In this document: piece after piece, positions 1 through 64,000 of the stretch | Layout: each line of letters begins with the position of its first letter | Numbering within the stretch: the first letter of the stretch is position 1 | NCBI GenBank assembly: GCA_045802645.1 | Contig: JBJMQQ010000131.1 | Coordinates: 2,050-66,049 of the forward strand | Length of the DNA stretch: 64,000 bases | From: Polyangia bacterium | Lineage (GTDB): Bacteria > Myxococcota_A > Polyangia > Fen-1088 | Direction: 5' to 3' | Position numbers and translations under genes: made by a program | The notes under the pieces: generated by a model | Told to the model about the DNA's origin: nothing | What the model saw: the letters and a program-made list of their open reading frames with translations, nothing else | The model's database searches: none

Positions 1-1107
<1,107 letters not shown>

Positions 1108-1146
1108 ACCTGGGGATAAGTTGCGCTCCGTCGAGGAGGGCTCCCC

Positions 1147-1587
1147 ATGCGACCCATCGTCAAAGGAATCGGAACCCTGGCCTTGTTCTCGCTGCTGGCG
1201 CTCGGCTGCGCCGAGACGAGCGAGGGCGGTCAAAACGTTCGGGTCGTGAAGAACCCGGAGACCGCGTCGGAAAAGGGCGGCATCTCACCGGACAAGCAGG
1301 CCGAGGTTCAGCTGCTGTTGCAGCAACGCGATCCCTCGACGCTGCGGTGCTACCAGGACGTGCTGGACGAGAAGCACGACCGCGCGTTCAAGGGCACCGT
1401 CATCGTGCTGTTGTCGCTGGAGCCGAGCGGTGAGACGGCCAAGGGAAGCGCGAAGGTCATCGGTGGAACGTTGAACAACAAAGAGGTCAGCGACTGCTTG
1501 ATCTCGAAGCTCAACGAGTTCGAGTACCCGAAGATCGAGCAGGCCGGCACGATGCAGTACGTCTACCGCTTCGAACCGGCATATTGA
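1147..1587 (+). CDS. lipoprotein with AgmX/PglI-type (TonB-C-like) C-terminal domain
   Basis: Signal peptide with lipobox LLALGC. The C-terminal pattern RCYQDVL...KGTVIVLLSLEPSGE...VSDCLISKLNEFEYPK...YVYRFEP fits the recalled AgmX/PglI C-terminal domain. Confidence 0.6.
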   Translation: MRPIVKGIGTLALFSLLALGCAETSEGGQNVRVVKNPETASEKGGISPDKQAEVQLLLQQRDPSTLRCYQDVLDEKHDRAFKGTVIVLLSLEPSGETAKGSAKVIGGTLNNKEVSDCLISKLNEFEYPKIEQAGTMQYVYRFEPAY

Positions 1588-1621
1588 GCTAGTTCCTCGA
1601 CGTGGGGGGCGCAGGCCCCGG

Positions 1622-1646
1622 GGTTGCGCAATTACGCGGCGCAACC
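1622..1646 (+). terminator. stem-loop GGTTGCGC-N9-GCGCAACC downstream of the 1147-1587 gene
   Basis: Perfect 8-bp inverted repeat seen in the sequence, 35 nt after the stop codon. No U-tract follows. Confidence 0.35.
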
Positions 1647-1745
1647 ACATTCGGCTTGCTGAGGGTTCTCCCGAGGGAGCTGAAGGAACTTCCCGGGCTG
1701 CCGATTGTCTGAAGGTAGCCCGTTTTGGACCGCCCTAACGCGTCG

Positions 1746-2531
1746 ATGAAGTACGTCCCGTTTGCCCTGCTTGTCGTCCTGCTGAGCCCCGCCTGCGGCG
1801 GTGACAAGGCGGCGCGTCGCGGCGGAGGCGGTCCCGAATTTGCGATGAAGCGGCCCAAGCCGACACGCAAGTCGGACGATCCGTACAAGAACATGACGCT
1901 CGAGAACGAAGTGGGCGTCATGGATACGGACGACGTCGAGGCGACGATCCAGGAACACTTCGACGACGTGCGTGGTTGCTACGCGCGCGCCGGCAAGGCC
2001 CAGAAGTACGCGGAGGGCAAGGTGCTGCTGCGTTTCCTGGTCGGTGGCGACGGCCAGGCGCAGGACGTCTGGGTCCTGGAAACCACGCTGGGCAACTACG
2101 AGGTCGAGCGCTGCCTGGTCGAGGTGGGCCGGCACATCCATTTCAACGCGCCGGGCGGCAACAAACCGGCGACCTTCGAGTACCCGGTCGAGTTTCGCTC
2201 GTCGAGCGGGGTCGAGGTGCTGGACATCGACGGCCCGAAGGTCGACCGCGACCTTGCCAGCCTGATGCCGCAGCTGGCCGCCTGCGGCCGCGTCGCCGAC
2301 GCGCAGGTCAACGCCATCGTTTACGTGGAGCCGAACGGGCTGGCGGGCTCCGTCGGGTTGGCGACGGCGGCGGCCGTCGACGAGGACGCGGGCGACTGCG
2401 TCGTGCAGACCATTCGCGCGTTCCGCATGTCGATCGGCCTGCCCGGACACGTCGTCCGCACGAACCTGCGCATTCCCGCCACGCTCGCGACGGCGGAAGT
2501 CTCACACCGGCTGCATCACCGGCACCACTGA
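1746..2531 (+). CDS. exported protein with two AgmX/PglI-type C-terminal-like repeats
   Basis: ATG at 1746 (MKYVPFALLVVLLSPACGG) gives a signal peptide or lipobox. Two copies of the C...C domain pattern are present (VRGCYARAGK...VERCLVEVGRHIHFNAP...FEYPVEF and LAACGRV...AGDCVVQTIRAF). Confidence 0.6.
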   Translation: MKYVPFALLVVLLSPACGGDKAARRGGGGPEFAMKRPKPTRKSDDPYKNMTLENEVGVMDTDDVEATIQEHFDDVRGCYARAGKAQKYAEGKVLLRFLVGGDGQAQDVWVLETTLGNYEVERCLVEVGRHIHFNAPGGNKPATFEYPVEFRSSSGVEVLDIDGPKVDRDLASLMPQLAACGRVADAQVNAIVYVEPNGLAGSVGLATAAAVDEDAGDCVVQTIRAFRMSIGLPGHVVRTNLRIPATLATAEVSHRLHHRHH

Positions 2532-2538
2532 GACACGT

Positions 2539-3993
2539 CTACTGGCGCGACGCCGTGAGCTTCGAGTGCTTGCGGCCGTAGAGGAAGTAGATCGCGAGGC
2601 CGATCGCCATCCAGCCGAAGAGGCGGATGAGCGTGCTGGAGGTCTCCTGCAGCATCAGATACAGCGACGTGCCGGCGCCGCAGAGCGGCACCAGGTACGT
2701 CCCGCCGGGGACGCGGAAACCGCGCGTGATGTCGGGGCGGCGGCGGCGCAGGATCATCACGCCCAGGCTGACCAGCACGAACGCGAACAACGTTCCGACC
2801 GACGTCAGCTGGCTGAGAACGCCCACCGGTAGGAGGCCACCCGCCAGCGCCACGACGACGCCCGTGATGATCGTGGTGACCCACGGCGTCCCGAAGCGCG
2901 GGTGTACGCGCGCCGCGCCCGGCGGCAGCAAGCCGTCGTGCGCCATCGAAAAGAAGATGCGCGGCTGCCCCATCATCATCACCAGCATCACCGACGACAG
3001 GCCCGCGATGGCGCCGATCTCGACCAGCGTCTCCAGCCAGCGCTGGCCGGTCGCCTCGACGCCCAGCGCGATCGGGTGCGGAACCCCGAGCTGCTGATAC
3101 GGGACGAGGCCGGTCAACACCAGCGACACCGCGACGTAAAGCACCGTGCAGACCGCCAGCGACCCCAGGATGCCGCGCGGCAGGTCGCGCTGCGGGTTGC
3201 GCGTCTCCTGCGCCGCCGTCGAGACCGCGTCGAAGCCGATGTACGCGAAGAAGACGCGAGCGGCGCCGCGCATGACGCCCGACATGCCGAAGTGGCCGGG
3301 CGCCTCTTCTTTCGGGATGAACGGGTGCCAGTACTCGGGGTGCACGTAGCGCGCGCAGAAGGCGATGAACATCAGCACCACCGTGACCTTGATGGTCACG
3401 ATGACGGAGTTGAAGCGCGCCGACTCCTTGATGCCGATGACCAGCACGACGGTGACCAGCGCGGTGATCAACATCGCCGGGATGTTCAACACGGCCCCCG
3501 TCGCGTGGAACTGGCGCGCGACCTCGTCATAGACGAACGGGGCGCTGGTCCAGGTCTTGGGCAGCGTGATCCCAAGGACGTCGTGCACGAACGCGACGGC
3601 GTAACCGGACCAGCCGACGCTGACCGCCGCCGAGGCGACCATGTACTCGAGGATCAAATCCCAGCCGATGATCCAGGCGATGAGCTCGCCCATCGTCGCG
3701 TACGAATAGGTGTACGCGCTGCCGGCGACGGGGATCATGGACGCCATCTCGGCGTAGCAGAGCCCCGCGAACCCGGAGGCGATGCCGGCCACGATGAACG
3801 AGAGCACCACGGCCGGTCCCGCATTGTCGGCGGCGGCCTGTCCCGTCAGCACGAAGATGCCGGTGCCGATGATCGCGCCGATGCCCAGCAGCACCAGGTC
3901 CATCGACCCCAGCGCGCGCTTGAGACCGTGTTCGCCGGCGGCGTCGGCGCGCAGGGCGTCGACCGACTTGGTCGCGAACAGCCGGCTAGCCAT
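2539..3993 (-). CDS. APC-family amino acid permease
   Basis: 484 aa and multi-pass hydrophobic. The N-terminus LKRALGSMDLVLLGIGAIIGTGIFVLTG is typical of APC/cationic amino acid transporters. Confidence 0.85.
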   Translation of the reverse strand: MASRLFATKSVDALRADAAGEHGLKRALGSMDLVLLGIGAIIGTGIFVLTGQAAADNAGPAVVLSFIVAGIASGFAGLCYAEMASMIPVAGSAYTYSYATMGELIAWIIGWDLILEYMVASAAVSVGWSGYAVAFVHDVLGITLPKTWTSAPFVYDEVARQFHATGAVLNIPAMLITALVTVVLVIGIKESARFNSVIVTIKVTVVLMFIAFCARYVHPEYWHPFIPKEEAPGHFGMSGVMRGAARVFFAYIGFDAVSTAAQETRNPQRDLPRGILGSLAVCTVLYVAVSLVLTGLVPYQQLGVPHPIALGVEATGQRWLETLVEIGAIAGLSSVMLVMMMGQPRIFFSMAHDGLLPPGAARVHPRFGTPWVTTIITGVVVALAGGLLPVGVLSQLTSVGTLFAFVLVSLGVMILRRRRPDITRGFRVPGGTYLVPLCGAGTSLYLMLQETSSTLIRLFGWMAIGLAIYFLYGRKHSKLTASRQ

Positions 3994-4888
3994 TGCCGCC
4001 GGTCCCCCCGGGCACGGCCGGTTTCACCGCGCTCGCTGATCTCGCCGAGTTCAACATGGCCAGCGCAGTGTAGACCACGACGACCACGACCAGCCATTTG
4101 ACCGCAGCCAGCGGCAAAGATTTGATCCACATGCCGGCAATGATCACGGCGGGGGTTCCGCCCACGGTCAGGCCCAGGGCGGCCGGGAGATCGTAGCGGC
4201 CCGACCGCACGAAGCGGACGGAAGCGGCCGGCATCAGGAACGCGCAGGAGCCCATCATGATCGGAAACGCCGCCGTCTCGTTCATCCCCAGGAGCGCGAT
4301 CAGGATCATGCAGGGGGCGAAGAGGCCGATGCCCAGCGTCATCAGCGCGCCCAGCAGCGCGTTGCCGGCGACGGCGACGGCCAGACGCCCGCCCGAAAGG
4401 CCCAGCGCCTCACCGCCGCCCGGCCACAGCTTGGCGGCGCGCGCAGCCATGATGCCGGCGGCGAGGATCAGCAGCACGCCCATGCCCAGCTGGATTCGGC
4501 GCCGCGGCCAGCGGGACACGACGCCGGCGCCCAGCCACGCGCCCAGCGTGGCCGCCGCCACCATCGCCGCCAGCGTGGTCATGTCGACCTCGACGACCAG
4601 GATGAAGATGAAGGCCTCCGCGAACGTCGGGATCATGTGCCCCACGTTCAGCGTGCCGGGGATGTTCTCGTCGGCGACCGCGTGTCCCAGCTTGTAAAGC
4701 GACGTCGTCGTCGCGAACGACCCGATGCCCAAGGTGTCGAAGAAATTCGTGACGAAGCCAATCGCGATCTGGCCCGGTGTCGGGCGGGCGCGCGTGCCGC
4801 CCACACGCGGCTGGCGCGCCCAGATCGCGATGAACCCAATCCCCATCGCGGCGAGCACCCCGAACAGCAGCGCCTTGGCGGACGGCAA
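3986..4888 (-). CDS. integral membrane protein, TauE/SafE (DUF81)-like anion exporter
   Basis: 300 aa with about 8 hydrophobic helices. It overlaps the downstream permease start by 8 nt. Family assignment is from overall architecture only. Confidence 0.55.
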   Translation of the reverse strand: MPSAKALLFGVLAAMGIGFIAIWARQPRVGGTRARPTPGQIAIGFVTNFFDTLGIGSFATTTSLYKLGHAVADENIPGTLNVGHMIPTFAEAFIFILVVEVDMTTLAAMVAAATLGAWLGAGVVSRWPRRRIQLGMGVLLILAAGIMAARAAKLWPGGGEALGLSGGRLAVAVAGNALLGALMTLGIGLFAPCMILIALLGMNETAAFPIMMGSCAFLMPAASVRFVRSGRYDLPAALGLTVGGTPAVIIAGMWIKSLPLAAVKWLVVVVVVYTALAMLNSARSASAVKPAVPGGTGGNG

Positions 4889-4953
4889 GACGCCACTGTA
4901 AACCGCCCGCCCGACGGGCGCTATCGCGTGTCCAGGGTTCCGGTCAGCTCACG

Positions 4954-6057
4954 TCACTGCGTCGTCACGGGCGGCGGCGGGCAAATGATGGCGTCGCTGG
5001 CGCCGGCCGCGACGATGCCGCCCGTTCCCCCGATGCACCGCGAGATGCAGGTGAACGTGGTCGTGTTGCACAGGTACCCCGTCGGGCAGACGCAGGAGAC
5101 CTTCTGGTCGCAGTTGTTGACGACGGAGGTGCCGCAAGACACACCCGCCGCCGCGCAGGCGTCGGCGTCACTCTGATTGCAGACGCAGGCCCCGGTCGAA
5201 TCGCAGACCTCGTTCGGGTTGGTGCATTTGCAGCCGCCGGAGCCGCCCGAGCCGTTGAGGCCGCCCGTGCCCTGGATGCCGCCGGTCCCGTTGAGGCCGC
5301 CGGTACCCAGGACACCGCCCGAGCCGAGCACGCCGCCCGTGCCGACGGTGCCGCCCGTTCCCTTGACGCCGCCGGTCCCGATCGTCCCGCCCGTCGACGC
5401 CACGCCGCCGGTGCCCAGGGTGCCGCCGGTCCCGACCACGCCGCCGGTGCCGTTGAGACCGCCTGTCCCGACGGTGCCGCCGCCGTGTCCGCCCGCCGGC
5501 ATGCCGCCCGAGCCCAGCGTGCCGCCCTGCCCGACGCCGCCGGTCCCCAGGCTGCCGCCGCGTCCGCCGGTGGCGTTGCTGCCGCCCGCGCCTTGCGTGC
5601 CGCCGCTGCCCCGCGTACCACCGGTGCCAGGGCTGCCGCCGTCGCCGGTCGTGCCGCCGTCCACGATCGGGACGCACGGCTGGAGAGGCTGAATGATCAG
5701 CGTGAGCCCTTGCACCGTGTTACCGGGGCTGACGTTGCTCACGGCCAACGAACCGATACCGACCTTGCAGTTCTGCGCGGGATCGTCGACCTCGGCGGTC
5801 AACGTGACCATCCCCGAAATGTCGGACGGCAGGTACACGCCCGCGCGGTACGCCTTCGCGCTGTCGAAGTGGATCTTGTCGAACCGCGTCTGCTGTTGAA
5901 GGCCGGCGCGCACCAGCAGGGTTACGTCCGTGAACGCGATGCTGCCGTTCGCCGACTTCACGTCCATGACGACCAGCGAGCGCTCGCCGCACGAAACGAT
6001 GACGAACGCGGCCACCGCCGCAAGAACACAAAGATTGGTGAAGCGCTTCAGTGACAT
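4954..6057 (-). CDS. lipoprotein with N-terminal beta-rich domain, long GTGGxx repeat region and Cys-rich C-terminal domain
   Basis: Internal ATG at 6057 gives MSLKRFTNLCVLAAVAAFVIVSCG (lipobox). About 140 aa of Gly-rich hexamer repeats are followed by about 16 Cys (GGCKCTNPNEVCDSTGACVCNQ...). Confidence 0.65.
   Translation of the reverse strand: MSLKRFTNLCVLAAVAAFVIVSCGERSLVVMDVKSANGSIAFTDVTLLVRAGLQQQTRFDKIHFDSAKAYRAGVYLPSDISGMVTLTAEVDDPAQNCKVGIGSLAVSNVSPGNTVQGLTLIIQPLQPCVPIVDGGTTGDGGSPGTGGTRGSGGTQGAGGSNATGGRGGSLGTGGVGQGGTLGSGGMPAGGHGGGTVGTGGLNGTGGVVGTGGTLGTGGVASTGGTIGTGGVKGTGGTVGTGGVLGSGGVLGTGGLNGTGGIQGTGGLNGSGGSGGCKCTNPNEVCDSTGACVCNQSDADACAAAGVSCGTSVVNNCDQKVSCVCPTGYLCNTTTFTCISRCIGGTGGIVAAGASDAIICPPPPVTTQ
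5226..5665 (-). repeat. coding tandem repeat (18-nt unit, GTGGxx hexapeptides)
   Basis: The plus strand shows reiterated ccgccggtgcc/ccgcccgtgcc units. The translation is GTGGLNGTGGVVGTGGTLGTGGVASTGGTIGTGGVK... Confidence 0.85.
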
Positions 6058-6716
6058 GTCGCCATCTCCGGGCACGCGGGATCGTGCGGGGACGCCACGA
6101 TCGCGATGACGATGCCGGTCGCCACCGCGGCGCCGACGGCCGTCCAGAACCACCACTTATAGTAGAACGGCTTGGCCTCATCGGAGGCGGGGGGGCTGCT
6201 GTTTTCGACAAGTGGCGTCGGGGCGGATGTGGGATTTGTCGCCTCCAGCCCCACCGGGGTCGTGGCGCCAACGCCCGTGGCGGGCGGCGGCGACGGAGGC
6301 GGCGCGGCCCGCGGTAACGGCGTGACGGGCGGTGGCGGGGCGGCCGGCGGCTCGGAGGTGGTGGACTTCGACGCTTCGTCCAGGTCACGGATGTGCTTTT
6401 CCGCGATGGCGCGGCTGGGCGCGCTTGGCGCCGCATCGTTCAGAAAGCGACGGTAGAACTTGATCGCCTCGGCCGCGTGCCCCATCAGGCGGTGGCACTG
6501 GGCGATGTTGAACAGGAAGCTCGCGTCCGGCTTGGACAGGTAAGCCTGCTCGTATTCGCCGATCGCGTTCGGGTACTTCTCGAGCTTGTAGTACGCGTCG
6601 GCTTGTCGCGAGTGTTCGCGGGCGGCCTCCGTGCGCGCATCGGCCGCGCCCGCCGGCGCGCTGGTGGCCGCGAGGACCGCCAGGACGACGACACTCACGA
6701 CGAATGGTCTTTGCAC
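6048..6716 (-). CDS. secreted TPR-like protein with Pro-rich linker and C-terminal TM anchor
   Basis: Signal peptide MQRPFVVSVVVLAVLAATSAPAGAA. TPR-like YYKLEKYPNAIGEYEQAY...AQCHRLMGHAAEAIKFYRRFL. A PPPP linker is followed by the WWFWTAVGAAVATGIVIAIV helix. Its stop overlaps the next gene's start by 10 nt. Confidence 0.65.
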   Translation of the reverse strand: MQRPFVVSVVVLAVLAATSAPAGAADARTEAAREHSRQADAYYKLEKYPNAIGEYEQAYLSKPDASFLFNIAQCHRLMGHAAEAIKFYRRFLNDAAPSAPSRAIAEKHIRDLDEASKSTTSEPPAAPPPPVTPLPRAAPPPSPPPATGVGATTPVGLEATNPTSAPTPLVENSSPPASDEAKPFYYKWWFWTAVGAAVATGIVIAIVASPHDPACPEMATCH

Positions 6717-6773
6717 TGGGGCGATCGTAAGGAGCTTGCCCGCCCGAAGTCAATCAAGCGCTAAACTGCGCCC

Positions 6774-8102
6774 TTGATGCGCGGGGCGGAGGCGCAGGCG
6801 ATTGCAGACGGAACGCGCGAGCGGCAGCGCGTGCTGCTGCTGTGCGCGGGCGCGGTGCTGATCCTCGCGCCGACGGATCCGCTCTCGCTGGGCCGCTTTT
6901 CGTGGCGGCCCCTGGCGGTGCGCGTCGCGTGGTCGCTGTTCATCGCGATCACCGCGGTCAGCCTGCGCGGGGCGGACGCCAAGCGGACGCGCGACATGAT
7001 GCTGGCGCTGGCGGTGCTGTCGGCGGCGCTCTGCACGGCGCTGGCGGCGCTGACGGGCGGCACGGCCAGCTCGTTGTTCCAGGTGATGCTGGCGCTGCCG
7101 GTCGTGATCGCGCTGGTGATCCAGGACCAGCCCAGCGCCACCATCGCTGCCGGGATCACGCTGCTGGGCGGGGGAATGGGGATCCTGGTCGCGACCGGCG
7201 CCACCCTGATCGCGTGCTGGAACTGGACGGCGCAGGCCGTGGTCTTCACGTCGGTCGCCGCGTATGCGTCGGGCGTTTACGGGCGCCTACACGCGCGCGA
7301 GGCGGCGCTGCGACGGGCCACCGCCGAAGCCGCCGCCCGCGCCCGCGCCTCCGAGGCGGCCATCGCCGCGCGTGACGAGTTTCTGGCCATCGCCGCCCAC
7401 GAGCTGCGCACGCCGCTGACGTCGATGCTGCTGCAGATCGAGGCGGTCGAGCGCGGGCTGACGACCGGCAGCGGCCCCGTCAGCGAGCACATCGGCATCG
7501 TCGGCCTGGGGCGCCAGGCGCGGCGGCTCTCCGGGCTCATCGACGGCATGCTGGACGTCACCCGCCTGACTGCCGGCCGGTTGGAGCTGGTGTTCGAGAA
7601 GGTGGACCTGGCGACGCTGGTGCGCGACGCCGCGCAGCGCTTCACCGCCGACGCGACAGCCGCCAAGTGCACCGTGAAGCTCGACGTCCCGGAGCCGCTG
7701 ATCGGCACCTGGGACGAAGCGCGCCTGGACCAGATCGTGACGAACCTGGTGGGCAACGCCATCAAGTACGGGGCCGGCGGCGTCATCGAGATCGAGGGGC
7801 GCAGCGAAGGCGACAGCGTGCGGTTGACCGTCCGCGATCACGGGATCGGCATCTCCGCCACCGACCAGCAGCGCATCTTTCACCGCTTCGAGCGGGCCAG
7901 CGGCCAGCGCCAGCATCCGGGCCTGGGCCTGGGCCTGTGGATCACCAGCGAGCTGTGCAAGGCGCTGGGCGGGCGCATCACGGTCGCCAGCGCGCTGGGC
8001 GCGGGCGCGGCCTTCACCATCACGCTGCCGCGCGCCTCACCCCAGTCTCAGGCCGCCCCAAAGTCGCGGGTGCCAGCGGTCACCCCGTACGGCGGACGTT
8101 GA
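6774..8102 (+). CDS. membrane sensor histidine kinase
   Basis: N-terminal multi-TM region. H-box AAHELRTPLTS. HATPase strings NLVGNAIKYG, DHGIGI and GLGLGLWI. Confidence 0.85.
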   Translation: MMRGAEAQAIADGTRERQRVLLLCAGAVLILAPTDPLSLGRFSWRPLAVRVAWSLFIAITAVSLRGADAKRTRDMMLALAVLSAALCTALAALTGGTASSLFQVMLALPVVIALVIQDQPSATIAAGITLLGGGMGILVATGATLIACWNWTAQAVVFTSVAAYASGVYGRLHAREAALRRATAEAAARARASEAAIAARDEFLAIAAHELRTPLTSMLLQIEAVERGLTTGSGPVSEHIGIVGLGRQARRLSGLIDGMLDVTRLTAGRLELVFEKVDLATLVRDAAQRFTADATAAKCTVKLDVPEPLIGTWDEARLDQIVTNLVGNAIKYGAGGVIEIEGRSEGDSVRLTVRDHGIGISATDQQRIFHRFERASGQRQHPGLGLGLWITSELCKALGGRITVASALGAGAAFTITLPRASPQSQAAPKSRVPAVTPYGGR

Positions 8103-8134
8103 CCCGGGGGGATCATTTGCGATAGTTCGCGACG

Positions 8135-9418
8135 ATGCCGTCGCTGAACCTCGCGAGTTACCCGCTGGAACGTCTGGCCGATCAGGTCGGGACGCCCTTT
8201 TATCTGTACGACGCGGCCGAGCTGCGCCGCCGCCTGGGCGACCTGGCCACGGTGACAGCCGGCGAGCACCTGCAGGCGCGCTACGCGATGAAGGCGAACT
8301 CCAACTGGAAGGTGCTGGAGGCGGTGCGCGCCGCCGGCCTGTGGATCGACGCCGTGAGCGGCAACGAGGTGCTGCGGGCCCGGCGCGCCGGGTTCGCGAT
8401 GGGTGCGACGCCGCCCGTCGTCATGCTGACCGCCGACGTCCTGCGCGACAACGCCCTGACCGTCGTCCTCGAGCACGGCGTGCTTCCCAACGTTGGCTCG
8501 GCGGGCATGATCGACGAGCTGCACGGCGCCGGCTACGCGGGCCCGATCGCCGTCCGCGTGAACCCGGGCTTCGGCCACGGGCACGTCCAGTCGTGCGACA
8601 CGGGCGGCCCCTCGTCGAAGCACGGCATCTGGTACGAGGCGCTGGCCCAGCTGCGCGCGCGCGCGACGGCGGCGAAGCTGCCCATCGTGTCGCTGCACGC
8701 TCACCTGGGCACGGGGCCGCGCATCGAAGAGTTCGACGAGAACCTGCGGCGGTTCGTCGGGATGGCGGCGCCGATGCTGAAGGACTTCCCGACCGTCGAG
8801 GCCGTCAACCTGGGCGGAGGCATCCCGCACCCGTATCGCCCCGGCGCGCCCGTTTACGACTTCGCCGGGTTCCGCAAGCTGCTGGTCGAGGCCGCCGCCG
8901 AGCTGGCGCGCGGCGCGGGGCGGCCGATCCGCGTCGAGATCGAGCCCGGCCGCTACCCGATCGCGGCCGCCGGGTTGTTGGTGGCCCGCGTGAAGGACCT
9001 CAAAGAGACGCAGTCGAACGCCAAGGGTCCGGGCCACAAGTTCATCATGGTGGACGCCGGGTTCAACGACCTCGTGCGCCCGGCGATGTACGGCAGCTAC
9101 CACCACATCTCGATCGTCGGCAGGGGCGAGGGGCGCACGCCCGAGCCCCTGGTCGTCGCCGGCCCGCTGTGCGAGAGCGGCGACGTCTTCACCCGCGACG
9201 ACAAGGAGCTGCTGGACCCGCGCCCCCTGCCCCGCCCGGAGCCCGGCGATCTGCTGGTGCTTCACGACGCCGGCGCGTACGGCTACACGATGTCGTCGAA
9301 CTACGTGTCGATCGGCCGCGTCCCGCAGGTCTTCTGGGACGACGGCCGGGCGACGCTGGTCTCCAGGCGCGAGTCGATCGACGACGTCATGCGCGCCGAG
9401 TGCGACGAGCGTCTGTAG
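8135..9418 (+). CDS. lysA: diaminopimelate decarboxylase (PLP, Orn/DAP/Arg decarboxylase family 2)
   Basis: 427 aa. PLP-lysine motif YAMKANSN. C-terminal GPLCESGD and SSNY strings are typical of DAP decarboxylase. Confidence 0.75.
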   Translation: MPSLNLASYPLERLADQVGTPFYLYDAAELRRRLGDLATVTAGEHLQARYAMKANSNWKVLEAVRAAGLWIDAVSGNEVLRARRAGFAMGATPPVVMLTADVLRDNALTVVLEHGVLPNVGSAGMIDELHGAGYAGPIAVRVNPGFGHGHVQSCDTGGPSSKHGIWYEALAQLRARATAAKLPIVSLHAHLGTGPRIEEFDENLRRFVGMAAPMLKDFPTVEAVNLGGGIPHPYRPGAPVYDFAGFRKLLVEAAAELARGAGRPIRVEIEPGRYPIAAAGLLVARVKDLKETQSNAKGPGHKFIMVDAGFNDLVRPAMYGSYHHISIVGRGEGRTPEPLVVAGPLCESGDVFTRDDKELLDPRPLPRPEPGDLLVLHDAGAYGYTMSSNYVSIGRVPQVFWDDGRATLVSRRESIDDVMRAECDERL

Positions 9419-9424
9419 CCGCAG

Positions 9425-12061
9425 TTACGGCGCGGCCACGACGGTCTGAGAGCCGTCGTAGCTGACGACCTTGTCCGGCGTCGCCGTGACGGCCAGGCCG
9501 TTGCCGTGGCTGGCGCCGACGAAGACGACGTTGAAGGTGCGCGTGGCCAGCATCCCGGTGAAGGTGCCCGAACGAGCACCGATCGTGAGCTGCTTGGCGG
9601 TGTCGTCCCACGAGAAGTCGATCGTGGCGTACTGGCCCGTCTCGTAGTCGTACGTGTCACCGGCGTCTTCATAGAGCGTGAATGTGCCGTTCTGCCCCTT
9701 GTAGACCCGGATCTCCAGCGGGTCGACGCTCTCGGTCGCGTACTGGATCATCGGCCCCATCGGCAGGATCGACCCCGCCCTCACGTAAAGCGGGATCTGG
9801 CTCAGCGGCGCGGCCGCGGTGCTCATCGCGCCCCCCATGCTGCTGGCGCCGGTCCAGAAGTCGTACCAGGTCCCGGCCGGCAGATAGACCGAGCGGCTGG
9901 TGGCACCCATCGCCGTGACCGGGTTGACCAGCAGCGCCGGGCCGAACATGTACTGGTCCTTGATGCCGTAGACCATGCTGTCGCTCTGGAAGTCGAACAC
10001 CAGCGGCCGCATGATCGTGTAGCCCTCGCTGGTGACCTTCCACGCCAGCGAATAGATGTACGGCATCAACCGGTACCGCAGCTGGTCGATGGCCAGCATG
10101 TTGGCCTTGCCCGCCGCGCTCCAGGGCGTGCCGCCCTGCGGGCCGTAGAGCTCCTTCGCCGCCTGGCCGTGAATGCGGAACGTCGGGCAGAACGCGCCGA
10201 ACTGCAGCCAGCGCGTGAACAGCTCCTCGCTGGGGTTGCCAAAGTAGCCGCCGATGTCGGTGGTCCAGTACGGCAGCCCGGAGGCCGCGTAGCCGAGGCC
10301 GGCGGGGATCTGCGCGACGTAGACGGCCTGGGTCGCGTTGATGTCGCCCGACCAGACGCCGGCGCCGTAGCGCTGCAGCCCCGCGAACCCGCTGCGGGTC
10401 AGGATGTACACCCGCTTGGTCAGCGGCCCGACTTTGCGCCACCCCTCGTAGACGGCGCGGTTGTGTTCCAGCGGGTAGGCGTTGATGTAAAACGCGCCCT
10501 TGCCGAGGGCGGTGGTGGCGGCGTGGACATTCACGCCCTCCGGATAGCTCTGCGGCTCCGTGTTGTCCGCCCAGATGGCGTCCCACCCGTACTTGCCGAT
10601 CAGACGATCGTAGTCCTGCTGGTACGTGAGCGTGCGGGCCGCGGCGTTGAACGTGTCGTAAAAGTGGTACGTGCCACCGGCGGTCGTGTCGGGATAAAGC
10701 GCGTTGATGGCGTCGAGCGCTTTGTAGTTGTCCAGCTCGCCCGCCACCGTCGCCGTCCCGTTCGACCGCGTTTGATAAAGCGGCCAGATCGAGATCATCG
10801 TGTGGATGTGGGCGTTGTGCAGGTCGGTGACCAGCTTGGCCGGGTCCGGATACCGGCTGGCGTCCATCAGATGCGAGCCCCAGACCGCCGGTGACCAGTA
10901 CTGCCAATCCTGGACGATGACGTCGACCGGGATCTTGGCGTTGCGATAGCCAGCCTCGATCGTCATCAGCTCGCTGGTGCTCTGGTAGTGGTCCTTCGAC
11001 TGGAAGAGGCCGTAACCCCACTTCGGAAACAGCGGGGCCGCCCCCGTCGTGGTCCGGTAACCGGCGACGACGTGATCGATGGTCGGGCCGTAGAAGAAGT
11101 AGTAGTCGACGAGGTCGCCCGCCTCCGAGCTGAAGCTGTACTGCGTGTTGCTGCTGGCGTTGCCGGCGAAGTTCGTCGTCGAGTAGTTGTCCCAGAAGAG
11201 GCCGTAGCCCTTGTTGGAGACCAGCACCGGAATCTGGATCTCGGTGTTGGCGTTCAGCATGCGGATCGTCGAGCCCTTGCGGTTGATGACGCCGTCTTGA
11301 TGCTGCCCCAACCCGAACAGCGCCTCGTTGGCGGGCGAGTTGAACGACGCCGCGACGGTGTTGGTGGCGGTGCCCTCGACGGTTGCCGCCTTCAGGCTCT
11401 TGCTGGCCTCGGACACCAGGGTCGTGCCAGCCAGGTCCGCGTAGGTGACGATGCCGGTCGTCTCGTTGACCATGACCTTCATGCGGCTGGTCGTGATGGT
11501 CACGGTCCCGGCGGACTCGGTCACGCAGAACGGCGTCGGCGTCGTCCAGGTGTTGCTGACGGACAGCGAGGACTTCATCGGGATCGCGCTGGCGCTGGTG
11601 TAGGCGACGTGGATGATGTCTTCCTTGCAGACCTGAACTTTTTCTTTGCCGGCCGTCAGCGTGAACGTGACGCCGGTGGTGTCGACGGCGAAGGACGCCC
11701 CCGACGCGTTCGGCCCCGTGCAGGTGACGGGCGGGGACCCCGCCGTGCCCCCCTGTCCGCCGGAACCCACGCCGCCCGAGCCGGGATGGCCACCGGCCGA
11801 CCCGCCGGTGCCGGGGCCACTCCCGCCCTTGGCGCCGCTGCCGCCGGTGCCGATGGTGCCGCCCAGTCCCGCCGTCGTTCCGCCGCTGCCCGGGCCGCTG
11901 CCGCCGCTGCTCGCGTTGCTGCCCCCGGCGGCCGTCGCCCCGGAACCGCCTTGGCCCGGGCTGCCGCCGCTACCCGCGCCGCCAGAGCCCGAGCTGCAGG
12001 AGGCGACCAGCAGCGCGGAACCCAGGAATAAGCCGTGCCGGAACGATGCAAATCGACGCAT
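9425..12061 (-). CDS. glycoside hydrolase family 31 lipoprotein (alpha-xylosidase/alpha-glucosidase type)
   Basis: Lipobox LLVASC is followed by an about 90-aa Gly-rich tether. GH31-like nucleophile region GWDAIWADNTEP and acid/base region GVWSGDINAT. Confidence 0.85.
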   Translation of the reverse strand: MRRFASFRHGLFLGSALLVASCSSGSGGAGSGGSPGQGGSGATAAGGSNASSGGSGPGSGGTTAGLGGTIGTGGSGAKGGSGPGTGGSAGGHPGSGGVGSGGQGGTAGSPPVTCTGPNASGASFAVDTTGVTFTLTAGKEKVQVCKEDIIHVAYTSASAIPMKSSLSVSNTWTTPTPFCVTESAGTVTITTSRMKVMVNETTGIVTYADLAGTTLVSEASKSLKAATVEGTATNTVAASFNSPANEALFGLGQHQDGVINRKGSTIRMLNANTEIQIPVLVSNKGYGLFWDNYSTTNFAGNASSNTQYSFSSEAGDLVDYYFFYGPTIDHVVAGYRTTTGAAPLFPKWGYGLFQSKDHYQSTSELMTIEAGYRNAKIPVDVIVQDWQYWSPAVWGSHLMDASRYPDPAKLVTDLHNAHIHTMISIWPLYQTRSNGTATVAGELDNYKALDAINALYPDTTAGGTYHFYDTFNAAARTLTYQQDYDRLIGKYGWDAIWADNTEPQSYPEGVNVHAATTALGKGAFYINAYPLEHNRAVYEGWRKVGPLTKRVYILTRSGFAGLQRYGAGVWSGDINATQAVYVAQIPAGLGYAASGLPYWTTDIGGYFGNPSEELFTRWLQFGAFCPTFRIHGQAAKELYGPQGGTPWSAAGKANMLAIDQLRYRLMPYIYSLAWKVTSEGYTIMRPLVFDFQSDSMVYGIKDQYMFGPALLVNPVTAMGATSRSVYLPAGTWYDFWTGASSMGGAMSTAAAPLSQIPLYVRAGSILPMGPMIQYATESVDPLEIRVYKGQNGTFTLYEDAGDTYDYETGQYATIDFSWDDTAKQLTIGARSGTFTGMLATRTFNVVFVGASHGNGLAVTATPDKVVSYDGSQTVVAAP

Positions 12062-12103
12062 GACGGGCTACTGCGCCCGGCCCCAGCCGGTTTTGCAGAA
12101 ATT

Positions 12104-13102
12104 TCAGGGGCTGTAAGTCGCGGGATCCGTGAGGATGTGCCAGAAGCGCGCCGTCGCCGGCGCCGCCTTGCTCTGCGTCACGAGCCAGCCCGGCCCGCCC
12201 ATGTTGGTCATGAGATCGGGGCCCGCGGTAGCACCGGGGCCGACCGTCGAACCGGCCGCCACCCGCTCGACGGTCACGGCGAACTCGGGAACGCCCACGG
12301 CGATGATTCCCACCTGGTCGGCCGATTGCTGCAAGGTCCAGATGTTCGGCTGCTTGGCGGCGATCCACGCGCCGAACGGGTTCGCCGGTAGCTGAGCGAC
12401 GCTGGACGCGGGGACGTCGGTGAGCTGGTCGTAGTAGGCGCTCACTTGAACGAAGGGAAGCGACCCGGTCACGATCGCGTCCGCCCACGGGTCCATCTCG
12501 CCGTTCGGGTTGCTCATCGCGCCGCCGGTCGCCGTGACGGTCCCCAGCGAGGAGACGACGACGATGCGGCTGACGATTGTCGGATCGATCAGGACCGCAT
12601 CGGCCACGTCAGTCAAACGGCCACCCGTCACCACCACCAGGGGTCGATAAGGAAGACTCAGCCGTGCGGCGGCGTCCACGATCAGGCGCGCGCCTTCCGA
12701 GCGGTTGGGCGTCGTCGAGGTGAACCGCCCGTCCGCGGGACGGACCAGGGGCGGACCGATGCTGGCGATCGGGTCGGGGATGTCGCGCATCCCGCTGGCG
12801 CGCGCCGCCGCCACCATGCCGCGCCACCCGGCGATGTTCGCGTCGATGTCCGGCCACGGGCCGCTGGTGTTCACGACGATGCCCGCCAGCTTCGGGCCGC
12901 CGCCGCTGGACAGCAGGATGGCGTACTCGCCCTGCCAGTTCTCGTTCGCGCTGTCGTTCGCGAGGATGACCGGGTTGCGCTGATCGACGGGAAGGGCGCC
13001 GTGGTGCACCGTCGAGCCGAGATCCCGAGTCTCGACGCAGCCGAGCGCGCTCAGCCCGAGGCATAGCGCCAACGCCGTGGCCGACCTCGCGCCCGTCGTC
13101 AT
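12104..13102 (-). CDS. lipoprotein with nucleoside-hydrolase-like fold and degenerate Asp motif
   Basis: Internal ATG at 13102 gives MTTGARSATALALCLGLSALGC (lipobox). NPVILANDSANENWQGEYAILLSSGG...LAGIVVNT resembles the IUNH/DUF1593 N-terminus but lacks DxDxxxDD. An ATGA overlap links it to the upstream gene. Confidence 0.5.
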   Translation of the reverse strand: MTTGARSATALALCLGLSALGCVETRDLGSTVHHGALPVDQRNPVILANDSANENWQGEYAILLSSGGGPKLAGIVVNTSGPWPDIDANIAGWRGMVAAARASGMRDIPDPIASIGPPLVRPADGRFTSTTPNRSEGARLIVDAAARLSLPYRPLVVVTGGRLTDVADAVLIDPTIVSRIVVVSSLGTVTATGGAMSNPNGEMDPWADAIVTGSLPFVQVSAYYDQLTDVPASSVAQLPANPFGAWIAAKQPNIWTLQQSADQVGIIAVGVPEFAVTVERVAAGSTVGPGATAGPDLMTNMGGPGWLVTQSKAAPATARFWHILTDPATYSP

Positions 13103-14094
13103 GGAAACCGCACCAGCGCGTCGACGCCCAGCGCAGCGGCGAACCGCGGGGCGGTCCAGACCGGCAGGTTGTCGAGCGTGCCCCGCCAGCGGGTCAGCGC
13201 CGCGAGGCCGTCCGCGTGCGCAGCGACGACCACGCGCCGCCCGAAACCGTGTGCCGCGCCCAGACGCAGGCCAGCCTGGACGACGGGCGCAACGGCCGAG
13301 GTCGGGCGATCGATGTCCACGCCGGCCAACCTGACCACGCCCGCGTTGGCCAGGACGCACGCCGTCCACGGCGCGCGCAGCGCGCACCCGGCCGCGCCCA
13401 GCAGGAGATGCTGCTGCGAGAACCCGGCCCCGTCCGCCCGCCGGGTCGTCGCCGGGACACTGGTCTGCGCGGCCACTTCGATCGCGACGTGGGTCCACGC
13501 CAGCACGCCGAAGATCCGCCCGAGGACGATCGGGGCGTCCGCCATGCCGAACGCGACCGCGGGGCCGGCGCCGATCGCCAGCTCCGGCCCCGACCTGTGG
13601 CGCGCGGGGGGCGCGACGGGCGCCACGGAGACAACAACCGGAAGCGGCGGCGGTTCGGGTGGCGGGGTCGGCGCGGCCGCCTGGGCTGGCGCGTCCGGCT
13701 CCGCGCGCACGTTCGCGAGGAGCTGAATCTGAACGGCCAGCGCAAACCCCACCACGCGCGCGAAACGCGCGCAGTCCGTCGTCACCGTCGGGAACGTCTG
13801 GTCGCCCGTCCAGGCCCCAGCCGCGTCCCGCCACTCGAGCCGCCCCTCGATCGCGCCACTGCGGGGAACCACCTGCACGAGCACGCGATCGGGCGCGCCC
13901 GCGGCAAAGGGGTCGTACCCCAGCCGGCCGACGACGACCGCTTTGAACTCCGCGGCGCCGGGACAGCCTGGGCCGGCCACGTACTCCAGCGTGACCTTGA
14001 ACGGCTTCGTCTCCGCCCGCGCAGGATTCCGCCCGAACAACAAGACCCACGCAGTCGCCGCACAGAGCAGCGGACGTACGCGGCCGGCGCCCAC
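13099..14094 (-). CDS. hypothetical exported protein (third gene of ECF cassette A)
   Basis: GTG at 14094 lies one nt after the anti-sigma stop and gives VGAGRVRPLLCAATAWVLLFGRNPARAE (signal-like). An N-terminal domain and a Pro-rich linker are followed by an Ala/Gly/Val-rich beta-like C-terminal half. Confidence 0.5.
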   Translation of the reverse strand: MGAGRVRPLLCAATAWVLLFGRNPARAETKPFKVTLEYVAGPGCPGAAEFKAVVVGRLGYDPFAAGAPDRVLVQVVPRSGAIEGRLEWRDAAGAWTGDQTFPTVTTDCARFARVVGFALAVQIQLLANVRAEPDAPAQAAAPTPPPEPPPLPVVVSVAPVAPPARHRSGPELAIGAGPAVAFGMADAPIVLGRIFGVLAWTHVAIEVAAQTSVPATTRRADGAGFSQQHLLLGAAGCALRAPWTACVLANAGVVRLAGVDIDRPTSAVAPVVQAGLRLGAAHGFGRRVVVAAHADGLAALTRWRGTLDNLPVWTAPRFAAALGVDALVRFP

Positions 14095-14095
14095 C

Positions 14096-14845
14096 TCAAT
14101 CCCTTTCGGCGCTGTCGACCCGCGGTAGGAGAACGCTGCGGGGGAACCGAATGCCGAACGTGACCGCCGCCCGATGCGCCTCTCCGGTGCGCCCGGCGCC
14201 CAGCAGGCAGCGCACCTGCAAGGCGTCTCGCTCTTCGGAGAGGTGCCCCCGCGGAAAGCGCCGGGCATGGTCCGCGAGCAGCGTCAGCGCGCTGGCAAAT
14301 TCGTGCCGCGTGTACGCCGCCTGCGCGCGCTGAAGCAGCTCGAGCTCGGCGTTCACCGGTTCGACGCTGGCCGCCACCCGGAACGATCGGGCGGGTCTGA
14401 CCCGCACGGCGCGCTGGACCACCGGTTGGTCGGCGGCGGACGGCGCGGTCTGGACGGGGCGAACACGAATCCCGGGACGGGCCGGCATCGGGGCCGCGGG
14501 CGTTGCGACAGGATCGGGCGCGACCACCTCCGGTTCGGCGTCCCGGCCGCGCAGCGACGCGATCGCGCCGACCGCGACGGCCACCACGGCCACCGCCGCC
14601 GCGAACGCGATCCGCATGCGCGCAGGCGCGCGGGTCTGCACCCACGACGGCGACAACGAATGCAGCGCCGGGGCGTCCCCGGGCCAGGCGGCGGGCTTCA
14701 CGCCGCCCGCGCTGACAATCACGCGGGCTCGCGCCAGCGCGCGCGCCTGCACGTCCGGCGGCGCCCGCCGGACGATCTTCGGCGGGTGGACCAGGGACTC
14801 CAGCTCCGGGTCCAACGCGTCGGGCGGGAGATCGGGCCGCGTCAT
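14096..14845 (-). CDS. anti-sigma factor-like single-pass membrane protein with TPR-like C-terminus
   Basis: ATG at 14845 overlaps the sigma stop (ATGA). Central TM helix IAFAAAVAVVAVAVGAIA. C-terminal ELELLQRAQAAYTRHEFASALTLLADHARRFPRG. Confidence 0.6.
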   Translation of the reverse strand: MTRPDLPPDALDPELESLVHPPKIVRRAPPDVQARALARARVIVSAGGVKPAAWPGDAPALHSLSPSWVQTRAPARMRIAFAAAVAVVAVAVGAIASLRGRDAEPEVVAPDPVATPAAPMPARPGIRVRPVQTAPSAADQPVVQRAVRVRPARSFRVAASVEPVNAELELLQRAQAAYTRHEFASALTLLADHARRFPRGHLSEERDALQVRCLLGAGRTGEAHRAAVTFGIRFPRSVLLPRVDSAERD

Positions 14846-15396
14846 TTCGCCACGGCCTTCCGCTTCAACCGCCGCAGTGCCGACGCCAGCTCGCGCCGCC
14901 CCTTGTAGAGGCGGGTGTAGACACCAATCTTCGTCATCGAAAGCCGGCGCGCGATCTCGACGATCTCGACCCCCTCGAGGTCGTGTAGCACCACGACCGA
15001 TCGCCGCGCCAGCGGAACCCGGTCCAGCGCCGCCGACAGGCTGACCAGCGCCTCGCGATCCTGCAGCAGCGCCTCGGGGCTGGCTGTGGCGTCCTCCAGC
15101 TCGAAGTCGGAGCAAAGGACCTCGCGCGCGCGGCGGCGGCGCTGCGCGCGCAGCACCCGGAACGTCACCCCGAATAGCCACGGGCGAAGCGACCGCGTGA
15201 GGTCCAGGTTCGGCCAGTGCCGGTAAAGGACCAGGAAGATCTCCTGCAGGAGGTCGTCGATCTCGCCGGGACCGGCTCCCAGCCGCTGCAGCGTCATGTA
15301 GAGGTAGTCGAGCTCTTGCTGGAACGCGTCGAGACACCCGCTCTCGGCCTGGGCCGAGGGGCTCGCGTCTGACCGGACGAGGCGCAGGCGACCCAT
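14842..15396 (-). CDS. ECF (sigma-70 family group 4) RNA polymerase sigma factor
   Basis: Region 2 DDLLQEIFLVLYRHW...RPWLFGVTFRVL. Region 4 RRSVVVLHDLEGVEIVEIARRLSMTKIGVYTRLYKGRREL. Confidence 0.85.
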   Translation of the reverse strand: MGRLRLVRSDASPSAQAESGCLDAFQQELDYLYMTLQRLGAGPGEIDDLLQEIFLVLYRHWPNLDLTRSLRPWLFGVTFRVLRAQRRRRAREVLCSDFELEDATASPEALLQDREALVSLSAALDRVPLARRSVVVLHDLEGVEIVEIARRLSMTKIGVYTRLYKGRRELASALRRLKRKAVAK

Positions 15397-15447
15397 GGAA
15401 CCATCAGTATTGTCGCGAGCGGGCGCATTTTGGCCCGAAATTTCGCG

Positions 15448-18400
15448 TCAGCGGTGCAGGGACGCGGCGTCGGAAGCGCCCGGAATCATGGGCTGCAGGG
15501 GTACGCGCTTGGGCAGGTGGACCGTGAACGTGGTTTTCACGTCGGGCGTGCTCTCGACGCTCAACGTCCCGCCGTGGGCTTCCGCGATCTTGCGGGATAT
15601 CCAGAGCCCCAGCCCGAAGCCCCCGAAGTTGCTGGTCGGAACGGCCCGCTCGAACCGGTTGAAGATCCGTTCCTGGTCTTCGGGCGCGATGCCGATCCCC
15701 CTGTCCGTCACCGTCAGCGTCGCGCTGTCATGATCCTGGCGCAGGCCGATGTCGATCTTGCCGGCGCTGCGGCCGTACTTGATGGCGTTGGCGACCAGGT
15801 TGCTGACCAGCTCGTCCAGCCGCAGGGCGTCCCATTCGCCGACGCAGGGTCCGCCTCCGCCTAGAAAGAAGACCGTGTAGCCGCCCTTTTCGATCTGCTC
15901 GCGGGTTCGGTCCATCGCCTCCAGGATCAGGCGGGCCAGGTCGACCGGTTGCCGCTTCAGCACCAAGCCGTCCGAGGCGATGCGGGACACGTCCAGCAGC
16001 CCCTCGATCAGCTTGCCCAGGCGGTCGGCGTTCATCAGCGCGCGATCCAGGCGCTCGCGCGCGCGGTCGGGGGCCAGGTCGCGCGCCACGGCTCGGGACA
16101 CGCCTTCGATCTGCAACCGCAGCGCGGTCAGCGGCGTCCGCAGCTCGTGCCCGGCGATGGCGATGAAGTCGTCGCGCATCCGGATGGCCCGCTGCGCGTC
16201 GTCGAACTCGGTGCGCAACCGGGACAGCGTGAGGTGGGTCTGAATGCGCGCCACCAGCTCCCTGGCCGAAAACGGCTTGATCAAGTAGTCGTCCGCGCCG
16301 GCGTCCAACCCTTCGACCTTGGCCTCTTCACCGGCGCGCGCCGACAACAGGATGACCGGCGTGCGCCGCAGGACCGGGTCGCGCCGGACCTCTTGCAGCA
16401 GGCCGAAGCCGTCCAGGCGCGGCATCATGATGTCCGACAGGATCAGGTCGGGCGCGTGGCGGCGGGCCGCTTCCAGCGCCGCCGCGCCGTCGCCCGCGGT
16501 CTCCACCGCCCAGCGCGCGCCGACCAGCCGCACGATGTAGTCGCGCATGTCGGCGTTGTCGTCGGCGACCAGGATCCGCGTGCGCGCGCCGGCGCCGTCG
16601 GGCTCGGGCCCGGCTTCGACTGTCGCGGGCGCCATCCACCGCAGCGCCTCCTCGACGAACGGCGCGGCGCCGACCGCCGTGAGCGGTGCGGCCGTCGTCT
16701 CCGTGGGCTGCCCCAGCACACGCTCCGCGGGCAGGTGCGCGGCACCCAGAGGAATCCGGACGGTGAACGTGGTCCCTTCTCCGTGGGTGCTCGCGACCTC
16801 GACCGTGCCGCCATGCAGCTCGACGAGATCCTTCACCAGCGCCAGGCCGATGCCCGTCCCCTCGTGCGTGCGCCCCTCCGCGCCTTCGACGCGGTGGAAC
16901 CGCTCGAAGAGGCGCGGCACCTCGTGGGCAGGCACGCCGATCCCCGTGTCGCTGACCGTCAGCCGCGCGAAGTCCGCTTCGCGTTCCAGCTCGACCGCGA
17001 TCCCGCCGCGCAGCGTGAACTTCAACGCGTTCGACAGCAGGTTGAAGACGACCTTCTCCCAGAGATCGCGGTCCACGTACGCCAGCGGGCCCATCGCCGC
17101 GCAATCGACCGCGAACGTGAGCCCCGCCCGCTCGACCGCGGAGCGGAAGGCGCTGGCCAGGTCGGCCGTCAGCGCGCCCAGATCGGTGGCGACGTAGAGC
17201 GCCTGGGCTCTGCCCGCCTCGATGCGGGAGAAATCCAGCAGACCATTCACCAGCTTCAGCAGGCGGAGGCCGTTTCGGTGGACCGCCTCCAAGTCGGCGC
17301 CGGCCAGCGTTTGCGACGGTGACGCCAGCGCGTCTTCGGTCGGCCCAAGCATCAGCGTGAGCGGCGTCCGGAACTCGTGGCTGACGTTGCTGAAGAAGGC
17401 GGTCTTGGCGCGATCGAGCGCCGCCAGCGTCTCGACCCGCCTCTGTGCGTCCTCATAGGCCTGGGCGCCCGCCACCGCCGTCGTCACGGCCGCCGCCAGC
17501 AGGTCGTAAAAGCTGCGGTACGCCTCGTTCATCGGCAGGCGCGCGCTGACCCCCGCCACCACGACTGCCAGCGGCCCCGACGCGCCCGGTGCCGAGATGG
17601 GCAGCAGGATCGCGCCCGAGGGGAGATCGGGGTACGGGCCCACCGACATGTCCCCGAACATCTCGCGGAACTTGGGCGGAAAGTCGGTCACGTGAACCGC
17701 CGCGCGCGTCCGGATCACCTCGGCCAGCGGCCAGACCGGGTCTGCTTCGCGCGCGTCCAGCGCGTCGGGGGCGACACCCGCACCGGCGGCGACACCGGCG
17801 CTGCCCAGCAGGGTCGCCGTCGGCCACGACGCCGTGTCGTAGACCAACACGAACGGTAGGTCCAGGTCGTCCGCACCCATCGAGTCGAGCGCCGAGCGAA
17901 GCGCGGCTCGAACCGAGAACGACTTGCCCGAACGTCCAGCGACGTCGCGCAACAGGCGCATCCGGCGCTGGCTGAGCATCTTGGCGGTCGTCTCGGTGAC
18001 CGGGTGGAACAGGCCACCCACGCCACCCGACTCGTCGCGGATCGGGCTGAAAGAGAACGTGAAGAACGTCTCTTCCAGGTACCCGTGGCGGTCCAGGAAC
18101 ATGCGCTGGTCCTCGAGAAACGACGTCTCCCCCTTCAGCGCGCGCTCGAACGACGCGCCGATGACCGGCCACGCCGACGCCCAGCACACCGAGAAGTCCT
18201 GACCCAGCGAGGCGGGGTGCTTGGCCCCGCAGATCGGCCAGTAGCCGTCGTTGTAGATCTGGGTGTGCTGTGCCCCCCACGCGATCGAGATCGGGAAGTT
18301 CGACGCCAGGCAGAGGCTGACGGTGGTTCGCAAGCTCTGCGGCCACGACTCGATCGCACCCAGCGGCGTACACGACCAGTCCTTCGCCAGGACGAGCTTG

Positions 18401-18525
18401 CCCATCTCGCCCCCTCCGCCGAGCCACCGCTCAGGCCCACGATTCGACACGCCCGAGCGCGTCTCAGGCAAAGATGGAGGCACGACGGAATCTCCGGGCG
18501 TCGCCACCAGCGGATACGTAAGCAC
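15448..18525 (-). CDS. hybrid sensor kinase: PAS/GAF - HisKA/HATPase - REC - HisKA/HATPase
   Basis: First H-box SHEFRTPLT with GTGIGLALV. Receiver ILVADDNADMRDYI...DLILSDIMMPRLDG...DDYLIKPF. Second H-box GHELRTPLTAL with GGFGLGLWI. An alternative start MGKLVL lies at 18405. Confidence 0.85.
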   Translation of the reverse strand: MLTYPLVATPGDSVVPPSLPETRSGVSNRGPERWLGGGGEMGKLVLAKDWSCTPLGAIESWPQSLRTTVSLCLASNFPISIAWGAQHTQIYNDGYWPICGAKHPASLGQDFSVCWASAWPVIGASFERALKGETSFLEDQRMFLDRHGYLEETFFTFSFSPIRDESGGVGGLFHPVTETTAKMLSQRRMRLLRDVAGRSGKSFSVRAALRSALDSMGADDLDLPFVLVYDTASWPTATLLGSAGVAAGAGVAPDALDAREADPVWPLAEVIRTRAAVHVTDFPPKFREMFGDMSVGPYPDLPSGAILLPISAPGASGPLAVVVAGVSARLPMNEAYRSFYDLLAAAVTTAVAGAQAYEDAQRRVETLAALDRAKTAFFSNVSHEFRTPLTLMLGPTEDALASPSQTLAGADLEAVHRNGLRLLKLVNGLLDFSRIEAGRAQALYVATDLGALTADLASAFRSAVERAGLTFAVDCAAMGPLAYVDRDLWEKVVFNLLSNALKFTLRGGIAVELEREADFARLTVSDTGIGVPAHEVPRLFERFHRVEGAEGRTHEGTGIGLALVKDLVELHGGTVEVASTHGEGTTFTVRIPLGAAHLPAERVLGQPTETTAAPLTAVGAAPFVEEALRWMAPATVEAGPEPDGAGARTRILVADDNADMRDYIVRLVGARWAVETAGDGAAALEAARRHAPDLILSDIMMPRLDGFGLLQEVRRDPVLRRTPVILLSARAGEEAKVEGLDAGADDYLIKPFSARELVARIQTHLTLSRLRTEFDDAQRAIRMRDDFIAIAGHELRTPLTALRLQIEGVSRAVARDLAPDRARERLDRALMNADRLGKLIEGLLDVSRIASDGLVLKRQPVDLARLILEAMDRTREQIEKGGYTVFFLGGGGPCVGEWDALRLDELVSNLVANAIKYGRSAGKIDIGLRQDHDSATLTVTDRGIGIAPEDQERIFNRFERAVPTSNFGGFGLGLWISRKIAEAHGGTLSVESTPDVKTTFTVHLPKRVPLQPMIPGASDAASLHR

Positions 18526-18584
18526 TTTCCTGATCCCCGCAACCGGCGGGCCAAGGTAAATGCCTCGTTCAGCTCAGGAAATCG

Positions 18585-19568
18585 CTACGGCGAGACGGTG
18601 AAGCCGCCCACCAGCAGCTTATGGGACGCGTCGCAGCCCCCTATCGGCAAACCGTTGATGATTCCCGTCGCTGTTCCCACCCCGTCCTGCCAATGCAGAT
18701 ACTGGGCAAGGCTGATCGACACGTCCCCAACTTGCCGGGTCTCGCCTTGGCGGATGTCGGCTGTCTCCGTCCCGTGCGCAACGTGCAAGGCATGAGGGAC
18801 ATAACCACATCCGACGACTGAGCACACCGGACCGTCGTCGCCGAGAGTGATTCCGAAGGTCTGAAAGTTGTTGAAGCCGGTCTGCCAGCCCGAATACGAG
18901 AACGCGATCAACTTGCCATCCCTCGCGAGCGTAATCGCCTGCTCGTTTCCTTGAAAAAACGCCGTCTGTGCGGTGATTGCCAGGTCGAGGGTGTCGCCGA
19001 CGCGGATCGTGTCGGCAGGCAAGTTGGGGATTTGCAGATAGATCGTCCAGCGTGTCTGGTCGGCCGATTCAAGGACCAGCTTGGTCGAGGGCGTACTCGA
19101 CTTCGGGAGAAACGGGAAAAAGAAGAACGGGCAGTTTCCGCTGGAAAAGGAATCGGCGCTCACCACCGTGACGGCTGCGCTGACCGACGTCAGGACAGGT
19201 TGCGCCGCCGCGTCGTAGGCGCAGCTTTCGATCGTCACCGGGCTCGCGGCGCCCCCGCCGCCCCCCGCGCCGCCCTGTACGCACACCGGCAATCCGCCGG
19301 CCGCACCGCCTACCCCGCCGATCCCACCGCTCCCCGCGACACCGCCGGTGCCGCTGTGCCCGGCCGGATCGTTGACGCCGAAACCAGCGCCGCCACCCAC
19401 ACCGCCTGGACCACCGGCGACAGCTCCGGCTTGCCCGCCCGAGCCGGTCTGGCCGGCGATCGCGCCGCCGCTGCTTCCACCGGAGCCGGAAGTTTGCGGG
19501 AGGTTGCTCGAGCAGCCGACTGACAACACCACCTGCGACAACAAGATGACGACGTGAAGGCGTGGCAT
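18585..19568 (-). CDS. lipoprotein with Gly-rich tether and unknown C-terminal domain
   Basis: ATG at 19568 gives MPRLHVVILLSQVVLSVGC (lipobox). About 80 aa of Gly-rich tether are followed by a 220-aa domain with no motif I recognise. Confidence 0.6.
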   Translation of the reverse strand: MPRLHVVILLSQVVLSVGCSSNLPQTSGSGGSSGGAIAGQTGSGGQAGAVAGGPGGVGGGAGFGVNDPAGHSGTGGVAGSGGIGGVGGAAGGLPVCVQGGAGGGGGAASPVTIESCAYDAAAQPVLTSVSAAVTVVSADSFSSGNCPFFFFPFLPKSSTPSTKLVLESADQTRWTIYLQIPNLPADTIRVGDTLDLAITAQTAFFQGNEQAITLARDGKLIAFSYSGWQTGFNNFQTFGITLGDDGPVCSVVGCGYVPHALHVAHGTETADIRQGETRQVGDVSISLAQYLHWQDGVGTATGIINGLPIGGCDASHKLLVGGFTVSP

Positions 19569-19695
19569 TCGCCTCGGTGAAAGCAACGCGCGTGCCGCCG
19601 CGAGTCGTGGATTTCTCGCGGTGTTCGCTCGCCCGCACACGCGCTGCTCGGGGACGACCGCGACGCGAATGTCGCACGCCGTTCGCCGGCCGCGC

Positions 19696-20847
19696 TCAGC
19701 TCGTGAAGTCGCTCTGCAGCGACAGCGCGTGCGCGATGGCCGGCGCGATGCTTTCGGCCGGCAGGCCACGCCAGAAGACGTGCCAGTTCGGGAACCGGCA
19801 CAACCCGTCACAGTTCTTGGTGTACCAGGCCGTGATCGGGTTGTCGGGGCGCGATCGCCAGTAGAACTGGGGAAAGTCCCGGCTCACCAGCGACCAGATC
19901 TCGCCGCCCAGCCCTTCACCCTGGGCGGCTCGCTCGACGGCGAACTTCGTCAGGTAGGGGGCGACCGCCGTCGGCTCCATGACCGCGGCCCCCCGGTAGC
20001 CCTCTTCGATGAACGTCCGCACGACCGTCCGATCGAAGAAGTCGTCCCGGATCGTGCGGCCGAAGGCCGACGTGAAGAGGGCCCGCAGGCGCGCGCCGTC
20101 GGTGTCCGTCCAGCCGTCGTGCACGGCGATGCGCGAGCCACGCCGGATCAGCGTGCCCGCGCCGTTGACCGTGAAGAGCTCGCGCAGGAGCTGCAACGGA
20201 TTGACGACGGTGACGCTCATCTTCTGGTGAACCTGCTCGAGGAGGCGCTTCACCTGCCGCAGCAACATCGCCTGCCCGCGCGACAGCGCCCCCGGCGCCA
20301 GCAGCCGGTCCACGTCGGTCGCCAGGCTGACGACGGAGGGCGGCTTGCCGGGGCCGGCGACGAGCCCGGGGCGGCGGCTGAGGAACACCAGCTTGCGCGT
20401 CTCCAGCGTGTCAGTCAGCGTCGCCAGCAACCGGAACCGTGCGTCGACGGACTGCGCCGCCGCCGCCTCCAGCGAGACCAGCGGAATGGCGCCCCGCCCG
20501 ATGGCGGCGCGGATGGCGTCGACGGTGCCGGCCGTCATCTCGGGGTCGGCGTGAACGATCTCGCAGGAGACGGCGTCCTCGATCAACCAGTCGGCCACGC
20601 GCTGGGCCTGGGCGTCGGCGTCCTTCGGCTCCAGTAACCCGAGCAGAACGACCGGGATCAGCCCCAGGTCCGCCAGGATCCGCAGATCGAAGTGCACCGG
20701 ATCCAGCGCGCTCTTCACGATCTGCGCGCCCGCGACCAGCACCGCGAAGCTCTCTTTGCGCTGCGCGCGGAACAGCTTCAGGTAAAGGTCGATGTCGGCC
20801 TTGCTGCCGACACTCTCCAGGAACCGCTGGATGATCTCGGCTTCCAT
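19696..20847 (-). CDS. N-acetylglutamate synthase of the vertebrate-like type (AAK-like domain + DUF619/NAT domain)
   Basis: ATG at 20847 (MEAEIIQRFLESVGSKADIDLYLKLFR...). The C-terminal half PYLTKFAVERAAQGEGLGGEIW...FYWRSRPDNPI..WY...G...WHVFWRG matches the recalled DUF619 acetyltransferase domain. It overlaps the stop of the upstream M20 gene by 1 nt (TGATG). Confidence 0.65.
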   Translation of the reverse strand: MEAEIIQRFLESVGSKADIDLYLKLFRAQRKESFAVLVAGAQIVKSALDPVHFDLRILADLGLIPVVLLGLLEPKDADAQAQRVADWLIEDAVSCEIVHADPEMTAGTVDAIRAAIGRGAIPLVSLEAAAAQSVDARFRLLATLTDTLETRKLVFLSRRPGLVAGPGKPPSVVSLATDVDRLLAPGALSRGQAMLLRQVKRLLEQVHQKMSVTVVNPLQLLRELFTVNGAGTLIRRGSRIAVHDGWTDTDGARLRALFTSAFGRTIRDDFFDRTVVRTFIEEGYRGAAVMEPTAVAPYLTKFAVERAAQGEGLGGEIWSLVSRDFPQFYWRSRPDNPITAWYTKNCDGLCRFPNWHVFWRGLPAESIAPAIAHALSLQSDFTS

Positions 20848-21920
20848 CAGCCAAAAATCGACGCAAACACCGCAGACGCGCGTTCCAGATCCCCGATCGT
20901 CACGAACTCGTCGGCGCCGTGGGCCTGCGCGATGTCGCCGGGGCCGAACACGACGGCGTCGATGCCGCGCTCCGAGACGCGCGCCGCCTCGGTCCAGAAG
21001 CCCAGGTCCACCGGCGCCTTGACGGCTTCGCCCAGCAGCGGACCGAAGGCGGCCAGCTCCCGCGTCGCGAACGCCGGGTTCGTGGCGGCGACCGCCCACT
21101 CGATCGCGTGCGGGGCGGTGGCTGCGCGCACGCGCCGCTCGGCCTCGGCGAACAGAGCGCCCACGTCGGCGCCCGGCGCCGGCCGAAACGAGAACGAGAG
21201 CGTCCCCCGCGTCGGCACGACGTTGAAGGCGATGCCCCCCTCCAGCGAGGCGACGTTCAGATTGATCCCCTTGAACCCGGCCGGTCCCTGGTCGCGGTGC
21301 GCGGCCCCCATGTCGTCCAGCGCGACCGCCCCGCGCGCCAGCACGGCCAGCGGGTTCACCAGCGTGTCCGCCAGCGACGAGTGACCGCCGACGGCCGTCA
21401 GCGTGGCCGTGGCCGCCGCGATGCCGCGGTGGCGGACGCCGACGCGGCAGCGGGTCGGCTCGCACACGATCGCCTGCGCGAGACCCTGGCAAAGCTCGCT
21501 TTCCAGAAAGTCGCGGATGCAGGTGCCGCCATGCTCCTCGTCGCCCGAAAACAGGATCCCGACCGACCGCTTCAGCGGCCCGGCGGCCAGCGCCTCGAGC
21601 ACGGCGGCGATCGCCCCCTTCGTGTCGGCGGCGCCCAGGCCGTACAGCCGGTCTTCGCGGCGAACCAGCAGGTGCGGCGGCGACGTGTAGCCGGTGTTGG
21701 CGGGGACGGTGTCCAGGTGGACGTTGATCAGCAGCCGCGGCAGCTCCTGTCCGAAGCGGGCGTACACGTAGGCGTGGTCGCCCACATCCACCTGGTCGAC
21801 CGTGCGTGCCCCCAGCGTCTTCAGCTCGGACGCGAGCCGCAGCGTCAGCGGGCGCTCCTCCCCGTCCGGGTTCTGGGTGTCGAAAGACACCAGCTCCGCG
21901 AGCCTTTCTGCGAGCGCCAT
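20847..21920 (-). CDS. argE: M20-family deacylase, acetylornithine deacetylase-like
   Basis: 357 aa. M20 strings LINVHLDTVP, GLGAADTKGAIAA, FSGDEEHGG. It is translationally coupled to the NAGS-like gene. Confidence 0.6.
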   Translation of the reverse strand: MALAERLAELVSFDTQNPDGEERPLTLRLASELKTLGARTVDQVDVGDHAYVYARFGQELPRLLINVHLDTVPANTGYTSPPHLLVRREDRLYGLGAADTKGAIAAVLEALAAGPLKRSVGILFSGDEEHGGTCIRDFLESELCQGLAQAIVCEPTRCRVGVRHRGIAAATATLTAVGGHSSLADTLVNPLAVLARGAVALDDMGAAHRDQGPAGFKGINLNVASLEGGIAFNVVPTRGTLSFSFRPAPGADVGALFAEAERRVRAATAPHAIEWAVAATNPAFATRELAAFGPLLGEAVKAPVDLGFWTEAARVSERGIDAVVFGPGDIAQAHGADEFVTIGDLERASAVFASIFG

Positions 21921-21949
21921 GGCTGGGGGTTATACAATGGCCGGCGTCC

Positions 21950-24493
21950 GTGTTGAGCTTCGCCGTCCTGGCCGTGCTCGCGCCGGCGCTCGCGTGGGTC
22001 GTGCCGCCCGAGCCGCCGCCGTCGCCCGCCGTCACATTGCCGCAGATCAAAGCCACGCGCGCGGTGAAGCCGCCCAAGATCGACGGGCACCTGGACGACC
22101 CGGCCTGGCCCGCCGCGCCCGTGTCCGAGTCGTTCACGCAGCACTACCCCGACGAGGGGGCGCCGCCGACGGAGCGGACGTTCGTGCGGGTCCTGTACGA
22201 CGACCGCAACCTCTATGTCGCGATCGACTGCTGGCAGACGCATTCGCCCATCGTCCGGCGGCTGCAGCGGCGCGACGGGTTCTTGCCGTCGGACGGCGTC
22301 TGGATCGACATCGACAGCCGCAATGACGGCGTCAGCGCGTACCACTTCTCGATCAACGCCGCCGGCGCCCTGCTGGACGGGATCCACTACAACGACACCG
22401 ACTTTTCGGCCGACTGGGACGCCATCTGGGAGGCCAAGGTCGCCGATACGGGCCACGGCTACAGCGCCGAGTTCCGCATTCCGCTGGCGTCGCTGCGGTT
22501 CAGCGCGCGGCCGGTGCAGTCGTGGGGGTTCCAGGTACGACGCGCGATCGACGCGCGCCAGGAGACGGACGACTGGGCGTTCTTCCCCCGCCACAGCGCC
22601 GGCGTGGTGCACTACTACGGCCGCCTGAACGGCTTGACCGACCTGCCGCCGCCCCGCCTGTTCGAGGCCACGCCTTTCGCGCTGGGCAAGGTGGAACACC
22701 GGGCGGCCGGGGCCCAGAACGTGCTGTCTCACGGCTGGTTCGCGGGCGGCTCGGCGGGCCTGGACGCGCTGGCGCACCTGACGAACGAGCTGACGCTGGA
22801 CCTGACGGTCAACCCGGACTTCGGGCAGGTCGAGGCCGACACCGTCATCTTGAACCTCTCGACGTTCGAGACGTTCTTCCCGGAAAAGCGCCGGTTCTTC
22901 CTGGAGGGACTCGATGTCTTCGCGACGCTGCGGCCGGTCTTCTACACGCGCCGGATCGGCCGGCAGCCCGCGCCGCCGACGCTGTCGACCGGGGAGGCGC
23001 TGGTCGCGCTGCCGGATCCGACGCGCATCTGGAGTGCGGTGAAGATGTCGGGCACCCTCGGCGGGCGGACGACGGTCGGCGCGCTGTCGGCGCTGACCGG
23101 CGAGAACGACGTCGACGTGCAGGGCCCCGACGGCACGCGGCGGGCGCGGCTGACGGAGCCGATCACGACGTACAACGTGCTGCGACTCAAGCGGCTGGTC
23201 GCGGCCAACGCCGACGTCGGCCTGCTGGCCACGGCCACCAACCGCTTCGATCCGTCGGTGCCGGCGGGCGCGGGATGCCCGGCGACGCTGGCCACCCCGA
23301 CGGGCGGCCGCTGCACGAACGACGCCTACGTGTTGAGCCTGGACGGACGCTGGCGCTCGAAATCGGGCGACTACGCGCTGGCGTGGCAGACGATCGGCAG
23401 CGTGCTGTCGGGCGGCGCCCCGCGCGCCGAACCGGACGGAATCCCGATCCAGCCTGGCCAGCCCGCCGCCGGCGCGTCCGCGTACGTCGCGAAAGAGGGC
23501 GGCCCCCACTGGCTCTGGAGCGTCTGGCAGCACGTGACAGGGCGGCAGCTCGAGTTCAACGACCTCGGCTACCTGGAACGCAAGAACGACGTGAACGGCT
23601 CGTACACGCTCAGCTATCGGACGCTGCGCCCCTGGTGGCGCACGGTCGAGACGCGCACGAACGTGCAGGTGAATCTGCGGCAGACGCTGGACGGGTTGAA
23701 CCTGTGGCGCGAGGTGATTGCCAACACGAGCTTCACGCTTCCGAGCTTCTGGAGCGTGACGTTCGAGCTCCACGGGCGCGGCGACTACTACGATGATCGC
23801 GAGATGGGCGACGGCTCGGCGCTGCAGCGGCCCGGCAACGTGGGCGCCCTGCTGAGCGTCGGGACGGATCCACGCAAGCGCGTGATCGGCTGGTTGAGCG
23901 GCGTCGTCGATCGGCGGCGCGGTGGGTACCACCTGGATCTGCACGGCCAGCTCACCTTGCGCCTCTTGCCACAGCTGCAGATCGATCTGGTCCCGACGGT
24001 CGGCTACGACAGCGGCGCCCCACGCTACGTCGGGACGGACGTGACGCCGGTGCTGATCGGGGACGTGGCCGACTACCGGTTCGGTGTCCAGACGGCGGTC
24101 AGCGCGGGCGCGACCGTCCGGGCGGCGTACACCTTCACGCCCCAGCTCTCGCTGCAGTTCTACACACAGCTCTTCTTCGCGAAGGTGAACTACGGCGACT
24201 TCTTCGTGTACCCCAAGCAGACCTTCCGCGAGCGGGTCGACCTGGCCGCGCTAATCCCGGCTGGCGCGCCGGCGGCGAGTCCCGACAGCCAGCAGGCGAC
24301 GCTGAACGTCAACTTGGTGCTGAGGTGGGAGTACCGGCTCGGCTCGACTCTGTTCCTGGTCTACACGCGCGCACAGACGCCGGCGCTGGCGGTGCCGCCC
24401 GGCGGCACGGGACAGCTGGAGCTGGCGCCGATCTGGCGCGGCCGGGCGTCCGACGACGTTCTCATGGCCAAGCTCGCCTATTGGCTGGGCTGA
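21950..24493 (+). CDS. CBM9/DOMON-like plus DUF5916-type large outer-membrane-associated protein
   Basis: GTG at 21950 gives VLSFAVLAVLAPALA (signal). KIDGHLDDPAWPAAPVSESFTQHYPDEG...VLYDDRNLYVAIDC is the carbohydrate-binding family 9-like N-terminus. The long beta-rich remainder ends in ...LMAKLAYWLG. Confidence 0.65.
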   Translation: MLSFAVLAVLAPALAWVVPPEPPPSPAVTLPQIKATRAVKPPKIDGHLDDPAWPAAPVSESFTQHYPDEGAPPTERTFVRVLYDDRNLYVAIDCWQTHSPIVRRLQRRDGFLPSDGVWIDIDSRNDGVSAYHFSINAAGALLDGIHYNDTDFSADWDAIWEAKVADTGHGYSAEFRIPLASLRFSARPVQSWGFQVRRAIDARQETDDWAFFPRHSAGVVHYYGRLNGLTDLPPPRLFEATPFALGKVEHRAAGAQNVLSHGWFAGGSAGLDALAHLTNELTLDLTVNPDFGQVEADTVILNLSTFETFFPEKRRFFLEGLDVFATLRPVFYTRRIGRQPAPPTLSTGEALVALPDPTRIWSAVKMSGTLGGRTTVGALSALTGENDVDVQGPDGTRRARLTEPITTYNVLRLKRLVAANADVGLLATATNRFDPSVPAGAGCPATLATPTGGRCTNDAYVLSLDGRWRSKSGDYALAWQTIGSVLSGGAPRAEPDGIPIQPGQPAAGASAYVAKEGGPHWLWSVWQHVTGRQLEFNDLGYLERKNDVNGSYTLSYRTLRPWWRTVETRTNVQVNLRQTLDGLNLWREVIANTSFTLPSFWSVTFELHGRGDYYDDREMGDGSALQRPGNVGALLSVGTDPRKRVIGWLSGVVDRRRGGYHLDLHGQLTLRLLPQLQIDLVPTVGYDSGAPRYVGTDVTPVLIGDVADYRFGVQTAVSAGATVRAAYTFTPQLSLQFYTQLFFAKVNYGDFFVYPKQTFRERVDLAALIPAGAPAASPDSQQATLNVNLVLRWEYRLGSTLFLVYTRAQTPALAVPPGGTGQLELAPIWRGRASDDVLMAKLAYWLG

Positions 24494-24502
24494 CGCATCT
24501 GA

Positions 24503-24598
<96 letters not shown>

Positions 24599-24761
24599 GA
24601 AGACGGGACGTCTCTGCACGAGTGTCACAGCGTAAACGCCCCACGAACGCCCGGCGGTGGGCGCGCCGCCGCGGGATTGGGCCTCCGTGACATTGGCATC
24701 GCGGGTGCAATCTCTGTGGACGTCGGCACAAAGAAGCCGACACCAACCCGGAGGAGAGACA

Positions 24762-24992
24762 ATGATTCGCAATACACTGTTTGGGATTTCGGTTCTGGCT
24801 CTGTCGGCTGGCTCGGCGTTCGCGGCGCCGGTGAAGCACCCGGTCGCGAAGACCCCGGTCGTCGCGCAGGCCGACACGGCGGCCCCCGCTGGCGACGCCG
24901 CCAAGCCCGCCAAGAAGACCAAGAAGAGCAGCAAGAAGGCGAAAGGCGACGCCACCAAGACCGAGGGCGCCAAGGAGATGAACGCGAAGTAA
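24762..24992 (+). CDS. small secreted lysine-rich protein (76 aa)
   Basis: The RBS ggaggagag lies just upstream of the ATG at 24762. Signal peptide MIRNTLFGISVLALSAGSAFA-AP. The disordered tail is AKPAKKTKKSSKKAKGDATKTEGAKEMNAK. Confidence 0.55.
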   Translation: MIRNTLFGISVLALSAGSAFAAPVKHPVAKTPVVAQADTAAPAGDAAKPAKKTKKSSKKAKGDATKTEGAKEMNAK

Positions 24993-24999
24993 TTCGCCT

Positions 25000-26058
25000 T
25001 CAGGTATCCGAAGAAACAGTGGCCGGCGCACGAGCAGCGCCGGCCACACGGCGATCACGGCGCTCGCGCCAGACCCGCCAGCCTTTGACGCCCACCACGG
25101 CCAGAGCGAGCGCCCACGCGATCCAGATCAGCGCGGACCAATAAAGAAACGTGACGTGGCGCGAGCTCAGCGGCGTCACCGCCGTCGGCAGGTTGTGCGC
25201 GCGGTAGAGGGAAACGCCGTCGTTCATCACGGCCACCGTCGCGTGGACCAGGACCCCGGCGTAGATGCTGCGCGTGTACATCGCCAGCGATCCCAGCACG
25301 ACTCCGGCGACCATGGCGCCGCAGGCTTCCAGGTACGGTTTGCCGAAGTGGATCATGCAGTAGGGGACCACCATCGACCAGATGGCCCCGGCGCCGAACC
25401 CGCGCATGGCGCGCAGCCAGAACCCGCGGAAGAAGATCTCCAGCGCGAAGAACTGGCCCAGGTAGACGAGCTCCCACAGGGCAAAATCGGCCCAGGATCG
25501 TCCCGCCAGCTTGTACATCGGGTAGTACGCGATGAAGTCGGGCTGCCGGCTCACGAGCAGGATCACGGGCACCATCACCGCCACGCAGAAGGCGTAGATC
25601 CAGGCGTGCTCGCGGAAGCCGCGCGCGCGCAGGCCAAAGTCCGCCAGGTGGTCCTGGCGGAAGAAGGCCCGCCACAGCAGAACGGGGATCAGGTAGCCGC
25701 CGATGCGCGTCACGCCCCACCAGAGACGGAGCCCCATCTCGTCATAGACCGAGAACAGCTGGCGGGCGCGCGGGTGTCCGACCGCCCAGCGGTCCAGCGC
25801 CGGGCGGACCGTGTCCTGGAAGAAGTCGCCGCGACCGTAGTACTCCTGCCAGATGAGCACCAGAGCGGCCATGGTCAGCGCGACCAGCGGCCGGTAATCG
25901 ACCTCCCCGCGGTCGGCCAGCTCGCGGCGCCAGGCCAGCGCCTCGGCGTCCAGCTGGCGCCAGGTTCCGCGGAAAACACGCCAGATCACCGGCGCGATGA
26001 GCACCAGCAGCGGAAGGGGGATCGCCCACTTCACGGCGGGCAGCTCGAGCCATCGCAT
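25000..26058 (-). CDS. CPBP-family intramembrane glutamic endopeptidase (CAAX protease-like)
   Basis: ATG at 26058 (MRWLELPAVKW...). Multi-pass membrane protein. Motif 1 ELVYLGQFFALEIFFRGF and motif HATVAVMND fit the CPBP EExxxR / HxxxN(D) signatures. Confidence 0.7.
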   Translation of the reverse strand: MRWLELPAVKWAIPLPLLVLIAPVIWRVFRGTWRQLDAEALAWRRELADRGEVDYRPLVALTMAALVLIWQEYYGRGDFFQDTVRPALDRWAVGHPRARQLFSVYDEMGLRLWWGVTRIGGYLIPVLLWRAFFRQDHLADFGLRARGFREHAWIYAFCVAVMVPVILLVSRQPDFIAYYPMYKLAGRSWADFALWELVYLGQFFALEIFFRGFWLRAMRGFGAGAIWSMVVPYCMIHFGKPYLEACGAMVAGVVLGSLAMYTRSIYAGVLVHATVAVMNDGVSLYRAHNLPTAVTPLSSRHVTFLYWSALIWIAWALALAVVGVKGWRVWRERRDRRVAGAARAPATVSSDT

Positions 26059-26093
26059 GTTACGGAAGCGCGAAACAATAATATATTCGCCGC

Positions 26094-27512
26094 GTGAGCG
26101 CTGACGACGAGGATGGCGGCAATGAAAAACCCGCCGGGGAGAAGCCAACCCGGCTCGGTAAGTTCATCCAGACTTACCACACGTTTCTCTCGACGTTCGT
26201 CATCGGCGTGGCGGGGTTGGTGGCGACGTCGATCTGGCAGTACCGGCAGTCACAGATTGCCGCCCAGCAGGCCCGGTCCGAGCAGGCCATCGCCCAGACC
26301 AAGGCGGAGAACGACTGGCGCATCGCCCGCGCCGAGATCCTGTCGAAGAACTTGAACGTCCTGTCCGGGCAGGGGCCCGGCAACGTCGATCAGAAGTTCG
26401 GGGTGCTGCTGTCGCTGACGCGCGGGGCGATCATCGATCCCGAGCTGGCCGTCTCCTACGCGATGGAGCTGGGCAAGGACAACCCGACCTACATGCGGAC
26501 CGTTCTGGAGGCGACTTCGCAAAAGAACTACGAGCAGCTCTCGCAGGGATTCAAGCTGACGTGCCAGCAGCGCTATGGCGTGCAGAAGGCGACCGACGTG
26601 TGCAAGGACGACGCGCTGGCCGAGCGCTCGGACGCCATCGCGCAGGTCGTCCAGGACGAGATGGAAGCGACGGCCTCGGTCCACGCGCCCGCGAACGTCG
26701 GTCCGCTGGTCGTGCTGAGGGAGGAGCGAGACGTCCAGGCTCACCCCGCGAAGATGTCGTGGCTGTTCGAGCCGTATCTGCAGGACCTCTACGAGCGCCG
26801 GCAGTGGCAGGACATCTCGAAGTTCGAGAGCTTCTCGCAAGGGGCGCGGCTGGTGGCGGCGCTGGTGCTGGCGACGGCGCGCACGGGCGAGCTGGTCAGC
26901 TCGACGGAAGCCACCCAGCTGGACAAGTTCCACGGCGACCACCGCCACTGGCTGGCGTCGTACTTGCTGGGGGCGTCCTGCGAGTCGGAGTGTCGCGGCA
27001 AGCTGGCCGATACGATGCTCAGCTCTTATGGGCAAGCCAACGGTGACTACGACGAGGCGTTCAGGCGCCTGCTGCTGGAGTCCCGCACCGAGGCGGCGCC
27101 CGCCTACGCGCACCTGCACGCGCGGCTGCTCTGGTGCCAGCTGGACGACGACGACGTGGCGCGCTTTCGTGACGGCGTGATCGTGCCGGGACTGGAAGCG
27201 GCGATGGGGAACCCAAAGTCACCGCCTGGGATCCTCGAGGATCTGGTCGGGTTGCTGGCGCTGGTCCCCGATCCGGTGAGCACCGACGCGACCGCCACCG
27301 CGGCCTGGAAGAAGATGCAGGCGGACCTGGCGAAGGCGCCGGAGCACCTGCAGCGCACGTTCAATACGCGACGCGCGGCCTCGCTGCGCGAGCGGCAAGC
27401 GCCGCCGCCGGTCATCCGCAAGGTCGACTTCTGCAACATGCCGAATGTGACCTCGACGAACGACGGGCCGCCGGGACGCTCGACCAACACCCACCTGCCA
27501 CCGTCGCAGTGA
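26094..27512 (+). CDS. hypothetical N-terminally membrane-anchored protein (472 aa)
   Basis: Acidic N-terminus, then a TM helix FLSTFVIGVAGLVATSIW, a coiled-coil-like QSQIAAQQARSEQAIAQTKAEND, and a large domain with no recognisable motif. It is divergent from the CPBP gene. Confidence 0.55.
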   Translation: MSADDEDGGNEKPAGEKPTRLGKFIQTYHTFLSTFVIGVAGLVATSIWQYRQSQIAAQQARSEQAIAQTKAENDWRIARAEILSKNLNVLSGQGPGNVDQKFGVLLSLTRGAIIDPELAVSYAMELGKDNPTYMRTVLEATSQKNYEQLSQGFKLTCQQRYGVQKATDVCKDDALAERSDAIAQVVQDEMEATASVHAPANVGPLVVLREERDVQAHPAKMSWLFEPYLQDLYERRQWQDISKFESFSQGARLVAALVLATARTGELVSSTEATQLDKFHGDHRHWLASYLLGASCESECRGKLADTMLSSYGQANGDYDEAFRRLLLESRTEAAPAYAHLHARLLWCQLDDDDVARFRDGVIVPGLEAAMGNPKSPPGILEDLVGLLALVPDPVSTDATATAAWKKMQADLAKAPEHLQRTFNTRRAASLRERQAPPPVIRKVDFCNMPNVTSTNDGPPGRSTNTHLPPSQ

Positions 27513-27516
27513 GCCG

Positions 27517-28869
27517 ATGAGCACGGGAGCGCGCGTGTCCGGCGGCGGCCGGACGGTCCTGGACATGAACGGCTATCAGTGGACGGTCCTGTTCGCCGCC
27601 TGGCTCGGGTGGGGCTTCGACTGCTTCGACGGTTTGCTTTTCAACTACGTCGCGCCGAACTGCGTGCCGTCGCTGCTGGGCCTGGCGATCGGCTCGCCGG
27701 CCGCCAAGGCGGCGACGCTGCGCTGGGGCGGCATCTTGACCTCGATCCTGCTGGTCGGGTGGGCCGTCGGCGGCATCCTGTTCGGCCAGATCGCCGACCG
27801 CATCGGCCGCGCGCGCACGCTGATGTTGACGATGCTGCTCTACGCGCTGGGGACCGCCTGCTGCGCGGCCGCGCCGAACATCTGGGCGCTGATCGCCTTC
27901 CGCGCGATCGCCAGCCTGGGCATCGGCGGCGAGTGGGCGGCGGGCGCGGCCATGGTCGCCGAGGTCGTCCCCGAGCGCCGGCGCGTCGAAGCCGGCGCGC
28001 TGCTGTACACCTCGGCGCCGGCGGGGCTGTTCCTGGCGACGTTCGTCAATTTCCAGATCGCGGGCGTCGCGATGAAGGGGTCGCCCGAGACCTCCTGGCG
28101 CTACGTCTTCCTGTGCGGCCTCATCCCGGCCGCCGTCGCGTCCGTGGTCCGCCTGTTCGTGAAAGAGCCGGAGCGGTGGACCAGCGCGGCGGCGTCGGCC
28201 CCGCGCCCGCGTTTCGGCGAGCTGTTTCGGGGCGAGGCACGCGCGCTGACGCTCTCGGGGTTCGCGATGGCCGTCGTCGCGCTCATCGCGTGGTGGAGCA
28301 TCAACGCCTTCATCCCGATCGTCTCGACCGGGCTGGCGCAGGCGACCGCCAAGGCGGGCGGGCTGGATCGCCCCGCGACGCTGGCGCTGGTCGAGCACTG
28401 GAAGGCGCTGGCGACCAACGTCTTCAACCTGGGCGGCCTCATCGGCACGCTGCTGACGATCCCGGCGGCCAAGGTCATGGGCCGCCGCAAGATGTTCGCG
28501 CTCTACTACTTCCTGTCCGGGCTGGCGATCCTGGCGACGTTCGGCCTGGACCTGTCGCCGATCGCGCGCCTCTGGATGTACTTCCTGATCGGGCTGACGG
28601 TGTTCGGCGTCTTCGGCAGCTTCACGTACTACCTGCCCGAGCTGTTTCCCACACGGCTCCGCGGGACGGGCGCCGGGTTCTGCTACAACGTCGGCCGCTT
28701 CATCGCCGCCGGCGGACCGTTCCTGGTCGGTACGGTCGCCGCGCGCGGCGCGAATTCGCTGCAGACGGCGCTGGCGGCCCTGTTCTGGGTCGGCGTGGTG
28801 CCGCTGATCGGCGCGCTGGTGGCGCTGTCGCCGATCGTGATCGAGACGAAGGGCCGCGAGCTTGCGTAG
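27517..28869 (+). CDS. MFS transporter
   Basis: 450 aa with 12 predicted helices. The MFS loop motif GQIADRIGRARTL lies between TM2 and TM3. An alternative start MNGYQW lies at 27565. Confidence 0.85.
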   Translation: MSTGARVSGGGRTVLDMNGYQWTVLFAAWLGWGFDCFDGLLFNYVAPNCVPSLLGLAIGSPAAKAATLRWGGILTSILLVGWAVGGILFGQIADRIGRARTLMLTMLLYALGTACCAAAPNIWALIAFRAIASLGIGGEWAAGAAMVAEVVPERRRVEAGALLYTSAPAGLFLATFVNFQIAGVAMKGSPETSWRYVFLCGLIPAAVASVVRLFVKEPERWTSAAASAPRPRFGELFRGEARALTLSGFAMAVVALIAWWSINAFIPIVSTGLAQATAKAGGLDRPATLALVEHWKALATNVFNLGGLIGTLLTIPAAKVMGRRKMFALYYFLSGLAILATFGLDLSPIARLWMYFLIGLTVFGVFGSFTYYLPELFPTRLRGTGAGFCYNVGRFIAAGGPFLVGTVAARGANSLQTALAALFWVGVVPLIGALVALSPIVIETKGRELA

Positions 28870-28885
28870 GGCCCTCACCCAGGTC

Positions 28886-28907
28886 CTCTCCCCGCGGGCG
28901 GGGAGAG
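28886..28907. terminator. GC-rich hairpin CTCTCCCCGC-gg-GCGGGGAGAG between convergent genes
   Basis: Perfect 10-nt inverted repeat seen between the MFS stop (28869) and the gap stop (28965). Confidence 0.5.
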
Positions 28908-28936
28908 GGATCGGGAGAGGGAGTGATTGATCGAAC

Positions 28937-28954
28937 GGAACGCTGGTGCGTTCC
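28937..28954. terminator. hairpin GGAACGC-tggt-GCGTTCC between convergent genes
   Basis: Perfect 7-bp stem with a 4-nt loop, 11 nt from the gap stop codon. Confidence 0.45.
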
Positions 28955-28964
28955 GATCTATTTA

Positions 28965-30125
<1,161 letters not shown>

Positions 30126-30668
30126 TTAGCGACGCAGCAGGATGAGGGTCGCGCCGGCCCCGCCCCAGCGGGGGGGCGCGGGCGCGAAGGCCATCACGCC
30201 GGCACGCGTCCCGGCGGCGCCGCCCAGCCAGGCGTGGAGGGCGGGACGCAGCACGGGGCCGGCGCTCTCGGAGTTCAGCCCGCGGCCGTGGATGACCATC
30301 ACCGTCCGGAAGCCACCGCTCCGGCACTGCTGCACGAACCGGTCGACCGCCGCCAGGGCCTGGTCGCGGGTCATGCCGTGCAAATCGACGCGCGCTTCGG
30401 GCCGCCGGTCGCCGGTTCGCAGCGCGCGCACCTCGCGAGCGCTGACGTCCGCGGCGCGTCCTGACGCCCCGTCGCCGCCTGTCTGGACCGGCCGGGCCTG
30501 CCGCGCCGGCGCGGGACGGACCGGCCGTGCGGCGGGGCGAGAGACGGTCGCGCCAGCACCCGCGCCCGGGCCGACCAGCCGCCGGGGCCCGCCCGGCAGC
30601 GGGCGCGCGCCGCTCATCGCCTGCTCGAACGCCCGGGCGTCATCCTCGGGCAGGCGGCGCTTGGACAT
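30126..30668 (-). CDS. Smr (MutS2 C-terminal-like) domain protein
   Basis: C-terminal VDLHGMTRDQALAAVDRFVQQCRSGGFRTVMVIHGRGLNS is the Smr signature. Confidence 0.8.
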   Translation of the reverse strand: MSKRRLPEDDARAFEQAMSGARPLPGGPRRLVGPGAGAGATVSRPAARPVRPAPARQARPVQTGGDGASGRAADVSAREVRALRTGDRRPEARVDLHGMTRDQALAAVDRFVQQCRSGGFRTVMVIHGRGLNSESAGPVLRPALHAWLGGAAGTRAGVMAFAPAPPRWGGAGATLILLRR

Positions 30669-30673
30669 GACGC

Positions 30674-31150
30674 CTAGATCTTACGAAACGTGTCGATCAC
30701 CTGGTGAATGACTTTTCCGTTCGGGTCGTGGCGGGCCCGGTCGACGACCCCGATGACGGTCAGCTTCTGGTGGTAGGCCACACCCGTGTGCCCCCCCTCG
30801 CGCCCCCACTGCTCGAGCAGGCTGGCCTGCCCCTTGGCCAGCGCGTCCTGGTCCCGGTACTCGCAGACGATCGTGTCCAGCCCCTGCACCCGCCCCTCTT
30901 CGCAGGTGGCGGCCCCGTAGGGGACCGGCTGCAGCGGCGCGAACCCCTCGGGCGCCAGCCCCGCGCTACGCCAGGCGTTCTGGACGGCGTCCGTGTGCGG
31001 TGTGCCGTCGACGTGGGCCGGCGGAGCGGGTACCGGAGCGCTCGGCGCGGCACTTCCCCCGGGAGCGGCCGGTGTCGCCGCCTTGTGGCACCCCAGCAGC
31101 CCCAACATCACGGATACCCACGCCCAGTGGCTGTTCGTTCGGGTCGGCAT
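30674..31150 (-). CDS. small lipoprotein (158 aa), unknown function
   Basis: ATG at 31150 gives MPTRTNSHWAWVSVMLGLLGC (lipobox). A Pro/Ala linker is followed by a 100-aa domain. Confidence 0.55.
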   Translation of the reverse strand: MPTRTNSHWAWVSVMLGLLGCHKAATPAAPGGSAAPSAPVPAPPAHVDGTPHTDAVQNAWRSAGLAPEGFAPLQPVPYGAATCEEGRVQGLDTIVCEYRDQDALAKGQASLLEQWGREGGHTGVAYHQKLTVIGVVDRARHDPNGKVIHQVIDTFRKI

Positions 31151-31158
31151 CGGCAACC

Positions 31159-31500
31159 TCAGCGGTGAAATCCGGCGTGCGGACCGCCGCCCCCGTGCGG
31201 AGCGGGCCCCCCGCCATGGAACCCGGGCTGGCCCTGCGGCTGACTGCCGCCGCCGTGGAAGCTCGGTCCGGGCTGCGGGCCCCCGCCGTGAAAGCCCGGC
31301 CCCGCGGGCGCGCCGCCGCCGTGGAACCCCGGTCCGGGCTGCGGGCCCCCGCCGTGGAAGCCGGGCCCCGGTCCCGGACCACCGTGCCAGCCGCGATCGT
31401 GGGCAGGCCCGGGTCCCGGGCCGCCGTGCCACCCGCGATCGTGCTCGGGCCCGCCGTGCCAGCCCGGTCCCCGCTCCCAGCCCCGATGCTCCTCATGCCG
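31159..31500 (-). repeat. coding tandem repeats (GWHGGPG / GPGFHGGG units)
   Basis: Reiterated ccgccgtggaa(g/c)c.cgg.ccggg units on the plus strand. Confidence 0.8.
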
Positions 31501-32148
31501 CCACTCTTCGTGGCGCTCGTGCATGACCATCTCCCGGCGCTCGGGCCCGCCGTGCCAACCGGGGCCGCCGTGCCAGGCGCGCGGGCCGCCCCCGTACCAG
31601 CCCGGGCCGCCCACGACGATCTCGCCGCGAAATGCGGGCGGCGCGATGGCGACGTCGATGATCGGCCGGTCATAGGCCAGCGGGGCGTAAACCTCGTTGA
31701 CCACGACGAACCGCGGCTGCTCCGCATAAAACACCGGATCGTAGGCGCCGACGTACCAGTAGGCGCCCCCCCGCATCTCGAACTGAGCCGTCGGCGGCGG
31801 CGCGTACCAGTGGTAGTGGGGGCCCTTGAGGTAGCAGTAGGTCGGGGCGCCGAACGTGACGTTCACGTCGGCGACCGGGTGGGGCCCGTAGAACGAATAG
31901 CGCGGGCCGTCGTAGCCGAACGGCGTCGGGTCGCCGACGAAGTAATATTGCCCGCTCACCTGCCGGTAGAGCCGCGGGTCGGACGGGGGGTAGTCGTGGA
32001 AGTGGGGGACGTCGATGTCGCAGAAGCCGTGGCCGACCCGCTTGGGCAGCGGGTGCCGCGAAACGTAATAGATGGACTCGGCGTGGGCGGCGCTGGCGGC
32101 GGCCCCCAGCGCGACGAAACAGGCGAAAACTACCGCGAACCTGCGCAT
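31159..32148 (-). CDS. secreted Tyr/Pro-rich protein with C-terminal His/Gly repeat array
   Basis: RBS ggag lies before the ATG at 32148. Signal peptide MRRFAVVFACFVALGAAASAAHA. The C-terminus carries GWHGGPG (x4) and GFHGGG (x5) repeats. Confidence 0.6.
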   Translation of the reverse strand: MRRFAVVFACFVALGAAASAAHAESIYYVSRHPLPKRVGHGFCDIDVPHFHDYPPSDPRLYRQVSGQYYFVGDPTPFGYDGPRYSFYGPHPVADVNVTFGAPTYCYLKGPHYHWYAPPPTAQFEMRGGAYWYVGAYDPVFYAEQPRFVVVNEVYAPLAYDRPIIDVAIAPPAFRGEIVVGGPGWYGGGPRAWHGGPGWHGGPERREMVMHERHEEWRHEEHRGWERGPGWHGGPEHDRGWHGGPGPGPAHDRGWHGGPGPGPGFHGGGPQPGPGFHGGGAPAGPGFHGGGPQPGPSFHGGGSQPQGQPGFHGGGPAPHGGGGPHAGFHR

Positions 32149-32330
32149 TTCTTCTCCTCGGCGCTCCGAAACGGAGCCGAACATCATACGCGATCGACCC
32201 GTTCTCGATACATGCCGCTGCGCGCCACCACTGCCAGGTGCCCTCGTATGCCGCAACACGCCTCGCAATCCGTCTTGATCTGGCGCACGCAATCTCGCAG
32301 GGTGAATCCTCACCCTTGCGGAGGCGGGAA

Positions 32331-32720
32331 ATGGCGCAAAAGAAGGTTCTGCTGGTCGAGGACGATCTGGAAATCCGAGACATCCTGCAGGATCTGCTAG
32401 AGGCCGAGGGATACGACGTCATCCCGGCCAGCCACGGGCGTCAGGCGCTGGAGTTCCTGGTCGCCTCGCCCAGCGAAGCGCTGCCCGACCTGGTGGTGCT
32501 CGACATGATGATGCCTCTCGTCGACGGCTCCCAGGTGCTGGCGTCCATGAAGAGCGATCCGAAGCTGTCGCCCATCCCCGTTGTCGTCATGAGCGCCGTC
32601 GCGCGCGAACGGCCGGCCGGCGCGGCCGCGTTCCTGCGCAAGCCGATCCCGCTGCAGAAGCTCTTCGACACGATTCGCGACTTCGTCGAGCGCGGCTTTC
32701 CGCGGCTCGCGTCGACGTAA
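32331..32720 (+). CDS. stand-alone response regulator receiver protein (CheY-like)
   Basis: ATG at 32331. KKVLLVEDDLEIRDIL...DLVVLDMMMPLVDG...VVVMSA...FLRKPI. Confidence 0.85.
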   Translation: MAQKKVLLVEDDLEIRDILQDLLEAEGYDVIPASHGRQALEFLVASPSEALPDLVVLDMMMPLVDGSQVLASMKSDPKLSPIPVVVMSAVARERPAGAAAFLRKPIPLQKLFDTIRDFVERGFPRLAST

Positions 32721-32724
32721 GCCT

Positions 32725-33330
32725 TTACCTGTCGTGTCGCGTGGGTGGCGCGCCCGCGTACGCCGCCGGATTCGCGACGGGCGGCGGCGCGTGATCCCGT
32801 TCCGCCAGCGCCAGCGGGGCCTGGATGCTGGAGGCCTCTGCCTCCTCCGCTTCGAGGATGGCGAGATCGCGCGACGGTAGCTCGCACGTCTGGCGGACCT
32901 GCCGCGCGCGTTCGATCTGTCCCAGGCGGTAATACGCGACGAGCCGCCAGAAGCACCCCTCGGGATCGCTGCGCGAGTCGAGATCCCGCAGGTGGAACAG
33001 CACCGTCTCCCAGCGATCGCCCTCGACGGCGGCCGCGCGCGCCGCTTTCTCGGCGTCGGCCAATCGGTCGCGGCGATTTTGCTCCAGCGCGCGGCGCGTC
33101 GCCGCCGCCTGACTTGGAAACGGCGTCAACGTCACGTTCTCGTTGATGGCCCCGTGCGTCGGCCCGACGGCCGATGGGTGCACCCCGTCGTTGCGGTGCA
33201 ACCAATGCCTGGACTTGCCGTGGGCGGTGTTGTGCTTTTTCGCGGCCGGCGGCTTCGCGCTGGCGGGCGCGGTCGCGGCGAGGACCAACCCCAACGTCAC
33301 AGCCCCCAGGGTAGTACGCAGTGAGGCCAT
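32725..33330 (-). CDS. hypothetical secreted protein
   Basis: ATG at 33330 gives MASLRTTLGAVTLGLVLAATAPASA (signal peptide). No recognisable domain. Confidence 0.45.
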   Translation of the reverse strand: MASLRTTLGAVTLGLVLAATAPASAKPPAAKKHNTAHGKSRHWLHRNDGVHPSAVGPTHGAINENVTLTPFPSQAAATRRALEQNRRDRLADAEKAARAAAVEGDRWETVLFHLRDLDSRSDPEGCFWRLVAYYRLGQIERARQVRQTCELPSRDLAILEAEEAEASSIQAPLALAERDHAPPPVANPAAYAGAPPTRHDR

Positions 33331-33428
33331 GACCTCAGGATACCGATTCTCGCGCGGCCGCAAAATCTCTTATTTCACGCCCGCAAACGCTTTTGACGCG
33401 CGATCTCCATTAGTATTCACGACTCCCG

Positions 33429-34070
33429 ATGACGTTCCTGACGGGACATGTCCGCCTGCGGCTGGTCGCGGCCGACGGCAGCGCGGATCAGACGCCCGAC
33501 GCCGACCTCGCGCGCGCGCTGATTGCGGGCGATCCGTCGGCGGCCGAGATCGCGTGGGAGCGCTACGCGCCGCTGGTGCATCGGATCGTCAGCCGCGCGC
33601 TGGGACCGGAGGCGGAGGTCGAGGACGTCACGCAGGAGATCTTCTACCGCCTGTTCACGCGCGTCCGTTCGTTGCGCAAACCAGAGGCTCTGCGCAGCTT
33701 CGTCGTTTCGTTCGCGCTGCGGATCGTGAAGTGGGAGTTGCGCCGGCGGCGCGCGCGACGGTGGCTGACGCTGTCGGAGACCGGCGAGCTGCCGGACAAT
33801 CAGCTGCTGTACGTCACGGCGGACAGCCGGTACGCGTTGCGCCGCCTGTACCGGCTGCTCGATCAGCTGGCGACCCGCGATCGCCTGGTGCTGGTGTTGC
33901 GGCACGTCGAAGGCATGACGCTGGAAGAGATCGCCGAGGCGCTCGGCATCTCGCTGGCGACGGTGAAGCGATCGTTGCAGTACGGCGCGGCGCGCCTGTC
34001 GGCGCTGGTCGACTCGGACGCGGCGCTGCGAAAACCCGGTCGCCGCGTGGTGCGGAGACTGCGCAAATGA
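33429..34070 (+). CDS. ECF sigma factor (cassette B)
   Basis: Region 2 EDVTQEIFYRLF...LRSFVVSFALRIVKWELRR. Region 4 RLVLVLRHVEGMTLEEIAEALGISLATVKRSL. Confidence 0.85.
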   Translation: MTFLTGHVRLRLVAADGSADQTPDADLARALIAGDPSAAEIAWERYAPLVHRIVSRALGPEAEVEDVTQEIFYRLFTRVRSLRKPEALRSFVVSFALRIVKWELRRRRARRWLTLSETGELPDNQLLYVTADSRYALRRLYRLLDQLATRDRLVLVLRHVEGMTLEEIAEALGISLATVKRSLQYGAARLSALVDSDAALRKPGRRVVRRLRK

Positions 34071-35383
34071 GCCCAGAACAGCCGGACGGCCCGCCCGACG
34101 GCGAGCTAGGACCGCAGGCAGCCGCCCTGATGGCGCGCGCCCGCGAAGAGCTGGGGCAGCCGCCGCACGACGCGGACCGGCAGGGGCTGGACGCGATTCG
34201 CGCGCGGCAGGCGTTGCGCCAGCGCCGCTGGACTCGGTCGCTGGTGCTGGGCGGGGTGGCGGCTGCGGCGGCGCTGGCCCTAGTGATTCCGCGCATCTCG
34301 TCGCATCGTGAGTCCGCGACCGCGGAACGGAACGTGCCGCCGCTGGCGGTGCGGATCGAGGGCGCGTCGCTGGCGAGGAACGGCACCATCCAGGCGGCCG
34401 CCGGCGCGGTGCCGGCGCTGCGATTTGGGGACGGCACGCGGATCGACCTTGGCGCGGGCACGAAGGGGCGCCTGGCGTCCGTGGACGAGCACGGCGCGCA
34501 CGTCGCGATCGCCGACGGCAGCGCGGCGGTCAACGTCGCGCCGCGCCCGCACGCGCGATGGCAGATCGACGCGGGGCCCTTCACGATCCACGTGCACGGG
34601 ACCGTTTTCACGGCCGCCTGGAACGCGACCGAGCAGCGTCTGGACGTGCGCCTTCAGCGCGGATCGATCTCGGTCGACGGCCCGCTGACCACCGGCGCGA
34701 TCCCGATGCGCGCCGGCCAGCGGCTGACCGTCGCGCTGCCCCAGTCACGCGTGCTGCTGCGCCCCATTCAGGACGGCGATCAAGCAGCAGGCGACGAGGA
34801 GGACGCGCCCGCGGCACACGTGGCGGAAGACGTGCCCGCCGCGCCGACCGTGGCGCCCGCGCCGGCGACCCGCGCCCCAGCGCGCGTGCGAGAGGTCCAC
34901 GACGCGCGCGCGTGGCCCGCGGCGCTGGCGGCCGGTGACTTCGCGACGATCGTGCAGGAGGCCAGCCGCGATGTGGGTGGCGTGCTGCGGACCGCCGGCG
35001 CTGACGATCTGGCGGCGCTCGCGGACGCGGCCCGGTATCAGCGGCGCGACGACCTGGCGCGCCGGGCGCTGACGGCGCAGCGGCAGCGGTTCCCCCGATC
35101 GCCGCGCGCGGTCGACGCCGCGTTCTTCCTGGGCCGACTGGATGAGAATGGCGGCGGCGGCCTCATCCACGCGCTGCGGTGGTACGACCGCTACCTCGAA
35201 GAGGCGCCCAACGGCGCCTACGCGGCCGAGGCCCTGGGCCGGCGGATGATTGCGCTGCGCGAGCTTTACGGGAGCGCGGCCGCCCGCCCCGTCGCCGAGC
35301 TCTACGTGCGCCGGTTTCCCCGCGGCAGCTATGCCGGCGCCGCCCACGCCTTGCTGGGCGACAGCCCCGCCGCCGCCCCGTGA
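34067..35383 (+). CDS. FecR-domain anti-sigma factor with TPR-like C-terminus
   Basis: The ATG at 34067 overlaps the sigma stop (ATGA). TM helix SLVLGGVAAAAALALVI. FecR pattern FGDGTRIDLGAGTKGRL...IADGSAAVNV...FTIHVHGTVFTAAW. Confidence 0.75.
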   Translation: MSPEQPDGPPDGELGPQAAALMARAREELGQPPHDADRQGLDAIRARQALRQRRWTRSLVLGGVAAAAALALVIPRISSHRESATAERNVPPLAVRIEGASLARNGTIQAAAGAVPALRFGDGTRIDLGAGTKGRLASVDEHGAHVAIADGSAAVNVAPRPHARWQIDAGPFTIHVHGTVFTAAWNATEQRLDVRLQRGSISVDGPLTTGAIPMRAGQRLTVALPQSRVLLRPIQDGDQAAGDEEDAPAAHVAEDVPAAPTVAPAPATRAPARVREVHDARAWPAALAAGDFATIVQEASRDVGGVLRTAGADDLAALADAARYQRRDDLARRALTAQRQRFPRSPRAVDAAFFLGRLDENGGGGLIHALRWYDRYLEEAPNGAYAAEALGRRMIALRELYGSAAARPVAELYVRRFPRGSYAGAAHALLGDSPAAAP

Positions 35384-36429
35384 AGCGGGGCTGGCTGGTG
35401 GCCGTCGCCCTGCTGGCATCGTCCGGGGCCCTGTTCGCGGCGGCGCCCGCGCCTCTGCCGCGCGTCGTGCTGGTTCGTCCCGCGTCGGCGCCGGCGTCCG
35501 TCACCGCGGCGCTGGTTCGCCTGCGCGGGGAGCTGATCGGGGCCGGCTTCGACGCCGACGTCCTGGACCTGCCGCTGGGCGCCGACGCCCGCGCGTCGCT
35601 GGAGAAGTTCGCGCCGCCGGCGTCCAACGCGAAATCCGCGACGGCGCTGGTGGCGGTCGTCGCCAGCGCCGACCCGGGCAGCGCCGAGCTATGGGTCATC
35701 GACCGCGTGACCGGCAAGACCGTGGTCCGCCGCGTGAACGCCGCGGCGGACGATCCCGCGCGCGTCGCCGAGATCCTGGCCGTGCGCGCCGTCGAGCTGC
35801 TGCGCGCCAGCTTCCTCGAGCTCGCCATCACGCCGGCCGCGGACGCGGCACCCCGTCCGACCACGGCGCCAGCCGTCGAGCGCTGGGCCACCGCGCCCCT
35901 GGACGCGCGGGACTGGACGTGGGCGATCGAGGCGGGCGGCGCGACCGCGGCCGCGGTGGGCGGCCCCTGGAACGTCTTCCTGCCGGTGGCTCGGATTGAG
36001 CGAGCGGTGGGGCGACGAGCGTGCATCCGCCTCGGGTTCGCCGGCCTGGGGACAGCCAGACGGGTCTCCGCGCAAACCGGGTACGCCGATCTTTCCCAGA
36101 CGGTCGTCGTCGCCGAGACGCTGCTGCGGTTCCGGCGCGGACAGCGGGTCGAACCGCTGATCTCGGCAGGCGCGGGCGCGCTGCGGCTGGACGTCGACGC
36201 CCACCAGACGGGGCCCTATCAGCCGGTGGGCGGCACGCGCTGGGGAGCGGCGGGCGATCTGGGGGTCGGCGTCCGCTTCCCGCTGCGCGGACGCCGGTTC
36301 GAGCTGGGCGCCGAAGCGCACGCCGTGTTCGCCCAGCCCTTCCCGACCGCCCAGTATTTCGGGCACGAGCTCGCGCGTGTCGGCCGCCCCACGCTGCTGG
36401 CGACGCTGACGCTTCTGGGGGGGCTGTGA
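35380..36429 (+). CDS. hypothetical exported protein (third gene of ECF cassette B)
   Basis: The GTG at 35380 overlaps the FecR stop (GTGA) and gives VKRGWLVAVALLASSGALFAAAP. An N-terminal alpha/beta-like domain and a linker are followed by a beta-rich C-terminal half. Confidence 0.5.
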   Translation: MKRGWLVAVALLASSGALFAAAPAPLPRVVLVRPASAPASVTAALVRLRGELIGAGFDADVLDLPLGADARASLEKFAPPASNAKSATALVAVVASADPGSAELWVIDRVTGKTVVRRVNAAADDPARVAEILAVRAVELLRASFLELAITPAADAAPRPTTAPAVERWATAPLDARDWTWAIEAGGATAAAVGGPWNVFLPVARIERAVGRRACIRLGFAGLGTARRVSAQTGYADLSQTVVVAETLLRFRRGQRVEPLISAGAGALRLDVDAHQTGPYQPVGGTRWGAAGDLGVGVRFPLRGRRFELGAEAHAVFAQPFPTAQYFGHELARVGRPTLLATLTLLGGL

Positions 36430-37184
36430 TCCGGCGGCTGGCGCTTGCGACGGTGCTGGCCGCCGGGGGCTGCACGGCGGCACCGATCGAGATCGCGACG
36501 CTGGGGCAGAGCGCGCTCAGCGACGGCCTCATCGCCCACTGGGCGTTCGACGAGGGGACGGGCGCGTCCGTCGCCGATCAATCGGGCAACGGTCACAACG
36601 GCCTGCTTCAGGGTCCGGCTTGGTCCTGGACGCCGGCGGGGCGGTTCGGGTCCTCCATTCACCTGTCGGGCTCCGATGTGGTGACGATGACGAATTTCCC
36701 GGCGGCAACGACCAGCTACACCGTCAGCGCCTGGGTTCTCGTCGCCTCCACCGAGCTGGGCGCGCCTGTCGCGAACCTGCTCAGCACCGAGGTCCCAGGC
36801 GGCGGCTGGGCCCTGTACACGCTGACGGGCGGCGGACCGCCGACGTACGCGTTCCGTTACGCCGTCAATGCGCCCCAGCAGTTCTGGAACGCATTCTGCG
36901 ACTGTCTGATCCCCGACGTCTGGACGCACGTCGCGGCGGTCGTCGATAGCGATGCCGGGACGCTGCAGCTCTACGTGGGCACGGCGCCGCCGGTGACGAC
37001 GCCGGTCACGACGAGCATCGTTCCGGGCAGCACGACGCTGAACATCGGCCGCTCGACGCTGCAGCAACCGGGCGCCGCGTTTCCGCTGCTGGGCGCGCTG
37101 GACGACATCGCGATCTACAACCGCGCGCTTGGCCCCGAGGAGATCGCCGCCCTGAGCACCGCGCCCGCGACGAATCCGCACTGA
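36426..37184 (+). CDS. LamG/concanavalin A-like (Laminin_G_3) lipoprotein
   Basis: The GTG at 36426 overlaps the upstream stop (GTGA). Lipobox VLAAGGC. LIAHWAFDEGTGASVADQSGNGHNGLLQG...GRFGSSIHLSG...LDDIAIYNRAL is the typical LamG_3 pattern. Confidence 0.7.
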   Translation: MIRRLALATVLAAGGCTAAPIEIATLGQSALSDGLIAHWAFDEGTGASVADQSGNGHNGLLQGPAWSWTPAGRFGSSIHLSGSDVVTMTNFPAATTSYTVSAWVLVASTELGAPVANLLSTEVPGGGWALYTLTGGGPPTYAFRYAVNAPQQFWNAFCDCLIPDVWTHVAAVVDSDAGTLQLYVGTAPPVTTPVTTSIVPGSTTLNIGRSTLQQPGAAFPLLGALDDIAIYNRALGPEEIAALSTAPATNPH

Positions 37185-37238
37185 GTCGCCGGCCGCGCGC
37201 ACCACCGCTGGAGGTGCCGCTGTATAAGGGGCGACGCG

Positions 37239-38546
37239 ATGAGCATCGACGGCGGCAGGCCCGGACCGGCGACCGCCCCGCGGCCCCTGGGTGGCTGGTC
37301 TTTGCTGGCGCTTGGGCTGAACGGCGTCATCGGCGTCGGCATCTTCTTCACGCCGGGGCTGGTGGCCGCGCTGGTCCCCGGGGTGCGTGGCGCGTGGGCC
37401 TACGGCTTGACGGCCGCGATCCTGGCTCCCGTGGCGATGGTCTACGCGACCCTCGGCCAGAGGTTCGACCGCGACGGCGGACCGTACGTGTGGGCGCGCG
37501 CGGCGTTCGGGATGCCCGCCGCGTTCGCGGTTGGTTGGACGGCCTACGTCTCGGCGATCCTGAGCACCGCGGCCGTGGTCGCGGGGGTGGGCCACTCGCT
37601 GGGCGCGCCGCTGGGACTGGGCCCGTCGGGCCAGCGTCTGCTGAGCCTGCTCGCCGGCGGCCTCTTGATGGCGGTGACCGCCTGCGGGTTGCAGCCGAGC
37701 GCGCGGATCTGGAACGCGCTCACGGTCGCCAAGCTCCTGCCGTTGCTGCTGCTGGTGGCGGCGTTTGCGTGGCGCGCGACGGAGCTGGCACCAGCCGCGC
37801 TGTCGCCAGTCCCCGAGAGCCACGACGGATGGGGGCGCGCCGTCTTGCTGGCCGTCTTCGCGCTACAGGGATTCGAGATCGTTCCGGTGCCGCGCGGACA
37901 CGCGCGCGACGGGGCGCGGGCCGTTCCGCTGGCGACGTTCGGGGCGCTCGCGCTGCCGGCGCTGCTTTACGCGGCCATCCAGCTGGCCTGCGTCCGGGCG
38001 GTCCCCGACCTGGCGGCCCGCGATGCGCCGCTGGCCGCGGCGGCCGCCGTGCTGGGCGGCCGTCAACTTGGGTGGGTCGTCTCGATCGGCACCGATGTGT
38101 CGGCGATCGGCATCGCGTTCGGGATGGCCGCGATGACGCCGCGCTACCTCGTCGCGTTGGCCCAGGACGAGACGCTTGGTCCCACGGTCGGTCGATGGCT
38201 GCGCGCGGAGTCGCGCGGGCAGGTGCCGGTGCGGGCCCTCGGCGTGACCGCGGTGCTGGTCGGCGTGCTCGTCGCTGGACGGGGGCTGGGCGGCCTCTTC
38301 GTCTTGTCGGGCCTGGCGGTGCTGGTCCAGTACGCGACCAGCGCGCTGGCGCTGTCCAAGTTGGCCTGGACGCGCGCGCTGGGTGTTCGCCGCCGCGACG
38401 TGGTGTGGGCGCCGCTATCGGCGGCAGCGGTGCTGTTCATGGTTCGCGCGGCGCAGCCGGGAGAGGTGGCGATCCTGGCCGGCGTGCTCGTGGCCGGGTT
38501 TGTGCTTCTCGCCGTCGGTCGACGCGCCTCGGCGTTTCGGGCCTGA
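37239..38546 (+). CDS. APC-family amino acid/polyamine permease
   Basis: 435 aa with 12 helices. The N-terminus LLALGLNGVIGVGIFFTPG is typical of the APC superfamily. Confidence 0.8.
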   Translation: MSIDGGRPGPATAPRPLGGWSLLALGLNGVIGVGIFFTPGLVAALVPGVRGAWAYGLTAAILAPVAMVYATLGQRFDRDGGPYVWARAAFGMPAAFAVGWTAYVSAILSTAAVVAGVGHSLGAPLGLGPSGQRLLSLLAGGLLMAVTACGLQPSARIWNALTVAKLLPLLLLVAAFAWRATELAPAALSPVPESHDGWGRAVLLAVFALQGFEIVPVPRGHARDGARAVPLATFGALALPALLYAAIQLACVRAVPDLAARDAPLAAAAAVLGGRQLGWVVSIGTDVSAIGIAFGMAAMTPRYLVALAQDETLGPTVGRWLRAESRGQVPVRALGVTAVLVGVLVAGRGLGGLFVLSGLAVLVQYATSALALSKLAWTRALGVRRRDVVWAPLSAAAVLFMVRAAQPGEVAILAGVLVAGFVLLAVGRRASAFRA

Positions 38547-38601
38547 AGCAGAGTCGGTCACAAATTCCGTTTTCGCGCCCCTTGTCTGATGAGGACATCG
38601 G

Positions 38602-39909
38602 ATGCGCGAAAAGAGGACTCTCACGTTCGCCGGGGCTGCGCTGGTTTTGCACCTCGCGTTGCTCGGATGTTCCCCGTCCAATCCTGCTGATCCGTCCGGC
38701 AGCGGCGGGCAAACGGCGACCGGCGGCACGAACACGGGCGGCGCCACGACCGCGACCGGCGGCTCGACGCCGGGCTCCGGGGGCGGAACCGGCGGACGCT
38801 CTGACACGGAGGGAACGGGTGGCGAACAGTCGAGCGGCGGAGCGAGCCCCGGTGGCAGCAACGGCAGAGGTGGCACTCCAGGCGCTGGCGGAACGGCCGG
38901 CGGCGGGGCCGGCGGGGGCGCCAGCGGCAGCGCGGGCACCGTCGGAACCGGCGGCGCCGGAGCGATCGGCGGCGGCACGTTGCCCGGAGACATCGCGGCC
39001 AGCGCAGGAACACCCCTGGTGGCGGCCCACAGCATGATTCGGGCGATGTACGCGGCCTACAACGGCAAGCTCTTTCAGGTCAGACGCTCCGACGGAAAAA
39101 CTCAGGACATCGGCCCGGCCAGCGCCGGCGGCAAGGTCGACGCGAGCGCATTGAGCACGTTCTGCGCGGCAAGTAGCTGCACGATCGCGGTGCTGTACGA
39201 CCAGAGCGGAAACGCAAACCACCTTCCGCAGACGGACGCGGCCAGCCAGATGTTGCTGCAGTACTACGCGACGCCGGGCGGCGCCCAGGTTCCCATGGCG
39301 GTGACGGTCAGCAAGCAGTACCTCAGGAACAGAACCAGCACGACCAAGATCCCGCTGGGCGCCGCAAGCCAGACCGAATACTTCGTCGTGAACACGAAGT
39401 TCTTCAATGAGAAGTGCTGCTGGGACTACGGCAACATGGAGCAGGTGGCCAAGGTCTCCAGCACCAACGGCCCCGGCAAGATGAGCGCGCTCAACATCGG
39501 CACCAGCGACAACGGCTACGCCAACCCGGGCGCTGGCTCCGGCCCGTGGGGAATGGTGGACTACGAAGCGGGCGTGTACTCCGGTGCCTATCGGATCGGG
39601 CAAGTGAATCCGAACAACCCTTCACTCACGTGGCCCATCGCCACGGTTTTGTCCAAGACCAACGGGACGACCACCTGGGTTCTGAAGGTCGGTGACGCAG
39701 CCAACGGGACGCTCATCACCGCGTGGAACGGCGCGCTGCCTCCCGGCTACAACCCCCTCAAACAAGAGGGTGGCCTGTCGCTGGGCGAAGGCGGTGACGG
39801 CTCCAAGCTGGGAACCGGTGCGTTCTTCGAAGGGGTCGTCATCGCGGACGTGACCAGCGACGCAACCGATGCGGCCATCCAGGCCGGCTTGATGACGATC
39901 TTCAAGTAG
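38602..39909 (+). CDS. lipoprotein with GH54-like (alpha-L-arabinofuranosidase B catalytic) domain
   Basis: Lipobox LALLGC and a Gly-rich tether. The domain aligns by eye to fungal AbfB: TPLVAAHSMIRAMY, GGKVDASALSTFCA...CTIAVLYDQSGNANHL, KCCWDYGNME, GSGPWGMVDYE, GYNPLKQEGGLSLGEGGDGS...GAFFEGV. Confidence 0.7.
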   Translation: MREKRTLTFAGAALVLHLALLGCSPSNPADPSGSGGQTATGGTNTGGATTATGGSTPGSGGGTGGRSDTEGTGGEQSSGGASPGGSNGRGGTPGAGGTAGGGAGGGASGSAGTVGTGGAGAIGGGTLPGDIAASAGTPLVAAHSMIRAMYAAYNGKLFQVRRSDGKTQDIGPASAGGKVDASALSTFCAASSCTIAVLYDQSGNANHLPQTDAASQMLLQYYATPGGAQVPMAVTVSKQYLRNRTSTTKIPLGAASQTEYFVVNTKFFNEKCCWDYGNMEQVAKVSSTNGPGKMSALNIGTSDNGYANPGAGSGPWGMVDYEAGVYSGAYRIGQVNPNNPSLTWPIATVLSKTNGTTTWVLKVGDAANGTLITAWNGALPPGYNPLKQEGGLSLGEGGDGSKLGTGAFFEGVVIADVTSDATDAAIQAGLMTIFK

Positions 39910-39918
39910 GCCGCCGTC

Positions 39919-40989
39919 TCAGGGCAGGCAGTTGACGCGCTTGGTGTCGAGCACGATGTCGTCGTAGTAGACGTCGAACGCGTAGGTCGCCGGGTGCCAT
40001 ATGTAAAACCCGAACCCGAAGTCGCTGAACCCGCCGACCTGACCGCTGGTCTTGCCGCCCAGTGAGATGGGGGTGAAGGAGAAGTCCTCCTTGCCGTCGA
40101 CGAACACGCGGGCCAGGTCGGGCGTGTCGTTGAACTCCCACTCGAGGCAGATCCACTTCTTCACGGGCAGCGTTCCACCCATCGAGTAGGTCTCGGTCGT
40201 CCCTGACGTGGCCGCCGCGCTGGACGTGATGCCGGTTTGATCCACCGACGTGAGCTGCCAGCCGGACTCGTAGCTCGCCACCTCCAGCCGCTTGAACTTC
40301 GGAAACCCCGATGACCCGGCCCACAACAACGTCATGTGCTGCGCGGGGGGCATCGGCGTGATGTAGAAGTAGGCCCGCCCGAAGTGATGCCCGGCAAGGG
40401 CAGCCGGGGCGTTCTTGGTGATGATGAGGTCGTAGCTGAGGATGTTTGGAAGCGCATGGAATTGAGCCGCGTACGTCCCGTGGGCTGCCATCCCCTTCTG
40501 AACGACCACCGTCTGCCCGCCGAAGGTCTGGACGTTCCAGACCGCGGGATCCAGCTTGCCGCTCTCGAAGTCCTCGCAGAAGAGCCCTGCGCATGCGCCG
40601 GGCGGGGTGCCGCCGTCGGTCGGTGAGCCTCCCGCCCCTGGCGGCGCGCCGCCGCGGCCGCCGGACGCGCCCTGCCCTGCGGCGCCCCCCGTCCCGCGCG
40701 TTCCAGCTGCGCCGGTGCCGCCGCTCGCCGCGCCTCCAGTCGCCGTCGCGCCGGTTCCGATGACGCCGCCCGTTCCACCGGCGCCGCCAGCGATCCCGCC
40801 CCCTCCGCTACCGCCGCTTTGGGTCGCCCCCCCGCTACCCGACGATGCCGGCTGACCTCCCGCGCCGCCGGTTCCAGGGCCGGGGGGCCCGCCGCCCGAC
40901 GACGCGCAAGCCGCGCCTGCCACAGAAACCGCGAACAGGACGGCCATGCGAACACGCGCGCGGGGCCGGGGCTTCTGCTGCTGGATCAT
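39919..40989 (-). CDS. secreted concanavalin A-like jelly-roll protein with Gly-rich tether
   Basis: ATG at 40989 (MIQQQKPRPRARVRMAVLFAVSVAGAAC). A 110-aa Gly-rich region is followed by CAGLFCEDFESGKLDPAVWNV... and a C-terminal FDVYYDDIVLD, typical of lectin/glucanase-fold domains. Confidence 0.5.
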   Translation of the reverse strand: MIQQQKPRPRARVRMAVLFAVSVAGAACASSGGGPPGPGTGGAGGQPASSGSGGATQSGGSGGGGIAGGAGGTGGVIGTGATATGGAASGGTGAAGTRGTGGAAGQGASGGRGGAPPGAGGSPTDGGTPPGACAGLFCEDFESGKLDPAVWNVQTFGGQTVVVQKGMAAHGTYAAQFHALPNILSYDLIITKNAPAALAGHHFGRAYFYITPMPPAQHMTLLWAGSSGFPKFKRLEVASYESGWQLTSVDQTGITSSAAATSGTTETYSMGGTLPVKKWICLEWEFNDTPDLARVFVDGKEDFSFTPISLGGKTSGQVGGFSDFGFGFYIWHPATYAFDVYYDDIVLDTKRVNCLP

Positions 40990-41028
40990 GGAGCGTATAG
41001 GGGGGCAAGCACGGCAAGTGCTGCCCAC

Positions 41029-42660
41029 TCACACGCCCGCCTGCTGATTGTCGGCCGCAAGCGCCGGAAACTGCGCGAAGAACCGCCGCAGGTGCTCCTT
41101 GCGCGGCTCCGGCAGGTAATCGAAGTTCGCGCCGCGGTCGACGACCTCCCAGAAATCCTTGGCGGTGACGGCCAGCATCTCGTCGCGAATGGACCGCAGA
41201 CGTTCGGGCGATTCGCCGGCCATGTCGTCGAAGATGGCCTGCGCCCGCGCCGACTCGCCCATCGACAGGTAGTACGAAGCCAGCTTGGCCTGCGCCTTGC
41301 GGACCCCGCGCAGCGCGCGCTCTTCGTCGGGCGTCTCGGGCGCGTCGTCGATCTGCAGGAAGATCTGCAGCAGCCGGTCCTGGCAGTCGGACTGGTAGAC
41401 GCTGGCGACCTCGCACAGCGCGCACAGGTCGTAGGCGGCGGTCTCCGTCACGAACCCCATACCGTTACCGTGCGCCAGTCGGGCGTAGTACTTGAAGTGA
41501 CCCGCAACCTCGACCAGCGTCGTGCTGGACCAGCGGTCGGCGTCTTCGGGCGCCGCCAGCAGCGCTTCGGCCAGCTGCCGGTACTGGTTGAGAACGTTGT
41601 AGGCGGTCCGCACGTCGCGCGCATTCAGCGCCGCGCGCAGATAGGTGTTCATGAACTTCACGGTCATCACGAACACGTCGCGGTTACCCGCCGACAACGC
41701 CGCCTCGCCGACGTAGCGCGTGTCGATCGTGACGACGTGCGCCATCTCGGGCAGGCTGGACAGCGCCGCGCCGAACACCTCGCGCACCTGCCGCAGCCCT
41801 TTCCATTCCAGCCAGGTGCGGTTCCGTGCCAGCTCTTCCAGCGAGTCGTCGGCCAGCGCGACGAAGTCGGGATCGGCCTGCAGCGGCGCGCCGATCGCGA
41901 ACCATTCTGGCTGCAGCGTCTCCTTCCTGGTCTGGTAATCGACCAGCAGGCGGCGCAGCGCGGCCGACGCGTCGGAGGCGATCACCTTGTCCTTCTGCCC
42001 CATCGCGTTCACGGCGATGTCCGCGAGGTGAGCCAGGCCGCTGACCGCCTGCGACTGCCGGTCGCTGAACGTGCGCCGGCGGGCACCCGCGTCGGTCGAG
42101 GTCGCGCGATCCAGCGTCTGCTGGCCGATTCGCGCGATCACCTTCTCGGGGTCCAGGAAGTCGAACACGTAGGCGAAGTACGGGACCAGCAGCAGCAGGC
42201 TGGCCGAAGACATGACCACGGTCAGCGTCACCGTCGCCTGGGGGACGTAGTCGTTGCGGACCACGAAGCTGACCCACACGGACTCGACGCACGCGACGAC
42301 GAAGAAGCCCATCACGCCGATGTTGATCCGGTCGCGGAAGAACAGGTCCGCCACGCGCGGCGTATAGCGGGTCGCCGCCAGCTGCACGACGATCGACACG
42401 ACGGTGATGGCGATGCCCAGCACCGACGCAATGACCTGCGACAGACTGCCCAGCGCGTTCTGCATCGTCTGCGCGTCGTAGTCGAACAGCTGCCCGACCG
42501 GGCCTTCCTTGCGGTGCGCGGCGCCTGCGTCGACGAGGAAGTAGTCGATGAGCCAGAACGCCGCGAACAGCGCCACCGCGAAGACGGTCAGTGCGCCCAG
42601 GATCGCCAGCGAACGGTGTCGGCCCACCGGACGCGCGACCGGAGCGGCCTGGGGCGGCAT
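41029..42660 (-). CDS. membrane protein with large cytoplasmic domain (DUF2254-like by recollection)
   Basis: ATG at 42660 (MPPQAAPVARPVGRHRSLAILGALTVFAVALFAAFW). Four N-terminal helices are followed by an about 350-aa soluble alpha-helical region. Confidence 0.5.
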   Translation of the reverse strand: MPPQAAPVARPVGRHRSLAILGALTVFAVALFAAFWLIDYFLVDAGAAHRKEGPVGQLFDYDAQTMQNALGSLSQVIASVLGIAITVVSIVVQLAATRYTPRVADLFFRDRINIGVMGFFVVACVESVWVSFVVRNDYVPQATVTLTVVMSSASLLLLVPYFAYVFDFLDPEKVIARIGQQTLDRATSTDAGARRRTFSDRQSQAVSGLAHLADIAVNAMGQKDKVIASDASAALRRLLVDYQTRKETLQPEWFAIGAPLQADPDFVALADDSLEELARNRTWLEWKGLRQVREVFGAALSSLPEMAHVVTIDTRYVGEAALSAGNRDVFVMTVKFMNTYLRAALNARDVRTAYNVLNQYRQLAEALLAAPEDADRWSSTTLVEVAGHFKYYARLAHGNGMGFVTETAAYDLCALCEVASVYQSDCQDRLLQIFLQIDDAPETPDEERALRGVRKAQAKLASYYLSMGESARAQAIFDDMAGESPERLRSIRDEMLAVTAKDFWEVVDRGANFDYLPEPRKEHLRRFFAQFPALAADNQQAGV

Positions 42661-42684
42661 GGAGGCGCATGTTACCCTAGAGGG

Positions 42685-43488
42685 ATGCCTCCCAACGAGG
42701 CCGAGCTCCTTCTGGCCGTCGACGTCGGCAACACGAACGTGTCGCTGGGCCTGTACGCGCTGCCGCGCGGGGCTCGCCGCGTCTTGCGCGCCGACTGGCG
42801 GCTCGAGACGCGCGCCGCGCGCACCGCCGACGAGTACGCGGCGCTGCTGGCCGAGCTGTTCCGTCGCGCCGGATTCGACCTGGACGACGTCAACGCGGTC
42901 GCGATCTCGTCGGTGGTTCCCCCGGCGCTGGCGCCGCTGGAGCGCCTGTGCCAGAAGCACCTGAAGGTCGAGCCGTTGATCGTCGGCCCCGGCATGAAGA
43001 CCGGCGTCCCGGTCCTGTATGAAAACCCGCGTGAGGTTGGCGCCGATCGAATCGTGAACGCGGTCGCCGCTTACGCGCGTTGGCCCCAGGGCGCCATCGT
43101 GGTCGACTTCGGCACCGCGACGACGTTCGACGTCGTCACCGCGCGCGGCGAGTACGCGGGCGGGGTCATCGCGCCCGGGCTCACCGTGTCGGCGGACGCG
43201 CTTTACTCCGCGACCGCCAAGTTGCCGCGCGTCGAGATCGCGCGCCCAGCCACCGCCATCGGGCGCAACACCGTGGCCAGCATGCAGGCGGGCCTGGTGT
43301 TCGGGTACGCCGGGCTGGTGGACGCGATCGTCGACCGCATCCGGGCCGAGATCGACTTCGCCCCGCGCATCGTGGGGACCGGCGGTCTGGCCAGGCTGAT
43401 CGCGGGCGAGAGCCGCACGATTGAAGAGTGTGACGACATGCTGACGCTGGAAGGCCTGGCCATTCTGTACGAGCGCAACGCGCGATGA
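42685..43488 (+). CDS. coaX: type III pantothenate kinase
   Basis: LLLAVDVGNTNVSLGLY, ENPREVGADRIVNAVAA, AIVVDFGTATTFDVV and IVGTGGLA are CoaX hallmarks. Confidence 0.9.
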   Translation: MPPNEAELLLAVDVGNTNVSLGLYALPRGARRVLRADWRLETRAARTADEYAALLAELFRRAGFDLDDVNAVAISSVVPPALAPLERLCQKHLKVEPLIVGPGMKTGVPVLYENPREVGADRIVNAVAAYARWPQGAIVVDFGTATTFDVVTARGEYAGGVIAPGLTVSADALYSATAKLPRVEIARPATAIGRNTVASMQAGLVFGYAGLVDAIVDRIRAEIDFAPRIVGTGGLARLIAGESRTIEECDDMLTLEGLAILYERNAR

Positions 43489-44567
43489 GCACCCCGCACA
43501 CGCAGACAGTCCGCGGGTTCCCGGCCCGCGTCGGGCAGATCCTGGTCGCGCCGCGCGACGCGCTGGCACGCATCGACGTGACCGGCGGCGGGCTGCGCGA
43601 CGCGATCCTGCTGGTGGTGCTGGGGGTCATCACGGTCCGGCTGCCCGAGCTGCTGCGCGCCATCCTGATGGTCGCCGGGCCGGCCACCGGCGCGCTGATG
43701 CGCGTCGCCGGCTTGATGATCGACGAGGTTCGGCAGGGGGCGTGGGTCGTGTTGCCCGCCGCCATCATCGTCACGGCGACGGCCGGCGCGCGCCGCGATT
43801 CCACCCGCGACCTGGACCTGGGCGCCGCCTGCTACGCGCCCTACTTCGCGGTGCATGCGCTGGCCCGGCTCATCGACGCCATCGCCGGCATGCAGGTCGT
43901 CTCGGACAAGATCGTGCAATCGGTGGGCGCGATCGCGGCCGCCTTCGTGCTGGTTCCCGCCGTCCGCCTCGCGCGCAGCCGGCCCGCAGCCGACGCCCCG
44001 CCCGCGCCGGAGACGCGGCCCATACCCGCCGGTGCGGCCCGGCGGGCGGGAGCGGGCGTTTTGGCCCTGGCCTGCGCGGCGATGATCGCGAACGTGGTCT
44101 GGTCGGCGCGCCACTTCGACGCGCTCTTGCCGATTCGACAGGGCGAGGCCGCCCCCGCGTTCGCGCTGCCGCGAATCGACAGCCCCGCCGAGAACCTGAC
44201 GCTGGAGTCGTTCCACGGGCAGGTGGTGGTGCTCGACTTCTGGGCGACCTGGTGCTCGCCGTGCGTCGCCATGCTGCCCGTCATGGACGCGGTGCACGCC
44301 ACCTGGGCGCCCCGCGGCGTCGGGTTCGTGGGCGTGAACTCGGACGGAGGCGGCGCGACCCCGGCCGAAATTCGGGCGTTCATGTCGGCCCACCACATCC
44401 CGTACCCGGTGGTGGTCGACGACGGCCGCGTCGGCGAGCTCTACAAAGTCGAGGCCCTCCCGACGCTGGTCGTGATCGGCCGCGACGGTCACATCCACAC
44501 CAGCTTCGTCGGGTTCACCTCGCAGCGAACGCTGGAAAAGGCCATCGGCGAGGCCGAAGGCGGGTAG
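43485..44567 (+). CDS. membrane-fused TlpA/ResA-type thiol:disulfide oxidoreductase (N-terminal Yip1-like multi-pass domain + thioredoxin domain)
   Basis: The ATG overlaps the coaX stop (ATGA). About 190 aa of hydrophobic helices are followed by GQVVVLDFWATWCSPCVAMLP (WCxxC) and ...YKVEALPTLVVIGRDG. Confidence 0.8.
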   Translation: MSTPHTQTVRGFPARVGQILVAPRDALARIDVTGGGLRDAILLVVLGVITVRLPELLRAILMVAGPATGALMRVAGLMIDEVRQGAWVVLPAAIIVTATAGARRDSTRDLDLGAACYAPYFAVHALARLIDAIAGMQVVSDKIVQSVGAIAAAFVLVPAVRLARSRPAADAPPAPETRPIPAGAARRAGAGVLALACAAMIANVVWSARHFDALLPIRQGEAAPAFALPRIDSPAENLTLESFHGQVVVLDFWATWCSPCVAMLPVMDAVHATWAPRGVGFVGVNSDGGGATPAEIRAFMSAHHIPYPVVVDDGRVGELYKVEALPTLVVIGRDGHIHTSFVGFTSQRTLEKAIGEAEGG

Positions 44568-44600
44568 AACGCCGGTTAGAACGCCGGTTAGCACGCGGTT
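44565..44600 (+). promoter_or_regulatory. three tandem 12-bp direct repeats (TAGAACGCCGGT x2, TAGCACGCGGTT) upstream of the first Cys-rich lipoprotein gene
   Basis: Read directly from the sequence. The first repeat starts on the TlpA stop codon. The third repeat overlaps a sigma54-like TAGCACG-N4-TTGCA (44589-44604). Confidence 0.4.
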
Positions 44601-44618
44601 TGCAGCCCCACAGGGACG

Positions 44619-45245
44619 ATGACGAACCTCCTCGGCACGTCGAGCGTATGTTTGGCGTTCGTCATCGCCGGCTGCACCGCCAACCTGACCAGCCGCGATG
44701 CCAGCCCGGACACGCAGCCCGTCGTGACGGCCGCCGGCGGCTGCTCCGGGACGGCAAAGCTCGGCGGCACCAACGTTCCTGCGGAGCACCGCGCGACGGC
44801 CGCCGCATGCGCGCCCTCGCGAAATCCGTTCGCAGACGGCGGGTTTGCGTCCTGCAGCTCGAACGCCGATTGTGCCTCTGACGGCAGCGCGGCGGCGTTC
44901 TCGACGTGCCTTCATGGCTCCTGCACGTTCGACCACTGCCTGACCGACGCCGATTGCGGCTCCAAACAGGTCTGCGCCTGTTCGTCGGACTACTACGGCG
45001 GCAACGCCGCGTTCCATGGGAACGTGTGCGTGCCTGGAAACTGTCACGTCGACGGCGACTGCGGCGCGGGCGGGTACTGCTCGCCGAGCCGCGGCTACTG
45101 CGGCGCGTTCCAGGGCTTTTACTGCCACACGTCGAAGGACACCTGTCTCGACGGGGCGAAGGACTGCGGAACGTGCGGGAACGCGTGCGTGTACGCACCG
45201 ACCACCGGTGCCTTCATGTGCGCATCGGTGATCTGCGCCGGATGA
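44619..45245 (+). CDS. 22-Cys lipoprotein, paralogue 1
   Basis: Lipobox AFVIAGC. Conserved VPAEHR, CSSNADC, CLHGSC, CLTDADC, NCHVDGDCGAGGYCS, DTC, APTTGAFMC. Confidence 0.7.
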   Translation: MTNLLGTSSVCLAFVIAGCTANLTSRDASPDTQPVVTAAGGCSGTAKLGGTNVPAEHRATAAACAPSRNPFADGGFASCSSNADCASDGSAAAFSTCLHGSCTFDHCLTDADCGSKQVCACSSDYYGGNAAFHGNVCVPGNCHVDGDCGAGGYCSPSRGYCGAFQGFYCHTSKDTCLDGAKDCGTCGNACVYAPTTGAFMCASVICAG

Positions 45246-45264
45246 ACGGGATCGGGCTGTCACG

Positions 45265-46578
45265 GTGCCTCAGAAATTCGAGATCCTCCGCCTCGTCGTT
45301 GGGCGGATCGCCTTCTTTGGGCTGCTCCTCGGCGCCTGCCACCGCTCGGCGAACACGACGGCGTACCTGACCGGCGGCCCCGCGGCGCGGCAGGCGCTGG
45401 AGGCGTCGGTCGTCAACCCGGGGAACGCCTACTCCACGCTGCGCCTCTCGCGCTATCAGACGGGAGATCCCGGCGACTGGGCCCGCCTGCCGGCGTTCAA
45501 CCCGCCGACTGAGCCGATCGCGGCAAGCGAGCTGGACCAGCCCGCCGGTGCGTCTCCGACCGCGCTGTCCGCGGCGGCCGCGCCGCTGGCGCTGCCCGCC
45601 GAGGGCACCTCCCTGGACGACGACGCGCTGGTGGCGCTGGGGCGGCAGGCATTCGCGCGCTATCCGACCCAGGTGGCCGCCTACATGCGTGTGGCGCTGA
45701 TCTCGCGGTCGGCCGCCGCACGGTACGGGCTGTGGGTCGATCAGGCGGGCGGCGTCGGGGGATTGGTGCGGGCGCGCATGCCTGACGGATCGGTCTGGCT
45801 GTCGGTGACCTGCGCGACGTGCCACACCGCCCGTGGTGGCGACGGCAGCCTGGTGGACGGCTTGCCGAACGCGGCGCTGGACGTGGGGCGGGCCCTCCTG
45901 GAGTCGCAAGGCATCGCGCCCGGGATGTCCGCGGATCCGCGGGCAGCGTGGGGACCCGGGCGGCTGGACGTATCGACGACCGCCGGGACCGAGCCCGCCC
46001 GTATCCCCGACCTGCGCCCCGTGCGCTGGCTGACCCACCTGCACCAGGACGCCACGCTGCGCGGCTCCGATCCGGTCACGCTGGCGATCCGCCTGGAGAC
46101 GCTGATCATCACCGCCAACAGCCAGACGATCCGGCCACCCCGGATCGTGACGCTGGCCCTGGCGGCCTACGTGCGGTCGCTGGGGGACAGACTACCGGCG
46201 CCTGACGCGGCGGCCGCGGCGTCGCCAGCCGGTGCGGCGGTTTTCGGCGCGTCGTGCGCGGACTGCCACGCCGCACCCGGATTCACGGGCGCGCCGGTGG
46301 CGCTTGGCGCGATCGGGACGGACCCGACGCTGGGACGCTCGGCTGACCGCGGGACAGGCACGTATCGGGTCCCGTCGCTGCGCGGGGTAGGCACGCGGGG
46401 GCCGCTGCTTCACGACGGCACGATCCCGTCATTGTCCGCGCTGTTCGACCCCGCGCGCCTCTCACCCGCGTTCGGGGGTCGCCTGCACGGGACCGGTCCC
46501 GTTCGCGGCCACACGTACGGTCTCGCGCTGCCGGATGCAGATCGGCAAGCGCTGGTCAGTTACTTGCAACAGCTGTGA
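45265..46578 (+). CDS. di-haem cytochrome c peroxidase/MauG-superfamily lipoprotein
   Basis: Lipobox LLLGAC. Two CxxCH sites (CATCH, CADCH). C-terminal YRVPSLRGVGTRGPLLHDGTIPSL resembles the CCP/MauG (F/Y)xVPSLRNV...HDG motif. Confidence 0.7.
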   Translation: MPQKFEILRLVVGRIAFFGLLLGACHRSANTTAYLTGGPAARQALEASVVNPGNAYSTLRLSRYQTGDPGDWARLPAFNPPTEPIAASELDQPAGASPTALSAAAAPLALPAEGTSLDDDALVALGRQAFARYPTQVAAYMRVALISRSAAARYGLWVDQAGGVGGLVRARMPDGSVWLSVTCATCHTARGGDGSLVDGLPNAALDVGRALLESQGIAPGMSADPRAAWGPGRLDVSTTAGTEPARIPDLRPVRWLTHLHQDATLRGSDPVTLAIRLETLIITANSQTIRPPRIVTLALAAYVRSLGDRLPAPDAAAAASPAGAAVFGASCADCHAAPGFTGAPVALGAIGTDPTLGRSADRGTGTYRVPSLRGVGTRGPLLHDGTIPSLSALFDPARLSPAFGGRLHGTGPVRGHTYGLALPDADRQALVSYLQQL

Positions 46579-46593
46579 CGGGAGAAAAACGCG

Positions 46594-47322
46594 ATGAGCT
46601 TGACCAAACTTTCATACTTCGTGCTGCCCCTCGCGGGCGTTGCGATCGTGGCGGCCGGTTGCAGCAGCACGAGCCTGACGGCTCCCAGGCACGACTCGGG
46701 CGCGGACGTGACGGTCACGGCACAGCACGACTCGGGGCCCGACACCGCGCCTGTCGTTCGGAACGACGCTTCCGACGCGCGCACGACGCCGGCTGACTCG
46801 AGCACCGACACGCCCCCAGCGGGATACTGTCTCTATCATGCGCCGACACCGTCCGAGGTGCCGAAGGCGCACCGCGCCGAGGCCGTGCCTTGTGCCTCGC
46901 GCCCGAACACGTCGCCCGTCGACGGAATCAGCTGCACGTCGAACGCTGACTGCGCCACGGATGCCGGCTACGGGTCGGTGATGCGCCGCTGCTTTCACGG
47001 CCACTGTAGCCTGGACGGCTGTCTGACCGACGCCGACTGCCCCGACATGGAAGTTTGTGACTGTGCGCAAACGGTTTCCGAGTCAGTCTTTGTCGCGAAC
47101 ATCTGCAGGCCGGCCAACTGTCACGTCGACAGCGATTGCGGGCCCGGCCGATTCTGTTCGGGGAACAGCATCAACTCGTGCGGAGGCCGTGACGGGTACT
47201 ATTGCCAGGGGCCGAACGACACATGTGTGAACCGGGAAGACTGCGCCTGCGGCATGACGTGCCGGTACGACCCGACGGTGGCCGCGTTCAGGTGCTTGGC
47301 CGTCAGCGTTTGCGGCGGGTGA
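46594..47322 (+). CDS. 22-Cys lipoprotein, paralogue 2
   Basis: RBS gggaga. Lipobox IVAAGC. A Ser/Asp/Thr-rich tether is followed by the same Cys framework (VPKAHR, CTSNADC, CFHGHC, CLTDADC, NCHVDSDCGPGRFCS, DTC, DPTVAAFRC). Confidence 0.7.
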   Translation: MSLTKLSYFVLPLAGVAIVAAGCSSTSLTAPRHDSGADVTVTAQHDSGPDTAPVVRNDASDARTTPADSSTDTPPAGYCLYHAPTPSEVPKAHRAEAVPCASRPNTSPVDGISCTSNADCATDAGYGSVMRRCFHGHCSLDGCLTDADCPDMEVCDCAQTVSESVFVANICRPANCHVDSDCGPGRFCSGNSINSCGGRDGYYCQGPNDTCVNREDCACGMTCRYDPTVAAFRCLAVSVCGG

Positions 47323-47359
47323 GCCGCGCAGCGACCGGATTGACCAGAGGCAAACGCCT

Positions 47360-48085
47360 ATGAAGCTGTCCAAGATTGCATTCCTGGGGCTCGCGATCGT
47401 CGGGGCCGCGGTCCTGAGCGCCGGCTGCAGCAGTACGGCCCTGTCGCCCGCCAAGCACGACTCGGGCACCGACGTGCCGGTCGTGTCGGTGCCCGACTCG
47501 GGCCGCGACACGGCGATGACGGTTCCTCACGACGCGTCCGACGCGCAGACGACGTCGACGGACTCGGGGACGGATACGCACGGGTCGGGAGGCTGCTCCG
47601 GGCATGCGCCGGCGCCGTCAGAGGTCCCGCCGTCTCACCGCCCGACCGCGGTCGCGTGCGCGCCCACGCCATACACTCCGCCCGACGGTGGCGTGTCCTG
47701 TACCTCCGACGCGGATTGCCCCGGGATCGTTCTTCGCGGAGGGCGGATCTGTCTGCACGGCCAGTGCTCGCTGGATCGGTGCCTGACGGACGCGGATTGC
47801 AGCCCCAGCGAAGCTTGCAACTGCAGCGGCGGCCCGCTGGCAATCGGCTTCCGCGTCAACGCGTGCGTCCCGGCGAGTTGCCACGTCGACCCCGACTGCG
47901 GTCCGAACGGCTACTGTTCGCTCGACGGCGACGAGGGGACCTGCGGTACAGCCGGGTATTTCTGTCACGGTCCGAACGACACCTGCGTCGATGCGACCAA
48001 GGACTGCGCCTGCGGCCAGACTTGCCGTTACATGCCGACGACGGGGGCATTCGCATGCGCGCCCCCCGGCTTTTGCGCCGGGTGA
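47360..48085 (+). CDS. 22-Cys lipoprotein, paralogue 3
   Basis: Lipobox VLSAGC. Same framework (VPPSHR, CTSDADC, CLHGQC, CLTDADC, SCHVDPDCGPNGYCS, DTC, MPTTGAFAC). It is a tandem duplicate of paralogue 2. Confidence 0.7.
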   Translation: MKLSKIAFLGLAIVGAAVLSAGCSSTALSPAKHDSGTDVPVVSVPDSGRDTAMTVPHDASDAQTTSTDSGTDTHGSGGCSGHAPAPSEVPPSHRPTAVACAPTPYTPPDGGVSCTSDADCPGIVLRGGRICLHGQCSLDRCLTDADCSPSEACNCSGGPLAIGFRVNACVPASCHVDPDCGPNGYCSLDGDEGTCGTAGYFCHGPNDTCVDATKDCACGQTCRYMPTTGAFACAPPGFCAG

Positions 48086-48110
48086 ACGACGAGAGCTACC
48101 CGGCCGCCGT

Positions 48111-48320
48111 TCAATCTTCCGGGCGGCCGGCTTTTTCTTCGGTGAAGTAGGCGCTGCGGTGGCGGGCGTTGGGCAGGTGACTGTCCCAGCAGCTCGCCGA
48201 ACAGAAGACCAGCCGGACCCGGCCGGAGTTACAGGTGCTGACCGAGCACTTGATGAGCTTGCCGCCGACGGCGATGGGCTTGCGGCACATGGAGCAGACG
48301 AAGGTCGGAGCCGGAGACAT
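48111..48320 (-). CDS. small Cys-rich zinc-finger-like protein (69 aa)
   Basis: CSMC-x12-CSVSTC-x8-FCSASCWDSH resembles a cross-brace MYND/HIT-type finger. Third-position GC is high. No clear Shine-Dalgarno sequence. Confidence 0.45.
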   Translation of the reverse strand: MSPAPTFVCSMCRKPIAVGGKLIKCSVSTCNSGRVRLVFCSASCWDSHLPNARHRSAYFTEEKAGRPED

Positions 48321-48373
48321 AGGCCGGTAACGTACCGGACTGTTTTCGTGGTTGCTATAAAATCGGGCCCGGG

Positions 48374-49432
48374 ATGCGCCTAGCCGGGTACGTCGCGGCC
48401 GAGTTGACCATCGCCGCGACTTTGCTCGCGGGCGGGGTGACAGGTGCGGCGTTCGGCATCCGGCACCTCCGACATGTCCTGGCGCCCCACGCGATCACCC
48501 CGGCCGGCCCGCTGGCGGCTCGCGACGACCTGTCGGAGCTGGGCGACCTGCGCGTCTCGCTGGAGTCGTCCGGGACCTTTCTCGGCATGTCGGACGAGCT
48601 GCTGCTGGAACGCGTCCGCACCCAGCCCATCAAGCGGTTCAAGCTGAATCACGGCGGTTCGTCGATCTCCTTCCGCATCGACTTCGCCGACGGGTCGCGG
48701 GCCGCCTGGAAGCCGCAGCAGACGAACAGCCAGACCGTCCCCCGCAAAGAGGTCGCCGCGTATCGCCTGAACCGGCTGCTGGGCCTCAACGCGGTGCCGC
48801 CGGCGGCGGCCCGGGCGGTCTCGCGTGAGGAGCTGTTCACACACCTGCACCCCGACAGCGTGGAGTTCGTCCCGCGCATCCAGGACGAGGTGATCTTCGG
48901 CCCCGACGGCAAGACGCTGGGGACCGCGTCCTACTGGATCCCGGTCATCAAGGACTGCGGGTTCGACAAGGGTGAAGGGCGACAGCAGATGCAGGCCTGG
49001 CTCACCCACGGCGAGACCATCCCGCCGGACCAGCTGTCGATGGCCCGGCAGGTTTCGGACCTGGTGGTGTTCGACTTCCTGACGTCGAATCCCGACCGCT
49101 ACTCGGGCGGCAACATGAAGATGTCGCCGGACGGCAGCGAGCTCTTCTACATGGACAACACCATGTCGTTCTTCCTGGACCCGCAGGGCAAAGAGAAGAT
49201 TCGCGACGTGCTTTTCCGGACCCAGCGCTTCTCGCGGTCCCTGGTCGACGCGCTGAACCGCATCACCGAGGCCACACTGCGTCGGGCGTTCGGGACCGAA
49301 GCCGGCGCCGGCCACGAGATTCTGACCCCGGCCGAGATTACGGCCGTCATTGCGCGCCGCGACGTCATCAAACGCCACATCGATGACCTGATTGCGAAGT
49401 ACGGCGCCCGGGACGTCCTGCTTTTTCCCTGA
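48374..49432 (+). CDS. membrane-anchored Fam20/FJX1-like secretory-pathway-type kinase homologue
   Basis: N-terminal anchor AAELTIAATLLAGGVTGAAFGI. WKPQQ...PRKEVAAYRLNRLLGLNAVPPAAARAV and VVFDFLTSNPDRYSGGN...LFYMDNT parallel the recalled Fam20C strings (FKPMRQ...[36 protein letters not shown]...HLDN). Confidence 0.6.
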   Translation: MRLAGYVAAELTIAATLLAGGVTGAAFGIRHLRHVLAPHAITPAGPLAARDDLSELGDLRVSLESSGTFLGMSDELLLERVRTQPIKRFKLNHGGSSISFRIDFADGSRAAWKPQQTNSQTVPRKEVAAYRLNRLLGLNAVPPAAARAVSREELFTHLHPDSVEFVPRIQDEVIFGPDGKTLGTASYWIPVIKDCGFDKGEGRQQMQAWLTHGETIPPDQLSMARQVSDLVVFDFLTSNPDRYSGGNMKMSPDGSELFYMDNTMSFFLDPQGKEKIRDVLFRTQRFSRSLVDALNRITEATLRRAFGTEAGAGHEILTPAEITAVIARRDVIKRHIDDLIAKYGARDVLLFP

Positions 49433-49494
49433 ACCCGCGTGCCCCGGTCTGAGCGCGGGCGGGCCGCCTATGCTAGGTTTGCCGGCTTTCCCGC

Positions 49495-50823
49495 ATGAAC
49501 GTCCATTTCGTCTCCCTCGGCTGCCCCAAGAACCGCGTCGACACCGAGGTCATGCTCGGCCACACGGAGGAGGCGGGCCACCAGCTGGTCGCCGAGCCCG
49601 AGGCCGCCGAGGTCATCGTCATCAACACCTGTGGCTTCATCGGTGAGGCCAAACAGGAATCGATCGACGCGATCTTGGAGATGGCGCGCCACAAGCAGGC
49701 TGGCACGTGCAAGCGGCTGGTCGTGGCCGGCTGCCTGTCCCAGCGTTACCCCAAAGAGCTGGCCGCCGAGATGCCCGAGGTCGACCAGTTCCTGGGGACC
49801 GACGAGGTCGGCGCGATCACCAAGGCCATCACGGGCACGCTGGAGCGGCTGGCGGTCACGGACACGCCCGCCTACCTGTACGACGATGCCTCTCCGCGCC
49901 GCCGCTCGCAGGCGCCGCACACGGCTTACGTGAAAATCGCCGAGGGGTGCGATCGCCCCTGCGCGTTCTGCATCATCCCCAAGCTGCGCGGCCCGCAGCG
50001 CAGCCGGGCGCCCGAATCGGTGCTGCGCGAGGCGCGCGAGCTGGTGGCGGGCGGCACGCGCGAGATCTGCCTGGTCGCGCAGGACCTGACCACCTACGGA
50101 ACGGACCTTCCGGACGCGCCGCCGTTGGCCGAGCTGCTGCGGCAGCTGGCGGCGGTCGAGGACCTGGGGTGGATCCGGCTGCACTACGCCTACCCGTCCG
50201 CCTGCACGGACGCGCTGCTGGACGTCATCGGCGCGGAGCCGCGCGTGGCCAGCTACCTCGACGTCCCGATTCAGCACGTTGACACCGGCGTGTTGAAGGC
50301 GATGCGACGCGGTTACGGCGAGCGCCAGGTGCGCGATCTCGTCGCGCGGTTCCGCCAGCGTGTCCCGGGCGGGACGTTCCGCACGACGTTCATCGCCGGG
50401 CACCCCGGCGAGACCGACGAAGCGTTTCAGCGTCTGTGCGACTTCGTGCGCGAGGCGGAGCTGGATCACGTCGGCATTTTCAACTTCTCCCGCGAGGAGG
50501 GGACCGTCGCGGCGCTGCTGCCCAACCGAGTGCCGCAAAAAGAGATCGACGCGCGCCGCCGCGAGCTGCTGCGAATCCAGCGCGAGATCTCCAAGAAGCG
50601 GCTGCGCGCGATGCGCGGTCAAACGCTGCGCGTACTGGTCGAAGGACCTTCGGATGAGTCCGAATACCTGTTGATGGGCCGCCACGAAGGGCAGGCGCCC
50701 GAGATCGACGGCCAGGTCTACCTGTCGCTGGGCGCGGACGGCACGACGCCCGCGGCCGGCAGCTTCGTAGAGGCGTGCGTCACGCATTCGGCCGAGTACG
50801 ACCTGGCCGCAGAGATTCGTTAG
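49495..50823 (+). CDS. rimO: ribosomal protein S12 methylthiotransferase
   Basis: MNVHFVSLGCPKNRVDTE, radical-SAM CDRPCAFCIIP, and a C-terminal TRAM domain. Confidence 0.9.
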   Translation: MNVHFVSLGCPKNRVDTEVMLGHTEEAGHQLVAEPEAAEVIVINTCGFIGEAKQESIDAILEMARHKQAGTCKRLVVAGCLSQRYPKELAAEMPEVDQFLGTDEVGAITKAITGTLERLAVTDTPAYLYDDASPRRRSQAPHTAYVKIAEGCDRPCAFCIIPKLRGPQRSRAPESVLREARELVAGGTREICLVAQDLTTYGTDLPDAPPLAELLRQLAAVEDLGWIRLHYAYPSACTDALLDVIGAEPRVASYLDVPIQHVDTGVLKAMRRGYGERQVRDLVARFRQRVPGGTFRTTFIAGHPGETDEAFQRLCDFVREAELDHVGIFNFSREEGTVAALLPNRVPQKEIDARRRELLRIQREISKKRLRAMRGQTLRVLVEGPSDESEYLLMGRHEGQAPEIDGQVYLSLGADGTTPAAGSFVEACVTHSAEYDLAAEIR

Positions 50824-50835
50824 AGCCATTCGTCT

Positions 50836-50857
50836 GCCGTTTCTTCAAAAAAACGGC
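50836..50857 (+). terminator. hairpin GCCGTTT-N8-AAACGGC after rimO
   Basis: 7-bp inverted repeat 13 nt after the rimO stop. The A/T run lies in the loop, not 3-prime of the stem. Confidence 0.35.
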
Positions 50858-50949
50858 GCCTGCGCGATCGCTTCCTGCAAATGCGCTTAACGGCGCGCGT
50901 CGATTGCGTGTTCTGGTGAGCTACCGGGCGCCCCGTATGTCACTCTCCA

Positions 50950-51297
50950 TTGCAGGCAATCGTGCGCACCGAAGCAACACCCAGCACGAGCGGCAATCGG
51001 CGACGGCATCCGCGCGTCCAGCTCGGATTGCCGGTCGAGGTTCACGTCGATGAGGTCGCCGAGACGCTCACGGTCGAGCTGATCGACATCGGGGCCGGTG
51101 GGGTGCGCCTGCGGCCCCTCGAGTCCAGCGGCATCACGGTCGATCGGCGCGCCACGTTCGGGTTCATCGTTCCGGGCGGCGGCAAGTGCGTGGCCGGCGG
51201 GCGGGTGGCCCGTGTGCAGCCGGGCGGCGAGTTCGTCGTCGTTCTGGACCGCGCCAACCCCGCCTTCCGCGAGTTCCTGCGGTCGCTCTCGGTCTGA
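50950..51297 (+). CDS. PilZ domain protein
   Basis: RRRHPRV...LIDIGAGGVRL fits the RxxxR ... D/NxSxxG c-di-GMP-binding pattern (Ser replaced by Gly). 115 aa. Confidence 0.65.
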   Translation: MQAIVRTEATPSTSGNRRRHPRVQLGLPVEVHVDEVAETLTVELIDIGAGGVRLRPLESSGITVDRRATFGFIVPGGGKCVAGGRVARVQPGGEFVVVLDRANPAFREFLRSLSV

Positions 51298-51362
51298 TTC
51301 CCCGGATTTCAGCCAGGGCTGGCCTAATCGCACGCCCCCGGTGACACTTCCGCGCGTGCCCG

Positions 51363-51905
51363 GTGTTGAGGGTACATGCGGGAGGCGACACCCGAGTGGC
51401 CCTGGACGTCGAAGGACTCTATCTACGGTACGGACCGGCGGTGCTCCGTCGCTGCCGGTCGATCTTGCGAGATCCCGGCGCCGCCGAGGACGTGGCCCAG
51501 GAGGTGTTCGTGAGCGCGCTGCGGTTCGAGGCACGCCTGCGGGACGAGGCGCCGGGCGCGCTGCTGCTGCGCATCGCCACGAACCTGTCGCTGAACCGGT
51601 TGCGCGGCGAGCGCCGCCGGCCGGAGGACGCGGACCCGGACGTCGCGCTGCGAATCGCCCGCGCGGGCGACGACGGCGCCTCGGCCGAGAGTCGGGCCGT
51701 CGCGCGCAACCTTCTGGCGCGGCTGTTCCGCCCGGACGATCCGCTGGCGGCGTCCACGCAGACGCTGGCGTTCATGCACCTGGTCGACGGGATGACGCTG
51801 GACGAGGTCGCGCGGGAGGCGCGGCTGTCCGTCTCGGGCGTCCGCAAACGGTTGCGCACGCTGCGCGGCCGGCTGGCCGAATTGCAGGAGGACGGGTCGC
51901 GATGA
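51363..51905 (+). CDS. ECF sigma factor
   Basis: Region 2 EDVAQEVFVSAL...LLLRIATNLSLNRLR. Region 4 LAFMHLVDGMTLDEVAREARLSVSGVRKRL. Confidence 0.85.
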   Translation: MLRVHAGGDTRVALDVEGLYLRYGPAVLRRCRSILRDPGAAEDVAQEVFVSALRFEARLRDEAPGALLLRIATNLSLNRLRGERRRPEDADPDVALRIARAGDDGASAESRAVARNLLARLFRPDDPLAASTQTLAFMHLVDGMTLDEVAREARLSVSGVRKRLRTLRGRLAELQEDGSR

Positions 51906-52732
51906 CAAACCCGAATGACGAATCACGCTGGATGCTCGAGCGGCTGGCGCTGGGCGAGCTGGACGCCGCCACGGCGGCTGATCTGCGCCGGCGGCTCACC
52001 GCGGCGGGGGTCGACGTGGACGAGGCGCTGGCCCGGCTGGCGGCTTCGAACGCCGAGCTACTGGCGGCGCACCCACCCGCGCGAGTGGTGGCGGGGATTC
52101 GAAATCGTGCGGCGACCGCCGCGAGAGTCGCGACGGCGCGGCCGCGGCGTGCACCCTGGCTGGCGGTGCCGGTCGCTCTGGCCGGGGCGATGGCGCTGGC
52201 GCTGTGGGCGCGTCCCGGGCTGCGCGGGCCCGCCCCCGTCACGGGCGACGGGCTGGAGCCGACCACGTTGAAGGGTTCGCCCGCCGCGGCCACGCGCCTC
52301 TTGGTTTACCGCCACGAATCGGGCGGCGATCACGCGTTGCCGGACGGCGCCCGCGCAGCCGAAGGAGACCTGGTCCAGCTCGCGTACCGCGAGCGCCACG
52401 GCGGATTCGGCCTGTTGCTGTCGATCGACGGCGCGGGCGCGGTCACGCTGCACTGGCCCGAGCAGAGCGGCGACAGCGCGGCGCGGCTCGAGACGGCCGC
52501 CGAGGCGCGGCTCCCCTCCGCGTACCAGCTGGACGGCGCGCCGGGCTTCGAACGCTTCTTTCTGGTGACGGCGCCGCGCCCGTTCGCGCTCGGTCCGGTC
52601 GTCGCGGCGGCGCGCGCGCTGGCCGCCCGCCCCGGCGACGCCCGCGTGGCCCCGTTGCCGCTCCCGCCGTCGTACGAACAGACCTCGATCGCGCTCGACA
52701 AGCCGGGCGCGGGCCGAAAGGAACTCCGATGA
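51902..52732 (+). CDS. anti-sigma factor with periplasmic DUF4384-like domain
   Basis: The ATG at 51902 overlaps the sigma stop (ATGA). TM helix WLAVPVALAGAMALALW. The C-terminal LLVYRHESGG...GDLVQLAYRERHGGFGLLLSIDGAGAVTLHWP has a beta-sandwich-like pattern. Confidence 0.6.
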   Translation: MTNPNDESRWMLERLALGELDAATAADLRRRLTAAGVDVDEALARLAASNAELLAAHPPARVVAGIRNRAATAARVATARPRRAPWLAVPVALAGAMALALWARPGLRGPAPVTGDGLEPTTLKGSPAAATRLLVYRHESGGDHALPDGARAAEGDLVQLAYRERHGGFGLLLSIDGAGAVTLHWPEQSGDSAARLETAAEARLPSAYQLDGAPGFERFFLVTAPRPFALGPVVAAARALAARPGDARVAPLPLPPSYEQTSIALDKPGAGRKELR

Positions 52733-54990
52733 AGCGCCTCCTGACCTCGTTCGTCCTCGCGGCGACCGTCGCGATGGGCGCGACGCCGCGGCTCGCGGCG
52801 GCCGCGGCCGCTTCCGCCCGGCTGCACCGGTACGCGCTGTTGATCGGCGTCGCGGACGGCGGCCCCACCCGCCCGCGCCTGCGCTACGCAGCCAGCGACG
52901 CCCAGGCGATGGGCCGCGTGCTGCAGACACTGGGCGGCGTGGCGGCCCCCGACGTCGTCTTCGTCGCGGACGGCACGCGCGCCGCGATCGACGCCGGCTT
53001 CGCGCAGATCGACGGCCGGCTCCGCGCCGATGCGACAGCGGGCGTGCGCCGCGAGCTGCTGGTCTACTACTCGGGCCACTCCGACGAGGAGGGGCTGCTG
53101 GTGGGCCGCGACCGCTATCCGTACGACGAGCTGCGGACGCGCGTGCAACGGGCGCCCGCCGACCTGCGGGTCGTCATCCTGGACTCGTGCGCGTCGGGGG
53201 CGTTCACGCGTCACAAGGGCGGCGTCAAGCGCCCGCCGTTCCTGATGGACAGCTCGATCGACATGCGCGGGCATGCGTTCTTGACCTCGACGTCCGCTGA
53301 CGAGCAGGCGCAGGAGTCGGACCGGATCGCGGCGTCGTATTTCACGTATTACCTGCTGTCCGGGCTGCGCGGGGCGGCGGACGCCAACCAGGACCGGCGC
53401 GTCACGCTGCAGGAGGCGTATCAGTTCGCGTCGCAGGAGACCCTGGCCCGCACCGAACGCACGCAGGGCGGCCCGCAGCACGCCGCCTACGAATTCGATC
53501 TGACGGGCACCGGCGACATGGTCGTCACAGACGTGCGCGGGACGGAGTCGGGGCTGGTCCTGCCACCCGAGCTGAGCGGCCGTATCACCGTGCGACAGCG
53601 CGACGGCGCGCTGATCGCCGAGCTGCACAAGGCCGCAGGCAGCACGCTGGAGCTGGGCGTGGAGCCTGGCGACTATGTCGTCGCGATGGAGGGCGCGCCG
53701 CAGATCTTTCAAGCGGAGATCGCGCTGGTCGCGGGGCAGCGCACCGCGGTGCGCGCGTCGGCCTTCCACGCCGGCGCAGCACGCGAGCTGACCGTCGCGC
53801 GGGGCGACGTCGCGCCGGCCCCCCCGGCCGTGTCCGCGACCGCGAGCGCTCCATCGGCGCCACCGGCCGAGACGGTTCCCGTCAAGGCCGTGCTGTTTCC
53901 CGGTCGCAGCGACGGCAACACCGACGTCGACGGGTTCTCGTTCGGGTTCATCGCGGACCGCGCGCGCCGGGTGCACGGGTTGCAGCTCACGCTGGGATAC
54001 GCCCAGGTCGACGAGCAACTACGGGGCGTTCAGCTCTCGGTCGGCGTCAACGCCGTTGGAGGCGACATGCATGGCGGCGAAATCACCGTCGGCGCGAACG
54101 TGGTGACGGGCAACGTGAACGGCGCCCAGATCGCAGCCGGCGCGAACATCGCGACAGGCGACGCGCGCGGCGCGCAGATCGCGGCTGGAGCCAACGTCGC
54201 GGGCGGTGAGCTGCGGGGCACCCAGATCGCCGCGGGCCTCAACCTGGCGAACGAAGCGCGGGGTGTGCAGATCGCGGCCGGCGCCAACTACGCGACGCGG
54301 CTGGACGGCGCACAGCTGGCGCCGCTCAACATCGCGCGATCCGGCAGCGGAACGCAGATCGGCGTCGCCAACGTCGTCGGCGAGGAGACCGGGGTTCGGA
54401 TCGGCGTCCTCAACTTCGCGGCGCGCAATCATGGTTTCCAGTTTGGCGTCGTCAATGTCGCCGCGCACGACGACGGTGAGTCGCTGGCGCTGCTCAACCT
54501 CATCGGCGACGGCATCCACGAGGCGTCCATCTACGCGACCGATCTGATGCTCACCAACTTCGGTATCAAGCTGGGCGGCCGTCACCTGTACACGCACTTC
54601 ATGATTGGCTACCAACCGGGTGACGACCTCGCGGCGGGCCCCGAGCACTTCACGCGCTCCAGCCGGCGCTGGGGGTTCGGCGCGGGTCTCGGCTGGCGCT
54701 TCCCCGTCGAGTGGGGCCGTCTCCGGTACGTGGAGGTCGAGGCAGACAGCCTGCAGCTCCGGACCACCAGCAATTTGTCCGGCAACTCTCCGCAGGTGGC
54801 ATCCCTGCGCGCGCAGGTCGGGTTGCGGCTGTACCACGACTTGAGCGTGCTGGTCGGCGCCGGGGCGGGCGTTGCGATCGGCACCGACGGCCAGGACGCC
54901 GACGTCGGCTTCGGTCCGCAGAGCGTCAGCCACAGCGGCGCGACGACCGTGCGGGTGTACCCCTCGCTGCTGCTGGGCCTGCAGATCTGA
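52729..54990 (+). CDS. exported caspase-family (peptidase C14, orthocaspase) protein with repeat region and beta-barrel-like C-terminus
   Basis: The ATG at 52729 overlaps the anti-sigma stop (ATGA). Signal peptide MKRLLTSFVLAATVAMGATPRLAAA. Catalytic dyad context LLVYYSGHSDEEG and VVILDSCASGAF. Confidence 0.75.
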   Translation: MKRLLTSFVLAATVAMGATPRLAAAAAASARLHRYALLIGVADGGPTRPRLRYAASDAQAMGRVLQTLGGVAAPDVVFVADGTRAAIDAGFAQIDGRLRADATAGVRRELLVYYSGHSDEEGLLVGRDRYPYDELRTRVQRAPADLRVVILDSCASGAFTRHKGGVKRPPFLMDSSIDMRGHAFLTSTSADEQAQESDRIAASYFTYYLLSGLRGAADANQDRRVTLQEAYQFASQETLARTERTQGGPQHAAYEFDLTGTGDMVVTDVRGTESGLVLPPELSGRITVRQRDGALIAELHKAAGSTLELGVEPGDYVVAMEGAPQIFQAEIALVAGQRTAVRASAFHAGAARELTVARGDVAPAPPAVSATASAPSAPPAETVPVKAVLFPGRSDGNTDVDGFSFGFIADRARRVHGLQLTLGYAQVDEQLRGVQLSVGVNAVGGDMHGGEITVGANVVTGNVNGAQIAAGANIATGDARGAQIAAGANVAGGELRGTQIAAGLNLANEARGVQIAAGANYATRLDGAQLAPLNIARSGSGTQIGVANVVGEETGVRIGVLNFAARNHGFQFGVVNVAAHDDGESLALLNLIGDGIHEASIYATDLMLTNFGIKLGGRHLYTHFMIGYQPGDDLAAGPEHFTRSSRRWGFGAGLGWRFPVEWGRLRYVEVEADSLQLRTTSNLSGNSPQVASLRAQVGLRLYHDLSVLVGAGAGVAIGTDGQDADVGFGPQSVSHSGATTVRVYPSLLLGLQI
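53971..54515 (+). repeat. about 11 tandem 14-16-aa repeats (GxQ[IL]AAGxN[IV]Axxxxx) inside the caspase-family gene
   Basis: GVQLSVGVNAVGGDMH GGEITVGANVVTGNVN GAQIAAGANIATGDAR GAQIAAGANVAGGELR GTQIAAGLNLANEAR GVQIAAGANYATRLD ... Confidence 0.8.
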
Positions 54991-54999
54991 GCGTGGATG

Positions 55000-55671
55000 T
55001 CAGTCGCGCGCGGACTCGTACTGCTCGCGCAGCGCGATGCCGTCCGGCAGGTTCATCGCGGTCACCGTCGCCAGGTAGTCGCTGAACCGGTATTGCACGC
55101 GGGCGCTGTGCAGCGGGCCGCCCGCCAGCGCGAGGGCGGTGGCCTCGCCGGCCAGCGCGCCACCGCCAAGCTGGGCGGATAGCTCATGTCGGAGGCTCTC
55201 GAACAGTCCGGCGGCGCTGCCTCCGGATAAATGTCCGCGCAGCGTCGACACGGAGACGAGGCGCCCATCGGGCGCAAAGCCGAACGTCACCTCGTCGTAC
55301 GTCGGGATCTGCCGGCAGGTCAGCAGCGCCGACGGACGGGCGCGCGCCGCGCAGATCGCGCCTCGCCCGGCGGCCCACCGCTGTACGTCCGCCACCCGCG
55401 CGGCGTCGAGCTGCAGCCCCAGCGCCGGTCGCGCGGGCGCGGCGGTCGGACCGCGCAGGTCGCGCACGCCGCGCATCCGCAGCGCCTCGGCCGCCTGCGG
55501 CGTGACGGCACGGGCGGGACACGTCACGCCCAGGTGCCGCATGAACGGCCGCCCGGCGGACGTGTGCAGGAACCCCATCGCGGCGACGAAGACCGCCGTC
55601 GCGCCGCCGCTCCAGGCCAGCGCGCGCACCAGGGGCCGCCGGCGTCGCCGGATGAGTCGCGACCGCATCAT
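55000..55671 (-). CDS. hypothetical single-pass membrane protein
   Basis: The ATGATG at 55671 overlaps the upstream stop (ATGA). Arg-rich N-terminus, then LAWSGGATAVFVAAMGFL. No recognisable domain. Confidence 0.5.
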   Translation of the reverse strand: MMRSRLIRRRRRPLVRALAWSGGATAVFVAAMGFLHTSAGRPFMRHLGVTCPARAVTPQAAEALRMRGVRDLRGPTAAPARPALGLQLDAARVADVQRWAAGRGAICAARARPSALLTCRQIPTYDEVTFGFAPDGRLVSVSTLRGHLSGGSAAGLFESLRHELSAQLGGGALAGEATALALAGGPLHSARVQYRFSDYLATVTAMNLPDGIALREQYESARD

Positions 55672-56249
55672 TGTGCCGCGCCGCCGTCGCACGCCGACTT
55701 CGCGACGGGCGTCGCCGACACGACCTGCGTCTTGATCCCCGTGACCGCCCCCGCGATCGTCGCGATGTCCGCGTCGGCGACACCGTCGGCTTTCAGCACG
55801 CCGCCGAAGTCCATCACGAACTTGTCGAACACCGGCCCTGGGATGCCGAGCCCGGCGTGAATCGCCGTCATGTCGACGCAGGTGTCCCCCTCGTCGTTGA
55901 CGCCGGGATAGGTGGCCGGCCCGCCGAAGAGCGCCGTGAACTGCAAGCGCAGGCAGCTCTTGAGGCGCGCGACCGAGTCGTGGCCGCTGGTGCCGACCAC
56001 CGCGAAGTACGGCGCGATCTCGCAATCCGCCAGCACACCAGCGACGGCGTCGTCGACGACCTTGGGGATCGCCGCACCGTACTTGTCGTACAGCGTCGGG
56101 GCGCCGGACGTCCCCGCCGCGCCACTGCCGCCGTGCCCACCGGCCGCCGCCGCGGTTTCGTTGTCACTGCTACAAGCCCCCAGCAGCGTGCCCGCTGCCA
56201 GCATCGCCGCCACCACGGTCAAGGCCCCAGTCGATCTCGATCGGTTCAT
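55668..56249 (-). CDS. lipoprotein with group-1 truncated-haemoglobin-like domain
   Basis: RBS ggagga lies before the ATG at 56249. Lipobox TLLGAC. TLYDKYGAAIPKVVDD..., LKSCLRLQFTALFGGPATYPG and MTAIHAGLGI parallel the trHbN strings ([38 protein letters not shown]). Confidence 0.6.
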   Translation of the reverse strand: MNRSRSTGALTVVAAMLAAGTLLGACSSDNETAAAAGGHGGSGAAGTSGAPTLYDKYGAAIPKVVDDAVAGVLADCEIAPYFAVVGTSGHDSVARLKSCLRLQFTALFGGPATYPGVNDEGDTCVDMTAIHAGLGIPGPVFDKFVMDFGGVLKADGVADADIATIAGAVTGIKTQVVSATPVAKSACDGGAAQ

Positions 56250-56294
56250 GTCGTCCTCCACCCGCAGCTACACGCGGAGAACGGATTCGGATCT

Positions 56295-56984
56295 CTACTG
56301 GCGTGACAGGGCCAGCAGGATGCGCCCGCGCAGCGTCAGCGGTTGCAGCTTGCCTTCGTTCACGACCAGCGCGATGCAGGGCTCGCCCGGCGCGACCCGC
56401 TGCTGGTGGCGCTCGCCCGGTTCGCGTACGGAGATATCCCCCCGCCCGAAGCGGGCGCCCTCTTCTTCCAGCGCGCCGCTGAAAACGACGATGTGCTCAG
56501 GACCGCCGTGATCGTGCAGGGGGATCGTGATCCCGCCCTTGAAGGCGATCAGCCGAACGACGTCGTCGGCTGCGCCAACCGGCAGGTTGATCGCCCGGAC
56601 GCCCGGAATCACGAGCCGCCAGCGAACCGGTACTTGCGCCCGCCCCAGGACGGCTCGCAGCGTCCGCGGCAGGCCATACGGACGCAGCAGCTCCGGGACC
56701 TCGGGCAAGGCGGCGGCCGCTCTTGGTTGCGGCGCCGCGTCCAGCCGCGCCAGCACCGACGCCAGCGCGTCAGGCCGCAGCTCGGCCGATCCGGCGGTCT
56801 CCAGCAAGGCGCCGCCCAGCACCTCCAGCTCGGCGACGCGCGCGCTGCAGGCCGCGCAGAGCGCCACGTGGCAGGCGATCGCCAGCGAGGCCCCCTCGCT
56901 GGCCGTCCCCGCCGCGTGCGCGAGCAACCCCTCGTCGGGAACGTGGTGGTGGATGGTCGGGGTGGTGTTGCCGGACGCCGTCAT
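56295..56984 (-). CDS. chrR: ChrR-type anti-sigma factor (ZAS motif + cupin domain)
   Basis: The ATG at 56984 overlaps the sigma stop (ATGA). HxxxCxxC appears as CHVALCAAC. C-terminal cupin string IPLHDHGGPEHIVVFSGAL. Confidence 0.75.
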   Translation of the reverse strand: MTASGNTTPTIHHHVPDEGLLAHAAGTASEGASLAIACHVALCAACSARVAELEVLGGALLETAGSAELRPDALASVLARLDAAPQPRAAAALPEVPELLRPYGLPRTLRAVLGRAQVPVRWRLVIPGVRAINLPVGAADDVVRLIAFKGGITIPLHDHGGPEHIVVFSGALEEEGARFGRGDISVREPGERHQQRVAPGEPCIALVVNEGKLQPLTLRGRILLALSRQ

Positions 56985-57601
56985 TCCTTGCTCCTCGCGT
57001 GCATGAGCTCGCGCAGCCGCGCCAGGGCCAGGCGGACGCGCGTCTTGGCCGTTCCGAGCGGGATCTGGGCCTCTTCGGCGCACTCCTGCAGCGTCTGCCC
57101 GCGCCAGTAGGCGGCCAGCAGGATCCCGCGCTGCTCCGGCGGAAGCTGCTCGACCGACGCCGCCATGAGCCGCGTCGCCTGGGCGCCCATCAGCTGCTGC
57201 TCGGTGTCCGGCGGCGGTTCGACTTCGTCGGCGACGTCCAGCTCCGGGGCGCCCCGCCCGCCACGCCGCACGTGATTGAGGAGGCAGTTCCGGCTGATGG
57301 TGAACAGCCACGTCGCGAGGCCCCCCCTGCCGGCATCGAACAGCGCCGCCTTGCGCCAGAGCAGCAGCATCGTCTCCTGCGTGAGGTCGTCCGCGATGCC
57401 CGCCGGCGTCCCCCGCGCGACGAGGTGCGCCTTCACGCGGGGCGCATACCGCCGGAACAGCAACCCGAACGCCTCCCGGTCGGCGCGGTCGGCCACGGCG
57501 GCCATCAGCGCCGCGTCATCGGTCGGCTCGTCCACCCTGTCCAACGCCCGCCTCAAGCTAGCACCGCAGGTACTGATTCGGGGGCCGGCCGGCAAGAACA
57601 T
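56981..57601 (-). CDS. ECF sigma factor, RpoE(ChrR-partner) type
   Basis: DDLTQETMLLLWRKA...LATWLFTISRNCLLNHVR. Region 4 RGILLAAYWRGQTLQECAEEAQIPLGTAKTRVRLAL. The start is uncertain (ATG 57601 or a downstream GTG/ATG). Confidence 0.8.
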   Translation of the reverse strand: MFLPAGPRISTCGASLRRALDRVDEPTDDAALMAAVADRADREAFGLLFRRYAPRVKAHLVARGTPAGIADDLTQETMLLLWRKAALFDAGRGGLATWLFTISRNCLLNHVRRGGRGAPELDVADEVEPPPDTEQQLMGAQATRLMAASVEQLPPEQRGILLAAYWRGQTLQECAEEAQIPLGTAKTRVRLALARLRELMHARSKE

Positions 57602-57615
57602 AGCCTCACGTCCGG

Positions 57616-57641
57616 TACACGCGCCGGGCCCGGCCGGATCT
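57616..57641 (-). promoter_or_regulatory. GATCC-N17-GTA motif upstream of the sigma/ChrR operon (possible autoregulated ECF promoter)
   Basis: The minus strand reads aGATCCggccgggcccggcgcgtGTAcc. This resembles the recalled Rhodobacter RpoE-type TGATCC...GTA promoter. Confidence 0.25.
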
Positions 57642-57650
57642 CTCGAACGC

Positions 57651-57686
57651 AAAAAAAAGGGGAGAGGCCGTCGGGCCCCTCCCCTT
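57651..57686 (-). terminator. intrinsic terminator of groEL
   Basis: The minus strand reads GGGGAGGGG-cccgacgg-CCTCTCCCC followed by TTTTTTTT, 24 nt after the groEL stop. Confidence 0.8.
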
Positions 57687-57709
57687 GGATTCAACTGATC
57701 AGGTGACGA

Positions 57710-59703
<1,994 letters not shown>

Positions 59704-59755
59704 GTGTCTCTCTCCTTCGTTCGCGTTTCTTAAAAGCGTCCGGGCCCGGCCTTGT

Positions 59756-60055
59756 TCAGGCAGCCTCAGACTTTTTGCCTTTGCTCGACTTGGTGGTCGA
59801 GGTGGAGGCGGACTTCGTTTCTTTGGTGGTGGAATCTTTGGACGAGCCCTGCTCGGCGGCGCCGTTCGGCTTGGGGCCGGAGTACAGGTCCGAGTACCAG
59901 CCGCCGCCCTTCAGGTGGAAGGAGGTCTGGCTGATGAGGCGCTCGACCTTCTTCGCCTTACACTTGGGGCAGACCTTGACCGGCGGGTCTTTGATCTTCT
60001 GCCACTCCTCGAACTGGTGGCCGCAAGCGGCGCAGGCGTACTCGTAGATCGGCAT
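59756..60055 (-). CDS. FmdB-family zinc-ribbon protein with Ser/Thr/Lys-rich tail
   Basis: [40 protein letters not shown] is the CxxC...CxxC FmdB pattern. An upstream TTG at 60091 is an alternative start. Confidence 0.7.
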
Positions 60056-60063
60056 GCGGGCGA

Positions 60064-60091
60064 AGCATAAACACCCCGCCCGGGTCGTCAA
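60064..60091 (-). promoter_or_regulatory. sigma70-like TTGACG-N16-TATGCT
   Basis: The minus strand reads TTGACGacccgggcggggtgttTATGCTtcgcccgcATG. The -10 element is only 8 nt from the ATG, so either the mRNA is leaderless or the match is fortuitous. Confidence 0.25.
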
Positions 60092-60163
60092 GCAACCTTC
60101 GAGAGTGCTAAAAATCTGGCACTTTGCCGTTACATTACGGCGACTTAGAAAAGCCAGATTCCG

Positions 60164-60190
60164 CTGGCGCTCGACCCGTCCCAGTGCTAA
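60164..60190 (-). promoter_or_regulatory. degenerate CIRCE-like inverted repeat
   Basis: The minus strand reads TTAGCACTG-N9-GAGCGCCAG, against the consensus TTAGCACTC-N9-GAGTGCTAA (8/9 and 6/9 matches). It overlaps the end of hisG. Confidence 0.2.
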
Positions 60191-60867
60191 CGGACGACTT
60201 TTCGGAGCGCCGAGAGCAGCGCGTCGATGCGCTCGCCGTGCAGCTTCGCGGCGGCCCGCCCGACACAGACCCGGGCGCTGACCTCGAGGATTGTCTCGAC
60301 CTCGCGGAGGTTGTGCTGGCGGAGAGTCTCGCCGGTCGAAACGACGTCGACGATGCGGTCGGCGAGCCCGACGAGCGGCGCGATTTCGATCGAGCCGTAC
60401 AGCTTGATGATCTCCGCGACTGTCCCCCGCGCCTGCAGGTGCCGCCGCGTGATCTCGGCGAGCTTCGTGGCGTAGCGCAGATGCACGTGCGCGTTCTCGT
60501 CGACCGGGCGGTCCTCTGGTTCGGCGACGACCATGCGGCAGCGGCTGATCCCCAGGTCCAGCGGCTCGTAGAGGTCGCGGTCCTGCTCTTCCAGGACGTC
60601 GCGCCCGGCGATGCCCAGATGCGCGGCGCCGTGCTCGACGTACGCGGGAACGTCCGTGTCGCGCACGATCAGCACGCGCAGGTCGTGCTCGGGAATCGGG
60701 ATGATCAGCCGGCGCCCGGCCCGCGCCTTGTCGGCGGCTCCCAGGTCGATGCCGGCCTTCGCAAACAGCGGCAGCGCCTCATCCAAAATGCGCCCGCGCG
60801 GCAGCGCAATCGTCAGGATCTCGGCGGCCTCGACGGTGCCGCCGGCTTCTTTGGCTTTTTTCTTCAC
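60187..60867 (-). CDS. hisG: ATP phosphoribosyltransferase, short form
   Basis: [23 protein letters not shown]...[27 protein letters not shown]...[10 protein letters not shown]. The GTG at 60867 overlaps the murA stop (GTGA). Confidence 0.85.
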
Positions 60868-62126
60868 GCGTTCCCTCGCGCGCGGCGGACGTCGGCGCCC
60901 AGCGCGCGCAGCTTCTTGTCGAGGCGATCGTAGCCGCGATCCAGGTGGTAGATGCGCAAGATCTCGGTCTTGCCCGTCGCGATCAACCCCGCCAGCACCA
61001 GGCACGCGGACGCGCGCAGGTCGGTGGCCATGACCGTCGCGCCCGCCAGCTTGGTCGGGCCGCGCACGATGGCGGTCCGTCCGTCGACGACGATGTCGGC
61101 GCCCATGCGCTGCAGCTCGGGGACGTGCATGTATCGGTTCTCGAAGATCGTCTCCGACAGCACCGACTGCCCCTGCGCCCGCGTCATGAGGACCATGAAC
61201 TGCGCCTGCATGTCGGTCGGGAAACCCGGGAAGGGTTGCGTCGAGATGTCGGCCGGGCTGAACTCGGACTTGCCGCGCACGCGGATGCCGTCCCCCTCGG
61301 CCGTCACCTCGGCACCCGCCGCGCGCAGCTTGGCGATCACGGCGTCCAGGTGCTCGGGCAAACATTCACGGATCAGCACGTCGCCGCGCGTGATCGCCGC
61401 GGCGACCAGCAGCGTGCCGGCCTCGATGCGGTCGGGGATGACCGCGTGCTCGATCGGCTGCAGCTCCTCGACCCCTTCGATCGTGATCAGCGACGTGCCG
61501 GCGCCCCGGATCTTGGCGCCCATCTTGTTCAGCACGCGCCCCAGCTCTTCCACCTCGGGCTCGCGCGCGGAATTCTCCAGGGTGGTCATCCCCTTGGCCA
61601 GCGCGGCCGCCATCATCAAGTTCTCGGTGCCCGTGACGGTCACCATGTCGAACACGATCGTGGCGCCGCGCAGGCGGCGGGCCCGGGCGTTGACGTACCC
61701 ATGCTCGAGGTCGATGCGCGCGCCCATCGCCGCCAGTCCCTTGAGGTGCTGATCGATCGGGCGCGCGCCGATCGCGCACCCGCCCGGCAGCGACACCCGC
61801 GCCTTGCCGTACCGCGCGACCAACGGGCCCAGCACCAGCACGGAGGCGCGCATGGTCTTGACCAGATCGTACGGCGCCTCGTGCTCGACGATGCGCGAGG
61901 TGTCGACGTGCGCGACGCCCTGGCGCACCTCGGGGATCTCGGCGCCGAGGCGCTGCAAGAGCTTCCCCATCGTGCGGACGTCACCCAGTCCCGGGACGTT
62001 CCGGTAGATGGACCGCCCCTGCGCCAGCAGCGACGAGGCCAGAATCGGCAGTGCGGCGTTCTTCGAGCCCGAAACGCGCACCTCGCCTGTCAGGCGCGCG
62101 CCTCCGCGGATGACGATCTTCTGCAA
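60864..62126 (-). CDS. murA: UDP-N-acetylglucosamine 1-carboxyvinyltransferase
   Basis: [29 protein letters not shown]...[13 protein letters not shown]...[12 protein letters not shown]. 420 aa. Confidence 0.95.
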
Positions 62127-62139
62127 ACGCCGCTACGTT

Positions 62140-62436
62140 CTACGCGGGGGCGGCGCCGCCCTCGGCGGGGGCAGCACCCTCGGGCGCGGCCACCCCGGCG
62201 TGCTCGTCACAGAGCCCACCGTGGGTTCGCGGCTTGCGGCAAGCTTCCTTGCTGCAGATCTTGTAGCGGTGGTTGTCGCCCACGTCGCCGCGGCGCCAGC
62301 CGATGAAGTGCTTGCGGCAGAGGCCTTTGGCCCGCACCGGCTGCTTGCACTTGTCGACCGAGCAGGTCCCGGCGCCGGTCTCGGCCGCTACGGCCGGAGC
62401 CGTCGTCTTCGCTTCTTTCTTGCTTTCGTCCGCCAT
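62140..62436 (-). CDS. small protein with two CCCH zinc-knuckle-like units
   Basis: ATG at 62436 (MADESKKEAK...). CSVDKCKQPVRAKGLCRKHF and CSKEACRKPRTHGGLCDEHA are two copies of C-x4-C-x9-C-x2-H. Confidence 0.5.
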   Translation of the reverse strand: MADESKKEAKTTAPAVAAETGAGTCSVDKCKQPVRAKGLCRKHFIGWRRGDVGDNHRYKICSKEACRKPRTHGGLCDEHAGVAAPEGAAPAEGGAAPA

Positions 62437-62516
62437 GGCAGCCGGCCACTTTAGGTGGTCGCGGCCGAGAGTCAAGCGAACGCCCTCCTTGGCCATCCCG
62501 TGGTAGAGAAAACCGG

Positions 62517-63680
62517 ATGAAGATCGAGCTGGCTGACCGCATCCGCGAGCTGCCCCCCTACCTGTTCGCGCGCATCGACGCGTTGAAGAACGAGGAGCGG
62601 AAGAAGGGCAAGGACCTCATCGACCTGGGCATCGGCGACCCCGACCTGCCCACCCCCGAGCACATCGTGGCGGCGCTGGCCGAGGCGGCGCGCGACCCGA
62701 GCACCCACCGGTATCCGTCGTACGTGGGCATGGAGGCCTTCCGGAAGGCGGCGGCCGAGTTCATGAAGTCGCGGTTCGGCCTGACGTTCGACGCGCAGAA
62801 AGAGGTCATCTGCGTCATCGGCTCCAAGGAGGCCATCGCCCACTTCCCGTTCGCATTCGTCAACCCGGGCGACATCGTCCTTTGCCCGGACCCGGGCTAC
62901 CCGGTGTACGCGACGCTGACCCGGTTCGCGGGCGGCGAGCCCTATTTCCTGCCGCTGCGGCGCGAAAGCGGCTTCCTGCCCGACCTGGACGCCATTCCAG
63001 CGGATGTCGCGCGGCGCGCGAAGATCCTCTGGATCAACTACCCCAACAACCCGACGGCCGCGCTGGCGGCGCCTGGCTTTTACGAGAAGGTGGTCGCCTT
63101 CGCCGAGAAGAACGACGTCATCGTCGCCAGCGACCTCGCCTACAGCGAGATGTACTACGAGTCGCCGCCGCCCTCGTTTCTCGAGACGCCCGGCGCGCGC
63201 GAAGTGGGGATCGAGTTCCACTCGCTCTCGAAGACGTACAACATGACCGGCTGGCGCGTCGGCTGGGCTTGCGGCAACGCGAAGCTGGTCGGGGGCCTGG
63301 GCCAGGTGAAGACCAACGTCGACTCGGGCGCGTTCGACGCCGTCCAGCGCGCCGCCATCGCCGCGCTGACGGGCGATCAGGCCTGCGTCGCGCGGCAACG
63401 GTCGATCTATCGCGAGCGGCGCGACGTCCTGTGCGGTGGCCTCAAGAAGGCCGGCTTCGACGTGCTGGTCCCGAAGGCCAGCTTCTACACGCTGATTGCC
63501 AACCCGCGGGGGATCAACTCGATCGACTTCGCGTCGCGCCTGCTCACCGAGGCGGGCATCGTCGCGACGCCCGCCACCGGGTTCGGCGCGGCGGGCGAGG
63601 GATTCGTGCGCATGACCGTTTGCGCCGACAAGGCGCGCCTGGCCGAAGCCGTGGATAGGCTCGCCAAGCTGAAGCTGTGA
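62517..63680 (+). CDS. dapL: class I/II PLP aminotransferase, LL-diaminopimelate aminotransferase-like
   Basis: MKIELADRIRELPPYLFARIDALK...IDLGIGDPDLPTP. YPNNPT. The PLP-lysine region is SLSKTYNMTGWRVG. Confidence 0.65.
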   Translation: MKIELADRIRELPPYLFARIDALKNEERKKGKDLIDLGIGDPDLPTPEHIVAALAEAARDPSTHRYPSYVGMEAFRKAAAEFMKSRFGLTFDAQKEVICVIGSKEAIAHFPFAFVNPGDIVLCPDPGYPVYATLTRFAGGEPYFLPLRRESGFLPDLDAIPADVARRAKILWINYPNNPTAALAAPGFYEKVVAFAEKNDVIVASDLAYSEMYYESPPPSFLETPGAREVGIEFHSLSKTYNMTGWRVGWACGNAKLVGGLGQVKTNVDSGAFDAVQRAAIAALTGDQACVARQRSIYRERRDVLCGGLKKAGFDVLVPKASFYTLIANPRGINSIDFASRLLTEAGIVATPATGFGAAGEGFVRMTVCADKARLAEAVDRLAKLKL

Positions 63681-63684
63681 CCGC

Positions 63685-64000
63685 ATGAAGCCGATCGCGA
63701 TCTCGCTGGGAGACCCGGCGGGGATCGGGCCCGAGGTCGTCGCCCGCGCGATGATGGAGCGGCCGAACGTCGACCTGCTGGTGTTCGGCGATCCCGGCGT
63801 GCTCGCGCGCGCGGCCTCCGCGGTCGGCGTCGCGGCGCCGCCGCCAGAGCGGGTCCGCGCCGTCACCAAGCTCGGCGCCGGTGAGGTGACGCCCGGGCGC
63901 CCGGACGACGCTTCGGGGCGCGCGCAGCTCGCTTACCTGACGGCCGCCACCGACGCGGCGCTGGCCGGCGAGGTCGCCGCGCTGGTGACCGCGCCGATCT
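63685..64000 (+). CDS. pdxA: 4-hydroxythreonine-4-phosphate dehydrogenase, C-terminus cut by window edge
   Basis: ATG at 63685. MKPIAISLGDPAGIGPEVV...LVTAPI matches the PdxA N-terminal half. The frame is open to the window end. Confidence 0.8.
   Translation, partial: MKPIAISLGDPAGIGPEVVARAMMERPNVDLLVFGDPGVLARAASAVGVAAPPPERVRAVTKLGAGEVTPGRPDDASGRAQLAYLTAATDAALAGEVAALVTAPI

Follow-up and report, generated by a model that had tools for sequence, protein, structure and literature searches.

Can an ECF sigma factor be gated from the outer membrane without a TonB-dependent receptor? We asked this of two gene cassettes, A and B, in a 64,000-nucleotide stretch of a Polyangia bacterium genome (contig JBJMQQ010000131.1 of assembly GCA_045802645.1; hereafter the window), each encoding an ECF sigma factor, an anti-sigma factor, an exported protein (here termed G3) and a lipoprotein. 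A preliminary description of the window had presented them as copies of a modular cell-surface signaling unit. Our main reading, to which we give roughly even odds (a probability of about 0.5), is that both are copies of a conserved envelope-spanning module of Myxococcota, in which G3 would dock onto the anti-sigma factor, through contacts that we infer, and would gate the sigma factor without a TonB-dependent transducer.

Cassette B consists of four overlapping genes

The interval 33429–37184 on the forward strand holds four real genes in the order sigma factor, anti-sigma factor, G3 and LamG lipoprotein (Table 1). Successive genes overlap by 4 nt, as ATGA at 34067 and as GTGA at 35380 and 36426, and the coordinates and junctions of the preliminary description proved exact. 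GC3 is 0.88–0.91 across all four reading frames, and a gene caller trained on the codon usage of the genome returned exactly these four genes and likewise the four of cassette A. The proposed identities of the sigma factor, the FecR-type anti-sigma factor and the LamG lipoprotein were borne out by Pfam matches.

ECF (group 4) sigma-70 factors contain only regions sigma-2 and sigma-4 and are about 170–220 aa long. The sigma factor of cassette B is of this kind, exceeding the NCBIfam TIGR02937 cut-off of 42.9 bits by a wide margin (88.9 bits), and it matched only generic ECF models in Pfam and NCBIfam. In an alignment of seven orthologous upstream regions, its gene was preceded by a -10-like box that reads TAG(G/T/C)AT among the orthologues. 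We infer that this box may act as a promoter element, in which case the leader would be very short. The same alignment showed no conserved -35 box, and no conserved ECF-type promoter was found before the sigma gene of cassette B or its neighbors.

The synteny of cassette B is kept in all seven related Polyangia loci, down to 54% identity in G3. The APC permease and GH54 genes that follow cassette B, which the preliminary description had pointed out, are indeed present in the window, but both are missing from all seven orthologous loci. The two genes are a window-specific insertion, and a functional tie to the cassette does not survive the test of conservation.

Table 1. Positions of the genes and promoter-like elements of cassettes A and B in the window
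Feature	Position	Strand	Evidence and remarks
Cassette B ECF sigma factor, 213 aa	33429..34070	+	Pfam Sigma70_r2, r4_2, Sigma70_ECF; NCBIfam sigma70-ECF 88.9 bits; GC3 0.88
Cassette B anti-sigma factor, 438 aa	34067..35383	+	Pfam FecR; PDB profile match CpoB 6g5s
Cassette B G3, 349 aa	35380..36429	+	AF2 model; Foldseek matches to 8-stranded barrels
Cassette B lipoprotein, 252 aa, lipobox LAAGG|C, LamG/concanavalin-like domain	36426..37184	+	Pfam Laminin_G_3
TAGTAT, -10-like box, 12 nt upstream of the sigma B start codon	33411..33416	+	Seven orthologous upstream regions aligned
Cassette A ECF sigma factor, 184 aa	14842..15396	-	27% identity to sigma B, E 6e-6; NCBIfam sigma70-ECF
Cassette A anti-sigma factor, 249 aa	14096..14845	-	Without Pfam match; BamD/CpoB-like TPR by profile
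Cassette A G3, 331 aa	13099..14094	-	AF2 model; Foldseek matches OmpA, NspA, OmpX, Ail
Cassette A lipoprotein A4, 332 aa	12104..13102	-	Weak, partial nucleoside-hydrolase-like match
GH31 glycoside hydrolase lipoprotein, 878 aa, Gly-rich tether	9425..12061	-	Pfam Glyco_hydro_31 domains
A-type sigma gene promoter, TTTCGG-GCCAAA, N16, GACAATA, 12 nt before ATG	15408..15440	-	Conserved upstream of the sigma gene
Promoter-like site, TTTCT-GCAAAA, N17, CGCAGTA, 8 nt before the GH31 start codon	12069..12101	-	Resembles the sigma A promoter

The third gene product is a predicted outer-membrane barrel protein

Neither G3 protein of the window matched a Pfam or NCBIfam family. In the AF2 model of G3 from cassette B (mean pLDDT 74.6, mostly 80–95 in the barrel blocks), a signal peptide is followed by a periplasmic alpha/beta domain (residues 28–148), a disordered linker (149–176) and an 8-stranded barrel (181–348). 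The model of G3 from cassette A (mean pLDDT 81.5, barrel mostly 80–95) has a signal peptide, a two-cysteine alpha/beta domain (34–130), a linker and an 8-stranded barrel (171–330). Foldseek aligned both models with 8-stranded antiparallel barrels (E 5e-7 to 1e-5, TM 0.6–0.75 on the target); for cassette B the matches were OmpA, NspA, OprF and OmpX, with E-values in this range and TM 0.67–0.75 on the target. The layout outlined earlier for both third-gene products, an alpha/beta domain, a Pro/Ala linker and a beta-like C-terminal half, therefore holds in the models, and the two folds are not unrelated, each being an outer-membrane barrel plus a periplasmic domain. On these models, G3 is an outer-membrane protein common to A and B, in which an OmpA/OmpX-like barrel would serve as the anchor of a Pro/Ala-linked periplasmic alpha/beta domain.

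The two barrels are also linked by iterated profiles: an HMM built from A-type sequences only found a B-type member in the first round (E 6e-6), and the G3 profile of cassette A matches 4074 clusters (50% identity) at E ≤ 1e-3. A weak PF13505 match was seen in 6 of 41 B-type homologues. Between the N-domains of the two G3 proteins, no sequence similarity could be detected, and their TolB-like fold match in Foldseek was a poor superposition. A-type homologues end in F or W; G3 of cassette B ends in LLGGL and lacks the C-terminal aromatic residue usual for outer-membrane proteins (the beta-signal). No fusion of an anti-sigma factor to a barrel was seen among the longer G3 homologues.

The two anti-sigma factors end in homologous TPR units

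The anti-sigma factor of cassette B comprises a cytoplasmic N-terminus, a TM helix (residues ~57–75), a FecR domain (107–201; PF04773, 35 bits with the cut-off at 24), then a Pro/Ala linker and, at the C-terminus, a TPR domain (~290–430). Within the FecR domain, G178-T179 is conserved, GT being present in 20 of 21 sequences. The anti-sigma factor of cassette A has a TM helix (~77–98), a Pro-rich linker and, at its C-terminus, a single BamD/CpoB-like TPR pair (171–238); it has no FecR domain, and no Pfam match at all. By profile, the TPR domain of B matched CpoB (6g5s, E 2e-6) and that of A matched BamD (9pxg, E 3e-6), matches to be read with the wide cross-matching of TPR profiles in mind; the match of the B protein to NCBIfam ybgF (E 9e-4) was far below the family cut-off.

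The TPR units of the two proteins are homologous (hhalign probability 96%, E 2e-9), so that the shared C-terminal end noted in the preliminary description is real, but the RRFPRG motifs by which it had been recognized occupy non-equivalent repeats. In the profile alignment, RRFPRGH of A pairs with EEAPNGAY of B, and the last motif of A, IRFPRS, pairs with RRFPRGS of B. The statement that B mirrors A is likewise right as to the recurring module and the common G3 architecture, but too strong in view of the missing FecR domain in the anti-sigma factor of A and the dissimilar sequences of the G3 N-domains.

Sigma E and DegS report outer-membrane assembly stress via porin C-termini. By analogy, the BamD-like TPR of the anti-sigma factor might recognize unassembled G3 and so report outer-membrane assembly stress, an idea with which the BamD and CpoB profile matches and the barrel nature of G3 both agree. 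We consider it very improbable. One would not expect a genome to carry a general stress sensor in dozens of diverged versions, each with a lipoprotein of its own and often a glycosidase neighbor; the missing terminal aromatic residue in G3 of cassette B is a further difficulty, and the idea assigns no role to the N-domain of G3, which is conserved and folded.

The cassettes recur without a TonB-dependent transducer

The genome carries 13 FecR-type proteins and 12 Plug-domain receptors; all of the receptors are encoded on other contigs, none on that of the cassettes. A search for the STN domain (PF07660) gave no match anywhere in the 85%-complete genome, and its positive controls worked. As judged from sequence, no TonB-dependent transducer takes part in cassettes A and B, in line with their earlier separation from the TonB-dependent FecIRA systems.

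About 35 paralogues of G3 are present in the genome, 22 of them with an ECF sigma gene at most three genes away. G3 lies near 19 of the 27 TPR-type anti-sigma factors, as against 1 of the 33 that have no TPR unit (odds ratio 76, p 2e-8), and the class of its N-domain agrees with the class of the anti-sigma factor in 16/16 cassettes (7/7 and 9/9). The triad of sigma factor, anti-sigma factor and G3 is also found in other classes of Myxococcota, and the A-type sigma factor, anti-sigma factor, G3 and A4 occur together elsewhere too, other genomes showing them in three different gene orders. These statistics put the four-gene pattern far beyond chance. With a fold common to both third-gene products and a pattern that recurs in this and related genomes, the modular unit proposed in the preliminary description is upheld, and cassette B is one copy from a large family of myxobacterial gene switches that has not been described before.

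Block duplication of whole cassettes would also give such co-occurrence and covariation, so these data indicate linkage rather than contact. Since duplication alone would suffice, the barrel and the lipoprotein might be output only, that is, cargo switched on with the sigma factor, with no role in detecting a signal or controlling the anti-sigma factor; they might, for example, be envelope proteins required together with the regulated enzymes. Their genes are co-transcribed with the sigma gene via the 4-nt overlaps, many ECF operons include their own targets, and lipoprotein enzymes cluster beside the cassettes. We nevertheless find this rather unlikely, because G3 is tied to one periplasmic domain of anti-sigma factors and not to sigma factors generally, and because the link persists where the gene order puts G3 in a separate transcription unit, upstream or divergent. 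A barrel with a tethered periplasmic domain is, moreover, the layout expected of a docking partner.

The fourth gene and GH31

The fourth gene product of cassette B matched Laminin_G_3 (PF13385) with 73.1 bits against a gathering score of 27.6 (E 3.6e-20), which supports the LamG call made earlier and places the protein, by its Pfam match, in the Laminin_G_3/concanavalin-like lectin superfamily. It is predicted to be an outer-membrane-type lipoprotein with a binding-type fold. The companion call for cassette A, a nucleoside-hydrolase-like protein, fared less well: A4 matched IU_nuc_hydro (PF01156) with 23.1 bits against a cut-off of 34.2 (E 6.7e-5), over residues 121–214 only. Among 32 members of the A4 family, a single Asp is conserved of the N-terminal cluster canonical for nucleoside hydrolases, and the assignment of A4 as an inosine-uridine nucleoside hydrolase is not supported.

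The fourth gene is persistent. The LamG gene is kept in 7/7 orthologous B cassettes and A4, across three gene orders, in 25/28 of the long A-type loci. Members of the A4 family also share a conserved tag, C-x-E-x3-G, behind the lipobox. Genome-wide, the gene directly after G3 encodes a lipoprotein in 13 of 26 cases, compared with 11.5% of all genes (p 1e-6), and the domains of these lipoproteins are varied. All this would suit a ligand sensor (LamG in B, A4 in A) that acts via or on the G3 barrel, relays the signal to the anti-sigma factor and sets the specificity of its cassette, as the preliminary description had proposed for the fourth gene, in the manner of RcsF and OmpA, for which RcsF, an outer-membrane protein and IgaA offer a precedent (PMC4942254, PMC7553776). 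Sensing led by the lipoprotein nonetheless seems unlikely to us, as a lipoprotein gene directly follows only half of the G3 genes, the tag pattern of the wider set was drawn up after its sequences had been seen, and the lipoprotein can equally be explained as output.

Of the 28 long related loci, 13 have a GH31 gene beside the A-type cassette, and Gly-tethered lipoproteins are over-represented around G3 (odds ratio 3.4, p 2e-5). The A-type sigma promoter recurs ahead of the sigma gene at 23 related loci. The similar site before the GH31 gene of the window (Table 1) was matched by a search pattern written after the site had been seen; an HMM built on the sigma promoters missed it. Sites of this type also stand in front of genes for GH31 or other Gly-linker lipoproteins in loci L039, L043, L032, L012/L033 and L022. 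GH31 is the likely regulated output of cassette A.

A possible route across the envelope

We return to the reading in which G3 is the docking partner of the anti-sigma factor. The module probably carries a signal, itself conjectural like the protein contacts, across the envelope without a TonB-dependent receptor. The periplasmic domain of G3 would dock on the TPR end of the anti-sigma factor, bridging the inner and outer membranes as a two-protein equivalent of the single-chain Dma anti-sigma factors of Bacteroidota, and the contact would shield the anti-sigma factor from periplasmic proteases, as the FoxA signaling domain protects FoxR (PMC11637429). A signal, either sensed by the partner lipoprotein or consisting of a change at the outer membrane, would break or alter this contact. 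The anti-sigma factor would then be degraded, and the freed sigma factor would transcribe the operon that encodes it, along with genes for lipoprotein enzymes in the vicinity, for example GH31 for cassette A. More tentatively, and with doubt outweighing confidence, we propose that such a two-protein periplasmic bridge is a general TonB-independent route in Myxococcota by which outer-membrane or extracellular information reaches an ECF sigma factor. Dozens of copies would run in parallel in one genome, each paired with a lipoprotein of its own and controlling its own surface-tethered glycan enzyme.

Comparison with known systems

The cassettes resemble the FecI-FecR-FecA systems (E. coli Fec and Pseudomonas FoxI-FoxR-FoxA; PMC11637429) in combining an ECF sigma factor, a single-pass anti-sigma factor and an outer-membrane protein with a tethered periplasmic domain, and in occurring as many paralogous copies per genome. 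The class B anti-sigma factor also has a FecR domain, with Gly-Thr at about the position of FoxR self-cleavage (PMC11637429), whereas class A has no FecR domain. Unlike FecIRA, the cassettes have no TonB-dependent transducer, plug domain or STN domain; their anti-sigma factors end in TPRs instead of the usual FecR C-terminal domain, and the partner is an 8-stranded barrel, too small for substrate transport.

In Rcs (RcsF, OmpA/OmpC/OmpF and IgaA; PMC4942254, PMC7553776), an outer-membrane lipoprotein sensor, a barrel and an inner-membrane partner likewise relay information. The output of Rcs is a phosphorelay rather than a sigma/anti-sigma pair, and its barrels are general porins, whereas the barrels here are dedicated partners encoded beside the putative sensor. 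ECF267, compared by description only, differs in being tied to a protein kinase, and its group description in ECF classification 2.0 (PMC7826278) mentions no barrel partner.

Dma of Bacteroidota (Dma1; PMC10927553) combines an anti-sigma function with an 8-stranded outer-membrane barrel, the two being connected by a long, disordered linker in the periplasm, and is, like the cassettes, TonB-independent; its authors found no similar protein outside Bacteroidota (PMC10927553). Apart from the weak PF13505 match, G3 is unrelated in sequence to the barrel families of Pfam. Dma is one polypeptide, whereas the anti-sigma factor and the barrel of the cassettes are products of separate genes, each with a folded periplasmic domain, so that a bridge between them would require protein contact. 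Subject to such contacts and to the postulated signal, the cassette module is most likely a TonB-independent trans-envelope ECF switch. Were the bridge general, it would amount to Dma in split form and give myxobacteria an equivalent of the polysaccharide-sensing systems of Bacteroidota.

Gene structure of cassettes A and B

The source genome, about 70% G+C and 85% complete, is assembled into 290 contigs totalling 5.89 Mb, and the window corresponds to positions 2050-66049 of its contig C119. All four open reading frames in cassette B, encoding an ECF sigma factor, an anti-sigma, a gene-3 product (G3) and a LamG lipoprotein, translated cleanly with a GC3 of 0.88-0.91, and translation placed the overlapping junctions where the preliminary description had put them (ATGA at 34067, GTGA at 35380 and GTGA at 36426). 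A codon-usage gene caller trained on the source genome returned exactly the same four genes, and also gave the four genes of cassette A. Pfam searches confirmed the ECF sigma factor, the FecR domain of the anti-sigma and the Laminin_G_3 domain of the lipoprotein in cassette B, together with a clear GH31 gene after cassette A and the APC permease and GH54-type arabinofuranosidase genes present after cassette B. The reading of the gene-4 product of cassette A (A4) as nucleoside-hydrolase-like is weak, its Pfam match lying below threshold. No Pfam match was obtained for gene 3 of cassette B, or for the anti-sigma and gene 3 of cassette A. Beyond generic ECF models, NCBIfam gave just one weak match, to YbgF in the cassette B anti-sigma, and neither database has a model for G3. 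Homologues of the cassette proteins came nearly all from metagenome-assembled Polyangia (Myxococcota).

Features in the window and their coordinates
Feature	Coordinates	Strand	Remarks
Cassette B	33429-37184	+	ECF sigma, FecR + TPR anti-sigma, G3, LamG lipoprotein
Sigma A	15396-14842	-	codon-usage gene caller
Cassette A anti-sigma	14845-14096	-	codon-usage gene caller
Cassette A G3	14094-13099	-	codon-usage gene caller
A4	13102-12104	-	codon-usage gene caller
Hybrid histidine kinase	15448-18525	-	1025 aa; two HisKA/HATPase pairs + receiver; directly upstream of cassette A
Sigma A promoter element	15408-15440		
Promoter look-alike before GH31	12069-12101		
-10-like box to start codon, sigma A	15408-15396		
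-10-like box to start codon, sigma B	33411-33428		
-10-like box to start codon, GH31	12069-12061		
Single-domain response regulator	32331-32720		just past the 212-aa gene
212-aa gene	32725-33363	-	no Pfam family; divergent from sigma B
APC permease, GH54-like arabinofuranosidase lipoprotein, 356-aa Gly-tethered lipoprotein	37239-40989		between LamG and DUF2254 genes
Gly-tethered lipoprotein	9425-12061	-	
Gly-tethered lipoprotein	38602-39909	+	
Gly-tethered lipoprotein	39919-40989	-	
Third ECF module	51396-54990	+	overlapping genes; sigma (169 aa), 276-aa protein, 753-aa protein
Fourth ECF pair	56295-57544	-	sigma (187 aa), ChrR-type cupin anti-sigma (PF12973)

Kinship of the two cassettes

The sigma factors of cassettes A and B are 27% identical, and BLASTP detected nothing between the two gene-3 products or between the two anti-sigmas. 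Nor was a significant relation seen when the two G3 families, with 41 homologues aligned per family, were compared profile to profile over their full length (probability 0.4%). AlphaFold models bore out the architecture proposed to be common to the third-gene products: both consist of a signal peptide, an alpha/beta domain (N-domain), a disordered Pro/Ala linker and, at the C-terminus, a barrel of the 8-stranded type whose strand pattern is almost identical in the two. Mean pLDDT was 74.6 for B and 81.5 for A, with the barrel blocks mostly at 80-95, and both models matched the solved structures of the OmpA transmembrane domain, NspA, OmpX, Ail, OmpW and OprF (E about 1e-6; TM-score 0.6-0.75 on target). 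Within the genome, an HMM built from A-type members only reached a B-type member in round 1 (E 6e-6) and more in later rounds, with the A-to-B alignments confined to linker and barrel. The relation between the G3 proteins is visible only at the level of the fold and, for the barrels, via intermediate paralogues. The N-domains form two sequence classes, A-type and B-type, without detectable mutual similarity; their profiles matched neither each other nor any PDB sequence. Foldseek matches of the N-domain to TolB had an rmsd of 17-21 Å and were discounted as a fold assignment. The last residue of A-type G3 homologues is aromatic, as is usual for outer-membrane proteins; the G3 of cassette B lacks such an end.

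Profile alignment with hhalign showed the two anti-sigmas to have homologous C-terminal TPR units (probability 96%, E 2e-9). The same alignment placed the RRFPRG motifs, previously regarded as equivalent, in different repeats. Among solved structures, the TPR profiles matched CpoB (E 2e-6) and BamD (E 3e-6). Of 21 related anti-sigmas, 20 keep a Gly-Thr pair (G178-T179) in the FecR domain; a Gly-Thr pair about as far from the membrane helix is the self-cleavage site of FoxR (PMC11637429), and the two sites may be equivalent. Longer homologues that might have been anti-sigma-G3 fusions proved to be mis-called starts.

Recurrence of the module within the genome

The pattern, which had been expected to recur in this and related genomes, was found many times in both. 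An iterated profile search gave 35 G3 members here, of which 22 are no more than three genes away from an ECF sigma gene, in three layouts: sigma, anti-sigma, G3; G3, sigma, anti-sigma; and G3 divergent from the pair. We examined 60 sigma/anti-sigma pairs in the genome; the TPR unit is present in 27 of the anti-sigmas and absent from the other 33. A G3 gene lay within three genes of 19/27 TPR anti-sigmas versus 1/33 of those without the unit (odds ratio 76, p 2e-8), and the sole G3-linked case among the latter is a gene cut by a contig end. Four of the eight TPR anti-sigmas without a nearby G3 are also at contig ends. About one in three of the 60 pairs examined in this 85%-complete genome belongs to the module of sigma, TPR-ended anti-sigma and G3.

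The class of N-domain varied with the class of anti-sigma: B-type N-domains were partnered exclusively by long FecR-plus-TPR anti-sigmas (7/7), and A-type N-domains exclusively by short TPR anti-sigmas (9/9). The barrel protein and the lipoprotein could alternatively be sigma-driven output with no part in control, and block duplication of whole cassettes could explain this covariation without contact between the two proteins.

The next same-strand gene after G3 encodes a lipoprotein in 13 of 26 cases, compared with a background of 11.5% of all genes in the genome. Up to four genes away from G3, lipoproteins whose lipid cysteine is followed by a Gly-rich tether are over-represented (odds ratio 3.4, p 2e-5); near other ECF sigma genes they are not. 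Those near the cassettes include the GH31 enzyme, the GH54-like protein and its 356-aa neighbour. Overall, the 5106 predicted proteins include 172 lipoproteins in which a long Gly-rich (xTGG-like) tether comes directly after the lipid cysteine, and many of these 172 are glycoside hydrolases. The tether suggests that the enzymes are kept at a distance from the membrane.

Conservation in other genomes and flanking genes

In all seven loci with orthologues of the cassette B G3 (identity down to 54%), the genes for sigma, FecR anti-sigma, G3 and LamG lipoprotein keep the same order, and the wider neighbourhood is common to these loci as well. B-type G3 was present in 18/18 sampled genomes of its own genus and was rare outside it. 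Relatives of cassette A were collected from a protein index (3 loci) and from species-representative genomes (38 loci), all uncultured. The A-type sigma, TPR anti-sigma, G3 and A4 stay linked across three gene orders; among 28 long A-type loci, A4 occurs in 25 and GH31 in 13. The A-type G3 profile matched 4074 clusters at 50% identity among 1.84 billion representatives, and the triad was also found in two genomes from other Myxococcota classes. Matches also occur in complete genomes (G240 and G275).

A DUF2254 gene follows LamG in the seven orthologous B loci, either directly or after one unrelated gene; in the window it lies 3.8 kb beyond the LamG gene. The permease and GH54 genes, noted earlier as following cassette B, were rejected as its members because they are absent from all seven orthologous loci. 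In the relatives at most one gene separates LamG from DUF2254, which makes the permease, GH54 and 356-aa lipoprotein genes an insertion peculiar to this genome. The same site holds a 339-aa gene of unassigned kind in one related locus (L001) and different genes in others, and the interval looks like a variable insertion spot. On the other side, a gene for a protein of about 200-250 aa occupies the position divergent from sigma B in at least six of the seven related loci. Because the entire neighbourhood is syntenic, no link of the 212-aa gene to cassette B can be claimed.

Promoters and candidate outputs

At 23 loci, and in the window, A-type sigma genes are preceded by an element consisting of ATTTCGG, TGAACA or GCCAAA, then 16 nt and GACA(A/G)TA, with its end 5-14 nt before the start codon. 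A similar site, its spacer longer by one base, ends 8 nt before the start codon of the GH31 gene. A relaxed pattern, written after the GH31 site had been seen, matched 17 sites genome-wide versus 4 in the reversed sequence. Only five of its sites lie just before a gene start, namely those of sigma A and GH31 in the window, a paralogous sigma gene on another contig (C182), an anti-sigma homologue and one other gene. At six further loci, sites of this kind lie ahead of genes for GH31 or for other Gly-tethered lipoproteins. These sequence matches support GH31 as a candidate target of sigma A. An nhmmer search with the A-type sigma promoters retrieved sigma genes, even some that had not gone into the model, and did not reach the GH31 site of the window.

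In cassette B, a -10-like TAG(G/T/C)AT box lies 12 nt before the sigma start codon, and no element shared with neighbours was found in the region upstream of sigma B. A conserved AT-rich box before sigma B proved to belong to the opposite strand, where it serves the divergent upstream gene as ribosome-binding site. Gapped-word search found no promoter common to all G3-linked sigma genes of the genome. The genes for sigma A, sigma B and GH31 each have a -10-like box at a distance of only 6-12 nt from the start codon, which would give them leaderless or almost leaderless transcripts.

TonB-dependent receptors and other ECF genes

The absence of a TonB-dependent receptor with the cassettes, previously noted, held for the whole contig, which has no Plug-domain receptor. 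No STN signalling domain was found in the 85%-complete genome, and control genomes scored as expected. The genome encodes 13 FecR-type proteins and 12 Plug-domain receptors. A few ECF sigma genes lie about 1.5-3 kb from a Plug-domain match of a TonB-dependent receptor, on contigs C26 (17746-22310) and C219 (7567-9589); the C26 anti-sigma has FecR and TPR parts, but no G3 nearby.

The window holds two further ECF loci. In the third module, the 753-aa protein has a caspase (Peptidase_C14) domain, and the 276-aa protein, which has no Pfam match, is probably the anti-sigma. The fourth pair has a ChrR-type anti-sigma, a type familiar from singlet-oxygen responses. The hybrid histidine kinase gene upstream of cassette A is also present in a related locus (L010).

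A proposed trans-envelope switch and its known analogues

Alongside the observed gene structure, folds, linkage and lack of STN, we propose for the triad a role in control. Because of the analogy with FoxA/FoxR, Dma1, and RcsF with its outer-membrane proteins, we infer that the G3 N-domain would dock on the TPR end of the anti-sigma, that docked G3 would protect the anti-sigma, that sigma would be released by proteolysis, and that the lipoprotein may have a role in this switch.

ECF sigma/anti-sigma pairs are among the commonest bacterial signalling devices, and to our knowledge few routes bring them signals from outside the inner membrane: TonB-dependent transducers, recognition of porin C-termini, and single-chain Dma. 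If the proposal is true, the module would be a further route to ECF pairs, made from an unannotated protein family, and would offer synthetic biology an orthogonal, compact trans-envelope switch. It may also explain how large sets of tethered glycan-degrading enzymes are controlled in uncultured soil Polyangia.

We found no description of the module in the literature, the closest published remark concerning a FecR-like anti-sigma with TPRs in ECF267 (PMC7826278). FoxA and FoxR are the analogue for the proposed docking and protection (PMC11637429). Dma1 is a single chain in which a linker joins an anti-sigma domain to an 8-stranded barrel, and was found by its authors in Bacteroidota only (PMC10927553). 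RcsF with outer-membrane proteins provides a third analogue for the proposed mechanism.

Follow-up and report, generated by a model that had tools for sequence, protein, structure and literature searches.

A conserved gene cassette pairing a divergent di-haem cytochrome with Cys-rich lipoproteins in Polyangia

Enzymes of the bCCP superfamily can oxidise dedicated proteins that are encoded close to them, and the precedents for this are the pairs MauG-preMADH and MbnH-MbnP (PMC11892367, PMC6405878). The former functions in TTQ biogenesis in Paracoccus denitrificans, while the latter is associated with kynurenine installation and copper binding. In the MauG-type enzymes, namely MauG, MbnH and BthA, the second haem is six-coordinate with His-Tyr ligation (PMC11892367), and the formation of bis-Fe(IV) is lost in Y294H MauG and in Y463H BthA (PMC6405878). 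The published CCP_MauG similarity networks have been built from members of PF03150 (PMC6405878).

Here, we analyse a window of 64,000 nucleotides from a soil myxobacterium of the class Polyangia, in which the gene of a di-haem c-type cytochrome lipoprotein is flanked by genes of Cys-rich lipoproteins. The cassette is unannotated. Its two gene types are kept together in dozens of genomes, which suggests an extracytoplasmic system of enzyme and partner that is as yet uncharacterised. The locus is similar to MauG/preMADH in that a di-haem gene of the bCCP superfamily adjoins the gene of a small disulfide-rich exported protein, and the di-haem protein has, like MauG, a pair of CxxCH motifs and a segment of the PSLR...HDG type, together with a putative inter-haem Trp. 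It differs from MauG by an extra N-terminal region of ca 150 aa and by a lipid anchor; moreover, the Cys partner is without a conserved Trp, and the locus contains no mau genes. With MbnH/MbnP the cassette shares the two-gene organisation, an enzyme and a dedicated partner that can stand alone in genomes. The Cys partner is, however, unrelated to MbnP, has 20-22 Cys and comes without an associated TonB-type transporter.

All ORFs were found on the + strand at the positions given in Table 1. The intergenic distances are 51 nt between the thioredoxin gene and Cys1, 19 nt between Cys1 and the di-haem gene, 15 nt between the latter and Cys2, and 37 nt between Cys2 and Cys3. The hairpin after Cys3 is the probable end of the operon, as judged from a scan that used the consensus only and found 6 sites against 3.1 expected in shuffles. 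The cassette has in this lineage expanded to three partner genes. Cys1 is the copy located upstream of the di-haem gene, an order that is retained in the most distant genomes and also seen for the Cys1 orthologues P0012 and P0016.

Table 1. Positions of the cassette genes and neighbouring features in the window.
Feature	Position	Strand	Description	Basis
TlpA/ResA-like thioredoxin protein, 360 aa	43485..44567	+	hydrophobic N-terminal half, C-terminal WCSPC domain	
Cys1 lipoprotein, 208 aa	44619..45245	+	short tether, C-terminal 22-Cys domain, end CAG	ORF, alignment, HMM
Di-haem c-type cytochrome lipoprotein, 437 aa	45265..46578	+	CxxCH at residues 183 and 331	
Cys2 lipoprotein, 242 aa	46594..47322	+	long Asp/Ser/Thr-rich tether, C-terminal 22-Cys domain, end CGG	
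Cys3 lipoprotein, 241 aa	47360..48085	+	tandem paralogue of Cys2, end CAG	
Terminator-like hairpin, then T-run	48106..48136	+	21 nt past the Cys3 stop codon	consensus scan

The initial annotation had described three paralogous 22-Cys lipoproteins around a di-haem lipoprotein, and this description is borne out. In Cys1, Cys2 and Cys3, a lipobox (IAGC or AGC) is followed by a low-complexity tether and then by a C-terminal domain of ca 160 aa; beyond the lipobox Cys, every copy contains exactly 22 Cys. In a MAFFT alignment, 21 of these share identical columns, while the remaining one is shifted by a single column. The pairwise identities are 44-54%, and the motifs VPxxHR, C(S/T)S(N/D)ADC, CLTDADC, NCHVDxDCG and DTC, as well as a C-terminal C-x-G, are found in the three proteins. 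Their likeness is far beyond chance, since the family HMM matches them with E = 3e-66 (Cys1), 3e-54 and 7e-57. An AlphaFold2 model of the Cys3 domain alone is confident (pLDDT 86, pTM 0.80), with the exception of the final five residues (pLDDT 62), and no PDB fold match was found for it.

The Cys-domain family is large, with ca 700 to 1,900 clusters at 50% identity and 1,550 clusters at 90% identity. In 139 of 142 proteins, the domain lies at the very C-terminal end, and this end is well conserved: among 281 family proteins, the terminal C-x4-C spacing is fixed in 241, position -3 is Cys in 239 and position -1 is Gly in 234. The number of Cys in the mature proteins is mostly even, with 20 in 73 and 22 in 84 proteins as opposed to 21 in 22. 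The even counts and the confident model are compatible with an extracytoplasmic folding of a protein locked by disulfides. Apart from Cys, the only residues invariant across 139 members are P14, H17, D101, D103 and D131, and the family contains no invariant Trp or Tyr able to become a quinone-type cofactor.

Concerning its relation to known domains, the domain was at first not recognised as a named family, which holds for Pfam, where no model matches, but not for NCBIfam, where TIGR04201 (Myxo_Cys_RPT) matches 47 of the 139 members (E <= 0.01; lowest E 6e-10). For the window copies, Cys1 scores 13.4 bits (E = 0.064) against a cut-off of 25 bits, while Cys2 and Cys3 give no match. The Cys domain thus appears, from its profile matches, to be built partly from TraA-type Myxo_Cys_RPT repeats. 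This Cys-rich repeat was first defined in TraA, the outer-membrane exchange receptor of Myxococcus, and the likeness lies in the repeat units of ca 22 aa of the CxxDxDCxxGxxC type, found in exported myxobacterial proteins that are presumed to be disulfide-bonded. Compared to TraA, the repeats of the present family are degenerate, number about four in a fixed set and form one conserved terminal domain. Its members bear the PxxHR and C-x-G-COOH signatures and an N-terminal lipid anchor, lack the PA14 domain and the MYXO-CTERM tag, and are paired with a di-haem gene. The loose resemblance to Dickkopf repeats that was noted earlier could not be upheld: Dickkopf_N (PF04706) has no match in the window copies and only weak ones in 8 of 139 relatives (best E 0.0019).

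We now consider the di-haem protein. It has the lipobox LLGAC, and apart from the Cys of this lipobox it contains only the four Cys that bind haem. The mark of the bCCP/MauG superfamily is two CxxCH motifs in one polypeptide, ca 145-170 residues apart. In the di-haem protein they are C183xxC186H187 (CATCH) and C331xxC334H335 (CADCH), 148 residues apart, and both are conserved in all of the 78-80 family sequences that cover these columns. The C-terminal superfamily motif (F/Y)xxP(S/T)LR ... P(Y/L)xHDG is present at residues 367-385 as YRVPSLRGVGTRGPLLHDG, with Y367 and P370 each conserved in 77 and H383 in 72 of 78 sequences, and this YRVPSL...HDG segment aligns with BthA and E. coli Ccp. The residues listed as invariant throughout the family are W229, D249, Y367, P370, R398 and H416. 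Of these, W229 (78/78) lies between the CxxCH motifs in the segment A-W-G-P-G-R, which resembles the W-D-G-R of bCCPs.

The profile scores are nevertheless low. Pfam PF03150 (CCP_MauG) gives 14.3 bits, below its gathering cut-off of 25.6, so that the protein falls outside the published CCP_MauG networks. The top NCBIfam match is NF040606 (CytoC_perox) with 43.2 against a cut-off of 150, and the precomputed Pfam entries of 120 homologues are generic cytochrome c models only, plus RoxA-like_Cyt-c in some. In a Foldseek search, the top matches were the canonical bCCPs of S. oneidensis (3o5c) and N. europaea (1iqc), with E of ca 2e-3 and probability 1.0, followed by BthA in third place and RoxA; the TM-scores were low (0.27-0.37) for the model, which was built without haem. 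The second haem domain is matched by hhalign to E. coli Ccp with 84.5% probability, while for the first, N-terminal haem domain no sequence alignment to bCCPs or to a solved structure was obtained. The best PDB sequence match is BthA from Burkholderia (6e1c, 6v59), with E = 3e-4 for the family profile over the C-terminal 75 residues. The earlier classification as CCP/MauG-like can therefore be kept in the sense of remote superfamily membership, which the motifs, Foldseek and hhalign support, but not as membership of PF03150. From these comparisons, we place the protein at the far margin of the bCCP/MauG/RoxA superfamily.

It is instructive to compare the ligand positions of the second haem. 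Residue 397, located 17 residues after the Pro of P-x-x-HDG, corresponds to Tyr in BthA and Met in E. coli Ccp. Among 76 family sequences it is Ala in 40, Gly in 9, Ser in 8, Arg in 4 and another residue in 15, with a gap in 10 of 86; Ala, Gly and Ser thus account for 57 of 76, leaving 19 sequences among which Met or Tyr may occur. His-Tyr ligation of the MauG/MbnH/BthA type is consequently disfavoured. The same applies to the His-Met ligation of canonical bCCPs: the Met of Ccp (in its KLM segment) aligns at ca 397-399, Met is outside the five commonest residues at 397, and it is likewise missing from the leading three at 398 (Arg 75, Gln 1, Pro 1). This lineage also differs from canonical bCCPs by a 13-residue insertion after the aligned Met position. 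Downstream of 397, H416 is the sole universally conserved candidate ligand. BthA, whose physiological activity is likewise cryptic, has a His-Tyr second haem, no Trp between the haems (PMC6405878) and no Cys-rich partner, whereas the present family has an invariant Trp and mostly Ala, Gly or Ser at the Tyr position. Since this position is mostly Ala, Gly or Ser, MauG-type membership is unsupported, and the specific analogy to MauG and MbnH that the initial annotation had drawn fails in the features compared, as also indicated by scores of 23.9 bits against a cut-off of 443.85 for MauG (TIGR03791) and 16.8 against 362.85 for MbnH (TIGR04039).

Genome neighbourhoods, to which the initial annotation had pointed as informative, provide the strongest evidence for a link between the two proteins. 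Of 80 loci of Myxococcota and Bradymonadales, taken from species-representative genomes, 57 have a Cys-domain ORF immediately beside the di-haem gene and in the same orientation, with di-haem identities among the paired loci down to 35%. Of the 23 negative loci, 6 have the relevant flank cut by a contig end, and the other 17 show no detectable 22-Cys partner despite intact flanks. In these 17, the enzyme may not be strictly dependent on the partner, or else a partner gene may lie at another place in these genomes. Look-ups starting from the Cys protein gave an adjacent di-haem gene, encoding ca 400-460 aa, in 10 of 10 cases. The contexts were unrelated to each other: coaX/TlpA, PD40/LysR/pirin, MutL/MiaA/GH6, MreC/PBP2/RodA, GGDEF/DUF4349, proteasome/RNase E and Ser/Thr kinase. 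Clustering of all flank ORFs revealed no third recurrent gene family, the next commonest being present in 7 of 85 loci.

Despite a complete turnover of the neighbours, the two genes stay adjacent throughout the Polyangia; of two Bradymonadales loci, one shows the adjacency as well. The pair is co-oriented, nearly always contiguous and often overlapping (the stop and start codons overlap at loci L006-L008, L010 and L095-L097), and it moves as a unit between unrelated contexts. There are one to three Cys partner genes per di-haem gene, and the two families are similar enough in size at 90% identity (di-haem, at least 643 clusters; Cys domain, 1,550) to fit one to three partners per enzyme. These results support the view that the di-haem protein and the Cys-rich lipoproteins are a functionally linked module outside the cytoplasm, as had been suggested from the window.

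What the module does can be approached through the precedents. The reading that we favour, although we regard it as about evenly balanced between right and wrong, is that a divergent di-haem oxidoreductase and a dedicated Cys-rich protein, its substrate or redox partner, make up a two-gene cassette. The core would be two lipoproteins, both acting outside the cytoplasm, the partner domain being a putative compact, disulfide-rich stack of TraA-type Cys repeats with an invariant N-terminal PxxHR. The two proteins would form a specific complex on the membrane surface within the cell envelope. The first (peroxidatic) haem would use H2O2 or O2, and oxidising equivalents would pass via the second haem to the Cys-rich protein, by analogy with the logic of MauG-preMADH and MbnH-MbnP; having several partner genes per enzyme gene would be consistent with this. 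On the partner, the residues that might be targeted or contacted are the invariant PxxHR His and the conserved Asp residues of CxxDxDC. That the enzyme chemically modifies the Cys protein is something we purely infer. MauG-type bis-Fe(IV) chemistry is probably absent, because the Tyr ligand is missing, and a long-range protein oxidation like that of MauG is doubtful, because Y294H MauG and Y463H BthA lose bis-Fe(IV) (PMC6405878). A bolder version, which we consider unlikely, is that the second haem, being neither His-Met nor His-Tyr, defines a third functional bCCP type that installs a new modification on surface lipoproteins, e.g. a cross-link or an oxidised residue at the PxxHR His or at a Cys. 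If true, the pair would represent a novel system for the enzymatic maturation of a specific protein, and the lipoprotein family is widespread in Polyangia.

It is also possible, though rather doubtful, that the di-haem protein works as an ordinary peroxidase of the periplasm or as an electron-transfer cytochrome, and that the Cys lipoprotein is an unmodified, non-catalytic subunit, which could serve as scaffold, stalk or anchor, confer specificity, have a regulatory role or donate electrons as a thiol/disulfide couple. In the surface protein TraA, the TIGR04201 repeats make up a disulfide-rich structural region, the mostly even mature Cys counts suggest that all Cys are in structural disulfides, the missing Tyr ligand speaks against MauG-type protein oxidation, and tight operon coupling is typical of obligate subunits. 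However, canonical bCCPs require no such subunit, and the di-haem protein lacks their His-Met second haem (PMC11892367). The presence of one to three divergent partners for each enzyme gene is more typical of substrates or clients than of a subunit with fixed stoichiometry, and both proteins already have their own lipid anchor. Quite improbable in our view is a metal-handling pair, loosely like MbnH/MbnP in copper handling (PMC11892367), in which the Cys domain would bind Ca, Fe, Mn or Cu via the invariant His and Asp or via thiolates, and the di-haem protein would oxidise or reduce the bound metal. Although H17, D101, D103 and D131 (one His and three Asp) could plausibly form a metal site, and the CxxDxDC motifs resemble Ca-binding Cys-rich modules, profile searches gave no similarity of the Cys domain to MbnP or to any metal-binding family, and a TonB receptor, transporter or metal regulator is not conserved in the flanks.

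Another option considered was a SoxY-like carrier, in which the Cys of C-x-G-COOH would bear a covalent substrate that is oxidatively loaded by the c-type cytochrome. SoxAX loads thiosulfate on the GGCGG-COOH arm of SoxY, and the C-terminal location of the domain with Cys at -3 and Gly at -1 (139/142, 239/281 and 234/281, see above) is in line with such an arm, as may be the lower confidence predicted for the last five model residues. The dominant even Cys counts and the C-x4-C end (241/281) suggest, on the other hand, that the terminal Cys is disulfide-bonded, a signature for a His/Cys-ligated haem is lacking, and no sulfur-oxidation genes occur in the flanks, which makes this option highly improbable. 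Finally, the adjacency could be inherited synteny without a functional link, given that the whole coaX-to-RimO block is syntenic in the nearest relatives; this is effectively refuted by the retention of the pair alone where every flanking gene differs.

The WCSPC thioredoxin upstream of the cassette and its coupling to coaX, both reported initially, could be reproduced. The protein has a thioredoxin-like domain, with matches above the cut-offs to Pfam AhpC-TSA (1.7e-19, 70 bits) and Redoxin (9e-19, 68 bits), preceded by ca 200 aa with several hydrophobic segments, and the ATG of its gene overlaps the coaX stop codon as ATGA. It is thus predicted to be a CxxC thioredoxin fold that is membrane-anchored and faces out of the cytoplasm, as in TlpA/ResA proteins; the equivalog models score below their cut-offs (ResA 90 vs 170, TlpA 38.7 vs 230). 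Its proposed role as a component of the module does not stand, since the joint occurrence of TlpA, coaX, a 352-aa protein and RimO with the pair is limited to the two closest among the 80 genomes and a few other close relatives (loci L002-L005 and L010). The thioredoxin is a lineage-specific neighbour outside the conserved cassette, and it may in this lineage aid the folding of the 11-disulfide proteins. A Fam20-like protein also accompanies the pair only in the closest relatives.

The gene for the di-haem protein, the c-type cytochrome lipoprotein of the window, and the genes for its Cys-domain lipoproteins are genomically coupled. Approached from the Cys side, ten homologues of the Cys proteins on long contigs were looked up, with identities down to 31%, and all ten adjoin a same-strand di-haem gene encoding ca 400-460 aa. 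The block from coaX to RimO is wholly syntenic in the close relatives L001, L002, L005 and L010 (such numbers denote homologous genome loci). Outside the close relatives, on the other hand, all genes but the pair differ among the looked-up loci: its neighbours are PD40, LysR, pirin and GST in L006-L008, MutL, MiaA, HIT and GH6 in L009, MreC, PBP2, RodA and Rieske in L092, GGDEF and DUF4349 in L095, proteasome, RNase E and a 1,175-aa multi-haem protein in L096, and Ser/Thr kinase and Band_7 in L097. The di-haem start overlaps the Cys stop codon in L006-L008, L010 and L095-L097.

For the scan from the di-haem side, one genome per GTDB species was taken, with 80 of the 106 matches used, and the Cys-domain HMM was run on the six-frame ORFs of these loci. 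All 80 come from metagenome-assembled genomes of Myxococcota (including Polyangiales, Kofleriaceae, Nannocystales, Sandaracinaceae and Labilithrix), except two of Bradymonadales, and their di-haem proteins are 35% to 82% identical to that of the window. Fifty-seven of them encode a Cys domain directly adjacent to the di-haem gene, in one or two copies; distant lineages have it mainly upstream, the window's clade downstream or on both sides of that gene. For six of the 23 loci without a match, the relevant flank is interrupted by a contig end. The neighbourhood co-occurrence of the two families, proposed as a check in the initial annotation, is borne out from both sides, and a coincidental synteny of the pair is effectively excluded.

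A third conserved gene near the pair was not found by all-against-all clustering of the flank ORFs, the next best family being present in 7 of 85 loci. The TlpA-type thioredoxin, coaX, the 352-aa Fam20-like protein and RimO were considered as further parts of the system and rejected; among the 80 genomes, L012 and L013 are the only ones to have them together with the pair, and they are also found with it in the close relatives L002-L005 and L010. Since no third family recurs and these four genes are confined to close relatives, the conserved unit is a two-gene cassette. The thioredoxin, previously taken to lead the system, is instead a lineage-specific neighbour.

The genes of the window are listed in the table. 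From the 360-aa thioredoxin-like gene through Cys1, the di-haem gene and Cys2 to Cys3, the intergenic gaps are 51, 19, 15 and 37 nt, while 288 nt separate Cys3 from the start of the next + strand gene. The three Cys proteins are 44-54% identical to each other, and each runs from a lipobox through a low-complexity tether into a C-terminal domain of ca 160 aa, with exactly 22 Cys beyond that of the lipobox. The di-haem protein has the lipobox LLGAC, CxxCH at residues 183 and 331, and no further Cys. In the 360-aa protein, several hydrophobic segments in the N-terminal half precede a thioredoxin-like domain (Pfam AhpC-TSA, 1.7e-19) that contains WCSPC. The initial description of these genes was accurate in all details checked (ORFs, lipoboxes, 22 Cys, CxxCH and WCSPC).

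Features of the cassette region, in window positions
Feature	Position	Strand	Remark
coaX	ends 43488	+	apparent gene ~42682-43488, by gene calls of L001 and L002
360-aa thioredoxin-like protein	43485-44567	+	ATG overlapping coaX stop codon as ATGA
Cys1, 208 aa	44619-45245	+	
Di-haem protein, 437 aa	45265-46578	+	
Cys2, 242 aa	46594-47322	+	identical to NCBI protein ACJ8F1_12075 (Polyangia bacterium metagenome-assembled genome)
Cys3, 241 aa	47360-48085	+	identical to NCBI protein ACJ8F1_12080 (Polyangia bacterium metagenome-assembled genome)
Terminator-like hairpin and T-run	48106-48136		3' of Cys3
352-aa Fam20-like protein	48374-49432	+	N-terminal signal anchor

Two of the loci that lack a 22-Cys partner, L037 and L051, have a different Cys-rich lipoprotein immediately downstream of the di-haem homologue. 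The ORF in L037 (7318-8058, +) encodes 247 aa with 33 Cys, and that in L051 (~7330-7850, +) ca 170 aa with ca 24 Cys, which suggests that the Cys-rich clients of this enzyme family may be of more than one type. In the Kofleriaceae loci L054 (4350-5891, +) and L067 (714-2168, +), the protein encoded upstream of the di-haem homologue has ca 490-510 aa and is not of the 22-Cys type; it carries a haem motif, CQQCH or CEQCH, and may be an alternative partner. In L096, one of the distant genomes, the gene that directly follows the cassette (6951-10478, +) encodes the 1,175-aa protein, a predicted multi-haem cytochrome with faint matches to Cytochrom_CIII, Cytochrome_C7 and Cytochrom_c3_2.

By database models, the di-haem protein sits only at the edge of the bCCP/MauG superfamily. 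It scores 14.3 bits with Pfam CCP_MauG (PF03150), below the cut-off of 25.6, and its best match, NCBIfam NF040606 CytoC_perox, reaches 43 bits against a cut-off of 150. The models for MauG (TIGR03791) and MbnH (TIGR04039) give 23.9 and 16.8 bits against cut-offs of 443.85 and 362.85, respectively, and a short RoxA-like match is also seen. Among PDB sequences, the family profile detects BthA (E = 3e-4), with the match confined to the last 75 residues, and hhalign aligns E. coli Ccp with 84.5% probability, over the second haem domain only; in neither search was a sequence alignment of the first haem domain with bCCPs obtained. The AlphaFold2 model is confident (pLDDT 86.7, pTM 0.87), and Foldseek ranks two canonical bCCPs highest (probability 1.0), followed by BthA and then RoxA, with low TM-scores of 0.27-0.37.

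The di-haem family is large, with at least 643 clusters at 90% identity, and strongly conserved, the best 120 all being at least 59% identical to the window protein. Invariant where covered in the family alignment are both CxxCH, W229 of the AWGPGR motif, D249, Y367 and P370 of YRVPSL, R398 and H416, and H383 and D384 of the HDG motif are near-invariant. A relation between the presence of H408 and that of the partner was considered and rejected, as many partner-bearing homologues lack this residue or the whole insertion.

The second haem is His-Met ligated in canonical bCCPs and His-Tyr ligated in MauG-type enzymes (PMC11892367), and Y294H MauG and Y463H BthA are unable to form bis-Fe(IV) (PMC6405878). 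The ligand position of BthA and Ccp, 17 residues past the Pro of P-x-x-HDG, aligns to residue 397 of the di-haem protein, where the commonest residues, among the 76 sequences that have one, are Ala, Gly or Ser (57 together) and Arg (four). Together with the weak model matches, this points to a distant branch of its own within the superfamily, with another predicted sixth ligand, for which we infer H416 to be the only universally conserved candidate. The MauG-type reading of the initial annotation thus survives as a remote superfamily affinity, whereas the missing Tyr at 397 speaks against the corresponding mechanism.

Profile searches yield 1,550 clusters at 90% identity for the Cys-domain family, and an exhaustive HMMER scan of representatives gives 692 clusters at 50% identity for E <= 1e-30 and 1,923 for E <= 1e-10. 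In each of the best 150 representatives, which have 164-402 aa, the domain forms the extreme C-terminus, and no fusion to another domain or to the di-haem protein occurs among them. One homologous protein (P0020, on a 3.6-kb JGI contig) that joins the C-terminal ca 70 residues of a di-haem homologue to a Cys-rich protein was rejected as a fusion, the junction reading as a frameshift or read-through. Across 139 members, 18 Cys and P14, H17, D101, D103 and D131 (domain numbering) are invariant. The PxxHR motif is found in 266 of 281 members, and the C-terminal signature has Cys at -3 in 239 and Gly at -1 in 234 of them. Mature Cys counts are mainly even (20 in 73 and 22 in 84 of the 199 lipobox-bearing members of this set), which fits an all-disulfide protein. 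A haem site in the domain was rejected: there is no CxxCH, and the CxxxxCH of the window copies is CxxxxCR in most relatives.

The earlier impression that the 22-Cys domain belongs to no recognised named family holds in so far as no Pfam model matches it, but NCBIfam TIGR04201 (Myxo_Cys_RPT) matches 47 of the 139 members (best E 6e-10), the window copies falling below its cut-off. This repeat was defined from Myxococcus TraA, in which it presumably lies outside the cell and is disulfide-bonded (PMC3325183). AlphaFold2 predicts the Cys3 domain confidently (pLDDT 86.4, pTM 0.80) as a set of short beta-hairpins, and no significant fold relative was found for it in the PDB, the best hits being Cys-rich ladders of the CD40/R-spondin type at E = 2. 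The domain can best be seen as ca four degenerate TraA-type repeats in a fixed terminal arrangement; these it has in common with TraA, whereas the two signatures are its own. It is thus not wholly unprecedented as a sequence type, although it is unnamed as a domain family.

Of the enzyme-substrate module originally proposed, then, the pairing is real, the thioredoxin is not a member, and a mechanism of the MauG type is unproven and, on one point, contradicted. The enzyme has an affinity to the superfamily, and its partner is exported and disulfide-rich. The two lipoproteins would form a complex in the cell envelope, with the di-haem protein as an oxidoreductase acting on or with the Cys-rich protein. 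We favour the Cys protein as a dedicated substrate or client, because there are several partner genes per enzyme gene and because MauG and MbnH provide precedents, and we consider this about as probable as all other readings together. Specifically MauG-like chemistry is disfavoured by the missing Tyr ligand and by a partner that has no invariant aromatic residue; the same two features leave room for the Cys protein as an unmodified subunit or donor for the di-haem protein, a reading that we nevertheless regard as rather unlikely.

The invariant His and three Asp of the Cys domain could also indicate that the pair handles metals, a role that we find improbable. The C-x-G terminus recalls a C-terminal carrier arm like that of SoxY, but with Cys counts mostly even and a constant C-x4-C spacing at the C-terminal end, such an arm is very improbable indeed.

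The logic of a di-haem enzyme of the bCCP superfamily with a dedicated partner encoded alongside is already known; new are the enzyme branch, the predicted ligand set and the partner family. Our literature searches found no description of this pairing. Such enzymes acting on a dedicated protein, as MauG and MbnH do, are rare, mechanistically prized and actively sought (PMC6405878, PMC11892367). PF03150 members formed the basis of the published CCP_MauG similarity network (PMC6405878), and since the di-haem protein falls below the cut-off of that model, the family would be absent from the network and is uncharted. In the cassette, the enzyme comes with an obvious candidate partner, small and foldable, with which it can be co-expressed for a direct test. 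The cassette also places a large family of 20-22-Cys lipoproteins from soil and freshwater Polyangia (hundreds to thousands of sequence clusters), for which Pfam models and structural relatives are both lacking, in a functional genomic context for the first time.

The 352-aa protein, syntenic with the cassette in close relatives only, is remotely homologous to Fam20C, Fam20A and Fam20B, kinases of the animal secretory pathway. It matches Fam20C (5yh3) at E = 1.7e-4 in the PDB sequence search, Pfam Fam20C at E = 0.003 and TIGR03843 (SCO1664 family) at 4.7e-8. An extracytoplasmic bacterial Fam20-like protein beside lipoproteins with Ser/Asp-rich tethers may merit attention of its own.

Very long stop-to-stop ORFs overlap on both strands around coaX (41029-43569, -, and 40819-43488, +), as expected at the ca 70% G+C of this region; by the gene calls in L001 and L002, the real genes there appear to be one for a DUF2254 membrane protein on the - strand and coaX on the + strand. 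A 369-aa, lipoprotein-like ORF rich in Gly, Ala and Ser lies at 39919-41028 (-), and L002 and L004 have a Laminin_G_3 protein at a comparable position. Finally, a 69-aa ORF at 48111-48320 (-) contains seven Cys and two His in a zinc-ribbon-like pattern, CxxC...CxxxxC...CxxxC, and genes are called on that strand at the equivalent position in L001, L002, L003, L004 and L010 (69 aa) and in L005 (74 aa).

Follow-up and report, generated by a model that had tools for sequence, protein, structure and literature searches.

An ECF sigma factor, an anti-sigma factor and an exported caspase-like protease as a putative trans-envelope signalling cassette of myxobacteria

Bacterial operons which combine sigma factors with caspase-like proteases have been catalogued before, four of the five metacaspases of M. 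xanthus DK1622 being encoded together with a sigma factor and further sigma-70-family/metacaspase operons occurring in Anaeromyxobacter, Haliangium, Sorangium, Ralstonia and Fibrobacter (Asplund-Samuelsson et al., 2012; PMC3501461). In the M. xanthus DdvS/DdvA system, the single-pass anti-sigma factor of an ECF sigma factor is fused to a TPR-CHAT protease, a caspase-fold His-Cys protease on the periplasmic side, for which self-cleavage of the juxtamembrane linker and subsequent action of RseP have been proposed and the regulon of which is CBASS/CRISPR (PMC11506125; PMC6061681). The type III-E craspase (Csx29 TPR-CHAT/Csx30/CASP-sigma RpoE) equally frees an ECF sigma factor as a caspase-family protease cuts the sigma-binding Csx30, some members of which carry a C-terminal DUF4384 domain. 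ECF genes are also conserved beside CHAT/caspase genes in the ECF54 and EACC2-caspase neighbourhoods, where proteolytic control has been proposed, the ECF54 context being without anti-sigma factor and the EACC2-caspase contexts being cytoplasmic conflict systems with EACC2/TPR partners (PMC8999054; PMC8195603). Beyond the caspases, RseA-DegS-RseP and RsiW-PrsW start, as is proposed below, with site-1 cleavage on the periplasmic side of a single-pass anti-sigma factor, while FecI-FecR-FecA unites the gene order sigma/anti-sigma/outer-membrane barrel with an autoregulated ECF promoter and TonB-system regulon genes.

The locus described here lies in a 64,000-nucleotide stretch of DNA from a soil myxobacterium (the window) and has the following features.

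50950..51297, + strand: PilZ-domain gene, likely start GTG 50959, as in orthologues
51340..51367, + strand: conserved ECF-type promoter GGTGACA-N15-GGTGTT in the PilZ-ECF gap
51396..51905, + strand: ECF (group 4) sigma factor gene, 169 aa (Sigma70_r2, TIGR02937)
51902..52732, + strand: single-pass anti-sigma factor gene, 276 aa (AlphaFold2, hhalign, DUF4384 matches of orthologues)
52262..52276, + strand: T121-T-L-K124-G125, candidate for site-1 cleavage in the juxtamembrane linker of the anti-sigma factor
52729..54990, + strand: gene of an exported Peptidase_C14 (metacaspase-like) protein, 753 aa (domain profiles, orthologue alignment, structure model)
53077..53190, + strand: catalytic His117 (53077-53079) and Cys154 (53188-53190) (orthologues, metacaspase-4 alignment)
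53206..53220, + strand: T160-R-H-K163-G164 at Cys154 +9 residues, candidate autoprocessing site
53380..53415, + strand: EF-hand-like loop D218-A-N220-Q-D222-R-R-V-T-L-Q-E229, with D218, N220, D222 and E229 invariant
53926..54519, + strand: 13 tandem GxQ(I/L)xxGxNxA repeats of 14-16 aa (AlphaFold2; LA_2272-type surface repeat)
54520..54987, + strand: predicted small (8-10-strand) C-terminal outer-membrane beta-barrel, ending ...YPSLLLGLQI (Foldseek)

While the gene association is that of the 2012 catalogue, the entry there is without anti-sigma factor, DUF4384, outer-membrane anchor, promoter, regulon, cleavage motif or experiment, and the solenoid stalk belongs to the window's copy. The view of the sequence-only reading that the circuit is undescribed holds only in part: these operons had been listed before, though as a catalogue entry only, and DdvA and craspase are studied cases in which a caspase-family protein controls an ECF sigma factor. 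In contrast to DdvA, the window encodes a separate Peptidase_C14 protein with a predicted outer-membrane barrel and a DUF4384-like Ig domain as the putative sensor, whereas the craspase is cytoplasmic, RNA-guided and CRISPR-linked, has neither membrane component nor barrel and uses another cleavage motif. Compared with the regulated proteolysis and Fec systems, the candidate site-1 protease is an operon-encoded clan CD cysteine protease with a predicted outer-membrane tether, and FecR, Plug and DegS domains are missing from the window.

A coupled and co-inherited gene cassette

The stop codon of the sigma factor gene and the start codon of the anti-sigma factor gene overlap in ATGA (51902-51905), as do those of the anti-sigma factor and caspase genes (52729-52732), so the three genes are translationally coupled; the co-directional run of four genes and the positions of both overlaps had been read correctly. 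The ECF protein is recognized by Sigma70_r2 (51 bits; Pfam) and TIGR02937 (51.6 bits versus 42.9; NCBIfam). Its start is GTG 51396 rather than GTG 51363, because the conserved promoter occupies the PilZ-ECF gap and covers the latter codon with its -10 element; GTG 51396 is preceded by the ribosome binding site GGGAGG (51380-51385), and orthologous gene calls begin with MALDVE....

Caspase homologues are encoded in 118 of the 301 genomes of the phylum, and the source genome of the window holds eight ECF/anti-sigma/caspase cassettes. The gene order, the lack of conservation of which would have spoken against a functional unit, is kept in 33 of 40 sampled loci (40 genomes), further loci being rearranged to caspase-lipoprotein-ECF-anti-sigma. 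The three genes are co-inherited across Myxococcota with one protease paralogue per sigma/anti-sigma pair, and the three-gene switch is widespread among myxobacteria. The caspase gene keeps its third place even between paralogue groups with no more than 25-40% identity and differing promoters, a pattern more usual for a central signalling component than for a variable output.

In its longer form, the promoter reads GGTGACAC-N13-CGGTGTT (core GTGACA-N16-GTGTT). The motif stands with invariant spacing upstream of the ECF gene in at least 24 loci from different genomes and, with 38 bits by position weight matrix, is the sole strong site in the 5.9-Mb assembly; the promoter is presumably autoregulatory. 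Exact core matches amount to 113 in 54 of the 301 genomes, part of which must be due to chance as the reversed control yields 24. Elsewhere the motif precedes exbB, tonB, TonB-dependent-receptor-like (Plug/CarboxypepD_reg) and DUF2807 genes, with exbB/tonB genes preceded in six genomes and exbB in the source genome.

Protease, anti-sigma factor and a shared motif

The protease is composed of a signal peptide (residues ~1-29), the caspase domain (31-250), a beta-sandwich (274-340) and an Ala/Pro linker (350-378), followed by the predicted beta-solenoid and barrel. Among the domains named in the sequence-only reading, Peptidase_C14 (39.7 versus 21.4 bits; Pfam) and PilZ (27.3 versus 22.5 bits; Pfam) exceed their cut-offs, while DUF4384 fails in the window protein (14.9 versus 27 bits; E = 0.029). 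The His/Cys dyad is intact, as had been noticed, since YYSGH117S and ILDSC154ASG do not vary among 51 orthologues and align with the catalytic HYSGHG and DSCHSG of Arabidopsis metacaspase-4 (PDB 6w8s). The Cys motif is kept in 53 of 54 homologues checked and all but three fit the scanning patterns; conservation of the dyad with its flanking motifs in nearly all of them argues for catalysis. AlphaFold2 models residues 155-272, the latter half of the domain, poorly, and loop 155-205 is of low confidence. A DxxxD[GR]xVTxxE loop is present in most homologues, and one paralogue (contig C68) shows weak EF-hand matches in Pfam, making the EF-hand-like loop a possible Ca2+ site.

In the AlphaFold2 model, residues 380-753 are all-beta (pLDDT >90) and the strands of the repeats run uninterrupted. 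The array comprises 13 units of 14-16 aa (starts at residues 402-583, lag 16 dominant) and not about 11 of 15 aa as first counted, and is predicted to form a parallel beta-solenoid stalk. Foldseek matches the last ~150 residues to the 8-stranded barrels OprF-N, NspA, OmpX and OmpA (probability 0.99, E ~0.06) and further to Ail and OmpW, in agreement with the earlier suggestion that the beta-rich C-terminus could insert into the outer membrane, and homologues share a conserved, beta-signal-like C-terminal strand (W)PGxxxG(L/V)x(F/I/L). These matches support a tail of beta-solenoid and OmpA/OmpX-like barrel, by which the caspase-like protease is apparently anchored in the outer membrane. Barrels of the OmpA/OmpX type have both their N- and C-terminus in the periplasm.

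The same combination of GxQxxxGxNxA repeat and barrel is known from LA_2272/VC2662 repeat proteins (NCBIfam NF047436, NF047437). LA_2272_repeat reaches 18 bits in the window protein, homologues scoring as high as 60 bits, and VC2662_fam 1.6e-6, the window tail falling below both curated cut-offs, while stand-alone tail homologues of 340-500 aa pass the LA_2272 cut-off. The module is generic, being found alone in unrelated contexts, and only one of the paralogue groups has it; in the window it is fused behind the caspase. The repeat is named 'surface' by NCBI, and the layout of protease, beta-helix and C-terminal barrel is also autotransporter-like.

For the anti-sigma factor, AlphaFold2 (pLDDT 82) predicts four N-terminal helices without Zn motif, a transmembrane helix (88-102), a disordered linker (104-126) and a DUF4384-like Ig-type beta-sandwich (132-267). 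By hhalign it matches its paralogue of contig C122 (97.4% probability), which has a weak, sub-threshold zf-HC2 match. Although the claimed resemblance to DUF4384 stays below threshold in the window protein, 31 of 50 orthologues match the profile (best 6.9e-6), which supports a divergent DUF4384-like Ig fold as the sensor. Homologues are labelled 'ActD-like protein' by NCBI, and a family-specific HMM of the periplasmic domain recovers from the source genome only seven caspase-linked anti-sigma factors and one weak outlier. That DUF4384 is a partner of caspase domains, as had been suggested, is documented by fusions to caspases/orthocaspases (PMC7475262; PMC6426788). One very weak fold match of the domain, at rank 43, is an Ig-fold proteinase inhibitor.

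The anti-sigma linker and the caspase have the family consensus [TVI]-R-x-K-G in common. The linkers of all 47 cassettes, which represent every paralogue group, carry K/R, and 46 of them have the G, so that K-G is among the most conserved periplasmic positions of the anti-sigma factor, in a segment of pLDDT <50; the window protein deviates by T instead of R at P3. Each of the 53 caspase sequences possesses [KR]-G at Cys+9/+10, with R at P3 in 44 and T/V/I at P4 in 43 of them. In the window, the pentapeptide T160-G164 sits within the low-confidence loop, at a position which corresponds to the intersubunit linker, the place of self-processing in caspases. Metacaspases and orthocaspases cleave after Arg or Lys (PMC3501461; PMC6426788). 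The motif common to inhibitor and protease is a candidate cut site, open to test. A weak DUF4384-like membrane protein without caspase linkage (contig C234) also displays K-R-G ahead of the domain, and the anti-sigma K-G could therefore be a structural domain-boundary feature, just as the caspase K-G could belong to the active-site loop.

Proposed signalling route and alternatives

The cassette may well be a self-contained, autoregulated trans-envelope signalling unit, with its coupled, co-inherited genes and conserved promoter as the firm part and the following steps as the conjectural one. The protease would be held in the outer membrane via its C-terminal barrel and face the periplasm on a ~60-Å beta-solenoid stalk plus flexible linker. 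Upon an envelope cue, possibly with Ca2+ at the EF-hand-like loop, it would self-process after K163 (TRHK↓G) and then cut the anti-sigma factor within its disordered juxtamembrane linker, after K124 (TTLK↓G; consensus [TVI]-R-x-K↓G). We rate it an even chance that sigma release starts by such processing of protease and anti-sigma factor. The cut at K124 would remove the Ig domain, and an RseP-type site-2 protease could therefore complete the release. The freed sigma factor would transcribe its own operon in positive feedback and an exbB-like operon in the source genome, as well as tonB, TonB-dependent-receptor-like, DUF2807-lipoprotein and stand-alone solenoid-barrel genes in relatives, together an outer-membrane-centred regulon. 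Anti-sigma factors with longer linkers tend to go with longer caspases (rho = 0.44), and the negative correlation predicted by a span-compensation model is not seen.

Possible, if rather unlikely, is that the caspase is the regulated output, the Ig domain senses something else and the sigma factor induces an outer-membrane/surface protease, which might degrade prey or envelope proteins for product import via TonB/ExbB and receptors as part of a 'protein utilisation' regulon. The operon promoter drives the caspase, and in one genome (G210, locus L037) the motif directly precedes a caspase gene; the candidate regulon of TonB, ExbB, Plug/CarboxypepD_reg receptor and outer-membrane barrels, the likeness to surface autotransporters and the name of the repeat equally suit such a role. 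Left unexplained, however, are the retention of an own caspase by each of at least eight paralogous sigma/anti-sigma pairs, the presence of [TVI]-R-x-K-G in both proteins and the DUF4384-caspase fusions elsewhere, and with an 8-10-strand barrel that lacks a linker helix and a protein that matches no autotransporter profile of Pfam, export of a 570-residue passenger is unlikely.

More doubtful still is a non-proteolytic or solely self-processing caspase-like partner, to which DUF4384 would bind as inhibitor/pseudo-substrate, or as FecR on FecA, with a conformational, perhaps TonB-driven signal and a site-1 cut by a general protease (Prc, CtpA or DegS). The sigma/anti-sigma/outer-membrane-barrel order indeed mirrors FecI-FecR-FecA, exbB/tonB share the promoter motif in the genomes mentioned and the very weak match to a proteinase inhibitor would fit, but the conserved dyad argues for catalysis, and FecR, Plug or TonB-box signatures are absent from the window proteins (Pfam, NCBIfam).

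That PilZ is a fourth component coupling c-di-GMP to the module, as in the fuller circuit first suggested, is highly improbable, since the gene is conserved only in close relatives (L008-L010 and L012; caspase identity at least 68%), is absent beside the Kofleriaceae orthologues L013 and L014 and from 40 of 40 surveyed loci (PilZ HMM built from the source genome), and is separated from the ECF gene by the conserved promoter. The PilZ protein has the RxxxR motif (RRHPR) and a degenerate second c-di-GMP-binding motif (DIGAGG), and the 65-nt gap reported previously rested on start GTG 51363, the distance to GTG 51396 being 98 nt. PilZ is a lineage-specific, unrelated neighbour outside the conserved module. 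In favour of a link, it is co-directional with the ECF gene, with no terminator predicted between them, and the cassette on contig C122 likewise has a PilZ gene two genes off; given 21 PilZ domains in the genome, a pair of them beside cassettes is mildly unexpected.

Cassette architecture and distribution

The cassette of ECF sigma factor, anti-sigma factor and exported caspase homologue lies in a region of about 70% G+C; the metagenome-assembled genome that holds it is of Polyangia type, 85% complete and split into 290 contigs. Gene calls agree with the sequence-only reading that four genes, the first of them encoding a PilZ domain, are co-directional, and both ATGA stop-start overlaps, at 51902 and 52729, fall exactly where they had been read.

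50950-51297, co-directional with the cassette: PilZ-domain gene
51340-51367, upstream of the ECF gene: promoter motif, conserved across at least 24 loci
51396-51905, co-directional: ECF sigma factor gene
51902-52732, co-directional: gene for a 276-aa membrane protein, the anti-sigma factor
52729-54990, co-directional: gene for a 753-aa exported Peptidase_C14 protein, the caspase homologue

The bipartite motif GGTGACA(C/G)-N13-CGGTGTT, a putative autoregulated promoter, precedes the ECF gene with invariant spacing, and because it occupies 51340-51367, GTG 51363, which overlaps the conserved -10 element, cannot be the ECF start. Judged from the GGGAGG before it and from agreement with orthologous N-termini, the start is GTG 51396. 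The gene 3' of the caspase gene is convergent and stops at 55000; prediction gave no terminator-like hairpin in the region.

The domain HMM searches proposed earlier assign Peptidase_C14 (PF00656, 39.7 bits against a threshold of 21.4), PilZ (PF07238, 27.3 against 22.5) and, in the sigma factor, Sigma70_r2 (51 bits) and TIGR02937 (51.6 against a cut-off of 42.9, residues 17-173), with a weak region 4 match of 16 bits against a cut-off of 25.7. The sigma factor fits group 4 (ECF), having a match to a family-level HMM and no regions besides sigma-2 and sigma-4, and its gene shares an ATGA overlap with a membrane-protein gene whose paralogues bear zf-HC2. The main text of the ECF classification paper mentions neither caspase nor DUF4384.

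Conservation of the gene order, on which the earlier proposal depended, is borne out by a tblastn tally of 40 loci from 40 genomes: ECF, anti-sigma and caspase genes follow one another on one strand in 33, two further loci are partial, and two of the remaining five have a permuted order. Within the genome of the window, tblastn and gene calls place the three genes in this order on the window contig, C119, and on contigs C122, C169, C157, C68, C26 and C51, while C114 carries the permuted order caspase, lipoprotein, ECF. In the seven other cassettes of this genome the caspase has 500-590 aa and is without the solenoid described below, and in most of them the next gene encodes a beta-propeller-like or Cys-rich lipoprotein. 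The module is common, with a caspase homologue at E <= 1e-20 in 118 of 301 genomes of the phylum (39%), and this genome has as many as 8 copies.

The PilZ gene does not share this distribution. Of the two motifs of PilZ c-di-GMP receptors, its product has RxxxR as RRHPR, and in the second, (D/N)xSxxG, which reads DIGAGG, Gly stands in place of Ser. The gene is kept in close orthologous loci only (L008-L010, L012); none was found in Kofleriaceae orthologues or, with a PilZ HMM derived from sequences of this genome, in any of the 40 surveyed loci (0/40). In the same four close loci the order of the RimO/MiaB-like (49495-50823) and Fam20-like kinase (48374-49432) genes upstream, together with PilZ and the cassette, is also kept, and the PilZ linkage is therefore local synteny only. 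PilZ, formerly read as part of the circuit, is a neighbour and not a component.

The locus L037 (G210:C12:1463500-1470900) is a divergent double cassette, with an anti-sigma and caspase pair on one strand and, on the opposite strand, a second, long caspase gene that lacks a partner ECF gene and is immediately preceded by GGTGACA-N15-GGTGTT.

The exported caspase homologue and its predicted outer-membrane tail

The catalytic dyad holds on alignment, as all 51 orthologues keep His117 (YYSGHS) and Cys154 (LDSCAS), which are in register with HYSGHG and DSCHSG of Arabidopsis metacaspase-4 (AtMC4, PDB 6w8s). The best Foldseek matches are metacaspase 7qp1/7qp0 and caspase-2, and an EF-hand-like loop, D218-x-N-x-D-x-x-V-T-x-x-E229, is invariant as well. 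In the AlphaFold2 model of the whole protein (mean pLDDT 78) the second half of the caspase fold (155-272) is poorly defined, followed by three further regions:

caspase residues 274-340: beta-sandwich (AlphaFold2)
caspase residues 350-378: Ala/Pro linker (AlphaFold2)
caspase residues 380-753: all-beta region (AlphaFold2, pLDDT above 90)

The all-beta region, hereafter the tail, begins with the tandem repeats previously counted as about 11; they are indeed present and number 13, starting at residues 402-583 with a period of 14-16. Their beta-solenoid-like character is upheld by uninterrupted strand runs of 35-49 residues in the model which, being unlike a hairpin barrel, indicate in-register parallel stacking. 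No solved structural relative of the solenoid was found by Foldseek. The last ~150 residues resemble the 8-stranded outer-membrane barrels OprF-N, NspA, Ail, OmpW, OmpX and OmpA, with Foldseek probabilities up to 0.99 (OprF-N, NspA), yet E values of only 0.06-0.08, at pLDDT above 90. The last strand, ...LLLGLQI, is conserved, and homologues end in (W)PGxxxG(L/V)x(F/I/L). The C-terminus is a candidate small OmpA/OmpX-like barrel of 8-10 strands, an assignment for which the high match probability has to be read together with an E value near 0.06. A classical (type Va) autotransporter was considered and rejected, as the protein has no match to PF03797, the 12-strand autotransporter beta-domain, its model has no linker helix between solenoid and barrel, and EspP matches with a probability of only 0.35-0.38.

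The NCBIfam models LA_2272_repeat (18 bits, cut-off 25) and VC2662_fam (27.7, cut-off 140) stay below threshold on the window protein, and homologues of the tail reach up to 60 bits with LA_2272_repeat. An exhaustive search with residues 380-753 returned 5050 representative proteins. Either they are fusions of 700-850 aa with a caspase ahead of the tail, or the tail makes up a protein of 340-500 aa by itself, and the latter forms exceed the LA_2272 surface-repeat cut-off. The tail is thus a generic, putatively outer-membrane module, and the solenoid occurs in this paralogue group only; the other paralogues (~500-590 aa) have the sandwich and then a beta-rich, mostly Phe-terminated C-terminus. 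One stand-alone solenoid-barrel protein (402 aa) is encoded directly 3' of the gene for a 657-aa HemolysinCabind/PKD protein (L057, Logan SRR15373728 contig, 758-3987), which suggests secreted RTX-like proteins as further partners of the module. Another tail homologue, P0329 (1056 aa), carries two tandem caspase domains before its LA_2272 repeat and barrel.

The anti-sigma factor and a motif shared with the protease

AlphaFold2 (pLDDT 82) models the anti-sigma factor as four N-terminal helices, a transmembrane helix (88-102), a disordered linker (104-126) and an Ig-like sandwich (132-267). The HxxxCxxC zinc motif is absent, with RRRLTAAG in its place, so that the window copy is no zinc-binding anti-sigma factor (ZAS, zf-HC2), despite which its N-terminus is a four-helix bundle followed by the transmembrane helix. 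Five paralogues in the same genome keep the motif: the C51 copy scores above the zf-HC2 cut-off (25.7 bits), the C122 copy below it (14.8 bits), and in the C169, C157 and C26 copies it was recognized by eye. By profile comparison, the window family is related to the paralogue on C122 with 97.4% probability.

The suspected likeness of the periplasmic domain to DUF4384 stands in part. The window protein scores 14.9 bits with PF14326 against a threshold of 27 (E = 0.029), and the Pfam model has no match at E <= 0.01 across its own genome; on the other hand, 31 of 50 orthologues match (best 6.9e-6) and two clusters bear a precomputed PF14326 match. The profile scores thus favour a divergent DUF4384-like domain, not a certified member. 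A fold search of the domain recovered generic Ig-like sandwiches only (STT3/AglB domain, RhoGDI). NCBI names the homologues 'ActD-like protein', a lead for which no NCBIfam model matched; as MXAN_3215, taken here as actC, encodes a GNAT acetyltransferase, M. xanthus ActD probably lies outside any ECF triad. In the genome of the window, an HMM of the periplasmic-domain family recovers only the seven caspase-linked anti-sigma factors and one weak outlier, C234:4561-5070 (+), a 169-aa membrane-anchored DUF4384-like protein without an anti-sigma N-terminus. This protein, which may be of the 'ActD-like' type, has K-R-G ahead of the domain and no caspase neighbour; its gene lies directly 3' of genes for microcompartment shell (BMC-domain) proteins, and 3 kb upstream there is a PilZ gene.

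Across 47 aligned periplasmic regions from all paralogue groups, a K/R (47/47) followed by G (46/47) ranks among the most conserved positions. It marks the end of a variable disordered linker, 8-51 residues past the transmembrane helix, and is K124-G125 in the window. Maturation of caspases proceeds by a cut in the linker just past the catalytic Cys. The caspases examined here carry K/R-G at exactly Cys+9/+10 in 53 of 53 sequences, in the window K163-G164 in a low-confidence loop. The two logos agree, with T/V/I at P4, R at P3 (29/47 anti-sigma factors, 44/53 caspases) and the pair K-G across P1 and P1'. Cleavage after Arg or Lys is a property of metacaspases and orthocaspases (PMC3501461, PMC6426788), and the metacaspase-type DSC motif and the conserved K↓G motifs are indirect signs of a putative proteolytic activity with Arg/Lys P1 specificity of this type. 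On the simplest reading, [TVI]-R-x-K↓G (the arrow marking the candidate cut) would be the recognition site of the protease, used on itself and on its anti-sigma factor, with the caveats that the window anti-sigma factor has Thr at P3 and that the C234 outlier shares K-R-G. A 'molecular ruler', expected to give a negative correlation of anti-sigma linker length with caspase length, gains no support from the positive one observed (Spearman rho = +0.44, p = 0.002, 47 cassettes), which may be a phylogenetic effect of shared ancestry within paralogue groups.

Linkage, domain architectures, conserved motifs and promoter motif are observed. That the caspase homologue is a periplasm-facing protease which cuts its anti-sigma factor, followed by RseP-type sigma release, we consider about evenly poised between right and wrong. 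The barrel would anchor the protein in the outer membrane with its N-terminal part in the periplasm (cf. BamA, LptD or FecA); a cue would activate the protease, which would cut off the Ig domain of the anti-sigma factor, upon which RseP-type cleavage would liberate the sigma factor to turn on its own operon as well as outer-membrane and TonB genes. The caspase might instead be a mere output enzyme, possibly at the surface, feeding TonB-dependent uptake; this we hold to be unlikely, mainly as every divergent sigma/anti-sigma pair has kept its own caspase and both proteins carry the same motif. A role as docking or conformational partner, as in FecA-FecR, appears improbable: likeness to FecIRA-type signalling consists in gene order and TonB-system regulon candidates only, and no FecR, Plug or TonB_dep_Rec match was found in the three cassette proteins. 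A circuit wired through PilZ, present in close relatives only, is very improbable indeed.

The claim that no such circuit had been described holds only partly. Sigma-factor/metacaspase operons were listed in M. xanthus, with four of them in strain DK1622, in other Deltaproteobacteria, and in Ralstonia and Fibrobacter (Asplund-Samuelsson et al., 2012; PMC3501461), so that the gene association is not new, although nothing beyond the listing was done. Two analogues have been characterised, DdvS/DdvA and the craspase system. In DdvS/DdvA a periplasmic TPR-CHAT is fused to the anti-sigma factor, whereas the 276-aa window protein has an Ig-like domain only and no fused TPR-CHAT. In the craspase system Csx29-Csx30-RpoE some Csx30 C-terminal domains are DUF4384, and ECF54 and EACC2-caspase neighbourhoods are further associations, in silico only. 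The cassette lacks the defining features of each of these systems, yet plausibly works like them. The present analysis adds the promoter together with a candidate regulon; it also revises the ECF start, excludes PilZ and puts numbers on the motif that the two proteins share. Bacterial caspase homologues are abundant and almost none has a known substrate; the cassette offers a candidate pair, a protease and its own anti-sigma factor, with a defined K↓G bond in both. If the cut is real, a clan CD, outer-membrane-tethered site-1 protease would join the short list of ECF sigma release routes. It would be a counterpart of craspase/Csx30 and DdvA that acts in the periplasm and independently of CRISPR, and would help to explain how numerous separate channels of envelope signalling might operate in predatory, multicellular myxobacteria.

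Promoter motif and putative regulon

The 13-base core of the promoter motif occurs 113 times in 54 genomes of the phylum (reversed control, 24). Among 60 extra sites fetched, three are further ECF promoters. The first genes behind the others include those for approximately nine DUF2807 lipoproteins (Pfam identified two, BLAST five and inspection by eye two), three ExbB and three TonB_C proteins, two receptor-like proteins that combine CarboxypepD_reg with Plug, three solenoid-barrel proteins of the stand-alone LA_2272 kind, and small beta-rich envelope proteins. Cumulatively, these assignments, made in silico and on sites of which some must be chance matches, point to an outer-membrane-centred regulon. 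The motif and this putative set of targets, with TonB/ExbB, receptor-like barrels and DUF2807 lipoproteins among them, suggest the output of the pathway.

A bolder and rather doubtful extension would see here a widespread type of signalling across the envelope, hitherto uncharacterised. A Ca2+-binding outer-membrane metacaspase-like protease on a rigid beta-solenoid would replace the TonB-dependent transducer of classical cell-surface signalling, mature by self-cleavage at TRxK↓G and then cleave its private DUF4384 anti-sigma factor at the same motif. The freed sigma factor would turn on a dedicated TonB-ExbB system along with TonB-dependent-receptor-like and DUF2807 envelope proteins, and up to eight or more insulated 'caspase-gated' channels would operate in parallel in myxobacteria.

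Several motif-bearing genes lie 0.2-6.5 kb from a cassette (genomes G139, G028, G289 and G060), and in the first three a DUF2807 ('head GIN') lipoprotein gene, preceded by a separate copy of the motif, is found at this distance downstream of the cassette (L018:5355-5395 and 5548-6425; L067; L068). In the genome of the window, a PWM scan of the whole assembly gave 38 bits for the window site and one other site only, at 22.6 bits (C202:569-596, - strand). At the latter the promoter core recurs exactly, as GGTGACACCCGCGGCCGAGGTCGGTGTT, and an exbB/tolQ-like gene, cut short by the contig end, follows about 45 nt downstream. The product of this gene shares 39.5% identity with a MotA_ExbB protein confirmed by Pfam; a hairpin, CACTGAAAAAAACTTTCAGTG, lies ahead of this promoter copy.
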